Below the pieces are notes generated by a model. It saw nothing but the letters and a program-made list of their open reading frames with translations. It ran no database searches and was not told the DNA's origin. Shown piece after piece: positions 1-64,000 of a DNA stretch of 64,000 nucleotides. Each line of letters opens with the position of its first letter. Positions within the stretch are counted from its first letter, which is position 1. The position numbers and the translations under genes were made by a program. Source of the stretch: Balanoglossus misakiensis (taxonomy: Eukaryota; Animalia; Hemichordata). The DNA lies in contig CM082576.2 in assembly GCA_040954595.2 (NCBI GenBank), positions 17,159,028 to 17,223,027 of the forward strand, given 5' to 3'.

Positions 1-317
1 ACAAAGGCAATGCCCTGACACCTTCACTTTAATCTCTCAAATTTCGTACTGTATAAACAAGTAACTTTTAACGTTGATACTAAGACACACACTCACACAC
101 ACATTTTCAAAAGGAGTGTTCTATTCCATGTGCACTCTCTTCTAGTTCTCTTTGATTCTTCACCAAAGTGTTCTAATTGAGATTATCAACCAAGTGACTT
201 CAACCAATCAGATTGCTGAGATTATAAACCAGGTGACTTCAACCAATCAGATTGCTGAACTGCAAGTATATCATAATACAGTTTGTAACATTTGTAACAT
301 ATAAATGATTTTTGTAG

Positions 318-3300
318 TGGCATAAGAAGAGCGAAATTCTGCGGTACTCTTGGTAGGCGGGATGAAGCAATTGTGATCTCATCTGACAACGATGATGCAA
401 CTCCATCACAGAAGGACTTGTTCATTCGAAAAGCCAATCAGTGTGGTAGGTACATATCCTTCCACATTGGGAGAAAAATACCCTGCTGTGAAACTTCAAT
501 TGACAGAGATAGTTGCTATGGTTTGGATAAAATATGTGATCTTTGTGTGCTATGATTTCTGTCTGGTGTTGAGTGTTGCCAGATAATGTAAAATGGGTTA
601 TTTTCGTGAGCAATAAATTTTCGCAAATATGCGAGAGCCAGAAACATGTTAAAATAAAAAGTTGCGTAAAATGCTTTCGAAGATAACGATGCAGTTAGTG
701 AAGTACGAGAACACGAAAATTAATCCTCGCTTAACAGTTACCTGTTTTGATATCGCGAGAATTTCCTGTCACAAAAATAACCCGTTTTACAGTAATAATC
801 ATACTTGTAAGTTAATTCATAAAAGAATCTGATTGCAGCGAGACAATGTTTGAATCACTACTTCTCTGCACCTCAGCTCCAACTTTCATTGAGCAAAGTT
901 TTCAGTATACAGTATTTGATTAATACCATTGTACATGTAGATGAGTGTAGATGATCTTGATCAACTAAGGTTTTGTGCTGTATGTTCATAGATACATGTT
1001 TATCCATAGGTCACTTTATTTGCATCTGTGTATATGCAACTCAGTGAAACAAGATGGCCATATTAAGTGTAGTTAATGGATTACACTACAGGTCAATTGA
1101 AACAGCAACATTTGTGATTTAAAAGGACTACGAGAGTGAAACACTTGCCTAAACGAATAATCGGTCTCTACCGTTTATTCATTTTGGCAAGATATGTTCA
1201 ACCACACACACCTTCCATCCTGCTAGTTGACACGAGAGTCATACAAGAGTCATACAAGTGGGATGGAAGTTGTGTGTGGTCAAATGTTGATCCACATGTA
1301 GAATAACATTAACGGTGTATTGTATCAAATATAATTAATGGAAAAGAAAGAGACTTTCCCTTTAAATGAAATGTCAACTCTTTCCCTCACATCAGACAAG
1401 ACGGTAATTCAGGTTTTTATTTCCTCTCCCCAGAGAATGAGCAGACTACAAGTCAAGTAGATGGAGATGTCTGCATTGGGATGCATCTGATACAGGTACC
1501 AGTACATCAGAACAAGGAAAAAAAACATCAAATAGATGCAGTTTTTCCCCTCATTGCGAGATCTTACTTGATTAATTACCGTGATATTAATGAGTTACTA
1601 GCCAATCTGCTAGTCGAGCTGTTTTACAGTATATTCTGTGTTCGGAAGGAAAGAAATATAATCAACTGAGAGGAAAACTGCACGCATTGGCTGAGATTTG
1701 CAGCGATTATTGCTAGCTCGGGTGCGGCCAAGATACAGTCAGTGTCACTTCGGCAGCTCAGTGCAGTGATGATTTACGTGTGTGAGCGTCTCGCCCGCAC
1801 CAGCCAAAACAAATATTGTTTAAGTCTCTTGGTCATATTAGGGGATTGACAGTCTTGTTTCTATACAGATGAAAGGGCGAAGAAAGCTACAACAATGTCG
1901 GACTCCTATGTTATGTGCGCTCAGAAGAAGGGCTGCTTCTCGAAAACGTCGTGGCGCTCCGATATTTCATCTAGAAAGTAAGTCCAAACAATGTCAAATA
2001 AATCTGTGTAGCAAGCATGCTCTCTGGCTATCTGATTGGCTTTGTTTAAATAAAGGAAACTAATTCACACTACTTCAGGTATTAAACTTGTGTATTAAAG
2101 TAATAAAAGGCTAATAAGGGACCGTCTCAGATTGTCTCATAATTTAATGATAAAGTCAACCCCAAAAATTGTCCGTTTGGATCCAAACCCCTTCCTCTTC
2201 CCCGTAAACGAAAGTTCAGAAGTGTGAGAAACGTTTGTTTCTGATCACATGCACTATCAAATAATTTAAGTAATTTGATCAAATCTATAATAAATAAGCA
2301 ATTTAAGTGAGAGGCAAAACTTGGAGGGATTCTTTGGTGCTGTTTTTGCTTTAATAAAAACATAAGATGAAAATTGTGGTAACTAAAATATGTGTGAAAG
2401 TGAAGTTCATTAATGAATTGACACCCCCTCCCCTAAATGAATAAATTTATGTGTTGAACTTATGTGATAAGAGCATTATTTAAAACCATCATAAATATTT
2501 GTCCAAAGGACTTCAGTGCGTATTTTTGTGTGTCAGCCATGATTGTAGAAACGAAAAGGTTCCCTTGTTGGTATAAGATGTGCATTTCACTGGCTCTTCT
2601 GTTTCACAACAAAGATGAGAACGGGACGAGAAGTGAGCAAGACGTTGTACAGTTGAGTTCTGCTGATACTACATGGACTTCTGCGACAGGTTCATCAACA
2701 TGGACTCAGGGAGTGCAGGAGGCTATGGAATTGTCAGGGGATGGTGTCGCTAAGAAGAAGATAAAAAGAGAGTTATCACAGTCAAATGCAGAGAGCACTT
2801 TTGGAGGAAAGTCTATCACCATCACACCACAGACGGATAGACCGAGCAATGGAAGAAAAAGTCATTTACGGAGAAGACCGAGTGAGAAACCAGTCACATC
2901 AACAGAAGGCCCCAGCACCAGCTCATCAGAAGTGGATAGATGTAGGCCAACTGATGATACAGTAGAGAGACAGAAATCTCCAACCCCATCTCCCTCCACC
3001 ACAGTTGGGATTTCCGACGCAGACCACATTCACGCTACTACTCCACCATCAGTTACCAACGTGTTGTCCTCCCATCCATGTCCATCAGCTGAAGATGAGG
3101 GAGGTCAATGTCTTCAACCAGGCGTCCGTGTCTTTGCCAGGGGGCAAGATGAAGACTTCTATCCAGGTGTTGTAGTGTTTGAGGAGAAACATAACAAGTA
3201 AGATGTTATCAACTTATCCTCTCCTAGATACCAATTGTTGCCACTAATCAGATATTGCCTGGACTATAAATTTTATGTTGTCATGATTTCCTTAAGAATT

Positions 3301-6300
3301 GTCTAAGTCGATTGATCCAGTTGGGGACTAGGTCATTCACAATGATTTGTTTTATACTGTTATACTAACATGAGATATATGGAAAACAAAAACAGTGCCT
3401 GTATTACACATTAGTACTCTGTAAATTGTTATGCGTGTTCATTTGACTTAAACACTCAGGACAGAGTGAGAGACATATATCCACGGACTGGTAGGTAATT
3501 AGAAACACACAAACTGGGGGGGGGGGGTCAGATAGATACGTGTATGTAGCACTTTTAAAGGGACAAAGTCTCTCTCTCACTGCACTTTTTTCCATTAATT
3601 ATGTTTGCTTTCCCGCAAACCCCAAAATAAGAAATTTGACTGCAACACTCCCCCCCCCCCCCCCCGAATTGCAACTCTGGCAATTCTATATTTCCAAAGG
3701 CAAATTTCTATATGCATTTCCTCCAGCAATGCTAAGTATACAAAGAGGCAAATTTCTATAAATTGTGATGCAAATGTCAATTCAAAGAAAGTTATTTGCT
3801 CAGTTCAGCTTCCACAAGAACACACAGTTTAGAAATTGGTCTATCCAAGGTCGATGTCCTTGTCCGCAGTCTGCATGACCTCACATCACCTTTCTTGTCC
3901 TTGTACGTCATTTCCACCACTGCCATTGGCCAACTGTTCCTAGCCACAGACTTGTCCATGATGAGCACAATATCTCCTATTTCCACGTTACGTCTCTGCT
4001 TCTGCCACTTGGGTCTCTGCTGCAGTGTGACTAAATACTCTTTCCTCCAGCGGGACCGAAACACATCAACCAAGTACTGGGCTTGACGCCATCGTTTTCT
4101 TGAATAAATGTCACTCTTCTTGAATACACCTGGTGAGCTCAGAACTGTAGCTTGTGGATTTATCAACACGTGGGGCGTCAATGGCAGCAAATCCTCAGGA
4201 TCTGATGATGTTGTAGTCAACGGTCTGTTGTTCACAATATTCTCAGCTTCACAGAAAACTGTAATGAGTGTTTCATCATCAACAATATGGGTTTGCTCTT
4301 CCAGCAAACTAAACAGTATTGTCCTGGTTGTTCGAATCATTCTCTCGCACACTCCACCAAAATGTGATGCTGTTGGGGGGTTGAAATGCCACTCTATGCC
4401 TATGGTACACAACACATCACTCAATTTGGACTGGTCCAACTGTCTCAGCATCTGTCTCAGCTCCTTTTCGGACCCAGCTAAATTTGTTCCATTATCAGAT
4501 CGTATTTATTCATCCATCTCATATGCGTACCCTACGTGCTTTCAATTGGTGGATTTTCTGCTATCAGAGATGTCATCTCCTCTGATACAGATTTCAAACC
4601 TTTCCATGCTTCTCCAAGGGCTTTGAACTTCATCCCTTCAGCATTAACTGTCATGCAGCTTCCTGGGCATCGAATCACCATCCATCTCGAGTATCCCTCT
4701 ACCACAAGGATGTTTCGGTAATTGAGATGTGCAGCTCTTGTATCAAACATAATTAATGGAAAAAGGGTAGCGAGAGAGAGAGAGAGAGAGAATTTGTCCC
4801 GTTAACAGGAAATCTCCTACTGCATTCACTTTAGTGTGAAATGATGTTTGTTGAATGCTACGTTGAGACGCACAAAGAAGTCGTCTGAGCTAGTAACACA
4901 AGAAAAAAACATTGCACCAAATGTATACTAGTCTGTAAAACACTTTATTTTCGCGATTTGAATCTTTCGTGGTATCGAGAGACTCAGAGGCCACTGTTTC
5001 GCGAGTATTAATTTTGGCGTTCTCTTATTTACTTTATTGCATTGTTATCTTCAAATTTTGGCTCTCGTGTATTTCACGAAAATTTATTGCTCGCGAAATA
5101 AAGTGTTTTACAGTATATTCCTGTTCTCTTGTATGCTTGAAAGTTTGAAGTTTGCACAATTTTACATGTCTGGTATCATCATCACTCTCAAACTTGATGA
5201 GCTATTCTGTTTTGACTTGTCTGTCAGCCTTAAAGCGCGTAGCTCGTCTCACACGCATGTTCCAACTGTAGCTAACTGGTTCCAGACGTTTAGTGAACAG
5301 TCAATCCCATAAGGCAGTGCTCACACAAGATGGCGGCGACCATAATCTGTGTCGGAGATCAGTAAAAGACACTAGCTTGGTTGAAAAGGAGGGAAAAAAC
5401 TAGAATCTTCTTATACGGTGCGCATGAAATATGGAAGGAAGTGAAGGCAGTCCAATATTTGAATGCATCGAACGGAAAATTTGCTGGGAAGTTACGCGCA
5501 TGCACGTGAGACGAGCTACCGGCTTTAAATATGACGCCCTGTCTTTGATTGTACTTGTTAGATGTATAATCGGCTTTGAAGACGGCAATATAAGAAGCGT
5601 TTCTCAAAAAGATATCATTGTAAAGGAATGGTTGGAGAAATATTCAAGTGTAATGGCTGCATCAACTGATGAAGACTTCTATGAGCAAGGTGATGACATT
5701 TTAAAACTACCATTTGAAATCCTCTGTTCTCACATTAGTGGGTACTGCTTCTAGTCAGACATAGCCTGTAATTAGTCTGTCTATGTTTGGATATGAATGT
5801 CACTATCAACTTGGATTTACAGGAACCAGTTTATCAACTGAACTAATACTGTGCATACAAACATTACAATGTTATTCACGGCTGCTTGAAGTGAACACAT
5901 GTTCTTGTTTTTGTCAGGGTAAAACTTTTTTAGCCGTTAAATCATCTCTCCCTGCAAATCGACTGATTTACTGGTACTGATACAGAGTGGTCCTGTGAAT
6001 CAAGATTGTTTAAATAACTTGGACTCAGAATCAAACGCCATGTTTGTTTAGACTTTTTACAAGGTCTACAGTATTTCTGTATTGTGAAACAGGCATTGCA
6101 ATTGCCACGTACTCATTACACGCCTTTGATGTGTCTTCAAATGCACAGTTTTGCTTTGTTCTCACTGCATGTTTCTGCCAACGGTGCAGGGCCAGTGTTT
6201 ACTTTCTGCAAATACAAGGAATTAGGTCTGGCCCTGAACCACCCCTCATCACCGTCGAAAATTAACACTGGCACAGCCCCGGCACAAAGTGTTCTCACTT

Positions 6301-7449
6301 ATTTTTTCTGTCGGAGTCGGATCTGAGCCGTTAATTGCTACACCGGTGCTACACTTGAAAACATTACAGTGAGAACTCAGAACAGGGTATATGTTGTTCT
6401 GTTTTCGGGTTTACTGGGGATTTCATTTTTTTAAGAATTGTTTTTCTCTTTTTGTAGGTATGGTCGTTGGGTATTACAAGAACTGCATGTATGACACAGA
6501 AGAAGAAGGCTATTTTGTTGAAAAAACTAATGGGGATACAAAAAGGTATACATAGCTTTATTTGTCATTTTTGACTTTTTAGATATAAAAAACAATATGA
6601 GAAGTTGTTTTTTGGAGACATGTTGAAACGTCAATTCCTTTATTTAACATCTGAAAAAACTAACAGAATAGCGGTAAATCTGAAGATTCTTCATTTTCCG
6701 ATGGAAATTAAATATTGAATGTACTATGGTCTGTATGTACCGGTACATATCAGCTGCGTTCTTCAGTGTTTTGGTATTTTATTTGTGGTGAACAAGTTAT
6801 TGTTAAGTTTCTTGTCCCATATCCCTGTAGTTGCACATTCAAAACAAGATTAGGGGGATAATTGCAGGATCAAAACACCCTTCAAAAAATGTAGGTGGCT
6901 GGCAAGCAAACTAGCTAATTACCAGGATCAAAACTTGATCAGTAATTATCTGCACACTTGTCACAAGCCATAAAGTCAACGGATTGGCTTGTTTTGTTAG
7001 TACTCTGATACCTGGTTCAATCACGCAGTGTGTAAATATTATTTTCTGTCGTTTTTTCTGTACTTGTTTGACTAAAATATGAAGTATGTTGGGCCGATGG
7101 CATAGAAATATTGAATAAAGACCATAATTCAAGATACCTGGTTCACACTGGCATGCAAATTTCCAGTTGATGGGCAACTTCAACGACTAGGTGCAGAAGT
7201 TCTAAAGTAAAAACATACTCAGAAAAACTTTTACTGGATGCCGTAATACCGGTACTGCTTGCCCGTCACCTGGAAATGACACCGCCGTGGGTCACATGAC
7301 CAGATCACATGATTAATAGTAAAGAATTCCTTCTATTGTGCATATCAGGTATTCCAGGAAGCATGTGATTCTTACCTCAGATCAGGCATCTGTCCACATT
7401 CATCCACAGAATGTGAAAACTCCAAGCGGTAATTCAGCTAGACGTTCAG
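318..7449 (+). CDS. 53BP1-like gene, open exons: low-complexity region plus tandem Tudor domain (5' end probably outside the window)
   Basis: Phase-consistent GT-AG exons 318-445, 1434-1495, 1869-1977, 2615-3197, 5562-5689, 6458-6545, 7349-7449. Spliced product contains LQPGVRVFARGQDEDFYPGVVVFEEKHNK/CIIGFEDGNIRSVSQKDIIVKEWLEKYSSVMAASTDEDFYEQG/MVVGYYKNCMYDTEEEGYFVEKTNGDTKR/YSRKHVILTSDQA, colinear with the 53BP1 tandem Tudor (GLRVVAKW..YFYSG..LLFDDG..VLGKDILL..VTALSEDEYFSAGVV..YSIEKEGQRKWYKRMAVILSLEQG). The first three exons are less certain than the last four. Confidence 0.75.
3559..4801. mobile_element. TTAA-flanked MITE ends enclosing a BEL/Pao retrotransposon fragment
   Basis: Left end agggacaaagtctctctc..ccattaattatgtttg (3559-3607) and right end tcttgtatcaaacataattaatgg..tttgtccc (~4736-4801) of the abundant MITE family. 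TTAA at 3555 and 4802. Confidence 0.75.
3608..4505 (-). mobile_element. BEL/Pao LTR retrotransposon fragment: integrase C-terminus, PPT and start of 3' LTR
   Basis: ORF 3792-4451 has WHFNPPTASHFGGVCERMIR, EAENIVNNRPLT, LTP, RWRKEYL, KW...GDIVLI, WP and RPISKLCVL. SDNGTNLAG lies just upstream. Polypurine tract at 3648-3665 is followed by TGTTGCAG at 3647, a truncated LTR. Confidence 0.9.
5234..5524. mobile_element. TTAA-flanked MITE (Kolobok-like termini)
   Basis: ttaa|agcgcgtagctcgtctcac ... gtgagacgagctaccggct|ttaa. Confidence 0.7.
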
Positions 7450-8218
7450 GTAAGACATACAACACCTGCACCTCGGAGCTAGATTTTAGCAGAAAAACAA
7501 AACATGAAATCCCTTGTAGCTGATGTATTTCATGCACTTCAGGATTTGTGCAGTTTGGTAAAAATTAGCCATGACCTAGCTTCATGGCACATAGGATTTT
7601 GTATCTTCAAAATAATTTCAGTCCCCTTTAGAATAGTGTATGATTTTTATGAGAACACCTAGAAAGATGACTGAATGACCCCCAACTCCTTATTAATAGA
7701 CTGTTGATACCGTAATGTCATTCACATTGTCACTACTACAAGAAAAGGATGTGCATACATGTACTTCTACATTCATGCTCAGTGCAGCTGACTCCGGCTT
7801 TTGACAGAGAGATTTTAACATCATTTGTGATTGCAGTACAGCTGGACTTTTATTTAAGGAGACTACGTATAATTTTCAAGAATTTTCATATTTTTTTTAC
7901 ATTTAGTTTCATTAGCTGTAACTATTCGCTCTGTTTTCAGCATTTTTATTTTGTGTATCTACTGTTGCGTAGTTTCTTGTTCAAATTCCAGAAAGATGAT
8001 GAAATGCCCAGCATTTACCTTATCAACACAACATATATGTGTATAGTCAGCATTGTTATTTTTGCAAAATTTGAATTCAAGTCCCAACTAGAATTCATTT
8101 GCAAAGCTGCCTACATCCAACTTGGACAGAGTTATGTTGGACAGAGCCATTTTGGGTTGTAGAATATAAAGGAACATGTTGTCTAATACATGTACATGTA
8201 TATATATCTGCCATATAG

Positions 8219-9472
8219 GAATGGACACATCGCTAATGGATGGTGCCAGCAGAGAGACCTCTGTGACACCTCACACACCTATGCCAGTGTTGCATCCACT
8301 GTCCCTGCTGTTAATCCAGCTTAGAAGGTCAAGCAAAAGGTCAGCACTATGGCCACCAAACAATGTCCACTTTCATCGGCAGTGGCCAACAAAATTTGCC
8401 CGTTTTTGTCACCTGTCCAAATGGCTCCAGTTCAAGAAGAGCCACATCCAATGCCAACTGACGATGGAGATCTCTTCACAAACTATCACATTTTTGTCTC
8501 CTCCAATTTCCCAAATTCTAGAGTTCACAATTTTCGACTCACTTGAACTGCAATTGAAAGTGATATAAAAGATACAAACTGATTATTGCCTGCCTTTGGA
8601 AAACAATACATACAGCAGACATAAACATTAACTCGGTTTGATTTCTTGTGATTTTCTTCATGTTTATAAACCATAAATCTTTCAAGCAGTTTCATTGAGG
8701 AATAAAAGTAACCCAGGGTCTGACTGGTAGAGTTTGCAAGAAAATTGTAATCCCTGTCACTACAGTCTGTAGGACTCTTGCATCAACAAATTTAGTCTTC
8801 AGTTTAAAGGGACATTAGGTCTTTCTCTCGCTGCCCTTTTTCCATTAATTAAGTTTGATACAAGACACCATTTATTTTAATGTACATGTGTACCGGGTAT
8901 ATGTAGTGAATAATCGTTCAACCACACAACTTCCATCCCGCTTGTATGATATGAGAGTAAAAATTCGCCCAAAATGAATAAATGGTAGAGACCAGTTATT
9001 AATTTTGTGAGTTTTTCACTCTCGTGTCTACAAGCGGGATGTAAGTTGTGTGTGGTCGAACGTTGATTCACTATATATCCACATGTACATAAACATAAAC
9101 GGTGTCTTGTATCAAACATAATTAATGGAGACAAGGGCAGCGAGAGAAAAAGACTTTGTCCCTTTAATAATTTATGTGTTAATCATCAGAACACAATTTG
9201 AGTATTGGTCTCTCAAATTTCTGTAAGTCTGATTTCAGTTATCTTAAAGTCTACATCTTACACTGTCAGAAAATAATTAATGATGTTTTTGTTTTTTACA
9301 GGGAAGTCCCTGCATTACGATGCGATAGTCACAGATGAAAGCTGTCCAGGTGACCTTGTTGAAAAGGCCGGACATCTAGACATCCCAGTGGTTAACTGTG
9401 ACTGGGGTATACAGTGCCTTATCAATGGAAGATATATGGCATAGACATCCTGATTATAAACATCAGGATTGA
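8219..9472 (+). pseudogene. Degenerate 53BP1-type BRCT exons
   Basis: PMPTDDGDLFTNYHIFVS and PAFGKQYIQQ resemble the 53BP1 BRCT1 start (PLPLNKTLFLGYAFLLT, PPFNKQYTES). They are out of frame with the phase-1 acceptor at 8219 and are interrupted by stops at 8322, 8544, 8580 and 8622. Exon from 9302 reads YDAIVTDESCPGDLVEKAGHLDIPVVNCDWGIQCLING (cf. [38 protein letters not shown]) with TAG at 9442; the HPDYKH tail is frameshifted (9446-9463). I could not find the intervening BRCT sequence. Confidence 0.75.
8808..9163. mobile_element. ~350-bp palindromic MITE family A (TTAA TSD, AG..CT ends, Kolobok-like)
   Basis: Near-fully inverted structure agggac..tctctcgctgccctttttccattaatt / aattaatgga..gggcagcgagaga..ctttgtccct. 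Other copies at ~1123-1361 (partial), 32049-32398, 37240-37583, 44122-44467, ~45350-45563 (partial) and 53285-53626. Confidence 0.9.
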
Positions 9473-11048
9473 CGTTGGCTCATAGAGAGTACATGTAGTG
9501 TTATGTGAGAACTGATCGTTCTTAGATGAGCGTGGCAGTGAGCCACCTTGTTTTATAATTCTGTTTCTTACAGTTACCCAACATTTCAGAGATGTCTTTT
9601 TTTTCCGATTGTGGCTAGATATTATAGCGGTTCTGAACACAGCAGTTGAATATCATGTAGCTCAGACTGTGTAAGCAAAATCATTATTTTACATCCTTTA
9701 TCTCCGTTGGTTTCCATATTACTTGGCTTTAAAACGCTGGTACAATCGATCGTAACCACTCAGCTGAAACACGTACACAGTGAGCAGCTATCTTTCTTTC
9801 TCTTTTGTTAACGTTGGACATTGGGGTGGTCTTGAAACTGTCCGCAGTGCATACCTATACACTTTGAGCTTGGGTGCCTTGAAACTGTTGATGTACGAAA
9901 TGTTCGTTCTGTATGTACCATTCCAGTCTGGTGGCAAGTAGGGTCATAAGCAGCAGGGGATTATGCAATGCAAACACTTGAACTGGCAAGTAACGTTTGA
10001 ATTCCTCATTTGCATACAGTTTTTTCAACTTTTTTCAGAACGAAAGTTTAGCAACTTGCAACCCATTTCTGACAATTATTTCACCCCAGGCACATTACTG
10101 GTACTATGAGTGTACTACATGTGATTTTTCATGAAGTTTTATCAAGAAGAATTTCTTTTAATACTTCCACTGACAAAATTGTGATCACGAAATTCAAAGT
10201 GACCTTGAAGTTAAAAAATAAAATAAAAATATCTGCCATACCCACACAAAAATTAACCCCCTCAGGTTTTAGAAAACATTATTAAACTCGTCTATTCATA
10301 ATTTTGACATGAATATATCCATGCCGTGGGTCAAGGACCACAATTTACGGTGCCATAGTAGACAGTGACAGCGTCAGTCAGCATAGGAATAGTGAATTAA
10401 CCCCATATGTAATATGCTAATGAGAGTTAACTTAGCATTGAAAAGGAAGCCATTACGTCATAGGTCAACATGCCTTGATCTAGTTCAGTGTTAATACATA
10501 TGGTATACACGGCTCTACTCGTCGATGGCGAAGGCAATTTTTACACCGTCATTACTCCACAACGGAGCGGCTCACAACATTATAATTTCACGGTAACTTA
10601 GTTCAATATCTTCCTAACCTACCCAATTTTTTTCAAGACAAGAAATCTTTGCCGAGAGTCAGGGACCACAATTTAAACCAACATACCGAAACTCGGGAAC
10701 GCGTTGTTAAAACTTCACTAAAAATCATCCTATCATTGACTGTAGTGTTTCATACACATCTTAGAAAAATGGATGCACTACGATCACTTGTAGTACCGAA
10801 AATCTCTGTTTGAAAATGTTTCGATTTGGCCGTAACTGCCACTCAGTGACGTTCACATTCAAATAGATCTCTTTGATCTCGCCGCCTTAATGACCCTACT
10901 TGCGATCAGACTGATTCCATAGAGCGTTTTTAGCGCATAAATACTATTGGTGCCTTGGTTGTTACAGAGTTGTGCAATCTTTAAGACTATCTTTCAAGTT
11001 TGCATTAGTTAGTATTGCTCCCAAGCTGACTAAGAGACTATAAGGAAG

Positions 11049-11253
11049 TACTGTAAAACGGGAAATGTTCGAAAATGATAAATGTTCATGAACTTCGCGA
11101 TAACAAAAAAGACGTGATAATAAATAGTCACGAAAGAACAATGTGTATAATAGAATATATGTTATTCAGAGATGAAGAAAACACATTGCGGAATAGTTGT
11201 CGTTATTGATATCGTGAAAATTTCCTATCGTGAAAATTTCCTGTTTTACAGTA
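11049..11253. mobile_element. TA-flanked MITE family (ta|ctgtaaaac ... gttttacag|ta)
   Basis: Terminal inverted repeat with shared internal ..tatcgcgaaaatttcctgtcgcgaaaat.. motif. Related copies at ~586-794, ~4931-5115, ~35860-36011 and ~48868-49020. Confidence 0.65.
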
Positions 11254-13278
11254 ACTTCACTGTTCCAAAGTGCAGAAAACCAATATTGTTACTTTATAAA
11301 TTTACAGTTGAATTGTTATGGTTTTGTTATTGAAATTATTTATCATGTTATATTTAAATATGTTTATAATAAAGTTTATACAAGTATTTTATATCAGAGT
11401 AAATCAGCCAGTAGAAAATATATTCAAATCCTTTTCTGTCATCCCTCTTGTAACCGAGTCAGCTGGATTTTCTTTTTGTTGACAGAAACCTCCGTTGGTC
11501 AGACATTGTATGTTCTATCCTTGGATTTCCCCATCCCTCTTTGCTTGAACTTCAGCTTTGACTTCCAGTCAAACACAGGACACTCATTCTGTCTGACCTA
11601 ATTCTGAGGCTGAGTCTAATACCAAGTACTTCTGCAGTTGACTCTGATAACCAAGAGACATCGGAATGGCTCCCATTAGTTCCAGACGAGGAATACTGAT
11701 GCTTGTGAGTGGGGTGCCACTCGATTTTTTGCTGCTACCATATACAGGAAACCATCTGGTCTTTATGGGTGTACATGTACCTCATATAGAAACTGGCTAT
11801 ATTCATGTATGCGACCTTATTTCCTGACAGTTTTTGTATGGCTTCAGTTCAAATCCAAGAAAAAGTACCATATCCTCCTCAGTGTAACAGCGCCCTCTCT
11901 TTTTTGCTATATTTTATGGTTCAGGACCCTGGGCTCTTGGGGAATAAAGAATTTATAACTGCTCCAAGACTTAAATTGTGAAAAACTTAAACTAGGTACA
12001 GTATAGCTATATCTTTTGTTGCTTTTCAGTGTCTATAGTACATGTATCTAGTTGAGGGAAAAGAAAATGCTCGGCTAAAACATGGGAGCCTGACAACTCA
12101 AGTTTTTTTTATAAACTTACATGTTGTGTTCAACTGTATAACAACAAGATTTTTATTACTTTAACAAAATAAATAATAATAGTAATACCAATTTTCCCGC
12201 CACAATACAATACTGGACATATAAACAATAAATCAATCCATAACAAGGTCCATAGAACGGTAATACCGGTACATGTACAATAAACTCACTGAAAACCGCA
12301 CTGCAAGGTATTAGTGCGACAAGTGTCGTACCACAACTAAAAGTAGTGTATTACTCCGCCTGACAACAGGCAACTTGAATCGACTGATCAGTGCAGCACA
12401 ACCCAACCGTACCTGGTGAGTATTATAAGAATGGACGTTGTATTTTTAAAAGATGGACCTTAGGGTGTTTTGACATTAACTTGAGGCTTGTGCGAAAGCC
12501 GCGGGTGCATCATCGGCGATCAGGTGCACACGCCGGGGCCGTGCGATTGAGTCCATTGCGTGATCGGTATCCCATTGGTTACAAAAGTTTTCCGATGTCA
12601 TGAATATTTATGCCCCGTTCCCGAACCACAAGACGCAGATTCACCCCGTTTTCCGACTCCGGGTTCTCTACGCCTTCAGGCACGTTGAGGTCCTTAAACT
12701 CGGTGTGAAAAGCCAATAATTTTGACCGATAAACGTGATTTTCCAACCCAGTCTCGCGAAATCTGAATGAAATGTCGCCGTGCAATCAACCGCTGGTGCC
12801 GTTTTGAGGCACGACAGAACACCACATATATCCTGGGTTTTACTGAGCAAAATTGATGTAGCGAGCAGTTTATTAATTTATTCTACTCAACTAAACCACT
12901 AGGTAGTATTTCACTGATATCTTGATTTCGTCACTTGCAGTGATTCTGCCAGTTTTACCCTGTTCCCCACCGAGCACGGCAAATGGTCTAACTATTCCAT
13001 TTAACGTCACTACCGCGCCTCACGTTGGGAAGCAGATACACAGAATATACATGTACATGTACTATCAAAAAAAAAAAGAAGCATAGGGACCGTTCAGTTT
13101 TTACTGGGGGGGGGGGCACTTAAATTTTGAAATCCAAAAGGAGGGGGGTCATCTTTTTTTAAAAAAAAAACGTTTGGGGTGGGGGGGGGGGGGTCACATA
13201 CTTTCGCCACCAAACTTTTGCTTTTGTAGTTGTTTGTGCAACCTGATTCCTCTTTCTATAATGTATCATACTACATTA

Positions 13279-14099
13279 GGGACCGTTCAGTTTTTACGGC
13301 CGGGGGGGGGGGCGGCAAAATCCAGGGGGGGGGGGGGTTACTTAAATTTTGAAGTCCACAAGGGGGGGGGGTCATGTTTTTTGTTTAACGTTTAGGGGGG
13401 GGGGGTCACATACTTTTGCCACCGAACTTTTGCTTTTGAGTCCACAAAATTGCAGTTTCGCGCCCTTTATTTTACAAAATTTTCTAATGTACGAGGGGGA
13501 CACCCCCTCCCACACCCACCCCCCTTCATTATTCGCCACATTGCATTTATTCATTGGTTTGTCTAGTGTACCAGGGAAGACTTCTTGCCACCCGACCCCT
13601 ATGCTTACTTTGAGTGGAGTGGCAAAATTAAAATTTGTCCTCCCTAACATTGAGTTAATTTGCTTTTGAGTTCATTAAATTGCAACTTTGAGCACCGTAT
13701 TTGACAAAAATTTCTTATGTGGGAGAGCGACACGCCCACCCACGCCACTTTTCTTGTTTAACCGATTCTAGCAACTATTGTATTGACTTTTCATTTCAAT
13801 TTGTTCATAGATTTCTTTATTGCAACGATATACTATTATATACTTCAATAACACTTTAAGAAATATATAATTGAGGTGTGAGGAGCCTCATTCCCTTTAT
13901 TGCATACAGTGTACATAGGATCAGGACGGCGAATGTTTTGGGCGTGGGGGGGGGGTCATCATATTTTTGGGTCTGTCAAAGGGGGGGGGTCATCATTTTT
14001 TGGTCCTGGGTGAAGGGGGGGTCGGCCTGATTTTGAGAACCGATGACACAAACTTGCCGCCCCCCCCCCCCCCCCCTGCCGTAAAAACTGAACGGTCCC
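13279..14099. mobile_element. Harbinger/PIF-like non-autonomous element
   Basis: tta|gggaccgttcagtttttacggc ... gccgtaaaaactgaacggtccc|tta (3-bp TWA TSD). Partial duplicate of the left end at ~13086-13228; related short element at ~60251-60454. Confidence 0.8.
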
Positions 14100-14180
14100 T
14101 TACTTTCAGTTGGATTTTCTTTACCACTGAAAGCAAGATCTTAATGTGTTCAGTAAAGGGCAATTTCCTGTTGTTTTTAG

Positions 14181-17100
14181 ATGGAGTGCCCTTCCTTTTT
14201 GATAGGAGAGCTGGTGTGGGGTAAGCTGCAGGCTCGAAATCCTTGGTGGCCTGCAAAGATCGTGCCTCAGGAAGAGGTTAAGCAGAAAGGTGTGGTGGTA
14301 CAACCTAATCAAAGATGGGTACTTTGGTTTGGAGATTTTAGACATTCATTGGTAAGTCAAGATTACTGCAGCCTCCTTCAAGTGTAGCAAATGCTGTGAA
14401 AAGAAATGTGGTTGTTTAGAAAACATATGTCATCATTGATTTTGTATTTCAAAAAATATAAACCATTTGCAATATTGTTATATTTACAGGTGAAAGTAGG
14501 TACTCGTTTCATCTTTAAATCAGTTTCTTCCAGGATGGCATCAACAGGGGGAATATTTCCCCTTTGCCAGAATATTGGGGGGGGGGGGGGATTCCACTCT
14601 GGCATGGGGGAATGTTATATCTCTGACAGTGACATGTAAGTGACATCACTTAAAGAGGTGCTGGTCCCCCCTTGGCAAAGTGCCAGGGGTGCCAACATGT
14701 CAACAGGGGGTGAATCCCCCAATCCCCCCATCTGGATGAAACAGTCTGTTTAAATACAGCATTGTCAATGTGGTTAACACTTTGTATGTCACACAGTACA
14801 AGAGAAAAGTTAACCAACTGCAGTTGTTGTCCAGCTTTGCCAATGCTTTCTGCAGTTTCCTTGCTTCTGAAATAAAATTTAGAAAGTTGCTGTAAGAATG
14901 TGACATGATTCGGAGCGAACTGAATGAATATTGGTTCAGTTATATTGAGAGTTGTGATTGTTCTATCAAGAGAAAGTTTCTAATCACTAAACTGCAATGA
15001 AAATTAGCTTTTGAAATTAACGATAATATTTCCCGTGCAACAAATTTAATGAAACTTGCAATAATATTATTCTCACAGAACTCTGACCATACTGAAAAAT
15101 CTGTACATCAGCGCGTCATTATATTTAAATCCTGATTTGCAAATGTAACAATTTTCTTTACAATCAACTTTTTGAAAATATCTCATTCATGTAAATCACA
15201 ATTACTCTGACTACTGAATCACAAAAATGTTTCTCTCTGCTCAGGTTTCTACTCATTACATGAGGCAGTTCAAGACTTTCAATGGATCCATGAATAGGGT
15301 TGCCTATCAAAGGCGATCTTTATATAAGACTGCAATACACCAAGCCTTAGAGGTAAGTGTGCCAATGTGGATATGTCTCTAATGTTGCTTTGTACAGGCT
15401 GAGTGAGTGTAGACATTAGACATGAACATTATTACAAATTTCAATGTAGCAATGACCTAAGTCTTGATTAAAGGTATACAGTCACCTATGAAAATTGATC
15501 TTCAGTTACCAGGGCAAATTGAGATCTATCCAATCACAGATTTTCAGTGGGTGGCGCATGTGAAAAAAAGAGCGCCACCATATGCTCTTTAATACACTCA
15601 GATAAACCATTTCAGCCATATATGGGTGTATGTAAATTGGACTGATTGTATACCTGTAAGGTAGTGATAATACAAGTCATAGGTTACATTGTCTAGCAAT
15701 CCACAAAAAGTGATGTGACAAGGTGTCTTTTTAAAAAGTCTGCATACTTTTAAAGTGTTTTTCTGGTTTCCAAGTAAACTGCTTGTCTTTGGGAAAGCCT
15801 GTATTTCTGCGCTTGATGTAAAATATGGATGACATATTCTCCAACAGTTTGCTGTCAGTAGAGCCAAGGTGGAAATTAATCCCATGCCCATTTGCCCGTT
15901 GTCAAGTATTGCTTTGAAGACAAGGTATGAGGAACTGATGTGTTGGGCAAAGAACGACTTCCCTCCAGATGGTCCAGATTCTTTAATGCCATCCACAGGT
16001 AAGAAGAAAGTTGAGCCTTGGTAGATGAATTCACTGTTTGCTATGACAAGAGACTATGATATTGGTTGACTGTATATGATGGACATTAGATGGTATGATT
16101 ATGTAGATAGTTGACTATAGCTAGTCCAACCAAAGGATCTAAACAATTTGTGGTCTCACCAAGGATCAATCAATCTATGACTAAATCTGGTGCAGTCACC
16201 CCCTACATTTTGTAATTTGCTAATATTTTTGTTTGTTCAGCTTTGGAAAATATGGCAAAATAAGAGTGAACATAATGTTTGTGGTACCACGAGTTGAAGA
16301 CGAATGGTGACCTGGCCATGACGTTACTATTTTGTGCTCGGCTGAATAAACAAAAATATTTGTAAATAACATACTTATCTAATGCACAGGCCAAGTTTTT
16401 GTCATGTTTTTCACACTGAACCATGTTTTTGCCGTCAACTTGACGTGTTTAATTTGGTACTATGTTTTTTGTTGATATTTGTCCACTGACCACTACTTGT
16501 CAATCATCTGCTGTCACCATGGTGATAGTGTTACACTTGTTGTGTATGCATTGATGCACATCGACAGGCAGCAGGCAGGACTGGTTGGAGACTCAAAATG
16601 ACTTGTCCAGTCACAAAGTCTCACTAAATTATCAGTTCTAAATTGACATTACCCGTAGATGCGTGTTATCATGAGGTAGAAATGACCAGAGTACAAATCC
16701 CGGTAGTTTCTGTTCCGCATTGACAAACGGGTCTTGTGCATGTGGTAGCAGGAGTTTGTTTTGTTTTGCATGTGTGCATGTCATATATCACTTAGGCAGT
16801 GTTATATAACACACTAAACTGTTGTACATTGAACAATGTTAATCATTATGTTGTACTTTAACTTGTATCAAATGTTTTTACACATAAATGGTCATATTGT
16901 GTTACAATTATCTCTTCCAGAGGAGACCATGGCAACAGATGGGGCAGATGAAGCTAGCAGTGCAGGTGATTCTCGTCGACAACGGGAGTTCGTAAAAAAA
17001 AGTAAGAAGTGTATAAAGTTGTAGTCTGAACCTCTTTCAGGCGTGCTGAATGATCTGTACTGGGTTTAGGGACTCTCGCAATCCAGATATGCCTGTTCCA

Positions 17101-20100
17101 TCTGATTTCAGAGATAACTCCCTGTGGCTTAGATGCATGTCTATGTGGACATTAAAGGTATACGGTCACCTATGGAAAATTAGCTATTGTTACCATTGCA
17201 AATTGAGATCTAGCCAATCACAGATTTTCAGTGATGTGGCACACGCGAAAAAAAGAGCGCCATCATATGTTCCTTAGAAGCCCTCAAATACTCCATTTCA
17301 GCCGTATATGGTCGTATGTAAGTTGGAGGTGACTGTATACCTTTAATGATTTCTGGTAGGTTCTAATGTGGCTAGTTGACACCAACGTTCAAAATATTTT
17401 CATGTTTTCACAAATCAGGAATGATGTCAGTCAAACTTAGTTCACGGAATACGCTAGTACCGGTACATTCATAGGCACATTAAAGGCCCATGAGCCTCAA
17501 CTGGATAAAAGAAATAAGCTTTAAATAATTTCAGATAGGATTTTAATTTTTGTTTTTTTATTATATTTAAAACAATGTGACAAAAATAGCAATATTGTTC
17601 TCTCGACATATATTGTGGTGCACCATCCCTTGTGGAGAAACAGAAATCATGTGTTGTTAATATGTAAACTCCATTTTGAATGAATAATTCAGTTTTAATA
17701 ATGATGACCAATTCTGTTTTGTTCTTTTGCACAGTGAAAAGAATAAAGGAGATCAGAAAGATTAGAGTGAAGGAAGTTAAAAAACGAAAGAAAGAGTTAA
17801 AGGGTATGTGAGAGGATTTTTGTTTCTTTCATTAATACTGCATGTACTGCGCAACAGTAGAAAGATCAGCAATGGTAAATATTTACATCACACATGTTTT
17901 AATCTAATGTAAGGTAATCAAATTATACACCACTTTCAAGAGAGGAAGAACATACTTTGGGGGATATGAACACAGACCTTATCAGACAGATTATCACATA
18001 GCAAGAGAGATAGTACACAGAAACATTTCATTTCAAACAAACATTGTATTTCAGTGATGGCTCTTAGGTAGAACATTATGTGCACCAAGCATTGCATTGT
18101 AATACATTTTATCTGGTCCTACAGATTTTTGCCTGGTTTGTGGGGATGAATCTGTGGTAACTGGACATCCATTGTTTGAAGGAGGTCTTTGTGAGGATTG
18201 TAGGGTATGTAATGGGGGGTGGGGGCAACTAAAGCTTGTTCAATTTTTAGGTGTTGTTTTTTATTTATACGCCTTAATATTATAATAGAAGATATTTTCC
18301 AACTTAGGCCTGTTCAATAAAAATGGCCTGATCTTAAGTCAACCAGTGAGTTAAGAAATGTATGTCAGCTACCTGTAGTCGAATGAAAAAAACTAGAAAT
18401 CAAAAGAAACTAAATAACTCAAATAATATCAACGTTTAGTGACTGACTGCAAATCAGTATGGGATTCTATCATTGACACAGAATTACTATTTCTCATTTT
18501 AGAAAGATTTCTTGAAGTCCGCTTTTGTGTATGATGAAGATGGCAGTCGGGTAATATGCACAGTTTATTTTTTTTATTTTTGTTCTAAATTTGTTTTGTG
18601 TCCATATGCCATTAAGGTGCAGGTTATCATGTGTAGTCAAAGTAACTTTACTTCTTTTGAGGATTTGCAGATTTGCGGTTGATTAATAGAATCTCACACT
18701 CCCAAGGACCTGGGATCATATTTCTCACATAATACACTTCGTGCCATTGAATAACATTTACACGCATAGCAATAGAACGCTTTGTCATCCAATCAGCGCT
18801 CACATCACATAGACCTTTCGATTCTGTGAGAGTGTGGGATCAATTTGTTCTCACGCTCTGATCCCACATCTCCTTAAAGTGTTTTTCCCATATCTTGCAG
18901 TCTCTCTGTTCAGTCTGTTCTGAAGGCAAGACAACCTTAATCTGTGATAAACATGGCTGTGATAACATATTTTGCACATGCTGCTTGGATGTTCTAGTTG
19001 GTCCTGGAACTTCGCAAAAGGTATGTGTGGATACTGTAGGCATAAGAATTATTTGATAAGGCTGCATTCACAAACACCTCTTGAGGGGGGGGGGGAGAAT
19101 TGAGGGGGGAATTTGAAAACATTGAGGGTACAAATGTATGTAAGGGGGGGATTGAAATAATTTAGTGACTGAAAGGGGGGGACTTGAAAACTTTGAGGAC
19201 TAAATATTTATTACGAGTCCACAAAAATGCAGTTTTGAACCCTTCATAATACAAATTTTTCTCACACCTGCCCCCTTCATTCATCAACACCCTTCAATCA
19301 TTGGCTAGTTTATCTAATGGCCCAGGTCAGGGGACTTGCCCCCCCCCCCCCCCCCCCCCAATGCTATCTTTGAGCGGCGAAGGTTAAATTTGTCCTCCCC
19401 AACATACCGGTAGTTGGGTTAATTTGCTTTTGGGTTCATTAAAATGCAGCTTTGAGCTCTGTATTTTATAAAATTGTCTTACGTAGGAGGGGAACACCCC
19501 CTCCCAAACCCACCCCCTTCACTTCTCTGTTTACAATGTCTGTCAACACAGAATACAAGTACTTACAAAATAAAAAACAATGTTCAGTTTTAATACCCAC
19601 TGATGACGGAAAACATCAGTTTCAAATTCTTTACATGGGAGCGCTGTTTTTTTTTTTACAAGACAGATAGGTGATGAGTTTTGCTGTGTGAAAGAAAATG
19701 TTCAAACAGCGCATATATATATATAATTCACCATCCCCACCTGATGGGGGGGGGGGATTTCAAAATTTTAGCAGTTCGGAAAGGGGGGATTTGAAAATAT
19801 TTCGGCATGTGAAAATTAACGGTAAAAAAATTTGAATTCTCCTGCCCCCCCCCCCCCCCCCCCCCCCTCCTGAGGTGTTTGTGAATGCAGCCTAAAGTTT
19901 ACTGGTATGTGGCCAGCTAATGAAGAATGATGAGAGAATTTGGCCAAAGTAATTAGACTCTTTGGTTTGCTTCCACTCAAAATTCTGAAAGGGGGGCCGG
20001 AGTGGGTAGAAGGTTATAAAATACACACACCAAATTTAACTCAAAACAATCTTCCTTCATTCATTTTCTCATATGCTAGTTTATTTCACTTGAGTGCTGG

Positions 20101-23100
20101 ATGGCTAGACCACCACCAACAAGCTGGGGGAAGTCCCTGCATATCCTGTTCGAGTATTGTATTGCAGTGACCAAGTTAACAATTAAGCTACGCTCATGAT
20201 GTTCTGGTCAGGACACTCACCAACATGCACGTCCTGTATGTCCACTGTGCCTGTACCCGCTTCATCGCCACCATTACCATGATTCGACATGAAGCTTTCT
20301 TTGCATTTAGATCAGTGTAAATTGCGGTGTCTTCACATGTGATTTGAGTGGCTGTTCAGTGCGGTGCCCCGACCCTGGACCCCCCACCCCTCAACAGTGT
20401 CTCAGAAAAGGGGGTGGCCCAGGGCCGCTCTCACCTTTTCACACGTGACACGTGGCTGCCCAAGGGGTGGCCTAAACCTCACACGTGAAAGCGGTATATG
20501 TCTAAAAATAGCACAGTGGGATCAAAACAACCACTAGTGCGTGCGAACTTTTGTGCTCAAAATTTAGCTAATTTTGTTTGATGAATATTGAACTGGACAT
20601 GTGTACGACGCAGGCTGAAAGGAGTTTGGCGCAGGAGTTTCTGATAAATGTGTCCAAAATACACACACAACCTCTGAAGAGCCATATTAATCTTCATATT
20701 ATTTGTGGCAGGAATTGCAAAATGAAGAAGACCCATGGATATGCTATTTGTGCAGACCAAAGGATGTGCATGGGCTCTTGAAACGCAGGAAAGACTGGAG
20801 ACAAAGGCTTCATCAGATGATGAAGGGTGATGTGGATAGTGCACGGTTTCCAAACAACTTTGTCTATCAACTTGTTCCTGTGAAAGAGAGAAAGCGACTG
20901 AGGGTTTTGTCTTTGAATGATAATATTGGGGCAGGTTAGTACTGCAGTAGTTGCTAGAAAAGTTGGAATCAGGATAGTGAAAGGTCCACTGTCTGTAACT
21001 TTTGGTTATTTCAGGAATTTCATTCTGTGTATCAACTATGGTTTCTTGTTTGGCTCCCAAGCACGGGACTTATTGAAAATCTTCTCAACATAGCCCATAC
21101 TATGTGCACATTAAAAGAAGACAGCAAAGTACTAGTCTTTGTAAATGTCTAAAATTGTATAACAATTGTTCAAATGATTTGTCTTGCAAAGGCCGAGTGG
21201 TACTGAAGAATTTGGGATTTGACATTGCTTATTACTATGCCTCTGAGGATGATAAGACCAAAATGCAAGCTGTCAACATAGCATCAATACAACACTCTGA
21301 ATTCATCACACATGTACCTGAGATCAGACTGATCACTTTTGAAGACGTAAGTTTATGACCTTTTTCCACATTTTTTGTACATTGTAAAATAAAACCATAC
21401 ATTAAAGGTACATGAGCTGCAACTGGATAAAGAAAATAAAATTTCAAATAATCTCATAATATTATATACTTTTAATTATGTCTATTAAATGATATTTCAT
21501 GATAATATATAAAGCTCAACTCTTATTTCTGACAAAATGGCCAAAAATTAAAGAAAAACGAAAACTCCTGCAATTTTTTAAAAAAAGTGCAATATTGCAA
21601 TGAAAAAGGAAAATATAATGTGTCAGCAGTGTACATTTACTTCCACGAGCTCAAGTGGATGAGATCGTGTTTTTTTTATAAAGTTTCATAACCGGAAATG
21701 CAACATTTTCGTTGTTTTTTGCATTTTCCCACGGTGGCGGCCATAATCGCTTGCGGCAAAGCTTTATTATTTATCTGGTTAGAACTTGCATATGCACTAA
21801 TATTTAGGGTTTATAATGCCTGTGTATAGTTCACTGCCTTCAACTGCATGGACTAGTGGTAGTACAGTTTGAAACAAAAATTTTGATAATTTTCCCAAAA
21901 GTTGCAGCTTATGTACCTTTAATGGGCGGGTGGGGGTGGGGTTGGAGGATGCATATAATGCACTGTATATCTAATGTTTGATTTTGCTTTAACCCTTTCC
22001 AAATCATGGTTTGGCCCAAATGAATTGTTTTCTATGGAAAATTTTGACCTCTACCGGTATACAGAGAACTGGGGTGAAAGAGTGAAATGAAAAAGTGAGT
22101 GGATACCACTATTTTATTTGCTTGTAATGTAGTCAAGTGAAATCTGAATTGGGAAATTATTGCGTGGTCTGTCTATATGAATGTAATGTGATGTGTTTTT
22201 ATTTCTGTAGCTGGAAAAGTGGCAACCAATTGATCTTCTGATTGGCAACTGTCCTGTCGGTGATATCTTGGAAGGCAATCATAGTAAGAGAGCAGTTCCT
22301 GCTTATAGTTATGGTTTACGTGAGTATAATTTTTTTTTAACAGTCACTTACATCTACCTGTAACTGCCACCAAAGTAAAAAAAATGGCTGCTGTCTGGCT
22401 GCAGGGCACCACCAGCAGCAAAGGTAAGAGTGGACTATACAGATAATGTCCTTTACTTTTATTTATAAAGTCTTAGCGATGTAACTTTATGGACAGGGTG
22501 TCAATTAAAGTACCGTATATACATGTATAGCCTCAAAGTTTTGGAGGCTTTACATAATTTCTGTGGTAGGCCTGATTTGTATTTGTGCAGTTTGGCCCAC
22601 AGTGAATGTTAACCCTTTCATGGCCATATAGTTGAGTCCAAACCCATTGTTTTCTATGCTAAAGTTGGACCTCTATGCAGGGAACTAGGGGTGAAAGGGT
22701 TAAACAAGCAAAAGCTGACAGCTACGTGTATACGGCCAGTTAATCTTGTCTGTTACTTACTATGAGTGTCTTTTGTCTTAATTTTCCACAAACAGATCCT
22801 GCTGTTGCCCGGGCCATGGACTTTTTCAGGATTTGTGATCAACTGGCCAAAACTAGGGATCCCAACCGACCCTTCTTCTGGTTGTTTGAAGCAGAAAGTG
22901 ATATCAGTGTGAGGGATAGCAACACAATTTCCAATTTCCTCAAGGTAAATGCATAAAATAATGAGAATTTAAAGAGTTATAAGCAGCATCTCCCTTAGAC
23001 TATTTTATTTTCAATTAATATATGCATGGCCAATTAACTCATGTTCTAGGAGTATATATAATGAGTAATGTTTTCTTTGTGAGAAGATTGTTTAACCCTT

Positions 23101-26100
23101 TCTGGCCTGGCTTTCTGGGAACGTACCCAAATTTCTCCTATACGGGTATGTAGGATATCCGGCCAGAAAGGGTTAAGTATCTTGTCACATACATAGCTCC
23201 GTGTACCATAGTATGACGTCAGACGTAAGGAAAATTTGCACCAAGCGTTATTGTAATTACCATCCCTCTGATGTCACCAAACGGAACTATTTTAAACTTG
23301 TAAACAAAGTCCCCTTAGGGCGACAAAATTCAGTGTAATTGTTGGTTTTATTTCGATATAAAAACATAAGCAAAGATAAATAAAATGTTTCGTATGTGTA
23401 AATATGGACGATCGACGATTTAGTTTTACCTGTGTACATTTTTATCGCACCAACCGGCACCAAAACTGTCGCGAGGTCGGCAGTGCTGAGCCAATGTCGT
23501 CGCGTTGTCGAACGAGCAACAGGTACAAATTTGAGTATTCGCAAAAAAAATTGATGCGACGATTAGAGCAAAACGGTCTAATCTTAAAGCAAAAGGCATA
23601 AGAAAGGTTTCCTGCTCCAGTGAAACCTTGACGGACGATGAAATCCAGCTGATGCACGACAGACGGGTCATCGCCAAAACCAGAATCGTCCAGGTCGTGA
23701 CCTGAGTCACCTGACAGCTAGACCGCATAACATCGATCTTCAATTTTGCACAAAATAGTTCCAAATTTTATCGCAACCACAAAGATTTATTTGAAAATCA
23801 AAATTAGCGGATCTATGTATGTGATAAACATATAATTCCCCCGTATTCCTCACTCGTGTACCTGCGTCGCAAACTCGTGATTCCCCGTATAGCTATATCC
23901 CGTCTCGCCTGCGGCTCGGAGGGATACGGCCGCTATATGGGGAATCACTCGTCCGCGACGCAGGCACACTCGTTCGAAATACGGGGGTCTTATATATAAA
24001 AATTTCATGTAGCTGTTTCAAAAATTACATGAAAAAGTCAAACTGCTGACTGTTTGGCGTAGTTTATTATGGTTGCCAGATATTGTATGCAAAAATATAT
24101 ATACAAAGGTGGCTGTTCTAGTGTTTTCACAATGTTTTACCTGAATGTTTCGTGACAGTAAAGCAATGCAAATAATTTGAAATTGTTCCAAAATACAAGT
24201 AATGCCTCATGTGGTAAGAATAATCGTATTTAGTATACCCCTAAATATTTGTCTCAAAATTAGGATGAACCATTGGAATTTGATGCCAAGTTTGTATCTG
24301 CCATTGACAGAAAGAGACTCTTCTGGGGAAATTTACCTGGTATGCACAGGTAAGAGATTTTAAGACAAATGTCTCACATACATGGCTATGGAATATGTTA
24401 ACCATATGCTGTACTAGGGAGTCCCTACCCTAAAATTAATCCCTGACCCTTTTTTTCCATTGTAGACCAGGTTTCACTAAAATGGATTTCAGCAAGAAGA
24501 CATTGCAAGACTGTTTACAACCGAATGTAGCGAGAGAAGCAAAGGTATCCATAAAACAATGAGATCCTTTTTTCTCAAGATGACAATAATAATAATAATA
24601 ATAATAATAATATTTATAATGCAGGTAATCTCCAAATCAAAGCTGGATGCGCCAGAATGACAAAATAAACTCAGGAGGAGGAACTATTGAAACAACATCA
24701 TTGGAAACAAGGGAAAATGAAAGGGGAAAAAGTCAAAATTGTTCTATAAAGAGATAGGACTTGAGTGAACGGTGAAAGGAAAGGATTGATTATTTGTCAA
24801 GATGACAGAAACTTTGTGAAATTAGAATCTGTATGTTTGTCACTTCTGCTTCCCCATTTAAAAAAAAAATCTCTGCATCTATTTTCTATCAGATGGAGAA
24901 AATAGACATCATCAGGTTCAAGAATATCCAGACGCAAACAGATTTGCCGGTGATTAATCACAAAAATGAAGATGATGAACTCTGGATCACAGAGATCGAA
25001 AGGTGTGTGCGCCACTTTCCTATTGATGGAATAAACGTCCAAATTGTTGAGGATAAGGCATTCTATTTTTTTTCTGGTGCAACTTGAGAAAAGTAATTTC
25101 CATTGTAACTAAAAACTCCCATTTCTATATCCTTCAAATCGATGAAATATTCCTCGGTATTTCTGAAGTTTTAACAAATTCAATGTGGTAAGTTTTTGTA
25201 TGCAGTCAAAACCAGAATTGGTGGTTACCGCATCTGTACAGTGGTGCCACTAGTCTAGAATATCACTTTGTTACAGTGCAGTGCCTATGCAATTTACATT
25301 GTAAATGTGCATTAATTGACCTGTCTATATAGGCCACCCGTTTATAAAGTTTAGAAAGTCCCTTGACTAGTCACTATAGAAGGTTTGACTAAAATACATT
25401 GTATAATCCAATACTTATACAAAGTCACATCAACTTTGGTGAGTGGATTAGTTCCTGCTGATGAAGTCCACCTGTGGAACTGTAATTATGAATTGGGTCT
25501 AATTCAATGATTGCCAGTTTGCAGTGAATGATCTGTCTCACCAACTTTGATTGTTGGACAGAATTATTTCTGCACTGTAACTGTATGTAAGCCAGATCAC
25601 CCCAACACTAACCATACACAAGTCTTTCATGAAGTATGTTTCTTGAACTTTTGGCTGAGTGAAAAGATTCAAAGACATATTGGACAAGACCACAGGCCAA
25701 TATGTCACAAACCATATACGGTACATTGGCCATGTTGAGTTTGTAAATTCATGGAATGCAAAAACAGCCATAAAAGTTTTCTACCCACATTTGAGTTGGA
25801 ATCAAACCATAGTGGTGAAAGGGTTAAGACACTGTTAGCTTACTGAAGTCTTTGCTGTGAAGTTGAATATAATTTTCTTTAACGAGCCTTCTGAGAATTG
25901 TTGTCATAAATAGGTATGGTTTTACTTTCGAGATTTTGTGAACAATCTCCAACTCTGAATGTAGTATAGTGAAACCTGTCATTACGGACACCTCTCTATT
26001 GAGGACAGATTTTTTGGTCCCTGAGGTGTCCTTAATAGACAGGTTTCAGGTATTAACACATATGTAATAGGCCCGAAATTTCAATAGTGCTGAAGGATTA

Positions 26101-28143
26101 TGTGCATGGTGAGCTAGTTATCATCATGTTAAAGCCTCTAGAGCTGCCACGTTTTGCATTATTTTCATGATTTTATTTTCCAACTTAAATCGGTCCATCT
26201 AAATAAGCTTTCTGATAGGTATACATGAACACCTTATCGATGCCTGATTGTGGCTGTATGTAGTGATTTGAAAACACTATGTATTAAAACGGTGACGCAC
26301 CAATTTAATCAGCCTCTATATAAACAGTACACAGCTATTGTGGTATCCGTCGCCAAGAGATGACAAACTTATGCAAATACAAGTAATAAGGCTTTATGAT
26401 GAGGATTTAAAAGGATAATTGAAGTATTTTATTGTGGGAAAAAATATGTGAAATTTGGCAGCTATAATAGGGGCTTTAACAATTTTCTGTGATTAGGCAA
26501 AGACTGTTACCAACACAGCCAGAACGCAACACCCTCATTAGCATATTATCGCCTATCCAGATCAGGACCGTTACATTTTGAATGGCCGCTCACAGACCGT
26601 TTTTTGAGGCATTTTCAACTTGCCGTAACTTTCGCTAGAGTGCATTATTTTAAATCATGTAAAAGCGAAAACCTCTCCTGACATGTCTTCTTTCGTGCCA
26701 TCCAAATGGATTTTAGAATTATTTACTGAAATATTGATATTATGGCGATTTTCCGAAGGTTACTCTAGCGGTCGAAAATATGGTCCAGTTTTTCGCTTCC
26801 AGTATCCATAATATGCCCCGGAAAGTTTACATATTTCAGGGTTATGTGGGTTTTTCTACACTTTAAATGACCGTGTAAAAAAATTTGGTAAAGATACAAG
26901 TGTAACGGTCAGTTCAAGAATTTTCGCTAAAAAACGGGTGATTTTACCCGGAAGTCGTCACATGACCTACGTGACCCGAGGTTTCCCGGCCGCTGATGTA
27001 AACACCAGTAAATACGCAATTATCCAAGTCGCTCTTTGCAGTCTCTGTTTAACGCGATTGTGGAGTTGAAAGAACCGGACTGTTTTTTTTACAAACGTTT
27101 GTGTTGTCGCTCAATAATGTTTTTCTTTTTGTGAAACACCACATTCGACGAAATCTGTATTTTATTCTTCCAAAAGCTGTGGTGTGGAGGCATCGCAGGG
27201 TTACGCCGCGCCGTAAGCACACAACCCTGCAATTCATACACGCAGCCGCCAGTGCTAACGTAGTTTAGGCAGATCTCGATGATCATCGATAATTTTCAAT
27301 AATAAAAGGTAGTCTAAATAGCCGATATACAATGAACTCATTTCCAACATGTGCCTTTATCAACACTACATGTACATGTGGGACGTAAACAATATACACA
27401 CATTCTGCACTGAACGCTCGACAATGGGTTACGCTGTAAACTCCCGCCATTTCCCACTGAAAATGATCTCGTCACAGCAAAAAGTAAACAAATTAAAACC
27501 GTTATAACTTCGTTAATATGCCCCGGAAAGTATACAAACTTCACAGTAAGAAGGACCAATGCCTATATTTTATAAATATGTCATTTTATTTGTACAACAA
27601 GTTGGTGTAACAGTCCGTTCAAGAATTTAGCGAGGCATGTTTCCAAAACGTGAATTTTCATTACTCTGTACTTTTCGTTATTTCTCTGAAACTACTGCAT
27701 TAATCATCAAAAATACTCCTTGAGATATAGTTCGATATATGTACTATCAAATAAATCCAACAAAAATACTCAGAACGATCGCCATTAATAGCGGTTGATG
27801 ACCAAAGTTGGGGAAAAAAATGACCCAATTCAGACACCCTTTTCGGGGCTCAGTGCAACGGTCTCGTTTTTCGAATCAGATTCTGCATTTGCATATGTTA
27901 ATGAAGGCGTTGCGTTCTGGCTGAACATGAATTATTTGATAATTAATTTTTTTTTGTACGTTTCCTCTTTACATCGATCCAAACAGGCTGGTTGGTTTGC
28001 CTGCACACTACACGGATGTCTGTTGTGGGAAAGTGAGGGATAAGATCCAGTTTGTGTGCGAATCCTGGAGTGCGCCCATTCTGCAGCATTTGTTGTCACC
28101 CCTCAAGGAATACTATGCCTCTGCCAAGCCTGAGCTTGCTTAA
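14181..28143 (+). CDS. DNMT3-like: DNMT3-family protein (PWWP-ADD-C5 MTase fold), 631 aa, predicted catalytically inactive
   Basis: 16 phase-consistent GT-AG exons: 14181-14351, 15245-15352, 15848-15998, 16921-17001, 17735-17803, 18125-18204, 18503-18550, 18901-19020, 20712-20934, 21192-21346, 22211-22319, 22796-22944, 24264-24349, 24466-24544, 24893-25002, 27987-28143 (1896 nt, no internal stop). PWWP GELVWGK..PWWP..RWVLWFGD; ADD CLVCG..HPLFEGGLCEDC..YDEDG..CSVC..PWICYLC; MTase RPFFWLFE, RKRLFWGNLPGM, LWITEIER, PAHYTDV, SWSAP..LSPLKEYY. The ATG directly follows an AG acceptor, so upstream exon(s) probably exist. Confidence 0.93.
15472..15657. mobile_element. TTAA-flanked MITE family (aggtatacagtcacc...)
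   Basis: Second copy at 17156-17342: ttaa|aggtatacggtcacc ... ggtgactgtatacct|ttaa. Confidence 0.75.
19060..19892. mobile_element. Harbinger/PIF-like non-autonomous element
   Basis: taa|ggctgcattcacaaacacctc ... gaggtgtttgtgaatgcagcc|taa. Confidence 0.8.
21406..21918. mobile_element. TTAA-flanked MITE (aggtacatgagctgcaact...)
   Basis: ttaa|aggtacatgagctgcaact ... agttgcagcttatgtacct|ttaa. 3' part repeated at ~58628-58769; related ends near 17484, 29820 and 45064. Confidence 0.8.
22610..22703. mobile_element. ~90-bp piggyBac-like MITE family (ttaa|ccctttca ... tgaaaggg|ttaa)
   Basis: TTAA plus CCC..GGG termini. Related copies at ~21989, ~25780, ~42808, ~45251, ~49414 and ~51608; a variant at 23092-23176. 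Confidence 0.7.
23190..23998 (-). mobile_element. Non-autonomous element with terminal long hairpin (CGAG/GCA type)
   Basis: CpG-rich insert in an AT-rich intron, ending in hairpin 23838-23987 with apex ctcgcctgcggctcg. Boundaries approximate. Confidence 0.55.
24586..24835 (-). mobile_element. 3' end of a LINE (CR1/L2-like) with (TAT)n tail
   Basis: (AAT)n microsatellite at ~24586-24611 abutting a 3'-UTR-like segment. Family assignment is by resemblance only. Confidence 0.35.
26516..27923. mobile_element. 1.4-kb non-autonomous DNA transposon with 4-bp TSD
   Basis: aaca|cagccagaacgcaacaccctcattagcatat ... atatgttaatgaaggcgttgcgttctggctg|aaca. Confidence 0.8.
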
Positions 28144-29249
28144 ACATCTGGTCTTGGAGCTGCCGAAGATGACTGCCCTTTACGTCATGAGTAAAGTTTC
28201 TATGAAACTCCTGTGACAAGTCTGCAAATGTTTTTTGCCCATTGCCCATGATCCTTTACTGTGTCAAGGGTCAATGATACTTCAGGCATCGATAAAACAT
28301 TTATTGTCACGATTAAGATTCAAGACTAGTGTCTTGTTTGACCAAAAGTCAAACTGGGTTTCCATTTTGTCATTTTATTATCCTTCCCAACCATTGTTAC
28401 AAAAAACATTTAGTTTTCAGTATATTTGGATAAACCTCTCACTATCGCCAGTGCCTACAAATCTCGACGCTTACTCATTGTATACAAACCTGCTCACAAC
28501 ACTAGCCAGCTACTTCCTTTTTATATTATAGTGCATTAGAAATAGGAGCAAGAGTGTTCTTGTAGCTATTTTCCCTTATGTCTAGACTCTGCCTTGTTAC
28601 TATTAATTTAAAGTGAGTTTTATAAAATGGTGTTGAAAATTTTTGACTTTTCTAATGCCATATATAAAGTATCTTTGTTTTGGCCAATTGCCAGTACAGT
28701 CAGTTAAACCTGTGTTTAATAGTGGCCATGTGTCCTCTATGCATTCAAAACTTGTCTATAGTGGCCACTTTGTTACAGTCCCTGTGTAATTTACATGTGC
28801 ATAAATGGACCTGTCTATAAAGGCTTAGTTTAGGGGTCCCTTGACTGGCCACTATAGACAGGTTTGACTTTACTGGCAGTGGATTGATCCAACCACATTG
28901 TGGAATGGTTTTCCGACATTTTGTTTCTGTTGTGATGGCTTAGACCATAATTTTTAACACTTGTAGTTTGGTCTAACCCCACATCATTGCCTTAACTGAT
29001 TTTGTCCACTCCTTGCATTGTGGATAATGTCATTGGCAATGAATGCGTTTGGTTTTTAATAATCATGAAGTTGAAAATTTCTTGTTCATAAAGATTTCAG
29101 TTTTATAGTGTTATAAACAAGTTTGGTTTTTAATAATCATGAAGTTGTTGAAATTTTCCTGTTCATAAAGATTTTAGTTGTTTAAGAATGTTCTAAAAGA
29201 GTCTATAAGTTATATGTACATTTATATATTTCACAGAGTTTATGTTTTT

Positions 29250-29255
29250 AATAAA
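29250..29255 (+). promoter_or_regulatory. Candidate polyadenylation signal of the DNMT3-like gene
   Basis: AATAAA ~1.1 kb downstream of the stop, after an AU-rich UTR that includes a ~70-bp tandem duplication (~29048-29180). Confidence 0.4.
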
Positions 29256-29631
29256 AGTGTTGTTCCCTCAGGAAATCAGATTTTTCTACAGAGAGTTTCT
29301 TTACCCCAATGGTTCAAGTATTAATTAATACGCCACCATGATTAATATGGTCTCTGAGGAAATACTTCATTACAGAAACTTTTTTATACATCAAATATAT
29401 GATTCTTTCTTCGGTAAACATGCATTTGCCAAAGTGTGAGGCTGCAGTTGTTTTGAACAAAATGCCAACTGCAGCCTGTATGTGATCTTCATGCCGCTGT
29501 CTTGGTTCATTCATACATACATAGTATACATACGAAGTATGTGGTACGACTGGTCCGATACAAAGTGCTCAATATTAAAGTAGAGTTGAATATAAAGTAA
29601 GGGTGGCTGGAGAAACGATAGACGGTATAAT

Positions 29632-29676
29632 CTCTACAAGGTTGTTTCGTGAGTCACTGGACTCATTCAGCAGGAG
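29632..29676 (-). ncRNA. Degenerate hammerhead ribozyme copy (Penelope-type repeat)
   Basis: Minus strand reads ctc CTGCTGA atgagtc cagt gactcac GAAA c aacctt g TA gag. Core A6>C and G10.1>A; paralogous to 42290-42334. Confidence 0.6.
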
Positions 29677-31149
29677 TTTAGACATAGTATACATACATAC
29701 ATGTATATTCATACAGGTACATGAACATGCATACCCTGTACACACACGCATACATGGTGCTGCCTTGAGCAGGGAGGCGGCGTGACACAGTTTGAAAATT
29801 AATTTCATGATAATTTCCCAAAAGTTGCAGCTCATGGGGCTTTATTCGGCACTGCTATTAATACAGTCAGTTGTCTTCAAAATAAGTATCACAGTGTATC
29901 ACAAATGACTAAATAAAGCTCAAATCTGCATATATGCATGGACTGGCAGTCAGAGAGAGCATGCGTACACATACCAAGACTCCTTCACAACATTAAGTGT
30001 TGGTCTCACTGCAGTTCAGAAGCTCAAGGTTTTGCCTTGCTTTGTGTAGCTGTCCACACAAACCAAGGCAAAACCTTGAGCTATTGAACTGCAGCTAGTG
30101 ATGGTCAAGCTCATGACCCTTGCAATCACATGATCATCACCCATGACTTCCTACAGTGACAAACGAGCAGAAATTCTGTTAGAAACATATTTTTATTTTC
30201 GTACACATGCACTATCAGAGAGCCATAATGTACATTAAATTGTTAAGAAAAATTGTAACATTTAAGTCACTTCAAAAGGAGGTTGGTGGTAGCGAGTCAC
30301 TAAAGGTCATAGTAGTCACATAAACTTTTTCAAGATAAAAGTGACATGAGATATAAAATATCAACAAAGGTTGAGATATTTGTTTGTTTCCAGGAGCTTA
30401 AATATATCCTGACAATAAAGTTTGCATAAAAAAATATACTGTGATCTTCAAATCAAAAACTCCCTTAGAGATCGTGGATGCCACCAGTATAGTGACCACA
30501 GTCAAAGACAGTGCACACTGCAAGTCAAATGTTGTGATCTACTCTACAGGATATCGTTGTTGCACAAATGACAATTAAACTCTAACTCCGAAAGTACCTT
30601 GACTTTCTAGATTTATTATCGACAGAAAGGTGTGACCTGAGCAATCAAGATGACAAAAACGATCACTTGTGCGAACATTATATGTTACGGCCCTACTGGC
30701 CCTGTTGTCACCATGCAATGCAAGTTCCATCAAAACATTTGCAGAAATTCTGTACTTCCAAAGAACACAAGGATGTAACATGGTTGTAAAAAAGGACAAT
30801 GCATTTTGAGATTATTGTTTGTGTGACCTGAATTGCATGATTATATTAACATTCTACACCAATATTGGATTCTGAACAATTGATCCAGTGGTAGACAGGC
30901 TCTGCTGTTGTGTTTTGCATTATAACATGCAATTTAAACTGTTTGAGAAAAAATGGTGCATACCAAATTTCAAGGAGACAAGCAGAATCCCAAGGAAGAC
31001 TTTTGACCTACAATGGCCAGTATATCCCAACAAAATACATTATTCCAGATTCTATCACAATTTGACTATTTTCTTAGTTTAGGGACTGCACACAAAATTT
31101 CCAAGCTGTATATAAAACGGCAGTTAAGTTTGTGAGAAGTCACATGTTA

Positions 31150-31970
31150 TTCATAATCACAATCTGTATTTCTTATATAGCACATTACATAATAAATTTC
31201 AGTGAAATTAAAAATGACAACGGTGACAAAAAGAGAAATAAAAGAATCAAAAACAGTTACACATAAAATGATTTACAAAGGTAGGTTTTTAACCCAGCTT
31301 TAAAATTATCAAATGTTGAAGTTGCTTCAAGATGTAACGGTGAGGCATTCCACAACTGAGGCACAGACAGAAAAGGCTCTGTTACCATAAAAGCAGTGAA
31401 CCCAATGGGTTGATGAAAATTGAGTTCACGCTTTGAATGAGAGCATACAGTGTGATCTGTACTGCGTCTAGTCAACAGTTCATCAAAGATGTCATGCTAG
31501 ACCACAAAATAACTTTGAAAGTGATGCAAAGAATTTTGAATTGGATTCACTCCTTAAAGGGAAGCAATGAAGGTTGCGAAGAATTGGAGAGATATGAACA
31601 CATTTTTTCTTCCTGGTATGGCACATGGTAAGAAGTCGAGCAGCTCAAATTTGAATTGTTTGCAGTTTACGAATCTCAAAAGCAGGGAGGCTGTAAAGTT
31701 GACTATTGCACTCAGTCGCACGAACGAGTTTCTCAGTTGAAGATTGATCTTCGTATATTGCAGATTTTTTCTATTTTCCAGAGAGCATGTGAGGCCGATT
31801 TTACAAATATTGACAACATGAGCTGACATAACTTGCAAGTTGAATCCATGATGACATGTACCAAAGTTACAAACAGTGTCTGATGGATGAAGATGTCACA
31901 ATGAAGAACCGGACCTACACCTGTAAACTGAGAGGAGAAATGAATAACTTCGGTTTGACCATCCTTGAGA
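31150..31970 (-). mobile_element. Degenerate L2/CR1-type LINE 3' fragment
   Basis: PQLWNASPLHLEATSTFDNFKAGLKTYL resembles the typical LINE ORF2 C-terminus (P.LWN.LP...FK..LKT.L); many disablements. Confidence 0.65.
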
Positions 31971-33232
31971 GCTCAATTTATTGTCGTGTGTCTACTGCCT
32001 GATGTTGACAGACGGGCAGAACAACTATGGACAACAGACTTCTCTTAAAAGCGGCACAGTCTCTCTCTCGTTGCCCTTTGTCTCCATTAATTAGGTTTGA
32101 TACAAGACACCGTTTATGTTATTCTACATGTGGATGTATAGTGAATCAACGTTCAACCACACACACCTTCCATCCAACTTGTAGACACAAGAGTGAAAAA
32201 CTCGCCAAAATGAATAATCGGTGTTTACCATTTATTCACGTTGGCGAGATTTTTACCCTCATATCCTACAAATGGGGTGGAAGTTGTACGTGGTCAAACG
32301 TTGATTCACTATATATCCATATGTAGAATAACATAAACAGTGACTTGTATCAAACATAATTAATGGAAAAAAGGCAGGGAGAGAGAGACTTTGTCCCTTT
32401 AGAGCCTTGCGTTGCTGACAGCACAGCTAAAACCTTCAACACTGCCTTCAGCAGAAAAATAAAAATGACCCCAGTTTGATACTAAATAAGGCTGCATTTC
32501 ATGTTGTATACTACATATCGACTGGCCTCAAGCTGTTTGAACAAAAATAAAAGTTTTGACGTAAAAAATCTCAACAAATTTTTAAAATAGCAAATTGCAC
32601 ATTTTATTAAAATTTAAAAGTTACACGGAACACCTGATAGCAACAAAGCAACCAAATATTCAAGCTATTTTGACCACATATTAGTATAAAAAATATCTTC
32701 ACCAAAAAAATTGCTAAATTTGCCATGATTTGAACAAATTTGAAAAGCGCTTATTTTGCTGTTTTCATTCATTAGTAGAATTTACAAAAAATTTACATCA
32801 AAAGAGATTTGATATAAACTTTTGCTGCTTTAAGAATTTAAACAATTTTGGAAGTATTTGATTTATCGGTGGTAAAATCTTGCAAGTCTGCAGGCACCCC
32901 ATGCTATAAGATACAAGTGTATGCAGATCATCATGCTCAGTTTAAAAATATGCAGATAAGTATAAATATTTCTATTTAGCTGCATTTTGGACATTTAGCT
33001 GGTCTACCTCCCATACAAATCGTACAAGAGATAATGAAAATGCACCTTGCAAAGATACAATTATACATCCCATTCCGGCAGCTTCTGTTTTAATTGAAAA
33101 CTTTTTTTCAGACTATAAGCTTTGACGATCAGGACCAGACCAGCACTTGAATTAACATCCCTTTTTTGATAAAAAAAAAACCTTTGTTGGCTCAATTGTT
33201 AAATGAATACAAAAATATTTCATGCAAACATT

Positions 33233-36200
33233 TTAACATTCAGTGTAACTATTCCCACTGGACGAGTTTTTTCTTGGTACAGGATGTTGTTCAATGTCTA
33301 TTTGTCTTGGTTTGGCAGTTTCATCTTTTGGTTTGAGTGGATCCATCTCAGTGACTTCTTCAGTATCACTTGCACTTTCGATCTTATAAGAAGACATAGT
33401 GTCTGTACTCATTTGTCTGTTGAGATGTACACTCTCTTGATCGCCAGTGTTTATATAGAAGACTTCTTCGGGATTAGTCTCCAGCTTTGCACAGATTTCC
33501 TCCAGTTTTTCAGCAAGTGATGTGAACTTGGGTCTCTCTTTAGGATTAACCAACCAACAGCTCAACATCATGTCATACCTAAAAGAGATCACATAAAGTT
33601 ATGGTGACAATGTACTCCCCCATTTGGCCAGCATTGATACATTCAAAAGTGTTAATTCGGTTCGCACTAATCAATCAGAAAAGCACATTCCATAAAATTG
33701 AATGTTCATATACATGTATGTGTATACAGTATATTGTACATAAAGCTTACTCAAAAATATAACATTTCTATGGAGTTATTTTTATTTATTACCAGGAAAG
33801 GTTTTGAAATACATGAAAACTAGAAAATTCTACGGTAATTTAAAATATTTCAGCAATAACCCCCGCCACAGGCAGGTATACACAAGATTTGGGTACAATT
33901 CGAGTCATATAGCACGAGCCGTTAGTCGAGTGCTATATGGAGCGAATTGTACCCAAATTATTTTCATGATTTTATTTTTCAACTCAGATTGGTCCATCTA
34001 AATATAAGCTTATCGATATGTATTCAGGAACATCTTACTGACGCTGAATTGTGACTGTATGTTGCAATTTGAACAAGTGATATATATTAAATTGGTGCTG
34101 CACCCATTTAATCGGCCTCCATACGAAGAGTACACAATTATCATGGTATCGTCACCAAGAAATAAGAAATTCAATTACAAGTAATATGGCTTTAATGGTG
34201 AGGATTATAAAGGATAGGGAGAAGATATGAAGTATTTTTTATAGAAAAAAATATGTGAAATTTTGCAGCTCGTGGGGCTTTTATAATCAAACAATATGTG
34301 ATAAAGAAAACAACAAGCTATTTGAACCTCGTGATGAGACTATAGTAACACCACTCTTCTGCCAAAATGGCTGTAAGAGCCATATCTGGATGAGAGGGCA
34401 AAAGTTTTTGTCTGTTATACTTACAATTCATCAGGACATTGTCTTGGTTGTTTCAGTCGTCTGCCTCTTTGCAAAAATTCATGGATATCATGGTTGTGAA
34501 TTCCTCTATATGGTGTTTTACCCCGGGTGACTATCTCCCACATAGCCACACCAAATGACCACTGAAATAAAATACAAACAAATGTTCTCATGAAGGCATC
34601 AAAAATATCTTGTGTAGTCAAGTTTTAATCAGGCTGCAAACTGCCCTTGTGATACTGGCTGCAAAATGTATAGCTTCACACCTTGCATGTTGAATTTGGG
34701 TGACAGGACCAAAATTGAGAAACATGATGTATGAAGAATGTGAAAATATATTGATATTAATGCATTGATTGGCATTTGATATTTTAACGCACTTATGTAC
34801 ATGGTCACGGGCATTTAATATACGAACTGTAATATTAAAGGGACATTAGTTGTAGCTTTCAGCTTATTTCCAGTATTTTTGTTAAGTATATATCAAATGC
34901 AATTTCTTGTTCTGCACAAAACATCATACTAATATACCCAGTACATGTACTCTGCTTGTCAACATGGCCTGTATGTGTGTAACAACCACTGTTAGTGTTG
35001 ACAAATGAATTCCAGACTTGAATACAAATATTGCACAATAACATTGCTGACAATACACATGTACATGTAGGTTGTGTTGATAAGCTAAAATGCTGGGTAT
35101 TTCATCATGCTTCGGGATTTGAACAAGAAACTGCAGTAGATACACAAAACTAAAATACTGAAAACATAGCAAATAAAGTCACAGCTAATGGAGCTTTCAG
35201 CTGAACTCACCACGTCAGTTTGTGTTGTGTATATATTTTCACCAAGACTTTCAATAGCCATCCACTTCACTGGTACTCTAGCTACATGCCCCATTCTGTA
35301 ATAATTACTTTCATTGTACAACTTTCTTGTCAATCCAAAATCAGCTATTTTTACCACTAAATTGTCATCAAGCCTGTAAATGAAAATAATTTAACATTTT
35401 CAATGTAACAGAAAACATAGTACAAATGATTGTGTCACATATTCTAAAATATCATAACCTCACAGAATAACTATACTTTAGTCTTGTAATCATGCCTCTC
35501 TGAGTATTTCAAACACACAGCTAACAGGGAAATCACAAGTGTTGGATGACATTACATGACCAAGAAATATAAGCAGATTATTAACGTTTCCTTTTGAATA
35601 AAAGTGTGTGTTTTATGGCAATTTGGAACTTCGTTCTGCCCAATTGGTAAGTTGATGTTTGCAGTTACTTGTGGCAGACTGATTGGGTAAGTACCGTTAA
35701 TCAATGGATATTTAGCGAAGGCAGAATGGATATTAGCTGTATTGTATGTGGAAATGAAGGAACAGGAAACAGCACAATATTTTGCATGTGAAAAACTGCT
35801 AAAACATTCTTGTTGATGATATGAACTCACTGCACTTTCACAATTGGTAATTAAGAAAATACAGCAGTGGCCATGCGTCGCATAAAAAGTTTTTCGGAGA
35901 TAATGATGAAGTCAGTGAGATACGAGAACACGAAAATTATTCCTTGCATAACAGTTGCCTCTTTCGATATCGCGAAAATTTCCTGTCGCGAAAATAACCT
36001 GTTTTACAGTAATCGCAAGGCAGCCCTTAAACCAGAAACAAGATCAGCCATTTTGGAGAAGAAAAAAGATTACTTACATACAATTTCTTGCTGCAAGATC
36101 CCGATGTACATAATCTTTTTCTGAGAGATAAGCCATCCCTTTGGCTATTTGAACCATAAATGAAACCAGCCGATGAACTGGTAGGTACTGTAAGGTAATT

Positions 36201-39200
36201 ATTAAAACACAGAAATTTCAGTTTATTATCATGCTATTTGTATTTTCTATGATACCGGTACAAAAAACGCTGCTCACCACAGGGAGATAAACCACCATGC
36301 ATGAGAAAAACTACTATTGTCCCTATGTCCTCTGAAGACCTTATTGTAAGTGTAATACTATAGGGTTATTCAGCCCTGTATGGATGAGGGCTCAGTGAGT
36401 GACGTGTATTGGATGAGCCACAGGTGTGTGTGCACACAATCATGTCTTTTTTCAACCTGTTAGAAGCCCTCAGTCAGATGTTCATAGCGGTTTTGTTCAA
36501 AACTGAGTGTACTGTCTTATAAAGGCCCATAGAAACCGGCAAAAAGATACGGGTGGCCCATCTTAAAGGGGTCTGAATTTCTACCAACTATGGGGTTAGC
36601 CTCATCTGTCCATGCCCATTACACAAACATATTGTTGGAGTCATTAGACATGGACAATAACCAAAAGTGTTGGATTTATTGCGACTGGTGTAAAGCATTT
36701 ATCTAAAATGGTTTCACAAAAAATAGCGCCAACAACACTGGATGCAAGACTGAAGCATTAAATGTCAATCAATCAATAAATCTTCATTTTACTCAAAACA
36801 CACTTAGGCAGGGCGTGGTGTCTGGTACATCAAAACACTAAAATCTCGCGAAACTGATCCCTCAGTGAACCAACTATCTATCAAAACTAACCCATTTGCC
36901 TTTCATGTTTCATAGACACTGAACAGACCTATCACTCCACATACTCCAATTGGTTCATCCATACCTTCTTGCAATTATATTTTGTTATTCTGATTTTCAT
37001 GTCAATTATGATAATTACTTACAATGTATTTACTCGTTTGTTCAGCTCTAAAAAGTTCAGGGTTTCGAGGCAAAAAATAAGTATAGGTCGGGTTATCTGA
37101 ACCACACAATTAATTCTTTGGCCTTAGATGCAATTAATTTTATTTTACATCCTCCACGAAAGTTTAAAAACACAGAAGCACATTCAGTTGATATATGGTT
37201 TCCAATGTAAATGGATGCAAACCAAATACTAGAAGTTAAAGGGACAAAGTCTCTCTCTCGCTGCCCTTTTTCCATTAATTATGTTTGATACAAAACACTG
37301 TTTATGTTAATGTACATGTGGATATATAGTGAATCAACGTTCAACCACACACAACTTCCATCCCACTTGTAGACACGAGAGTAAAAAAAAAAGTCAAAAT
37401 GAATAAATTGGAAACACCGATTTAATATTCATTTTGGCGAGTTTTTCACTCTTGTGTGTACAAGTGGGATGGAAGTTGTGTGTGGTCGAACCTTGATTCA
37501 CTATAATGTATATTAACATAAACGGTGTCTTGTATCAAACATAATTAATGGAAAAAGGGCAGCGAGAGACAGACTTTGTCTCTTTAATTGAGAAGAATGA
37601 AAAAAAAGCTGGTTGGTGTACACCTTACCTGAGGTGTCCCAGACAGCCTGTTGTTGAGTAGGTAACTATGAACATCACCATTTTCCATAAAAGGTAAAAT
37701 GACCATGGGTTTCACACAAGCTGCTTGTGCTGTCAAATCTTGTTCCAGGCAAATTCCTGTCAAATTTAACGAGTGACTTCTGTGAGCTTTAACTAATGAA
37801 CCATTTTTGGACACAGCGGCACAAAGCGCCAAAGGTGTCCTATGTCAATGGTTTTGATTTTCATTCAAAGTTCACAGAATGTTTTGTAATTTCCCATGGG
37901 AAAGCTGTAATAAAATAGCATCTTTTGAGACGGATTCAAGAATGAATTTCACATCACAATCAGTTTTGGTTGTTTTTGTTCTATATTTTAAATCACACAA
38001 AGCTCATACCTGTCAGAGTCAAGACATTGGGATGATCAAAATCTTTCATTGTAATCCCTTCTTTAAGAAAAGCAAGTAATTCTTCTTTGGTTGGAGCAGC
38101 TGAAAAAAAGTAAACAAAAATGGTTATATTAAAGCATGAAATTATAATTATTTTACTCAACACAGAAAACATGCTGACATGAACATGTCCAGTCACTATT
38201 AAAAATATTGTCAATGACATTCAACTTCGATTGATTTATTGTATTCATGCATAACATGAGAGTGAATAATGATTAGATATAGTATAAAAAATTCAGGCCC
38301 CCTCAACCCCCTCCCAGTATAATTAAATGACTCATCCTTTAACCCCTATTTCCCACATTACAGGTCCAACCTTACCATATAAAACAACAGGTTTGGACTG
38401 AACCATGATGATGCAAGGGTTAATATGATGGAAATTGGTCGGAATTTGCAAGCATTGTTGTTTTGTGTTTTGAAGTTTGTGAATGATCAAGAATGAACGT
38501 AGGTGGATGGATGTTAAAATAAATGATGTCATAGTGATATTGTGTCGCTTAGTGATTTAGCTTTTGGCTGTTCACTTTTAATGATGCTGTTGGCAATGAA
38601 TTCACATGTCTTGATTAATTTTTGTCAAGAATGGCAAACATCATTATTACATGTATACCGATATTCATGAAAATCATAATGAGGTATATGATAAAACATT
38701 TACGACTCTGATACGGGACCTCGGTCACAGTTGTACAACCTTGGTCCTCAAATCTCGTATCAGGGCCATAGATTATTAATGTTGTTTATATTGGAAGAAG
38801 CAGTGTTTGCAAAAATCAACTGATACGACAAAACGCAGTCAAGAACTGTGGATCTCCTCTTCAGTAAAAATACATTCAAGGACCTTATTTATCAGTTACA
38901 TTTGAACAGGTACATTCTGATCAGAAATTCTTCATTTTTTCTTATGTATAATATTTAGGATCAATTTTACATTGCATCTCATTTGCATATTTCTGGTAGT
39001 GACAACTTTATCTGAAAAATATTTCTAGCCTATGGAAGCTAGACATGAATCTGATAGGATGCCGAATAGGGAATTCACTCTTTGAAATCAATATTTCTTT
39101 GGTAATTATTGAACTCAGAATTCCCTCAAGGTATATATTTTCTGAAAGCTTAGATTTTGGTTTTCATTGTGATCATTATTCACACTGCTATCACATGACA

Positions 39201-42200
39201 GGAAATTTCAATAACCTTCCAAAAACCAGTTTCCTCAATGTTTTGTGTTATTGCTTTGCAAGCTGTCGTAACTATCATACAAGAGTGTCTCCCTTTTTTT
39301 ATATAAAAAAGCCCTACATCAATGTTTATGACAGAAACATTTCAGAGGCTCTAGAAGTTTTAATTAAGTCTATAAAATTACAAAGTTTATGAAGGCCCAT
39401 GCCCACAAATTTTAATAACAGTCTCACCAGTAGTTTTTACGTTTTGCTTCTTTGAGTTTTTGAGTTCAGCTTATTTGCATATTTTTGGTAGAGACAACTT
39501 CAACTGAACAAAACCCCATCTATGTGAACGCTCTGAACCCAAATATTGGTCAATATGTGAAGTGAGATATTTACGTTGAAAATGATGACAATGCGTTCCT
39601 CGGGAAACAATAGATTCAAAACTGAATGATTAAAAATACTTACTTTTCATTGTTTTGACTGCAACTTTCTCTTCTCTGCCATCCGGAAATGTCAATTTTC
39701 CCTGTCTGACCATACCGAATTCACCTGGCAATAATAAACACATTTCTATATCATACATGTGTCCTGGCTACTACATTTAGAAGGCAATACAAACCACTAG
39801 CTTAAAGTACTAGTGCCATTAACTGGTTCCACACATGAAAAAATAAACTATCGCAAATGGCCACCTGGCGGCCATATGTTGTAACTAGCACTCGTTTTGA
39901 AATCATCCATTAATTGGAAAATTCAAGAGTCATCATTTTAATCTTAGATTTTTGTAACTTTCGACCTGGATTTCCAGCCTGGCTCACTACGTCTCATGGT
40001 CATTTCATTGTAGGGCAAAAACATCATGTTTTCTGTTTATTCTTGTGTATAAGTCACTGGATGTACAAATCACGAAAACGACCATATTCTTAAGGCTCAG
40101 AAGTCCCAAACCTTAAAACAGGACCACTTCTCAATGACACCTAGATTTGATGAGAGATGATTTCACAACATTTCACAAGATGTGATTTATCCTACCTTCT
40201 CCAATAGTGACACCAAGATATAACCATTGAGTGGGAAGCAGTGCATCTTGGAGTTTTTGATTCATTTCTTCTTCAATATCGAGTGATTTCACTGGGGGTA
40301 GGAAAAATGAATGGTAAAAATAAGTGTCATGATGATCTAGTGTTAATGTTTCAATAATTTTTTGCTATGACTATGACATGTTTCTAACAATGTATTAATC
40401 TGGTGTACATCACAAAACAAGTCCAAGACATATTGAATCACATTAAAACATTTTATTATTGCCGTTTAATTCAATTTTTGTAGGCTTACATTTGACCAAC
40501 CTTTCTGAAAAACGATATCATCAAAATGTTCAGATAAAATCTACACTGAAGGTTCCCCCGACCACGGCTTCATTTAATTTTTGGATGTAATTTGAATCAA
40601 CTCTATGAAAGTAAATCTCCATACAAGATTCAGAACAAACCTTTGACGAAGGTTTCCTGGATAAAACTTTGTCAAAGCATCAGTACGAACATTTGAACAG
40701 CTTTTGGTGTGTACCAACCTTTACCAAAGGTGTTCCACAATCATGTGTGTAGCAGTGTATTTTGTTATTGCACTTTATATTAAAGTTTTCCAGATTATTA
40801 GTAATTGCAAAACCAAGTCACAAGTTGAGTTTGCAAACAGCTAGAGCATTTGCAAATACCAAACAAAATTCATCAGTGCCATTTTTGTGTAACTAATTTC
40901 TGTGTACTCAAGACATGCCATTGCTGTACACTTTAACACACATCCTTTGTTTCATTTTTTTACTTATTATATGTTGATTTAAATTTACCCCAAATAAATA
41001 CCCATTTATTTTTCAAATTTTGCATAATAAAATTTCATATACATCTTATGTACATATTCAATTTTATCTACGTTTAATTTCATTTTTGCTTTCACTTCAC
41101 ATCAAAAGTCTACTTGACATCTACTTTCGCATCTTCTACTTAATTTAATATGCACGCAAACTTGGATGAAGAAATCTTGCCTACAAATCATTAAAAATAA
41201 AGTCTAGCCTACAGTCCATCCACTATAGATTAGAAATAGAAAATTCCTGTCCCCATTTCGACAGGTTGTATAGTGTATCTCTGTCATGAACTTGAACCCA
41301 AATATAATGACAAGTTCTTTCAAATTTGCTTTTTTTTATCATGAACTTAAACAGTCGTTCCATTGTACCGATCTACCTTAACAGTCAAGACAGTATAAGA
41401 TCTAAGCTTCTACTTACACACACTAGTAACCACTTTGTTTTTGCTTGGTTTGTAGATTGTTGAATGAGATCTCAGTCTTATTGGTTTCCATGACATTGGA
41501 TTGATGAATGAATATCGCTTATTGATCCTGTTTGAAAGAAAGCAAATCAGCGTTATCTTCAGATGAATTTCTTGGATTTTTTTCTCAAAGATACCAAATG
41601 AACCACAAACTGGCCAGAAATAGCATCAATCAATAACCACAGCCATACAAATATGCTTCCATATTTCTACAGTGTAAAACTGGAGTCACAAGTGATAGCC
41701 GACATATTCATGTTTCTTGACTGACTTTATAAAAAAGTCTTCAGTTCTGGGCTGGATGGCAAATCATTTGTACAATTTATGATTCAGATCTCATCTGGTT
41801 TGATTGTGAGAAAGGTCATTACAGTGACCAGTAGGTCTTCTTGTACTTACATGCCGGCCTCAATGTTTGCTTGGTGTTTTTTGTTGTACCTTCTTACACG
41901 ACAAACGCATCCACCAATTACAAGAACAGCTACAATGATTACAGCTACCACCACGGCTACAAAGATGATGTACCACTCCACACTACTACTTTGTGGTTTA
42001 ATCGCACCCAATTTCTCTGTAGCAGAACGAGAGAATTTTCCAAATAAATTAATCAATTCTGAGTTCTTGAGTTTTTGACTTTTGACCTTTTTTGCATCTT
42101 TCAGTCATAAAATCAATACGACTCACTTCAGCAGAAATGAACCATGTTAACTTCAACGCTGTCCCTATTCCCTATATGACCTTGACTACATGATAAGCAC

Positions 42201-45200
42201 CAATCATACTGCACAGTGTAAATGAAATGATTTGACTACAGAGAGATTTATAAATATATGTGTAAGTGCTGTGAAGACCTGATGAAAGCCTCCTGATGAG
42301 CGAGTCCAGTGACTCACGAAACAACGTTGTAGAGATTATACCGCCTATCATTTCTCCAGCTACTTTATATGTACATGTATGTATGTATGTATGTATGTAT
42401 ACGATGTGTACGTATATGATGTACATACAACAAAATCGGTTGTCTTATTTACCTGTAAGTGTAACACTCGTAACAGGGGGGTAAATAGTCGGAGGTAAAA
42501 CCACTTTATCTTCTTTCAACATTTCATATCCAATGATGATTGGTTCAGTTTTCAAGCCATCTCCACCTTGGGTGTAGCCCCAAATTTGAACTGTGTAGTT
42601 TACAGACTGATCAATGAACAGCAGTTCAGCTGTGGTGACATTTGGGTCACACTGAAGAATGGTCTGTAATACAATGTACAAAATACAATCATACAGATTA
42701 TGCTTCTGTCACAGATCATTTGACTTAAATATGAAGAGACCATGTTGGATTCTTTTTCAGATGACAATACATGGAAGGAGAGCATCATGAATGAGTTTGT
42801 AGCTCCTTTAACCCTTTCACCACAATGGTTCAGTCCAAAGCCATTGTTTTCTATGGTAAGATTGGACCTCTAAAGAGGGAACTGGGGGGGGGGGGGGGGG
42901 GTGAAAGAAAGGATTAGAGGATATTCGACAAACACAGTAAAATCTGTCTAAACTGAACACAAAGGAGACTGAAAAATTCTTCAGGAGTAAAGTTTAAAGA
43001 GGTTCTTTTAACTAGTGGTTTAGGAACCTGCAAACCAAAATGCAAAGCAATTGGACTAAGTCTTGACTTTTCTAAGGATAATGTGTTTTATACCCACATA
43101 TTGCTAAGTTTGCCATAATCTGAATACAGTTGAAAGAACACTCCAACAAAATTCCAGATGTCAGCACAATGAACAAATCAATCTGAAATCTCCCTTTAAT
43201 ACACAGAATCAACCTGCCATGCAATTCCTAACTTTCTCATTTGTTACCATTTTTACATTTTCCAGTCAAACGGCACTCTATCTTCTATATCACAAGTGCG
43301 TCTCAGCCAATCATGAGAACAACATAATATGTGAGTTATAATAAGAACTGTTCATGATGTAAAGGTAAATAATTCATATTTTGACTGACCTGTTCATTAT
43401 TGTCCATATTGATATATTGAACCTTGTAACCTGACAAGATTCCATTGATGTCTTCTAATCTGATTGGTTCCCATTCTATTCCTATTGTCAAGTTGTCTAT
43501 CAAGATCACATCTATGATTTGAGGAGCTGTACCTGGCACTGAGAACAAAACACAACAATAAATACCCATAAGGCTGAATGAACAATTTAATTTTTGCAGA
43601 GATGAAAAGACAGGTTCCTACCAAAACACTAAAACATATTTATTTTATTTTGGCAAATGTTACAGTAACAGCTAAGATGTTCTGATGAATACATCAGACT
43701 TCTTACCTCCCATTGGTGTTTGGACACTAACGGTATCAGACCATGGTGACTGATCAATCTCATTGGCACAGGAGACTCTAATCCAGTAGATAGTAAATGC
43801 TTTCATATTATTCATTATATGCTCAGTCAGTGTATTAGATTCTGCATTCAACCAGTAGTCGGGGAATCCACTGTTGTAATCAACATCTTCAACATACTGC
43901 AAGAGATGATAAATCTTTACAATCTAACATGGGGTTCACACACATGGATTTGAAACGCTTCTGAAATGTCTCAGGCTAAATACTGGCATACATTGTTGTG
44001 TGTGAACGGTTTAAGTGGCCCTGCAACTTTTCAGATATGAGACAGCTTTGGCTGCCAGACAACATTAACATCTCACCACAACACATTGTCTATGCGGTCG
44101 AGTGTCAGGGTCTATGCTTAAAGGGACAAAGTCTCTCTCGCTGCCCTTTTCCCATTAATTATGTTTGATACAAGACACCATTTATGTTAATGTACATGTG
44201 TATATGTAGTGAATGAACGTTCAACCATACACAACTTCAATCCTGCTTGTATGATATGAGAGTAAAAATCTTTCCAAAATGAATAGATGGTAGAGACTGA
44301 TTATTTATTCTGGGGATTTTTTTCACTCTCGTGTCTACAAGTAGGATGAAAGTTGTGTGTGGTCGAACATTGATTCACTATATATCCACATGTAGAATAA
44401 CATTAACAGTGTCTAGTATCAAACAAAATAAATGGAAAAGGGGCAGCGAGAGAGACACTTTGTCCCTTTAAACTTTGTGTGTGTGGACACAAAGCAAAGA
44501 GCAGCAGAATTTGTAGACAGACAAAACAATTTCAAGCTAGTGATTTTAATTTCCACAAAGTACACTATCTATTTTCTGTTATATTAGAGTTTGGCTGGAT
44601 TTTGTAAACGCTAATGTATAACCTGTAAACAATAAATTTCTGAAAGATCTGTTGCTTCAATACATTGCCTTTTATTCTCACCTGTATAGAGCATGACTGA
44701 TATGGTGAATAGCCATCAGAGCCTAATACCCATGATATATTGATGCTGTGTGGAGTAATTGCTAATGCTGTTATGTTCAATGGCTGTTCTGGCTTCCCTG
44801 CAAAATAAAGTTAAATAATACTTTATTATTGTTGTAAACATTACTTTGAATCAGAATTAAAAGACATCACATTTTCATTTTTCAATGGTGCAATATTTAA
44901 CTTTTCTTTAAAAAATTGCAGGAATTTTTGACTGTACTGATATTTCTTTGTTTTGCCATGTTGTCAAATATAAGTGTTTTCTTGATATGCATTCACACAA
45001 TATCACGTAATAGACAGAATAAAAGCAGTTCAAAGAATATTTAAAACTGAAATTTTTCAATCCAGTTGCAGTTCATGGGGCTTTACAACAATTTACCTTT
45101 GATGTTAACAACTGCTGGTGAGGAATAGGTGGTTCCATCTTCATTTGTTGCTACACACATGAAAGTTGACTGCAAAGTTATACCTGGGGAGAAATACACA

Positions 45201-48200
45201 ATACAACATAACATCAAATGATCAGAATTAACAAGCTCCATGGCATTAATTTAACCCTTTCACCACCATGGTTCAGTCCAAACCCGTTGTTTTCTATGCT
45301 GAGGTTGGACATTTATTATACATTTACAATTGCCAACAAAAGAAATCCTTACACAACTTCCATCCCACTTGTAGGATATGAGAGTAAAAATCTCGCCAAA
45401 AAGAATAATCGGTCTCTACCGTTTATTCCTACAAACGGCATGGAAGTTGTGTGTGGTCGAAAGTTGATTCAATATATATCCACATGCAGAATAACATAAA
45501 CGGTGTCTTGTATCAAACATAATTAATGGAAAAAAGGGGCAGCGAGAGAGAGACTTTGTCCCTTTAACACTTCTTGGACAGAGACAAGAAACTCATAGTC
45601 ACAATGAGTGTCTTTCTACAGGACTCATTGTGCATGTTCACTTTTGGCCGCTTTCAAGGACCCCCAAACAATGATGTAAACAAAATAGACGAACTCAACC
45701 ATTGATGCCAAAACCTCAGTGTTCATGAAGTCAGACACTGTTTGAAATAAACCTAATAACGCTATTTTAAGATGTTATTTGAAAAGCTCTCATTTTTCTG
45801 AAAGTGAAACTTCACAACAGTTTTTCATGCACAACAAGATAAACTGCACCCACAGTGTTGCAATGTTGTTACCCCCACAGAAATGGACTAGCCCTTCTGG
45901 ACAAATTCCAAGGTTTGTCTCATGATGACGCAGATACAGCTGTCAGTTCAATGGCGATTGTTTGTAAATATTAACGTGTGAAATTGATAATACAGTAAGA
46001 CTTGTCTTAACCGAACCCTGTCTTATCTGGAAACCTGTCTATGCCGAACACATTTTCCTGTCCCTTTGACATAGAACCTGTTAAAAGAACCTCTACAAAC
46101 CGGACACGTCTGTAAACTGAACAATTTCTTCAGTCCCTTTGGTGTTCGGTTTAGACAGGTATTACTATAATGCTAAACAAATTTGGGAACAACCTCGCAA
46201 TCTAAAATGTAAGATATAAAATAATAAGGTTATTAGGAAGATACTGCAAAGTATGCTAGCAGTAGCACCTCCATTGTCCTCTGCTAAGCATCGGGAAATA
46301 TGCTGTGCTAATGTCTTTACCCATACATGTACTATGAGAGTGTTTTCGGCATAACCTCATATCGTGCCATCACGAATAATAGAATTGTGCATTAAAATCA
46401 CAATATGGAACACTCGTTCCTTAACTCTGGGGAAGGACTTAGAAAATGGAAACTGCAGATACAAACTCTACCCATGCTAAGCTACATGTAACTGAAGAAA
46501 CACAAACAGTATATCGCTGGGGTAAACATAGCTCATGGATTTACAATAAGACCTCTAGTACGAAAAGAGATGGAAAGTTTCATTGCAACAATTACAACAC
46601 TTTTTTATGGTCTAGTTGATACAAAATGTAGATCTCATTCTGCATACAGTGCATACAGTGTGATAATGACCATAATTCCATTGGACCTTCAGTCCAAAGC
46701 TTAAGGACTAATAAAAATGAACAGCCAAGTACTGACAGCAACCAAAAAGAATACCATAGTTACCACTGACACTGATGAGACAATGATTAAAGGGACATTA
46801 GCTGTAACTTTTGGCTTTTATTTCAGTATTTCGTTCTTTGTACCAAATGCAACTTCTTGTTCAACTTCAAACATCATGCACATATACCCAGTACTCCGTT
46901 ACACACATACAGGCTATGTTGACAAGCGGATCCACTTGTCAACATAGCCTGTACATGTATGTGTGTAACGGTCATCATTATCGTTGACAAATGAATTCTA
47001 GTCCGGACTGGAATTCAAATTTTGCACAATAACAATGCAGACTATACACATACATGTTATTACGGAATTCTTTTTTCCAGCAACAAACGGCAAACTGGCA
47101 ACATCGTATTTCTTTCATGCCAGCAACGCGTTATCTCTAAAATTGTAACAACATCACAATGTACTAGACAAAGAGGCGTCCCCCCATCCCAATTGCGCAG
47201 TTGAAGTACGTGCGTGTTGAGAGAGAGACGTGAACAGAAAGGGGTGGGAGACTGACTTGAACACGGACGACGAGAGTTGTTAAGCGTGTCGAACGCTGCT
47301 CTACGAAGCTCGTAGTTACCTTCTGACCGGGACATTTGCGCGTGAACGGACTGGGTTCTTGCCGATTGCCGCACGCCGGCGGGTATGAAAGTGTGGGACG
47401 TCGATCCACCGGCCGGCTGCACTGTTCCCAACATGACCAGCTCCACGCCACTTTGAGCTGCACCGCAGTCGGATATCCCGACACGGCTGCCGGACAGCAT
47501 ATGAAGGTGTCTGAGGCCTTTTCTAGTCAAAGTGTACACGTTTAAAACTTTGGGGTTTTCGGAATGGGAAATAGCAGAACAAGAACATGGATATATACTA
47601 AATCATGAACGCCAAACAAACACGTTGAAAAAGCCAGATCTGAAAAAAATTCATGTGGCGTCCGCCGCTGGGCGCATTGACGCGACAACGTTTTTTTTCA
47701 AACAACGTAACCTGTCACGATTGCTGCCACAAACAACAAGTTCATGCGTAGGTCGAGAAAGTTCTCAAGCGGCCGGGTGATCGCGGCAAGGTTAGCGGCG
47801 GCCTCGCACGCCCGAATTTGCCACAAAACTATCAGTCCACACAGCAATGCCGTTCAAACTCTTCCGTCGTATTTATTTCAACACAAATTCAGAATACAAC
47901 ACGGCAGTTTGGTACGTCGTCTCTATCCTACACTGCTAATTCTCATCTCAATCTCTAAAAAAAGTTCAACAGACGGGATACACAGCAACCCGCGGCACTA
48001 GGAACGGCAAAATTCACGTCTCTGCTTTACAGGAATCTACCGACCTGAAGTGGGAGGAACCCAGTCCGTTCAAGTACAAATGTCCCGGTAAGAAGGTAAC
48101 TACGAGCTTCGTAGAGCAGCGTTCGAGTCGACACGTCTCTCTCAACACGCACGTACTTCAACTGCGCAATAGGGATGGGGGGGGGGGGGGCGCCTCTTTG

Positions 48201-51200
48201 TCTACTAAATTGTGACGTTGTTACAATTTTAGAGATAACGTGTCGGGCCCCCTCAAAGAAAGCCGGTGGCCCCCTCAAAGAAAGCCGGTGTTGCGAGTTT
48301 GGCATTTGTTGCTAGTAAAAAGAATTCTGTGGTAAATTGATAAGTTAAATGCAGAGCATTTCATCATGTTTCAGGAATTTGAATAAGAAACTGCAGTAGA
48401 TAATAAAACACACATTGCGAAAAGATACAGCTAATGGAACTTCAAGTAGTTTACAATCAAGTTCACCTTTATTCCTAAGTATTGCTGGATTATTTGGTTC
48501 GGCTTGCAGTAGTTCGTGGTCTGGAACATCATTCATTGCAACACCATTTTGATACCAAGTGATAGTGACAGGATATGAAGGCCCTTCCGCATTGCAGCTG
48601 ACTGTAAATGCTGTATTCTGACTTACATTCAGATTTACTGGATGTAAGGTAAACACTGGTCGTCCTGGAAGAAAAAAGAATATTTTTTGTGATCAGAACT
48701 GGTTCTGTTGACACAGAAAGAAAAACAGAGATTATAACACCAGCAAAGTGATACTGTTATTTTTGCATCTCATATCATATCTTATATAGGTTCACACAAA
48801 TGCATTTGAAATGCTTCTGAAACGTCTCAGGTCAAATACTTTGTGTGAATGACATTAATCCTCTGCATGTAAAACACTTTATTTTCGCGAGTTGAAATGT
48901 CGCGATATCGAGAGAGGCCACTGTTTCGGGAGTATTAATTTTCGCGTTCTCTTATTTCATTCACTGCATCGTTATCTTCACGACTTTTGATTTTCACGTT
49001 ATTTTGGCTCTCGCGTAAAATTTCTCATTGTATGTTGCACCGACTGATGCCACTTATTGTTTGTGATCTCTAGACAAAATCTCTACTCCCATTCCAACTT
49101 TGTTTCCCTAGAGGCAAATGAACAATGTAATCTAAAAGCTGTTATCCTTATCTATAGGAAAGGCACAGCCCATCAAGATCTCATTACAAGCCCCTGCATG
49201 GATTCTGCACCTTATATGTAACAATAGATATTCAGGCATGCATAATGTGACTCCATGCTGAAACTTGACTATTCCATGCAAATTTTTAAAATCTTGTCTA
49301 CTGTAACTACTGTAAGCAAAGTTGTTTTATGTTTTCAACTAGTCAAATGCACCAAACAAAAGTTACCAAGAAAGGTGAAAAGAGAGTGACTGTACATGTA
49401 ATCCCTGCAAGTTTAACCTTTTCACCTCTGGTTCCTTATAGACGCCCAACTTTGTTATAGTAAACAAAGGGTTTGGGGTCAAACCATGGTGGTGAGAGGG
49501 CCTTTTCCTACAGTGTGTTCACATACATGAAAAAGTTCAAAGTTCTATTTTAAAACATCTCAGCTGCAACAAATTTGCACAGAATGTTTGGCGTATGGGT
49601 GTAAATTCTGGTGATAAGAGACAAAATAAAGTGAAACTGAATGAATTTTTATTCTTGTCACTATTACAAAACCACTTCATCCCGAGGGACCAACATACCA
49701 AATTTCAGAGCTGCAACACCACTGACCAGTTAAATAATAACACATGTTAGCGAGGGCAATATCATGATCTTTGGCCTGCACGAGGGATGGTGATCTCTGA
49801 CCATAATATTGATGATGCCCGAGCCGCAGGCGAGGGTATCATCAATATTATGGTCAGAGATCACCAGCACGAGGGCAGGCCAAAGATCATGATATTGTCC
49901 GAGCATGACATGTGTTATTAATTTTATTATACCGAACATTTGACCATACATACAGCCTAGAGGGTTGCGTCCATGTCGTACATTGCAGGTTGCAGCGAAC
50001 TAAAATATCTCGCCATACCACTTCAAACTCAGATAATCTTGAGGAAACCGCGCTGTTGGTTGCGACTTTGGTGTATTTACTGCCCGTTTGCGGTAAAATA
50101 TCGTCCAGTTGAACAGGTGTTAATCCTGTGTGTCGCTTTGAAGCCATAGATGCGGGTGTTGACTGATCGTGAAGGAAGCCATTGAACGACAGTTTGTTAT
50201 GCGCAGAAAAGATGCGCAGAACCTAAAACCTGTTCTCAGCCTGTAATATACTCTCAGCGCGCGCGTATCCCCGGACCGTAGCCCCTACCTACGGGCCATA
50301 TACTCTGTCAACCATGTAATATCACGTTCTTTTCTATGTCACATGGTACGGTCTCAGCCAATCAATAGTACGGAATACAGAGTGAGGTGTAATAATAGTG
50401 TTTAATGTGTCAGAGAAAGGACGCACAGATACTGACAGCAGGCAATCAAGCTATCTAATAAAGCTCTGCATCACTGACAGCAGAGCTGAGAAATACAAAT
50501 GTAGCGGCAAATCAAGTGATCCATCCTTTCCCCCAATCCCTCTCCACCCCCCCCTCCAAGTCTAACCAACAATATTTTCAGCAATAAACGCACATTTTCA
50601 AGTTGTACATTACTTTCACACACAGAGAAAATGGCAGCCAGAGGCAGCCAGTGTCAAAACTACATGTACATGTAAGTTCTTATGTATCAGAATCTAAAAA
50701 GAAACAGTAAAATGTATAAGTATGGTCGCTGTTCCTGACTAATCACCAATGTGTATCTATCGAAGGCCTCATAACGTAAATGTCCATCAGAGCATTGTAA
50801 CAATGTAGTGTTTGTTCTGAATCGAGTTGTACTTACCAATAACAGTGAGATAAGCCGACTTAGAAAGAACTTCTTGTTCAACATCATCACTTGCTCTGCA
50901 TTGATAAGCGCCCACATCACTTCTCTGCACTGACAGAAACCTAAACAGTGACAAAGGAAAATATTTAGACAAAGAAGCTATTTTACTGAGAAACATCACA
51001 AAAGACCTCTCTATAAGAAAGTATTCATTTCACTGATATGGATGTTTAAGTATAAAAGAAAACATTTATGCAGTGTTGATAATTGGTTTTCTAAATGACT
51101 TCACTCATTGTTATTGTTTGCCTTTCAATTAATTAATTAAAAAGATAATGCTATTTACAAGACATAGCGATATTTTTTTATGTTCTGAGGAGATTTTTGT

Positions 51201-54200
51201 ATGTCCAGAAACTGACACTTGTGGCAGTGTGATTTAAACATGATCTGGTGAGTTGAGGCTGGTGGCGACTTTTCCACAAACGTATGTTGATGCAACATGT
51301 AGCTTTGAAAAGTAGGCCTCAATATGCTTTAACCCTAACACTGCCAAGTCAGTTGAAACTGGTTTGATTTCCAGGGTGCCTAGAATCCTGGCTCCCAGGC
51401 CTGTCAGACTGCCAAGTGCATGTTATTCAGTAGGGCCTATACAAGACCCTCAGACCAATCAAACCACTGCGATTTTGTACATTTTACAGGGGGTTCAAAC
51501 TGCACCGTGTGTGTTAGTACATATGAGAGCCATGCCAAGACAGTCAAAATACGTTTAAGAAAAAATGGCAAATAAATATTTTGAGGGGCTTGACACGCTA
51601 AACAGGTACCCTTTCACCCCCAAGTTACCTGTTTAGAGATCCAATCTTACCATAGAAAAGAATGGGTTTGGACTGTACCATGGTGGTGAAAGGTTTAACA
51701 TGCAAAAGGAATACAGATAGATTTAGCGACAGGTTTGTAGCAAGCCCCAAGTGAAAACTGTACCTGCAGCATCACAAAGTATTGTAATAAACTAATGATT
51801 TGGGATAAAAATGACAAAACAATTGAATTTCGCAGAGGGGACTAGAACCTGTCCATCTTCAGTGTAGATGCAGCAGTTTTGTTGAGACATGGACATAGGA
51901 TAAGTAGTAGAGTTCGAAGATGAAGCAAGTCTCTTTGTCTATGATTTAAACAATCTTTATTGCCAACATTTTGACCACACATGTGGTCTTCTTCAGGGTC
52001 TAAAAATATAAAATCAACAAAAACAATAACCAAACTTCAATTCTGGACCAACCAATTGTACACCTATTTTAAATTCGGTGCACTTTGTAAAATTTATTCA
52101 CAGAAAGACCAGTTCAGAAATCAAATTGAACTCAAAATTATCAACAAACTAAACACCCAGTCTCTATATGGTATAAACAAAAAAAGATTGGTATAAATGT
52201 CAAACTGCTTGTCGCTCCCTAGGGATTCATTTTACTATTTGCTCACTTTATTACCAAGAAGTTCCCCTTTGTCTTTGTCATTTACTCTTTTAGCACCCGA
52301 AAGTACACTCTGCCTGACCAGTCAAGCTGTGTACGTTTTATTTTCACTTTCACCCACACCCCATTTTACAGTTCTTGGTTTTGTGAGACTTTTTATCCAC
52401 CCACACTAAACTTTCTGTGATAGCTATTTTCTCTTTCCATTCTGTTTATACACACATTTCATGTGGTTTTCAATTTATTTTTAAAACATTCCCCCTATAC
52501 AATTACATGTACGCTTCAACAGACTCTCAAACTACAACTCTATTAGTGAATTTACCCTGTTTTTGTTTTCGCTGATTTTATTCCAGACAATGTAGAAGAC
52601 CACCTGTGTGCAGTCGAAATGTGGGTGATATTAACATTTGACAAAAACAGACTTGCTTCATGTTCGAACTCTATACTTCTATAGGGACTTGGCCAACTTT
52701 TTTGAATGTGGCACTAAGGGCCAAAAAAATATGTGCTGTTCTCATTACATGGTTTTCAAAAATAGGGTAGGTAGGTAGGTAGGGGAAAAAATTATTTTGC
52801 AATTTTTTTTTATATCTTTGGCCGCTGTAGTGTAGAAGAATGATGTCATAGTTCTTGCATGATTCTCATGATTTTCATATTGTTTGAATATTTGACATTT
52901 TTTTTAACTTCTAGTTTAGGAAGCTCTAAAAATTGTAGGGTCGGCAGCTAAAATAAGGGTAGGTCAGGTAATCGGAACAGTACATATTTTTTCATTTGCA
53001 CCAGCAATGAGTGTATCAGACAATAGCAACAACTTACCTGAGAGAGCCGTACACTTGGAAATTATCTGGTGTAATTGTGACTTGAATATTAGGGTGGCTT
53101 GTATTTAACTCTTTGCCATCTCTCAGCCATGTCAAACTGACAGTACCGCTCGCACCACATTGGAATGTTACAGGGTTGTCTTGTCGAACTTGTCTCTTCG
53201 TTGGATGATATAAAAAACTTATTTCTGTCCATTGAAAAGAAGACATACAATAAACACATGTAGTATTTGTATAATTTTAGTTAAAGGGACAAAGTCTCTT
53301 TCTCTCGCTGCCCCTTTTCCATCAATAATGTTTGATACAAGGCATTGTCTATGTTAATTTACATGAGGATATATAGTGAATCAACGTTCAACAACACACA
53401 CCGTCCATCCTGCCTGTAGACACGAGAGTGAAAAAAATCGCCAAAATAAATAATCGGTCTTATTCATTTTGGTGACATTTTTACTCTCATATCCTACAAA
53501 CAGGATGGACGTTGTGTGTGGTCGAACATTAATTCACTATATATCCACATGTAGAAAAACATGAAGGGTGTCTTGTATCAAACGTAATTAATGGAAAAAG
53601 TGCAGTGAGACAGATACTTTGTCCCTTTAATTAGCTGAAAGGAAATTATTTGCCTTCTGTGATTATTTTACTTCAAATAGTCGGTCAGTCATACAAATGG
53701 ATTGATGAGTAATTATGAATTATGAAGAAAGGCTATGTACATGTATGCTTAAATCTATTGCAATTTCCACTTAAATAATTAAAAACGAAGAAATTATGCC
53801 ACAAAATGTGTAAGATTTACAAAATGAAGAAATCTATTTGTCTATGAAAGGTAAAATTATTTTTTAGTTTTGAACATTTTACGATTTTTTCAACCCATGT
53901 GGATATTTTCGGTAGAGGCAAATCCTTATGACAAAATCTGATCTACAGTCAAGTTAGCTCTGGACTTATACCCAAACAGCGCATAAGTCCAGAGCTACAG
54001 TCAAGTTTGCTGCAGTTTTGTCCTCTTGACAATTTTTGCCAAAACAAATATCGTCAAGGGGAGTCGTGGGGCTACAAGACTGCAGCAACAGTCAAGTTGA
54101 CATGCTTTTCGCATACTTGACTTATTTACGGGTTAAATCAGGCGATAACAACAATGTGATTATGATTCCGAGGCCTGTGTTCTTGGTATATTGTACATGT

Positions 54201-54682
54201 TGTATCGATTACGGTACATGTGTATTACTGTTTTGTTGCTTTGAAATGTTAATGAGCAATGCTTTCACTAAAAAAAACCACGCCGCAATCCCTGCCACAG
54301 CGAACTCGCCAGACCTGGAATGGGCGCGGTTCTATTTTTACAATACACTACAACAAGTGTATTACATTTTCTCAACTTTCGAAATGTTTCGGGATTGAAC
54401 TCACAGCAGGAAGATGGCGGCCCGGGTTCAAAGTGTATGTACTAGTATGTCTTCGTCCGAGTGACATAGCTACGCCCACATTGTTTATACAAGTAAAGTT
54501 GTTGGTATGCATTAATCATGTTAATCGAAACACGCCGCCCTTCACTTACAGTTATTTCACGTTGCACATAAACGGAAAACTTCGAATCAAACATAAGCCT
54601 AATACTTACCACAGACAGCTAGATCAAAACAAATAGCTACCAGTAAGATAGCGTACACCAATTTATCTCTGTCTGTTGACAT
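33233..54682 (-). CDS. TAM-like (Tyro3/Axl/Mer-type) receptor tyrosine kinase, 913 aa: signal peptide, 2 Ig, 2 FN3, TM, kinase
   Basis: 19 phase-consistent exons: 54682-54610, 53224-53038, 50940-50837, 48664-48467, 45183-45097, 44797-44682, 43896-43707, 43538-43390, 42663-42453, 42016-41851, 41527-41418, 40291-40196, 39724-39644, 38099-38010, 37756-37629, 36187-36078, 35373-35211, 34561-34425, 33578-33233. Motifs [67 protein letters not shown]-tail FYIN. Confidence 0.92.
34840..35197. mobile_element. TTAA-type MITE (agggacattagctgtaact...)
   Basis: Matches ~7903-8095 (reverse) and the split copy ~46792-47060 plus ~48333-48445. Confidence 0.65.
42290..42334 (+). ncRNA. Minimal type I hammerhead ribozyme (Penelope-like element type)
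   Basis: ctc-CTGATGA-gcgagtc(cagt)gactcac-GAAA-c(aacgtt)g-TA-gag: intact core, stem I ctc/gag, stem II with one C-A mismatch, palindromic loop 3, GUA cleavage triplet ending at 42331. Confidence 0.8.
47062..48332. mobile_element. ~1.27-kb element with ~300-bp imperfect TIRs nested in a MITE
   Basis: gaattcttttttccagcaacaaac..gttatctctaaaattgtaacaac..ttgcgcagttgaagtacgtgcgtgttgagagaga..gctctacgaagctcgtagttaccttct is mirrored at ~48060-48328. Confidence 0.8.
49733..50396 (+). mobile_element. Non-autonomous element with terminal long hairpin (CGAG/GCA type)
   Basis: Hairpin 49735-49920 with apex cgagccgcaggcgag and a CpG-rich body; aataat at both presumed ends. Confidence 0.6.
51893..52686 (+). 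mobile_element. 5'-truncated Penelope-like element with inverted terminal segments
   Basis: ~51893-52030 is the inverse of ~52560-52686, and each carries a decayed hammerhead (consensus ctgaagaagaccac..gtggtcgaaa). The interior encodes [22 protein letters not shown], resembling the end of a PLE GIY-YIG endonuclease (E..I..L.T..P.G.N). Confidence 0.65.
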
Positions 54683-55140
54683 TCCGCCCAGAACGAGTCA
54701 CACTCCGCGTACAACTACAAGCCTTGGTCACAGGGTACAAGCCCAAAGTTAGGATACTATTATTACAACAAACATCGGTCGATCAATCGATCGATACGAC
54801 CACAGTCGATCGGTGTCTTCTATACAATTGAGGGTGGTAATCCGCGAAATTTCAGCGATCCCGGTTTCTGCGTTGTACAAAACAATCTGCCATGCGACTG
54901 GACTTACGCAGCGTCCGGTCCGTACGTCCGGCCTGACAAGACGTACTGCGCTGTAGTGAGAAGGAGGCCCCTTGGCGTGTTAAAGTTTTCACAAGATCCG
55001 TGTGGTGTGAATGACAGACTACTTGAGGAGACGCTGTGTGATCGGTGAATGGGTTTTCCCTTTCATCACAGGTGGAAAAAAACAACTGGCGCGAAACTAC
55101 CCACGCTATGAATGACCGTCGCGTCCACCATCTACGGGTG
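54683..55140 (-). promoter_or_regulatory. Probable promoter/5' UTR region of the RTK
   Basis: CpG-dense stretch immediately upstream of the signal-peptide ATG (54682). No specific sites assigned. Confidence 0.4.
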
Positions 55141-55559
55141 TATGACCCTGCATGTTATGGCCAAGTGCTCAACTCAATTTGCATAATTTATTCAATAAAG
55201 TTAATGTTTTCCCAAGTGGCATGCGAGAGGTCACTGCACTGCACTGCAGGTCAGCGTGGTGTGGTATTACAAAGGTCACAGGTTGGGCCTACATGAGTTA
55301 CCATGGCATGGCCCTGGACACTGTGTTATTTCCCAGCCATAGATTTGTTTCTTTTTGTTATGTAAATGACTTTTGGTTTTGTTTTGTCTATTTCTATGGC
55401 AAATAAAGATTTATTTATTATTTATTTTATTTATTTTCACTTTCTGGTCACGCGACAATTTCCATGATTTATGGAAAGAATTAAGATTTTATCTCCTCTA
55501 ATTCTCAACAAAACAAAACGTAGAGGAGTCTCCATTCTTTTTTTAAATACGAAATTGGG

Positions 55560-56960
55560 TAGTTTAGTCTCATGCCACACGTCATTGGGATGATATGATA
55601 ATGATAAACGATATCAGAAAGTTGTTTGTATAAAATTGCCAGTGTGGTAACTTGGAGCTTTCAATTTTAATTTATACGCTCCTAATCTGGCCATGGACTT
55701 TTTTCATTAATTATCATGGTTTGCAGAAAAAGACTCAATTTTACTTGTTTTGAGTGGAGATTTGAATACTGTAGGCCTAGTCGACCTTGACTGGGCCAGT
55801 AAAAGGCGGACTCGATTATCCTGGACGAGACTCTCATTAAGTACATTTGATTTTTTTATGCTTGGCGTGCCCTAAATCCGGCTACCACACATTTTACCTG
55901 GCACCAAATTTCTTCGCCAATGTTCTGTCGCCTTGACTTTATTTTTTTTTTTTTTGCTGTCAAAACGGTTCTGCTTCATAAAACTTTCAAGGCCGATATT
56001 AGACCCTGTTCCCTCTTTGATCACCAAGCAGCGTTGATCAAAATGCGTGTCGTTCTTTGTAAAAGAGGACCAGGCATCTTCCTCCTAAATGTTTCAGTGT
56101 TGAATGCATGATGAAAATTTTATCGATTGGTTGAAAAGAATAGTTGCTTCTTCTATAATAGCATGAATATGCGTATACGAAAATTTCTAAAATTGTATTA
56201 TGGGATCGTATTAAAATATGTATTAGAGAATCAATTTGCTTCTGCCGAGACCTTGCTAAGGAGAGACGTGAAAACGATATAGATTGATCTGGAACAGTGT
56301 CTTCTGCAACTTGAAAACGTTACTGACGATTCTCTGAATCCAGCTATTATTTCCCATGTATAACAGCATGCGCAGATCTACAAGTTGCATGAAGATCACA
56401 TGGAAGGCCCTGCAGTAGAGTAAGAGCCAAAACCAATTGGTCTACTAACAAACAGGGTATAAAACTTACTAAGTTCTTTCTCAATCTTGAAAGAAAACAT
56501 TGGCAAAATAACAAATTAGACGAATTGTGGAGAATTGTACCTTTACTTTGACACTTAATATTCTCAACCACTGGTCTGTTACTGAGTAACATATATTTTA
56601 GTGATCTGTAGGCCTATGCTTCAAGCAATCTTTACGACCATGATATTGCTGGCTATTATCAAATCGATTAACCCCGAAAAATGTCCTTAATAAAAACGAA
56701 AAACGCAGAATGGATATGGACTAAACTTTTACCGAGTGCACCCCTGGTCCTGATGGTTTCCCCCGTCGAATTTTACAAAAAAAATGACGGAATTCCATTG
56801 GCCCTCTTGAATTGTTTATGTTTCAAAGAAGGTTTAAAGAATGGCATCCTTTCTCCTTCTCAAATACAAGCTGCAGTCTGACTAACTTACCAAAAGGACG
56901 ATCGCAACGATCTTTTCAATTTAGATATTAAATGTATTTTTAAAGATATTTGACACTTTG
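55560..56960 (+). mobile_element. Degenerate L1/Tx1-clade ORF2 (AP endonuclease to RT start)
   Basis: Broken motifs in the expected order: NLYAPN, SGDLN, CRLDFIF, FDH, RGPGIFLLN, WDRIK, KFFLNLE, PGPDG/FPVEFYK. Confidence 0.75.
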
Positions 56961-57499
56961 GTGTATAGGCCTATACAAATTATGGCTTATGGATCGTGCT
57001 GGTTTGAAAGATAATTATGAAAATATGGAACGAGTGCAATTTTTTGCTTGTCGACGGCGCTTTTTAGGGGTATTTAGCAAGCCCCCAATATTGCTGTGTT
57101 ATGAGAGTGTGGGATACTCGGCCTAAGTCCAGATTCCTTTTTGTGTCTTCATCAAAATTGTCCTATTCTCAGCTTAGGCGAAGAACAATAGTGTCAGTTT
57201 GTATACATATACCCCACGCGGGCCGTTCGATATGCTTTAAAAGTGATTCTGTATTTTGTGGGTAGAGCTCAAATTTCGTCCAGCCTGTACTACAGGTCTC
57301 GTCTTGTACGTCCATATGGTCGGTCCTTTTTGAAATAAAGTCATCGGCGTTAAAATCTACTCTACACTCGTTCTGTCTCCTTACAACATGTCAACTTACC
57401 GACATCCCGACTGGACGCACGAATGTCGGCCTCGCTTTAGGTCGGCCCTGAACCCCCTTCCCACCGGGACCAAACGGAGCAATGGGGAAAATCAATAGA

Positions 57500-58250
57500 A
57501 AGCATTCCTTGTTTGCGGAGGTATAGTTAAATCAGGTTATGAATCAAACAAATTTGCACTTTTCAAGCGCTTTAGAAAAATGTAGGCCTCAGTTTTGAGA
57601 GTTGCAAAAAGAGATTATTTTCCCTCACTCTTCTGGGAAAATCATAACATAAAACCAACCTGGAACATCATTAATAATGATATACTTAGTTTTTAATACA
57701 ATTTTTACAAGTTTCGGTCCAAGTTTAGCAATTCAACATTCAAACTTCTCATTCATCGTATTCAGATTTTCTGCCATTGCTCTCAAACTCCTCCGTTTTT
57801 GTTCCCGACAACAGATATTGAAGTTCTGAATCTTACGAAAGGACCTGACACAAAAAAGGCGTCTGGTTTAATATATGACAACATTTCTTCTAAACATTGA
57901 ATTAATGGGGGTTATACCATGCAAATCTCCTCTGTTACCGTCATTTAGAAACTCCCAAATTCCGGACGCTCTCAAAACAGCTCGAGTAGTGCCGATTTTA
58001 AGAAGGCTGCAAGAGAGACGCGCCCGCGGGAATTATCGTGACGTCCCATTTCTTATAAGCAACATTTTAGAGAAGACTTTACACAGTCGGATGATGAAAT
58101 ATCTGAATAAGCAAACCCTTTTTGAAAATTTGGCCTAAGCATCAGTTTAGTTTTCGAGAGAAATAGTTCTAAGTGGCTTGACAAGGAAAATAGTACACTT
58201 AGAATGTTCATAGATTTGCTAAGTCACATGAGACACAGTCTGTCTATCTT
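57500..58250 (+). mobile_element. Degenerate CR1/L2-like LINE RT fragment
   Basis: IPDALKTARVVPI..GNYR....ISNILEK..RMMKYL..HQFSFR matches the start of a LINE RT domain. Confidence 0.7.
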
Positions 58251-58530
58251 GCTCAATTGAAGAAAAAGATTGAAAGGCTTTAAGCCGAGAATGCTTCAGT
58301 CCTGATGAAACTGACAGCAGATGTTGCCCGGAAATGCTAGGATAAAACATAGGGGGTCAAACATTAAATGGGGCTAGCATGGGTTTCAGTCCTGCCGGGT
58401 AGGGTCAGCCGCTACAACGATTGCAGTTGGACCCCGCCGGAAAAATACATGAGGTATAGGGCAAATTAGTCTAGCATCTAGCCGTGTTTTGTCCGCCATG
58501 CTTCCAAAGCGGACAAAATACGGCTTGATA

Positions 58531-58627
58531 CCAATCTGATTAAAATCAGATGTAGGGAACGGCGACGTGTTTTTTATGCATAAAAAACCACGTCGCCGTT
58601 CCCTACATCTGATTTTAATCAGATTGG
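58531..58627. repeat. 97-bp near-perfect spacerless palindrome
   Basis: ccaatctgattaaaatcagatgtagggaacggcgacgtgttttttatg|cataaaaaaccacgtcgccgttccctacatctgattttaatcagattgg, with a single 1-nt bulge. Confidence 0.9.
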
Positions 58628-58895
58628 GTTAAAACTTGCATATACACTCATATTTAGGGTTCATAATGCTTGTGTATAAGTTCACTGCCTTCATCTGCAT
58701 GGACTAATGGTAGTACAGTTTGAAACAAAAATTATGATAATTATCCCAAAAGTTGCAGCTTATGTGCCTTTAAAGTAGTCTCCCCTCCTCCCTCCCTCCC
58801 CGGCCCTCTCTCCTACACCGTCTCATGCACGCTATCTCTCTCTATCTCTTACTGATGATTTGAACTTAAAAGCTCTCTCCCTCTCCTCTCTTTAA

Positions 58896-61800
58896 CTAAA
58901 ACATTCCCTCTAACTCGCGCATATCCACAAGAGCCCTGATGAACACCACACCCCCTTTCATATATTTTTCTCTGTTGATATCGAAGACATCGTAGAGGTT
59001 GGCAAAGAGAGGCGACCCGAACGGCACATTCATGTCGTCAACAGGTTCGGAGAAAGCAGCCGAGGACAGGTGGTCGCCTGGGCGAATGATGTCATCGATG
59101 TGGTGATCCATTCCACTCTGGTCCCATAAGGTCAATCTGACCTATAGCGGAGTAAGAAAAAAATGAAAACAATGTAAATCTTACTGTACATTAGAACTTT
59201 TCTACTTCGTTTGATTGCAAGTTCGATACAGAAAACGTTTAGAAAGACGTGCGTTTGTGTATACATGGCATGGCCATTCTGTGTGATTAGTTTTTACATA
59301 ATTATACTTCTTTTATTCGTGCATAGAGCTACCCCATTCATTTTTATAATCTGGAGAATAATGCAAATTCTCTTTTTTGATTAACATTTTTCTAGTTTTG
59401 TTTCATTATTACAGTAGATTGTTTTCTTCACAAAATCTTGCTTTGGACTTTTGAAAAGCCCCAACTCACATTGCGACGAAATGGCCATTGTTGTAAGGGG
59501 TCGCACTCCCCTTTCATGACGACGAGGAAAAGTGACAGATGACTTCCGTCTCCGATATCGTAGCCGTTCAAGTGGAGCTTCAGACAAAGTTTAGGGCCGT
59601 GTCTGCCTGCGTAGAATGGTGGCGAATACAACACCTCTTCCCCGCCGCTGATGGCGTGCATTCGTCTCAGGTCGAATTTGTCGATGCGCCACAAGAAGGT
59701 ACCGTTGTAAGTCGTCTCTTCGACGTCCCGTAGTCTTCGGTCCAGGCCCTCCATACGTCTGTGCTGGTCTTTCACCATGCGCAGCAACGCCGTTTTCTGT
59801 TCTTCAAATGTCGCCGCCTTCCGATCGAATGTTTCCCGAAGCTCGTTCGTCTCTCGAGACAGCTCTTCGAAGTTTTCTTGCAGCTCATTCACCTGTCGTT
59901 TCGCTTTCTCCGCCGCGTTCCTCGATTCGTTCCGTTCTGCCTCGAGGTCGTGAATCTTCGCTTTCATTTCGCGCAGCATGATGTCACTGACGGCGCTCTG
60001 GTTGGCGACCTCGTCCAGTTTTCTCTTGAACGAGGCGGCGACCGACGCATCGACCTTCAGCTTGCTTTCGACTTCCCCGACCCTGGCGTCTAGATCTGCC
60101 AATTTCCTAACCAGTGCCTCCCCTTCCAGCTCCGGCAGACCTGCTGGGTTCGCCTTCACCAATTTATTCAACACATCAACAATCTCGCCTATGATTTTCT
60201 TTTCTTCCGCAGCAATCTCGTGTTGCACCTGTGTCGTTTCAAATAAGTAAGGGACTGCTCAATTTTATTCGGCCTGGGGGCGGTGGATTCTATTTTGTGG
60301 ATATCAAAAAGTGACTGACCCCACTGACCCCCCCCCCTTGAACATGGACAAGTGAGTGACCACCCCCCCCCCATCACCCGATTCATCCAAAACAAGGTGC
60401 CCTCCCCATGAATCCACCGCCCCCCCCCCCGGTCGAAGAAATTGACCCGTCCCTTAGACAAAGAGTTAAAACTTCATCACCATCAGTTTTTGTGGCCGCA
60501 GCTTGATATTTACACATGCGCAGTGCATATATGTCACAGTCAACGAAGCGAACGTGGTTGGCAAGAGGAGAGGCGCATGAACGAAAGTAAATCAAACAAA
60601 ATGCAACAACTGCAGTGATATATGTCTACCCCGCCCATCTTTCTCCACGAAACATTTTATTTCAACAGTTTTATTTAGTGACCCTTCCTTTGTATGGTTG
60701 ATCATGAGTGTCTATAGTATTACCTTGATCGACTGTTTGGCTTCTTGGTGGATGAGGCGAACATTTTCGTGTAAAACACAAATGTGGAGCTGAAATGACA
60801 AAATAGAAACAAATCGTCTGTCATTTTCTCCGGTGCCTTGCTCGCAGCCAAGAAAATTGGGGTGCGATCATTAGTACCGTTTTGGCTCAGAAAAATTTCT
60901 CTTACATTTTGATTTGACCATTAAAAAGAGTGAGGCCGATATAGACGCAGATTTCTATTTCAGACGGACCGAGCCTAACTAATTTGCCCGTGCTACAAGT
61001 ATATGGCTGAATATCTAGAATGCGCCTCGAAAATCAGAGTCACTTAAACATTTTCTCATATTTTACCCATACAACTTTAGATAATTTCCTCTTAAAATTG
61101 TGACTAAACTTAATTAACTGTGCGAACTTTAATTGGAAAGATGGAGCAAAATTGCTTGCATTTTGACATTGAAAATGAACGCACATCTCTGTGTAGGCCT
61201 AAATCGTAGACAACATTAAGTATGATCATTCATATTTCTTCTTTGATGGTGCTTACCTCGAGTTCTCTTTTCGACATCTGCGCTTTGCACCGTTCGCATT
61301 TTTTCACAGCCTCCATGCAATCGCTCTCCAGATGTTCCACCAAATCACATCGCCTGATCTCCTCGTCACATCCCGACTTAAAGCACGTGATTACATCCCT
61401 TCCCACGTCATCATCGGTGGACGAGGCCTAGCGAGGACGCATCGCGAAGAAGAAACAAAAATCATTCAACAACGTACGATGTGACCTGAACAGTCTGACC
61501 TCAAACAACAGAAATGCTTTCAGTGGTTTTGAGCTCGTATACCATTGCCTAACAACTCGTTAAAAGTATGAATATCTAAGCATATGAAATTACTTTTTTC
61601 GCATTCAACGCGAAGAATAGGGTTATCGTCAACGCAATAAAGAGCTTTTACATTCCTATAGTGCTGACGCTGGCTGCAAATTTCTGCGTATATAGCACAG
61701 CCATGGGTGGAAATGGGAAAGGAAGACGATGTACTTTTAAAAAGTTCACCTGGTCGGGGCCGTCTGCTTCAGTTGGTTTATCGTCATGATTCTGACCGCC

Positions 61801-62329
61801 AGATCCACACCCCAATGGGCAGCGCAGTTCGCCGTTGACCTGAACACTGGTAAAGGAAATTGATCGTTGTTTAATCTCCCTAAACGCACAGGCTGGGAAA
61901 TAAAATGCGGGTTAGGCATATAAAGCATTTATTTCTATGTTGTCTTTCAGCTGTCGTCATCCGCCTCTCCCATAAGGTTTATGTAGTGTTTTCCTTTGAC
62001 AATATCTAAACCCAAAACGTTTGTTTTTAAAATCTCTGAGATTGTTTTCTTTCTTTTCCTATAAATTTGCTAAATGTAAAACATATTCGATAGTAACAAT
62101 TCTTTGAGAAGTTTGCCATCACTATATAGTTGTCTGTAGATTATTGCAATTTAAACCTGAAACATTACTCTCCTCCCGGCTATAGTTACACTTACCCATC
62201 GATGCAGGTATTACATAAGTAATGACTACCGCACGATGCCAAACGCATAAAAGAATAATCCACGAAAGTGTTATCACATTTATGACAACGCCACCTATCG
62301 ACGACATCGCGTTCTTCTCGAGAAGTCAT
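58896..62329 (-). CDS. TRAF: TNF receptor-associated factor (RING, zinc finger, coiled coil, MATH/TRAF-C), ~490 aa
   Basis: Exons 62329-62196, 61846-61750, 61427-61257, 60789-60724, 60228-59470, 59141-58896. RING CHKC..CGSHYLCNTC..CPLGC; ZnF CFKSGC..LVEHLESDC; MATH TYNGTFLWRI, LYSPPFY, KLCLKLHLNG, HLSLFLVVMKGECD...WPF, VRLTLWDQ, FGSPLF, VFIRALVD. Start codon tentative (acceptor at 62355). Confidence 0.9.
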
Positions 62330-62400
62330 GCTTATTCTGGTCGGTCGATGTTGATCTGCGGGAGATGAAAGTAACAAGATTTGCTATTCATGAACTGGTA

Positions 62401-62492
62401 TAGACTCTCTCACAGCCCACGATTCGCCGGCACATGCCATCAGTCCATAAGCCTGCATGGCCGGACGACGAGAGGGGCTGTGAGAGAGTCTA
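62401..62492. mobile_element. 92-bp mini-element with TAG..CTA ends and 9-bp TSD
   Basis: gaactggta|tagactctctcacagccc ... gggctgtgagagagtcta|gaactggta. Confidence 0.8.
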
Positions 62493-62839
62493 GAACTGGT
62501 AGTCTAAACACCCTCCGCTAGACGACAGTTTAGAAGTGCAAAAAATGCAACAAAGAATTTTATCCTTGAAACTTGTTACACGTACACATCGGCACCCCCA
62601 AATTAGACCCACTCTAAAGCCAGGTGTGAACATAGTGTTCTCAGGCTGTGTTCTGGAAATGTAATGGGTATGGTATAGTGGGTTGGTAGGGGTTTGAGCG
62701 GAACTTCCGTCCCCCGAGGGCGCGCTCCTCTGGGAGTGAAAGGGAGCGACCTCAAACGACGGATTTGCCAACCCCGATGTAACGATTAGACTAGTCTCGG
62801 TTACCCAGACTCCTTCGCGCGGGCAGAGAAGAGAGTCTG

Positions 62840-63183
62840 GGGACACGCCAGCAAAGCGACTGTAGAGCAAGATGGCGACTGCTGGAATTCCACTCAGGAT
62901 CTGATTGGCTAGTTCCCAATTTGACCCGGGTCACTAGCTAGCATTGCTGAGTGATTGAGATCCTCCAATGATCTTTTCTCTGAGCTGCTCACACGAAAAC
63001 ACGTTCTTTTGCCATCTTTGAATTTTCTGCCTACACTAACGACAGATCTATGTGTTAAAATTACGTGTTTCGCCGCTGAGGCTAGCTAGTGACCCGGGTC
63101 AAATTGGGAACTAGCCAATCAGATCCTGAGTGGAATTCCAGCAGTCGCCATCTTGCTTTACAGTCGCTTTGCTGCCATGTCCC
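62840..63183. mobile_element. Inverted-repeat element (~100-bp near-perfect TIRs)
   Basis: cagcaaagcgactgtagagcaagatggcgactgctggaattccactcaggatctgattggctagttcccaatttgacccgggtcactagctagc is mirrored at 63081-63175; flanked by two tagtctcggttacccaga repeats (62792, 63184). Confidence 0.8.
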
Positions 63184-64000
63184 TAGTCTCGGTTACCCAG
63201 AGCCCTCTGCTTCTTCCGTTGGGCACTCCAGAAAGAGGGTCTGGGGAAACCCGGTAGACAAATCGCCAGGCGGAATCTTCGCTGAACACTGCGTCTCACG
63301 TGACTTGGCAAAAAGACGCGTCACGAAGATAGACGCAGATAAACGCCGACCGCCATTTTGAAAAGTGTTAGTTTTTTGACACTTTCCCGGAAGTGGCTAA
63401 TGTGCATACCAGCCAACATTTGTGTCAGTAGTTGTATTGATTTTAGCTTCACTTCCATCATAAACTGTTGGTTTTTTAAAAATATGTATATTCGGGAAGA
63501 CTAAAAATGAATGTCAAGAAACGCGACAGATTGAATGTAGCCCGGAAGTTATAGAACGTTCATTTATTAGCCAATCAGATTCCAAAATTCTAAATATGGC
63601 GGTTTGTGTTTACCTGCCTCTTTGGTGTTTGTCACCGAGGCAGGGTACCAGCCAAGGCGGAATCGGGACAGCTGCGATGCATGACGGGAGATTAAAAGGT
63701 GGGTATCGTCCCGAAATAGCCTTTGTTGATAAACATTACTTTTACCCACAATGCACTGCAGAACCTGTGTGCGAGCTAGATAAAGATGGCCGCGATTTCT
63801 CTCGCATAAAGTCTAAAAAGGGGCCGTTCTACAAGTTGTGAGGCATTTTGTGGTGTTTTGGCGTCCCGTATGGACGAGGTGTGCTCGGTAACGGTTATCG
63901 GTCCACGAGTTTTGATTCAGAGACGGAAATTCTAGTCGAAATGACTGCCCAAAGATCGGTCGGGAATCGCCAGCTTTGCCCGGTATTTCGAGTGAGCAGG

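What the first reader, a model, noticed from the sequence alone, without database searches (positions are those of the whole stretch)
14181..28143. Intact but catalytically dead DNMT3 paralog: candidate invertebrate DNMT3L-like pseudo-methyltransferase that keeps PWWP
Seen: 16 exons splice to an uninterrupted 631-aa ORF with canonical splice sites. The chemistry motifs are changed relative to DNMT3A/B: motif I SLFDGIATG to SLNDNIGAG (20910-20934), motif III VGDV to VPEI, motif IV GGSPCND to GNCPVGD (catalytic Cys is GTC Val at 22256-22258, two substitutions from TGC), motif VI ENV to EAE (22888-22896), TRD loop TITTRSNS to IIRFKNIQ, motif X LLGRSW to FVCESW. Structural motifs (RPFFWLFE, RxRxFWGNLPGM, LWxTExER, HYTDV, PLKEY) and the ADD zinc-ligand pattern are kept. 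Established: these motifs carry SAM binding and catalysis; DNMT3L is the known dead cofactor, described from amniote vertebrates, and lacks PWWP. Inference: loss of active-site residues across several separate exons with an intact fold and frame points to a selected non-catalytic chromatin reader or regulator, probably evolved independently of DNMT3L.
Basis: partly seen in the sequence, partly recalled or inferred. Interest (0 to 1): 0.9.

Follow-up and report, generated by a model that had tools for sequence, protein, structure and literature searches.

The report
Acorn-worm family of dead DNMT3s
This intact 16-exon gene encodes a relative of the enzyme that starts DNA methylation but lacks its catalytic cysteine, groups with three equally defective genes of the acorn worm Ptychodera flava, and likely acts as a chromatin-reading scaffold that arose separately from the known dead helpers of vertebrates and water fleas.

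Summary
Observation confirmed: 16 GT-AG exons give a stop-free 631-aa PWWP-ADD-methyltransferase-fold protein with the stated motif changes. New here: its closest relatives are three Ptychodera flava genes that also lack the catalytic Cys and share derived residues (V758E, G890C, M761I, V672I). The four form one clade (100/99; 99/97 without the methyltransferase domain), sister to the canonical-looking Saccoglossus DNMT3, while DNMT3L nests in vertebrates; an AU test does not formally reject union with DNMT3L (p 0.09). So this is an old, selected acorn-worm pseudoenzyme lineage, expanded in P. flava. Corrections: the kind is known (Daphnia DNMT3.1; the scan also noted such genes in two other genomes); 'paralog' is unproven; this copy has lost PWWP cage residue F303; F732 of the DNMT3L-type interface is lost in all four. 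I favour a stand-alone chromatin reader/scaffold over a DNMT3L-style stimulator. No active P. flava DNMT3 appeared in two searches, which leaves open that these replaced the enzyme. Expression untested. New variant of a known kind; interest 0.55.

The parts
14181..14351 (+). Exon 1 of the model: PWWP N-half (ATG directly after an acceptor-like AG; may be an internal exon or follow a 5' UTR exon). W306, W330, D333 kept; F303 position not aromatic
   Evidence: (PF00855 E 2.9e-08)
15245..15352 (+). Exon 2: PWWP helical part; 36 codons, phase 0/0, same as the exon skipped in P. flava isoform X2
15848..15998 (+). Exon 3: end of PWWP
16921..17001 (+). Exon 4: acidic linker
17735..17803 (+). Exon 5: basic pre-ADD helix
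18125..18204 (+). Exon 6: ADD GATA-like zinc finger
   Evidence: PF17980 E 3.2e-10
18503..18550 (+). Exon 7: ADD acidic H3K4 pocket (D529, D531 kept; Y533S, Q534R)
18901..19020 (+). Exon 8: ADD PHD finger
   Evidence: PF21255 E 2.1e-11
20712..20934 (+). Exon 9: end of ADD, linker, altered motif I (F640N, G642N)
21192..21346 (+). Exon 10: motif II (E664 kept) and altered motif III
22211..22319 (+). Exon 11: motif IV with Val (GTC, 22256-22258) in place of the catalytic Cys; rewritten catalytic loop
22796..22944 (+). Exon 12: FF-interface helix (F732M) and motif VI EAE (E756 kept, clade-wide V758E)
24264..24349 (+). Exon 13: motif VIII (R790, R792 kept)
24466..24544 (+). Exon 14: start of target-recognition region
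24893..25002 (+). Exon 15: rewritten TRD loop and motif IX
27987..28143 (+). Exon 16: RD-interface region (R882V, R885K), altered motif X (G890C, R891E), stop
12380..13000 (.). Candidate promoter/first-exon region: CpG-rich (o/e 1.16 at 12501-13000 against 0.32 in the coding sequence) with a splice-donor-like site after 12415; inferred only

Best explanation
The gene is a member of an old acorn-worm (enteropneust) lineage of DNMT3 proteins that lack the catalytic cysteine, and it most likely works as a methylation-independent chromatin reader and scaffold rather than as a DNMT3L-style stimulator. Shown: intact 16-exon frame; Cys710 absent; one clade with three P. flava genes that share the same derived active-site residues; ADD zinc ligands and the D529/D531 pocket kept; F732 and the DNA-contacting catalytic and TRD loops rewritten. 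Inferred: catalysis was lost once, before this species and P. flava parted; the ADD domain would bind H3 tails unmethylated at K4, the PWWP would add nucleosome/DNA contact (with H3K36me2/3 reading likely in the P. flava copies, doubtful in this one), and the dead fold, its pocket refilled with conserved acidic residues (E758, E891), would serve as a stable platform for repressor or chromatin partners. My odds: non-catalytic 0.95; translated and selected until at least very recently 0.88; origin independent of DNMT3L 0.9; stand-alone reader rather than stimulator about 0.6.
For: Frame and splice sites intact on a terminal branch of 0.89-0.97 substitutions per site; in a neutral simulation only 9 of 1000 frames stay stop-free at 5% nucleotide change. 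Invariant columns kept: PWWP 18 of 21, ADD 29 of 34, methyltransferase 77 of 128, like the P. flava copies (74, 75 of 128 for the two complete ones). 3 of 50 aligned relatives share the E-x-E motif VI, all from P. flava. Clade support 100/99 on the whole protein and 99/97 with the methyltransferase domain left out; sister to Saccoglossus DNMT3 at 94/96 and 95/92. F732 is Phe in all 7 active references, in Saccoglossus and in one DNMT3L (Tyr in the other) but M/L/V/H in the four dead genes. One P. flava locus has five RefSeq isoforms, suggesting transcript support (inference). Second allele: 3 replacement against 4 silent changes in exons 11-15, pN/pS 0.18, p 0.03. Precedent for catalysis-independent action: Daphnia DNMT3.1 mutant changes 2770 genes with little evidence of a methylation role (PMC8016896 passages).
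Against: No expression data for this gene. AU tests do not reject a clade of the dead genes plus DNMT3L (p 0.09 in both). Polymorphism signal is weak: against silent plus intron sites p 0.22; 0 of 6 indels in exons p 0.19. This copy has further lost F640, G642, F303 and Y533 that P. flava copies keep, which could mean relaxed selection. F772, R729, R736, W860, H873, Y874 and D876 are kept here, so some oligomer surface may survive. Interface roles of F732/F772 are recalled, not read in a paper here. Presence or absence of an active partner is unknown. No structure of the window's own spliced protein was predicted.
Confidence: 0.5

Rival explanations
1. Convergent DNMT3L/DNMT3B3-type cofactor: it would pair with an active DNMT3 paralogue of the same animal through a co-evolved interface, and target or stimulate de novo methylation.
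For: Same logic as DNMT3L and as proposed for Daphnia DNMT3.1 with DNMT3.2 (PMC8016896). ADD intact; F772, R729, R736 kept in this copy. A P. flava isoform (X5) skips the whole PWWP and so has DNMT3L's architecture. Saccoglossus keeps a canonical-looking DNMT3. The window's CpG depletion (o/e 0.63, coding sequence 0.32) shows a methylated genome, though DNMT1 alone could explain it.
Against: F732 replaced in 4 of 4 dead genes with a neighbouring one-residue deletion; R771 and E774 variable. No active P. flava DNMT3 among 119 hits or the 120 listed of 1954 hits, though both searches are leaky.
Confidence: 0.3
2. The lineage is old and was selected, but this particular copy is now decaying (recent pseudogene or relaxed duplicate).
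For: Longest terminal branch of the clade (0.89 against 0.28-0.63); loss of motif I F/G, PWWP F303 and ADD Y533 that P. flava keeps; 3 replacement polymorphisms in 533 bp; unclear 5' end.
Against: No stop, frameshift or broken splice site; as many invariant columns kept as in P. flava copies; replacement polymorphism below silent.
Confidence: 0.12
3. Still an enzyme with altered chemistry, for example using the Cys two residues upstream (position 708) or acting on another substrate.
For: E756, R790, R792, D641, E664, W893 kept; a Cys lies at 708 here and in one P. flava copy; P. flava copies keep the FDGI of motif I.
Against: Position 708 is Ser in 2 of 4 dead genes; C710 is V/F/I/H; N757, V758, D686, G890 changed in all; this copy lacks F640 and G642. 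No PF00145 hit in any P. flava copy.
Confidence: 0.05
4. A true, ancient DNMT3L orthologue retained from the deuterostome ancestor.
For: AU test does not reject the union (p 0.09).
Against: Best trees separate them by two supported branches; window gene alone with DNMT3L is rejected (p 0.006); substitutions differ (E-x-E against V-D-N); DNMT3L reported absent from all fish lineages (PMC7618676); PWWP present.
Confidence: 0.03

Closest known systems
Ptychodera flava 'DNMT3A-like' RefSeq models XP_070555444.1, XP_070580695.1, XP_070579569.1 and isoforms
   Same: Best relatives (42.5% over 624 residues for the first); same clade; no catalytic Cys; shared V758E, M761I, V672I, and G890C/R891E where the region is present; matching PWWP exon sizes
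   Different: They keep motif I FDGI and the PWWP aromatic cage, lose P709 and R790, and have long N-terminal extensions; they are machine-annotated only, and no paper on them was found
Daphnia magna DNMT3.1
   Same: Invertebrate DNMT3 with a diverged methyltransferase domain; PWWP present by implication (the paper says the other copy lacks it); PMC8016896 passages
   Different: Arthropod; keeps motif VI and lacks five others; has a named active partner candidate (DNMT3.2); not in my trees, separate origin inferred from the nesting of this clade in hemichordates
Vertebrate DNMT3L
   Same: ADD plus dead methyltransferase fold
   Different: No PWWP; keeps the FF-interface aromatics; different substitutions and loss of the RD region; nests among vertebrate DNMT3A/B
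Mammalian DNMT3B3 (inactive splice isoform)
   Same: PWWP plus ADD plus inactive catalytic domain (PMC9409253 passages)
   Different: Made by exon skipping from an active gene; here the gene itself is rewritten by point changes with all exons kept

Membership tests
DNMT3 family (architecture) | PWWP domain | tested here: met
   PF00855 E 2.9e-08 above cut-off; best PDB matches DNMT3B/3A PWWP
DNMT3 family (architecture) | ADD domain with 12 zinc cysteines | tested here: met
   PF17980, PF21255; 12 of 12 Cys kept
DNMT3 family (architecture) | C-terminal DNMT3-type methyltransferase fold | tested here: met
   Exon matches to DNMT3A/B chains; 39-41% identity; predicted model of a P. flava relative matches DNMT3 structures (alignment-driven, not the window's protein)
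Active DNMT3 (C5 methyltransferase) | Motif IV Pro-Cys nucleophile | tested here: not met
   Val at 22256-22258
Active DNMT3 (C5 methyltransferase) | Motif I F-x-G SAM-binding loop | tested here: not met
   F640N, G642N
Active DNMT3 (C5 methyltransferase) | Motif VI E-N-V | tested here: not met
   E-A-E; Glu kept
Active DNMT3 (C5 methyltransferase) | Methyltransferase activity | not testable with these tools
   needs assay
DNMT3L | Lack of PWWP | tested here: not met
   PWWP present
DNMT3L | Phylogenetic placement with DNMT3L | tested here: inconclusive
   Best trees separate them; AU p 0.09 for clade union, 0.006 for window gene alone
DNMT3L | Intact hydrophobic FF interface | tested here: not met
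   F732 replaced, F772 kept; residue roles recalled
DNMT3L | Binds and stimulates an active DNMT3 | not testable with these tools
   No active host DNMT3 available
Enteropneust dead-DNMT3 clade (defined here) | No Cys710, E-x-E motif VI, C-E-x-W-S motif X, one clade with P. flava copies | tested here: met
H3K36me2/3-reading PWWP | Cage F303, W306, W330, D333 (PMC13031684) | tested here: not met
   3 of 4 kept; F303 replaced with an insertion; all 4 kept or conservatively changed in P. flava copies
Pseudogene | Stops, frameshifts, broken splice sites, neutral divergence | tested here: not met
   expression not tested

The most novel reading that the evidence does not exclude
In this acorn-worm lineage the DNMT3 orthologue itself gave up catalysis: no active de novo methyltransferase is left, methylation is carried by DNMT1 alone, and the dead gene was kept and multiplied (three copies in P. 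flava) as a stand-alone family of H3K4me0/H3K36me chromatin readers - a natural separation of DNMT3's enzymatic and non-enzymatic functions in a deuterostome.
Probability: 0.35. Interest if true: 0.8.

Novelty: new variant of a known kind. Interest (0 to 1): 0.55.

Why it matters
It adds a third, apparently independent origin of non-catalytic DNMT3 (after tetrapod DNMT3L and Daphnia DNMT3.1), conserved between species and expanded, in the sister lineage of echinoderms. Surveys that count 'DNMT3A-like' annotations would score P. flava as having three de novo enzymes where the three models seen are dead. If no active copy exists, acorn worms become a direct test of what DNMT3 does without catalysis and of whether DNMT1 alone can sustain a deuterostome methylome.

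Tried and rejected
No whole genome is held, so other DNMT3 copies of the host could not be sought. Word-index searches with single exons found nothing; this is insensitivity, not absence. No RNA holder listed. The protein atlas did not answer. Absence of an active P. flava DNMT3 was examined and judged only a weak hint: 4 known active proteins that would pass the exon-9 threshold were hidden in clusters, and 2 of 8 full-length active invertebrate or lamprey proteins scored under the list's 351-bit cut-off. The upstream Tudor-like and BRCT exons were considered as an N-terminal part and rejected: no relative matches them and a stop ends them at 9443. No upstream coding exon was identified; three donor-like sites, none with an in-frame Met. 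P0004 is a repeat artefact and was dropped. Assembly error rejected (and sharing with P. flava). Cys708 as shifted nucleophile rejected as unconserved. No complex prediction was run: no active partner from the same host was available. dN/dS against P. flava not computed: only proteins were available. Literature: no paper joining Ptychodera with DNA methylation and DNMT (0 papers), 2 unrelated papers for Ptychodera plus DNMT3 (listing only), nothing on hemichordate dead DNMT3 (listings); the library lacks most subscription papers and bioRxiv supplements are closed.
Full report
Observation. I rebuilt the gene from the window: 16 exons, 15 GT-AG introns of 116-2984 bases, 1896 nt, 631 residues, no internal stop. 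Pfam finds PWWP in exon 1 and the two ADD fingers in exons 6 and 8; exons 9, 11, 12 and 16 match human DNMT3A/B chains first. In human DNMT3A numbering (anchor recalled, alignment ends at 912): F640N, G642N, D686E, C710V, N711G, N757A, V758E, G890C, R891E; kept are D641, E664, P709, E756, R790, R792, W893. Contigs of DNA runs X1 and X2 show the same letters at motifs I and IV, X2 also at VI; the runs are one sample and may be the assembly's source, and exon 16 was not checked. The 5' end is open: the ATG follows an acceptor-like TAG, relatives have 147-690 more residues, and a CpG-rich stretch with a donor-like site lies at about 12400-13000.

Relatives. A full HMMER scan with exon 9 gave 119 proteins. 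Of the 50 that align to residue 480 or beyond, 3 share the E-x-E motif VI and lack Pro-Cys; all three are Ptychodera flava RefSeq models, from three loci (two contigs; 44-57% identical to each other). The best is 42.5% identical over 624 residues, 509 bits against about 400 for active enzymes. A search with one of them listed 120 of 1954 hits: four P. flava entries without PF00145, then 116 canonical DNMT3s. The host is therefore probably another acorn worm (inference).

Origin. In a 30-row tree (LG+G4; 29 proteins chosen from the hits for taxon spread; fragments, most teleost duplicates and the artefact P0004 left out; Daphnia not available) the window gene is sister to the three P. flava genes (100/99), these four are sister to Saccoglossus DNMT3 (94/96), and DNMT3L lies inside amphioxus plus vertebrates (98/99). 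A 19-row mixture-model tree without the methyltransferase domain gives the same (99/97, 95/92, 94/98). Against this, AU tests do not reject the four plus DNMT3L as one clade (p 0.09 in both); the window gene alone with DNMT3L is rejected (p 0.006). Five derived residues are shared at columns invariant in 7 active enzymes (V672I, V758E, M761I, V830I, G890C) and 28 invariant columns are changed in every dead gene. The Saccoglossus model has canonical motifs I and VI and a second fragment with canonical VIII and X is in the supplement of PMC8330077; its motif IV is not in the model, so its activity is inferred. Dnmt3l is reported only in tetrapods (PMC7618676 passages). One loss of catalysis within hemichordates is the simplest reading.

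Selection. The terminal branch is 0.89-0.97 substitutions per site, yet no stop or broken splice site exists; neutral decay leaves 9 of 1000 frames open at 5% nucleotide change. PWWP keeps 18 of 21 and ADD 29 of 34 invariant columns, the catalytic domain 77 of 128. A second allele differs at 26 single-copy sites in 22050-25150 (7 rows in a repeat dropped): 3 replacement, 4 silent, 19 intronic; pN/pS 0.18 (p 0.03), not significant against silent plus intron sites (p 0.22); 0 of 6 indels are exonic (p 0.19; 2 repeat rows dropped). This is modest support; expression is untested.

Mechanism. ADD keeps all 12 zinc cysteines and D529/D531, which bind H3K4me0 in DNMT3A (PMC13031684 passages). Of the PWWP cage F303, W306, W330, D333 (same paper), this copy lacks F303; the P. 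flava copies keep an aromatic there. The catalytic and TRD loops that contact DNA are rewritten. DNMT3L binds DNMT3A through the hydrophobic FF interface and DNMT3A pairs through the R885-D876 RD interface; F732 (role recalled) is M, L, V or H in the four genes, R885 is K, K or I, D876 is D, N or H. Conserved new acidic residues at 758 and 891 suggest a pocket fixed in a non-catalytic state (inference). I therefore favour a stand-alone reader/scaffold acting without methylation (0.5 for the whole statement) over a co-evolved DNMT3L-type cofactor (0.3). A predicted model of the P. flava protein P0254 shows folded PWWP, ADD and Rossmann-like domains and matches DNMT3 structures, but it leans on an alignment of active enzymes and is not the window's protein.

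Is there an active partner? Unknown. None from P. flava appeared, but both searches miss known active proteins (4 hidden in clusters; 2 of 8 under the cut-off). I give 0.35 to the bold case that the orthologue itself died.

Prior knowledge. Daphnia magna DNMT3.1 lacks five of six catalytic motifs, is compared with DNMT3L, and has a knockout phenotype (PMC8016896, passages; found and named in the scan's earlier notes). DNMT3B3-7 are inactive isoforms (PMC9409253 passages). PMC6976628 (passages) lists one DNMT3 in amphioxus; PMC8330077 (passages and supplement) covers Saccoglossus only; PMC8821070 (passages) added nothing. No description of the hemichordate clade was found. The scan noted dead DNMT3 genes in two other genomes; sequence look-ups found no look-alikes.

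Verdict. Real, selected, non-catalytic DNMT3 of a previously undescribed acorn-worm clade: a new variant of a known kind, interest 0.55; 0.8 if the lineage proves to have no active DNMT3.

Noticed in passing
window 2539-9443 (+): Separate upstream gene with two Tudor-like exons (resemblance to 53BP1 recalled; no Pfam hit) and a terminal BRCT_3 exon (E 1.4e-11); looks like a short or partial TP53BP1-like gene; the splice model was not resolved.
   Followed up: partly
window 3792-4505 (-): Retroelement integrase-region fragment (DUF5641, E 4.8e-26) inside an intron of that gene.
   Followed up: partly
window about 33200-53300 (-): Receptor tyrosine kinase gene with Ig, FN3 and kinase exons, tail to tail with the DNMT3-like gene.
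   Followed up: partly
window 58896-60258 (-): TRAF-like gene (coiled coil plus MATH, E 3.9e-17).
   Followed up: partly
P0254, P0138, P0011 (P. flava locus): RefSeq isoforms of one dead copy skip one or both PWWP exons, so a PWWP-less, DNMT3L-like architecture is annotated as a splice form.
   Followed up: partly
P0142 (unnamed Logan protein, 1856 aa): A canonical DNMT3 with several repeated PWWP-like segments in its N-terminal part (four matching stretches; sequence).
   Followed up: no
window 12000-28400 introns: Introns hold several very high-copy short repeat elements (contig depth up to 1e5).
   Followed up: no
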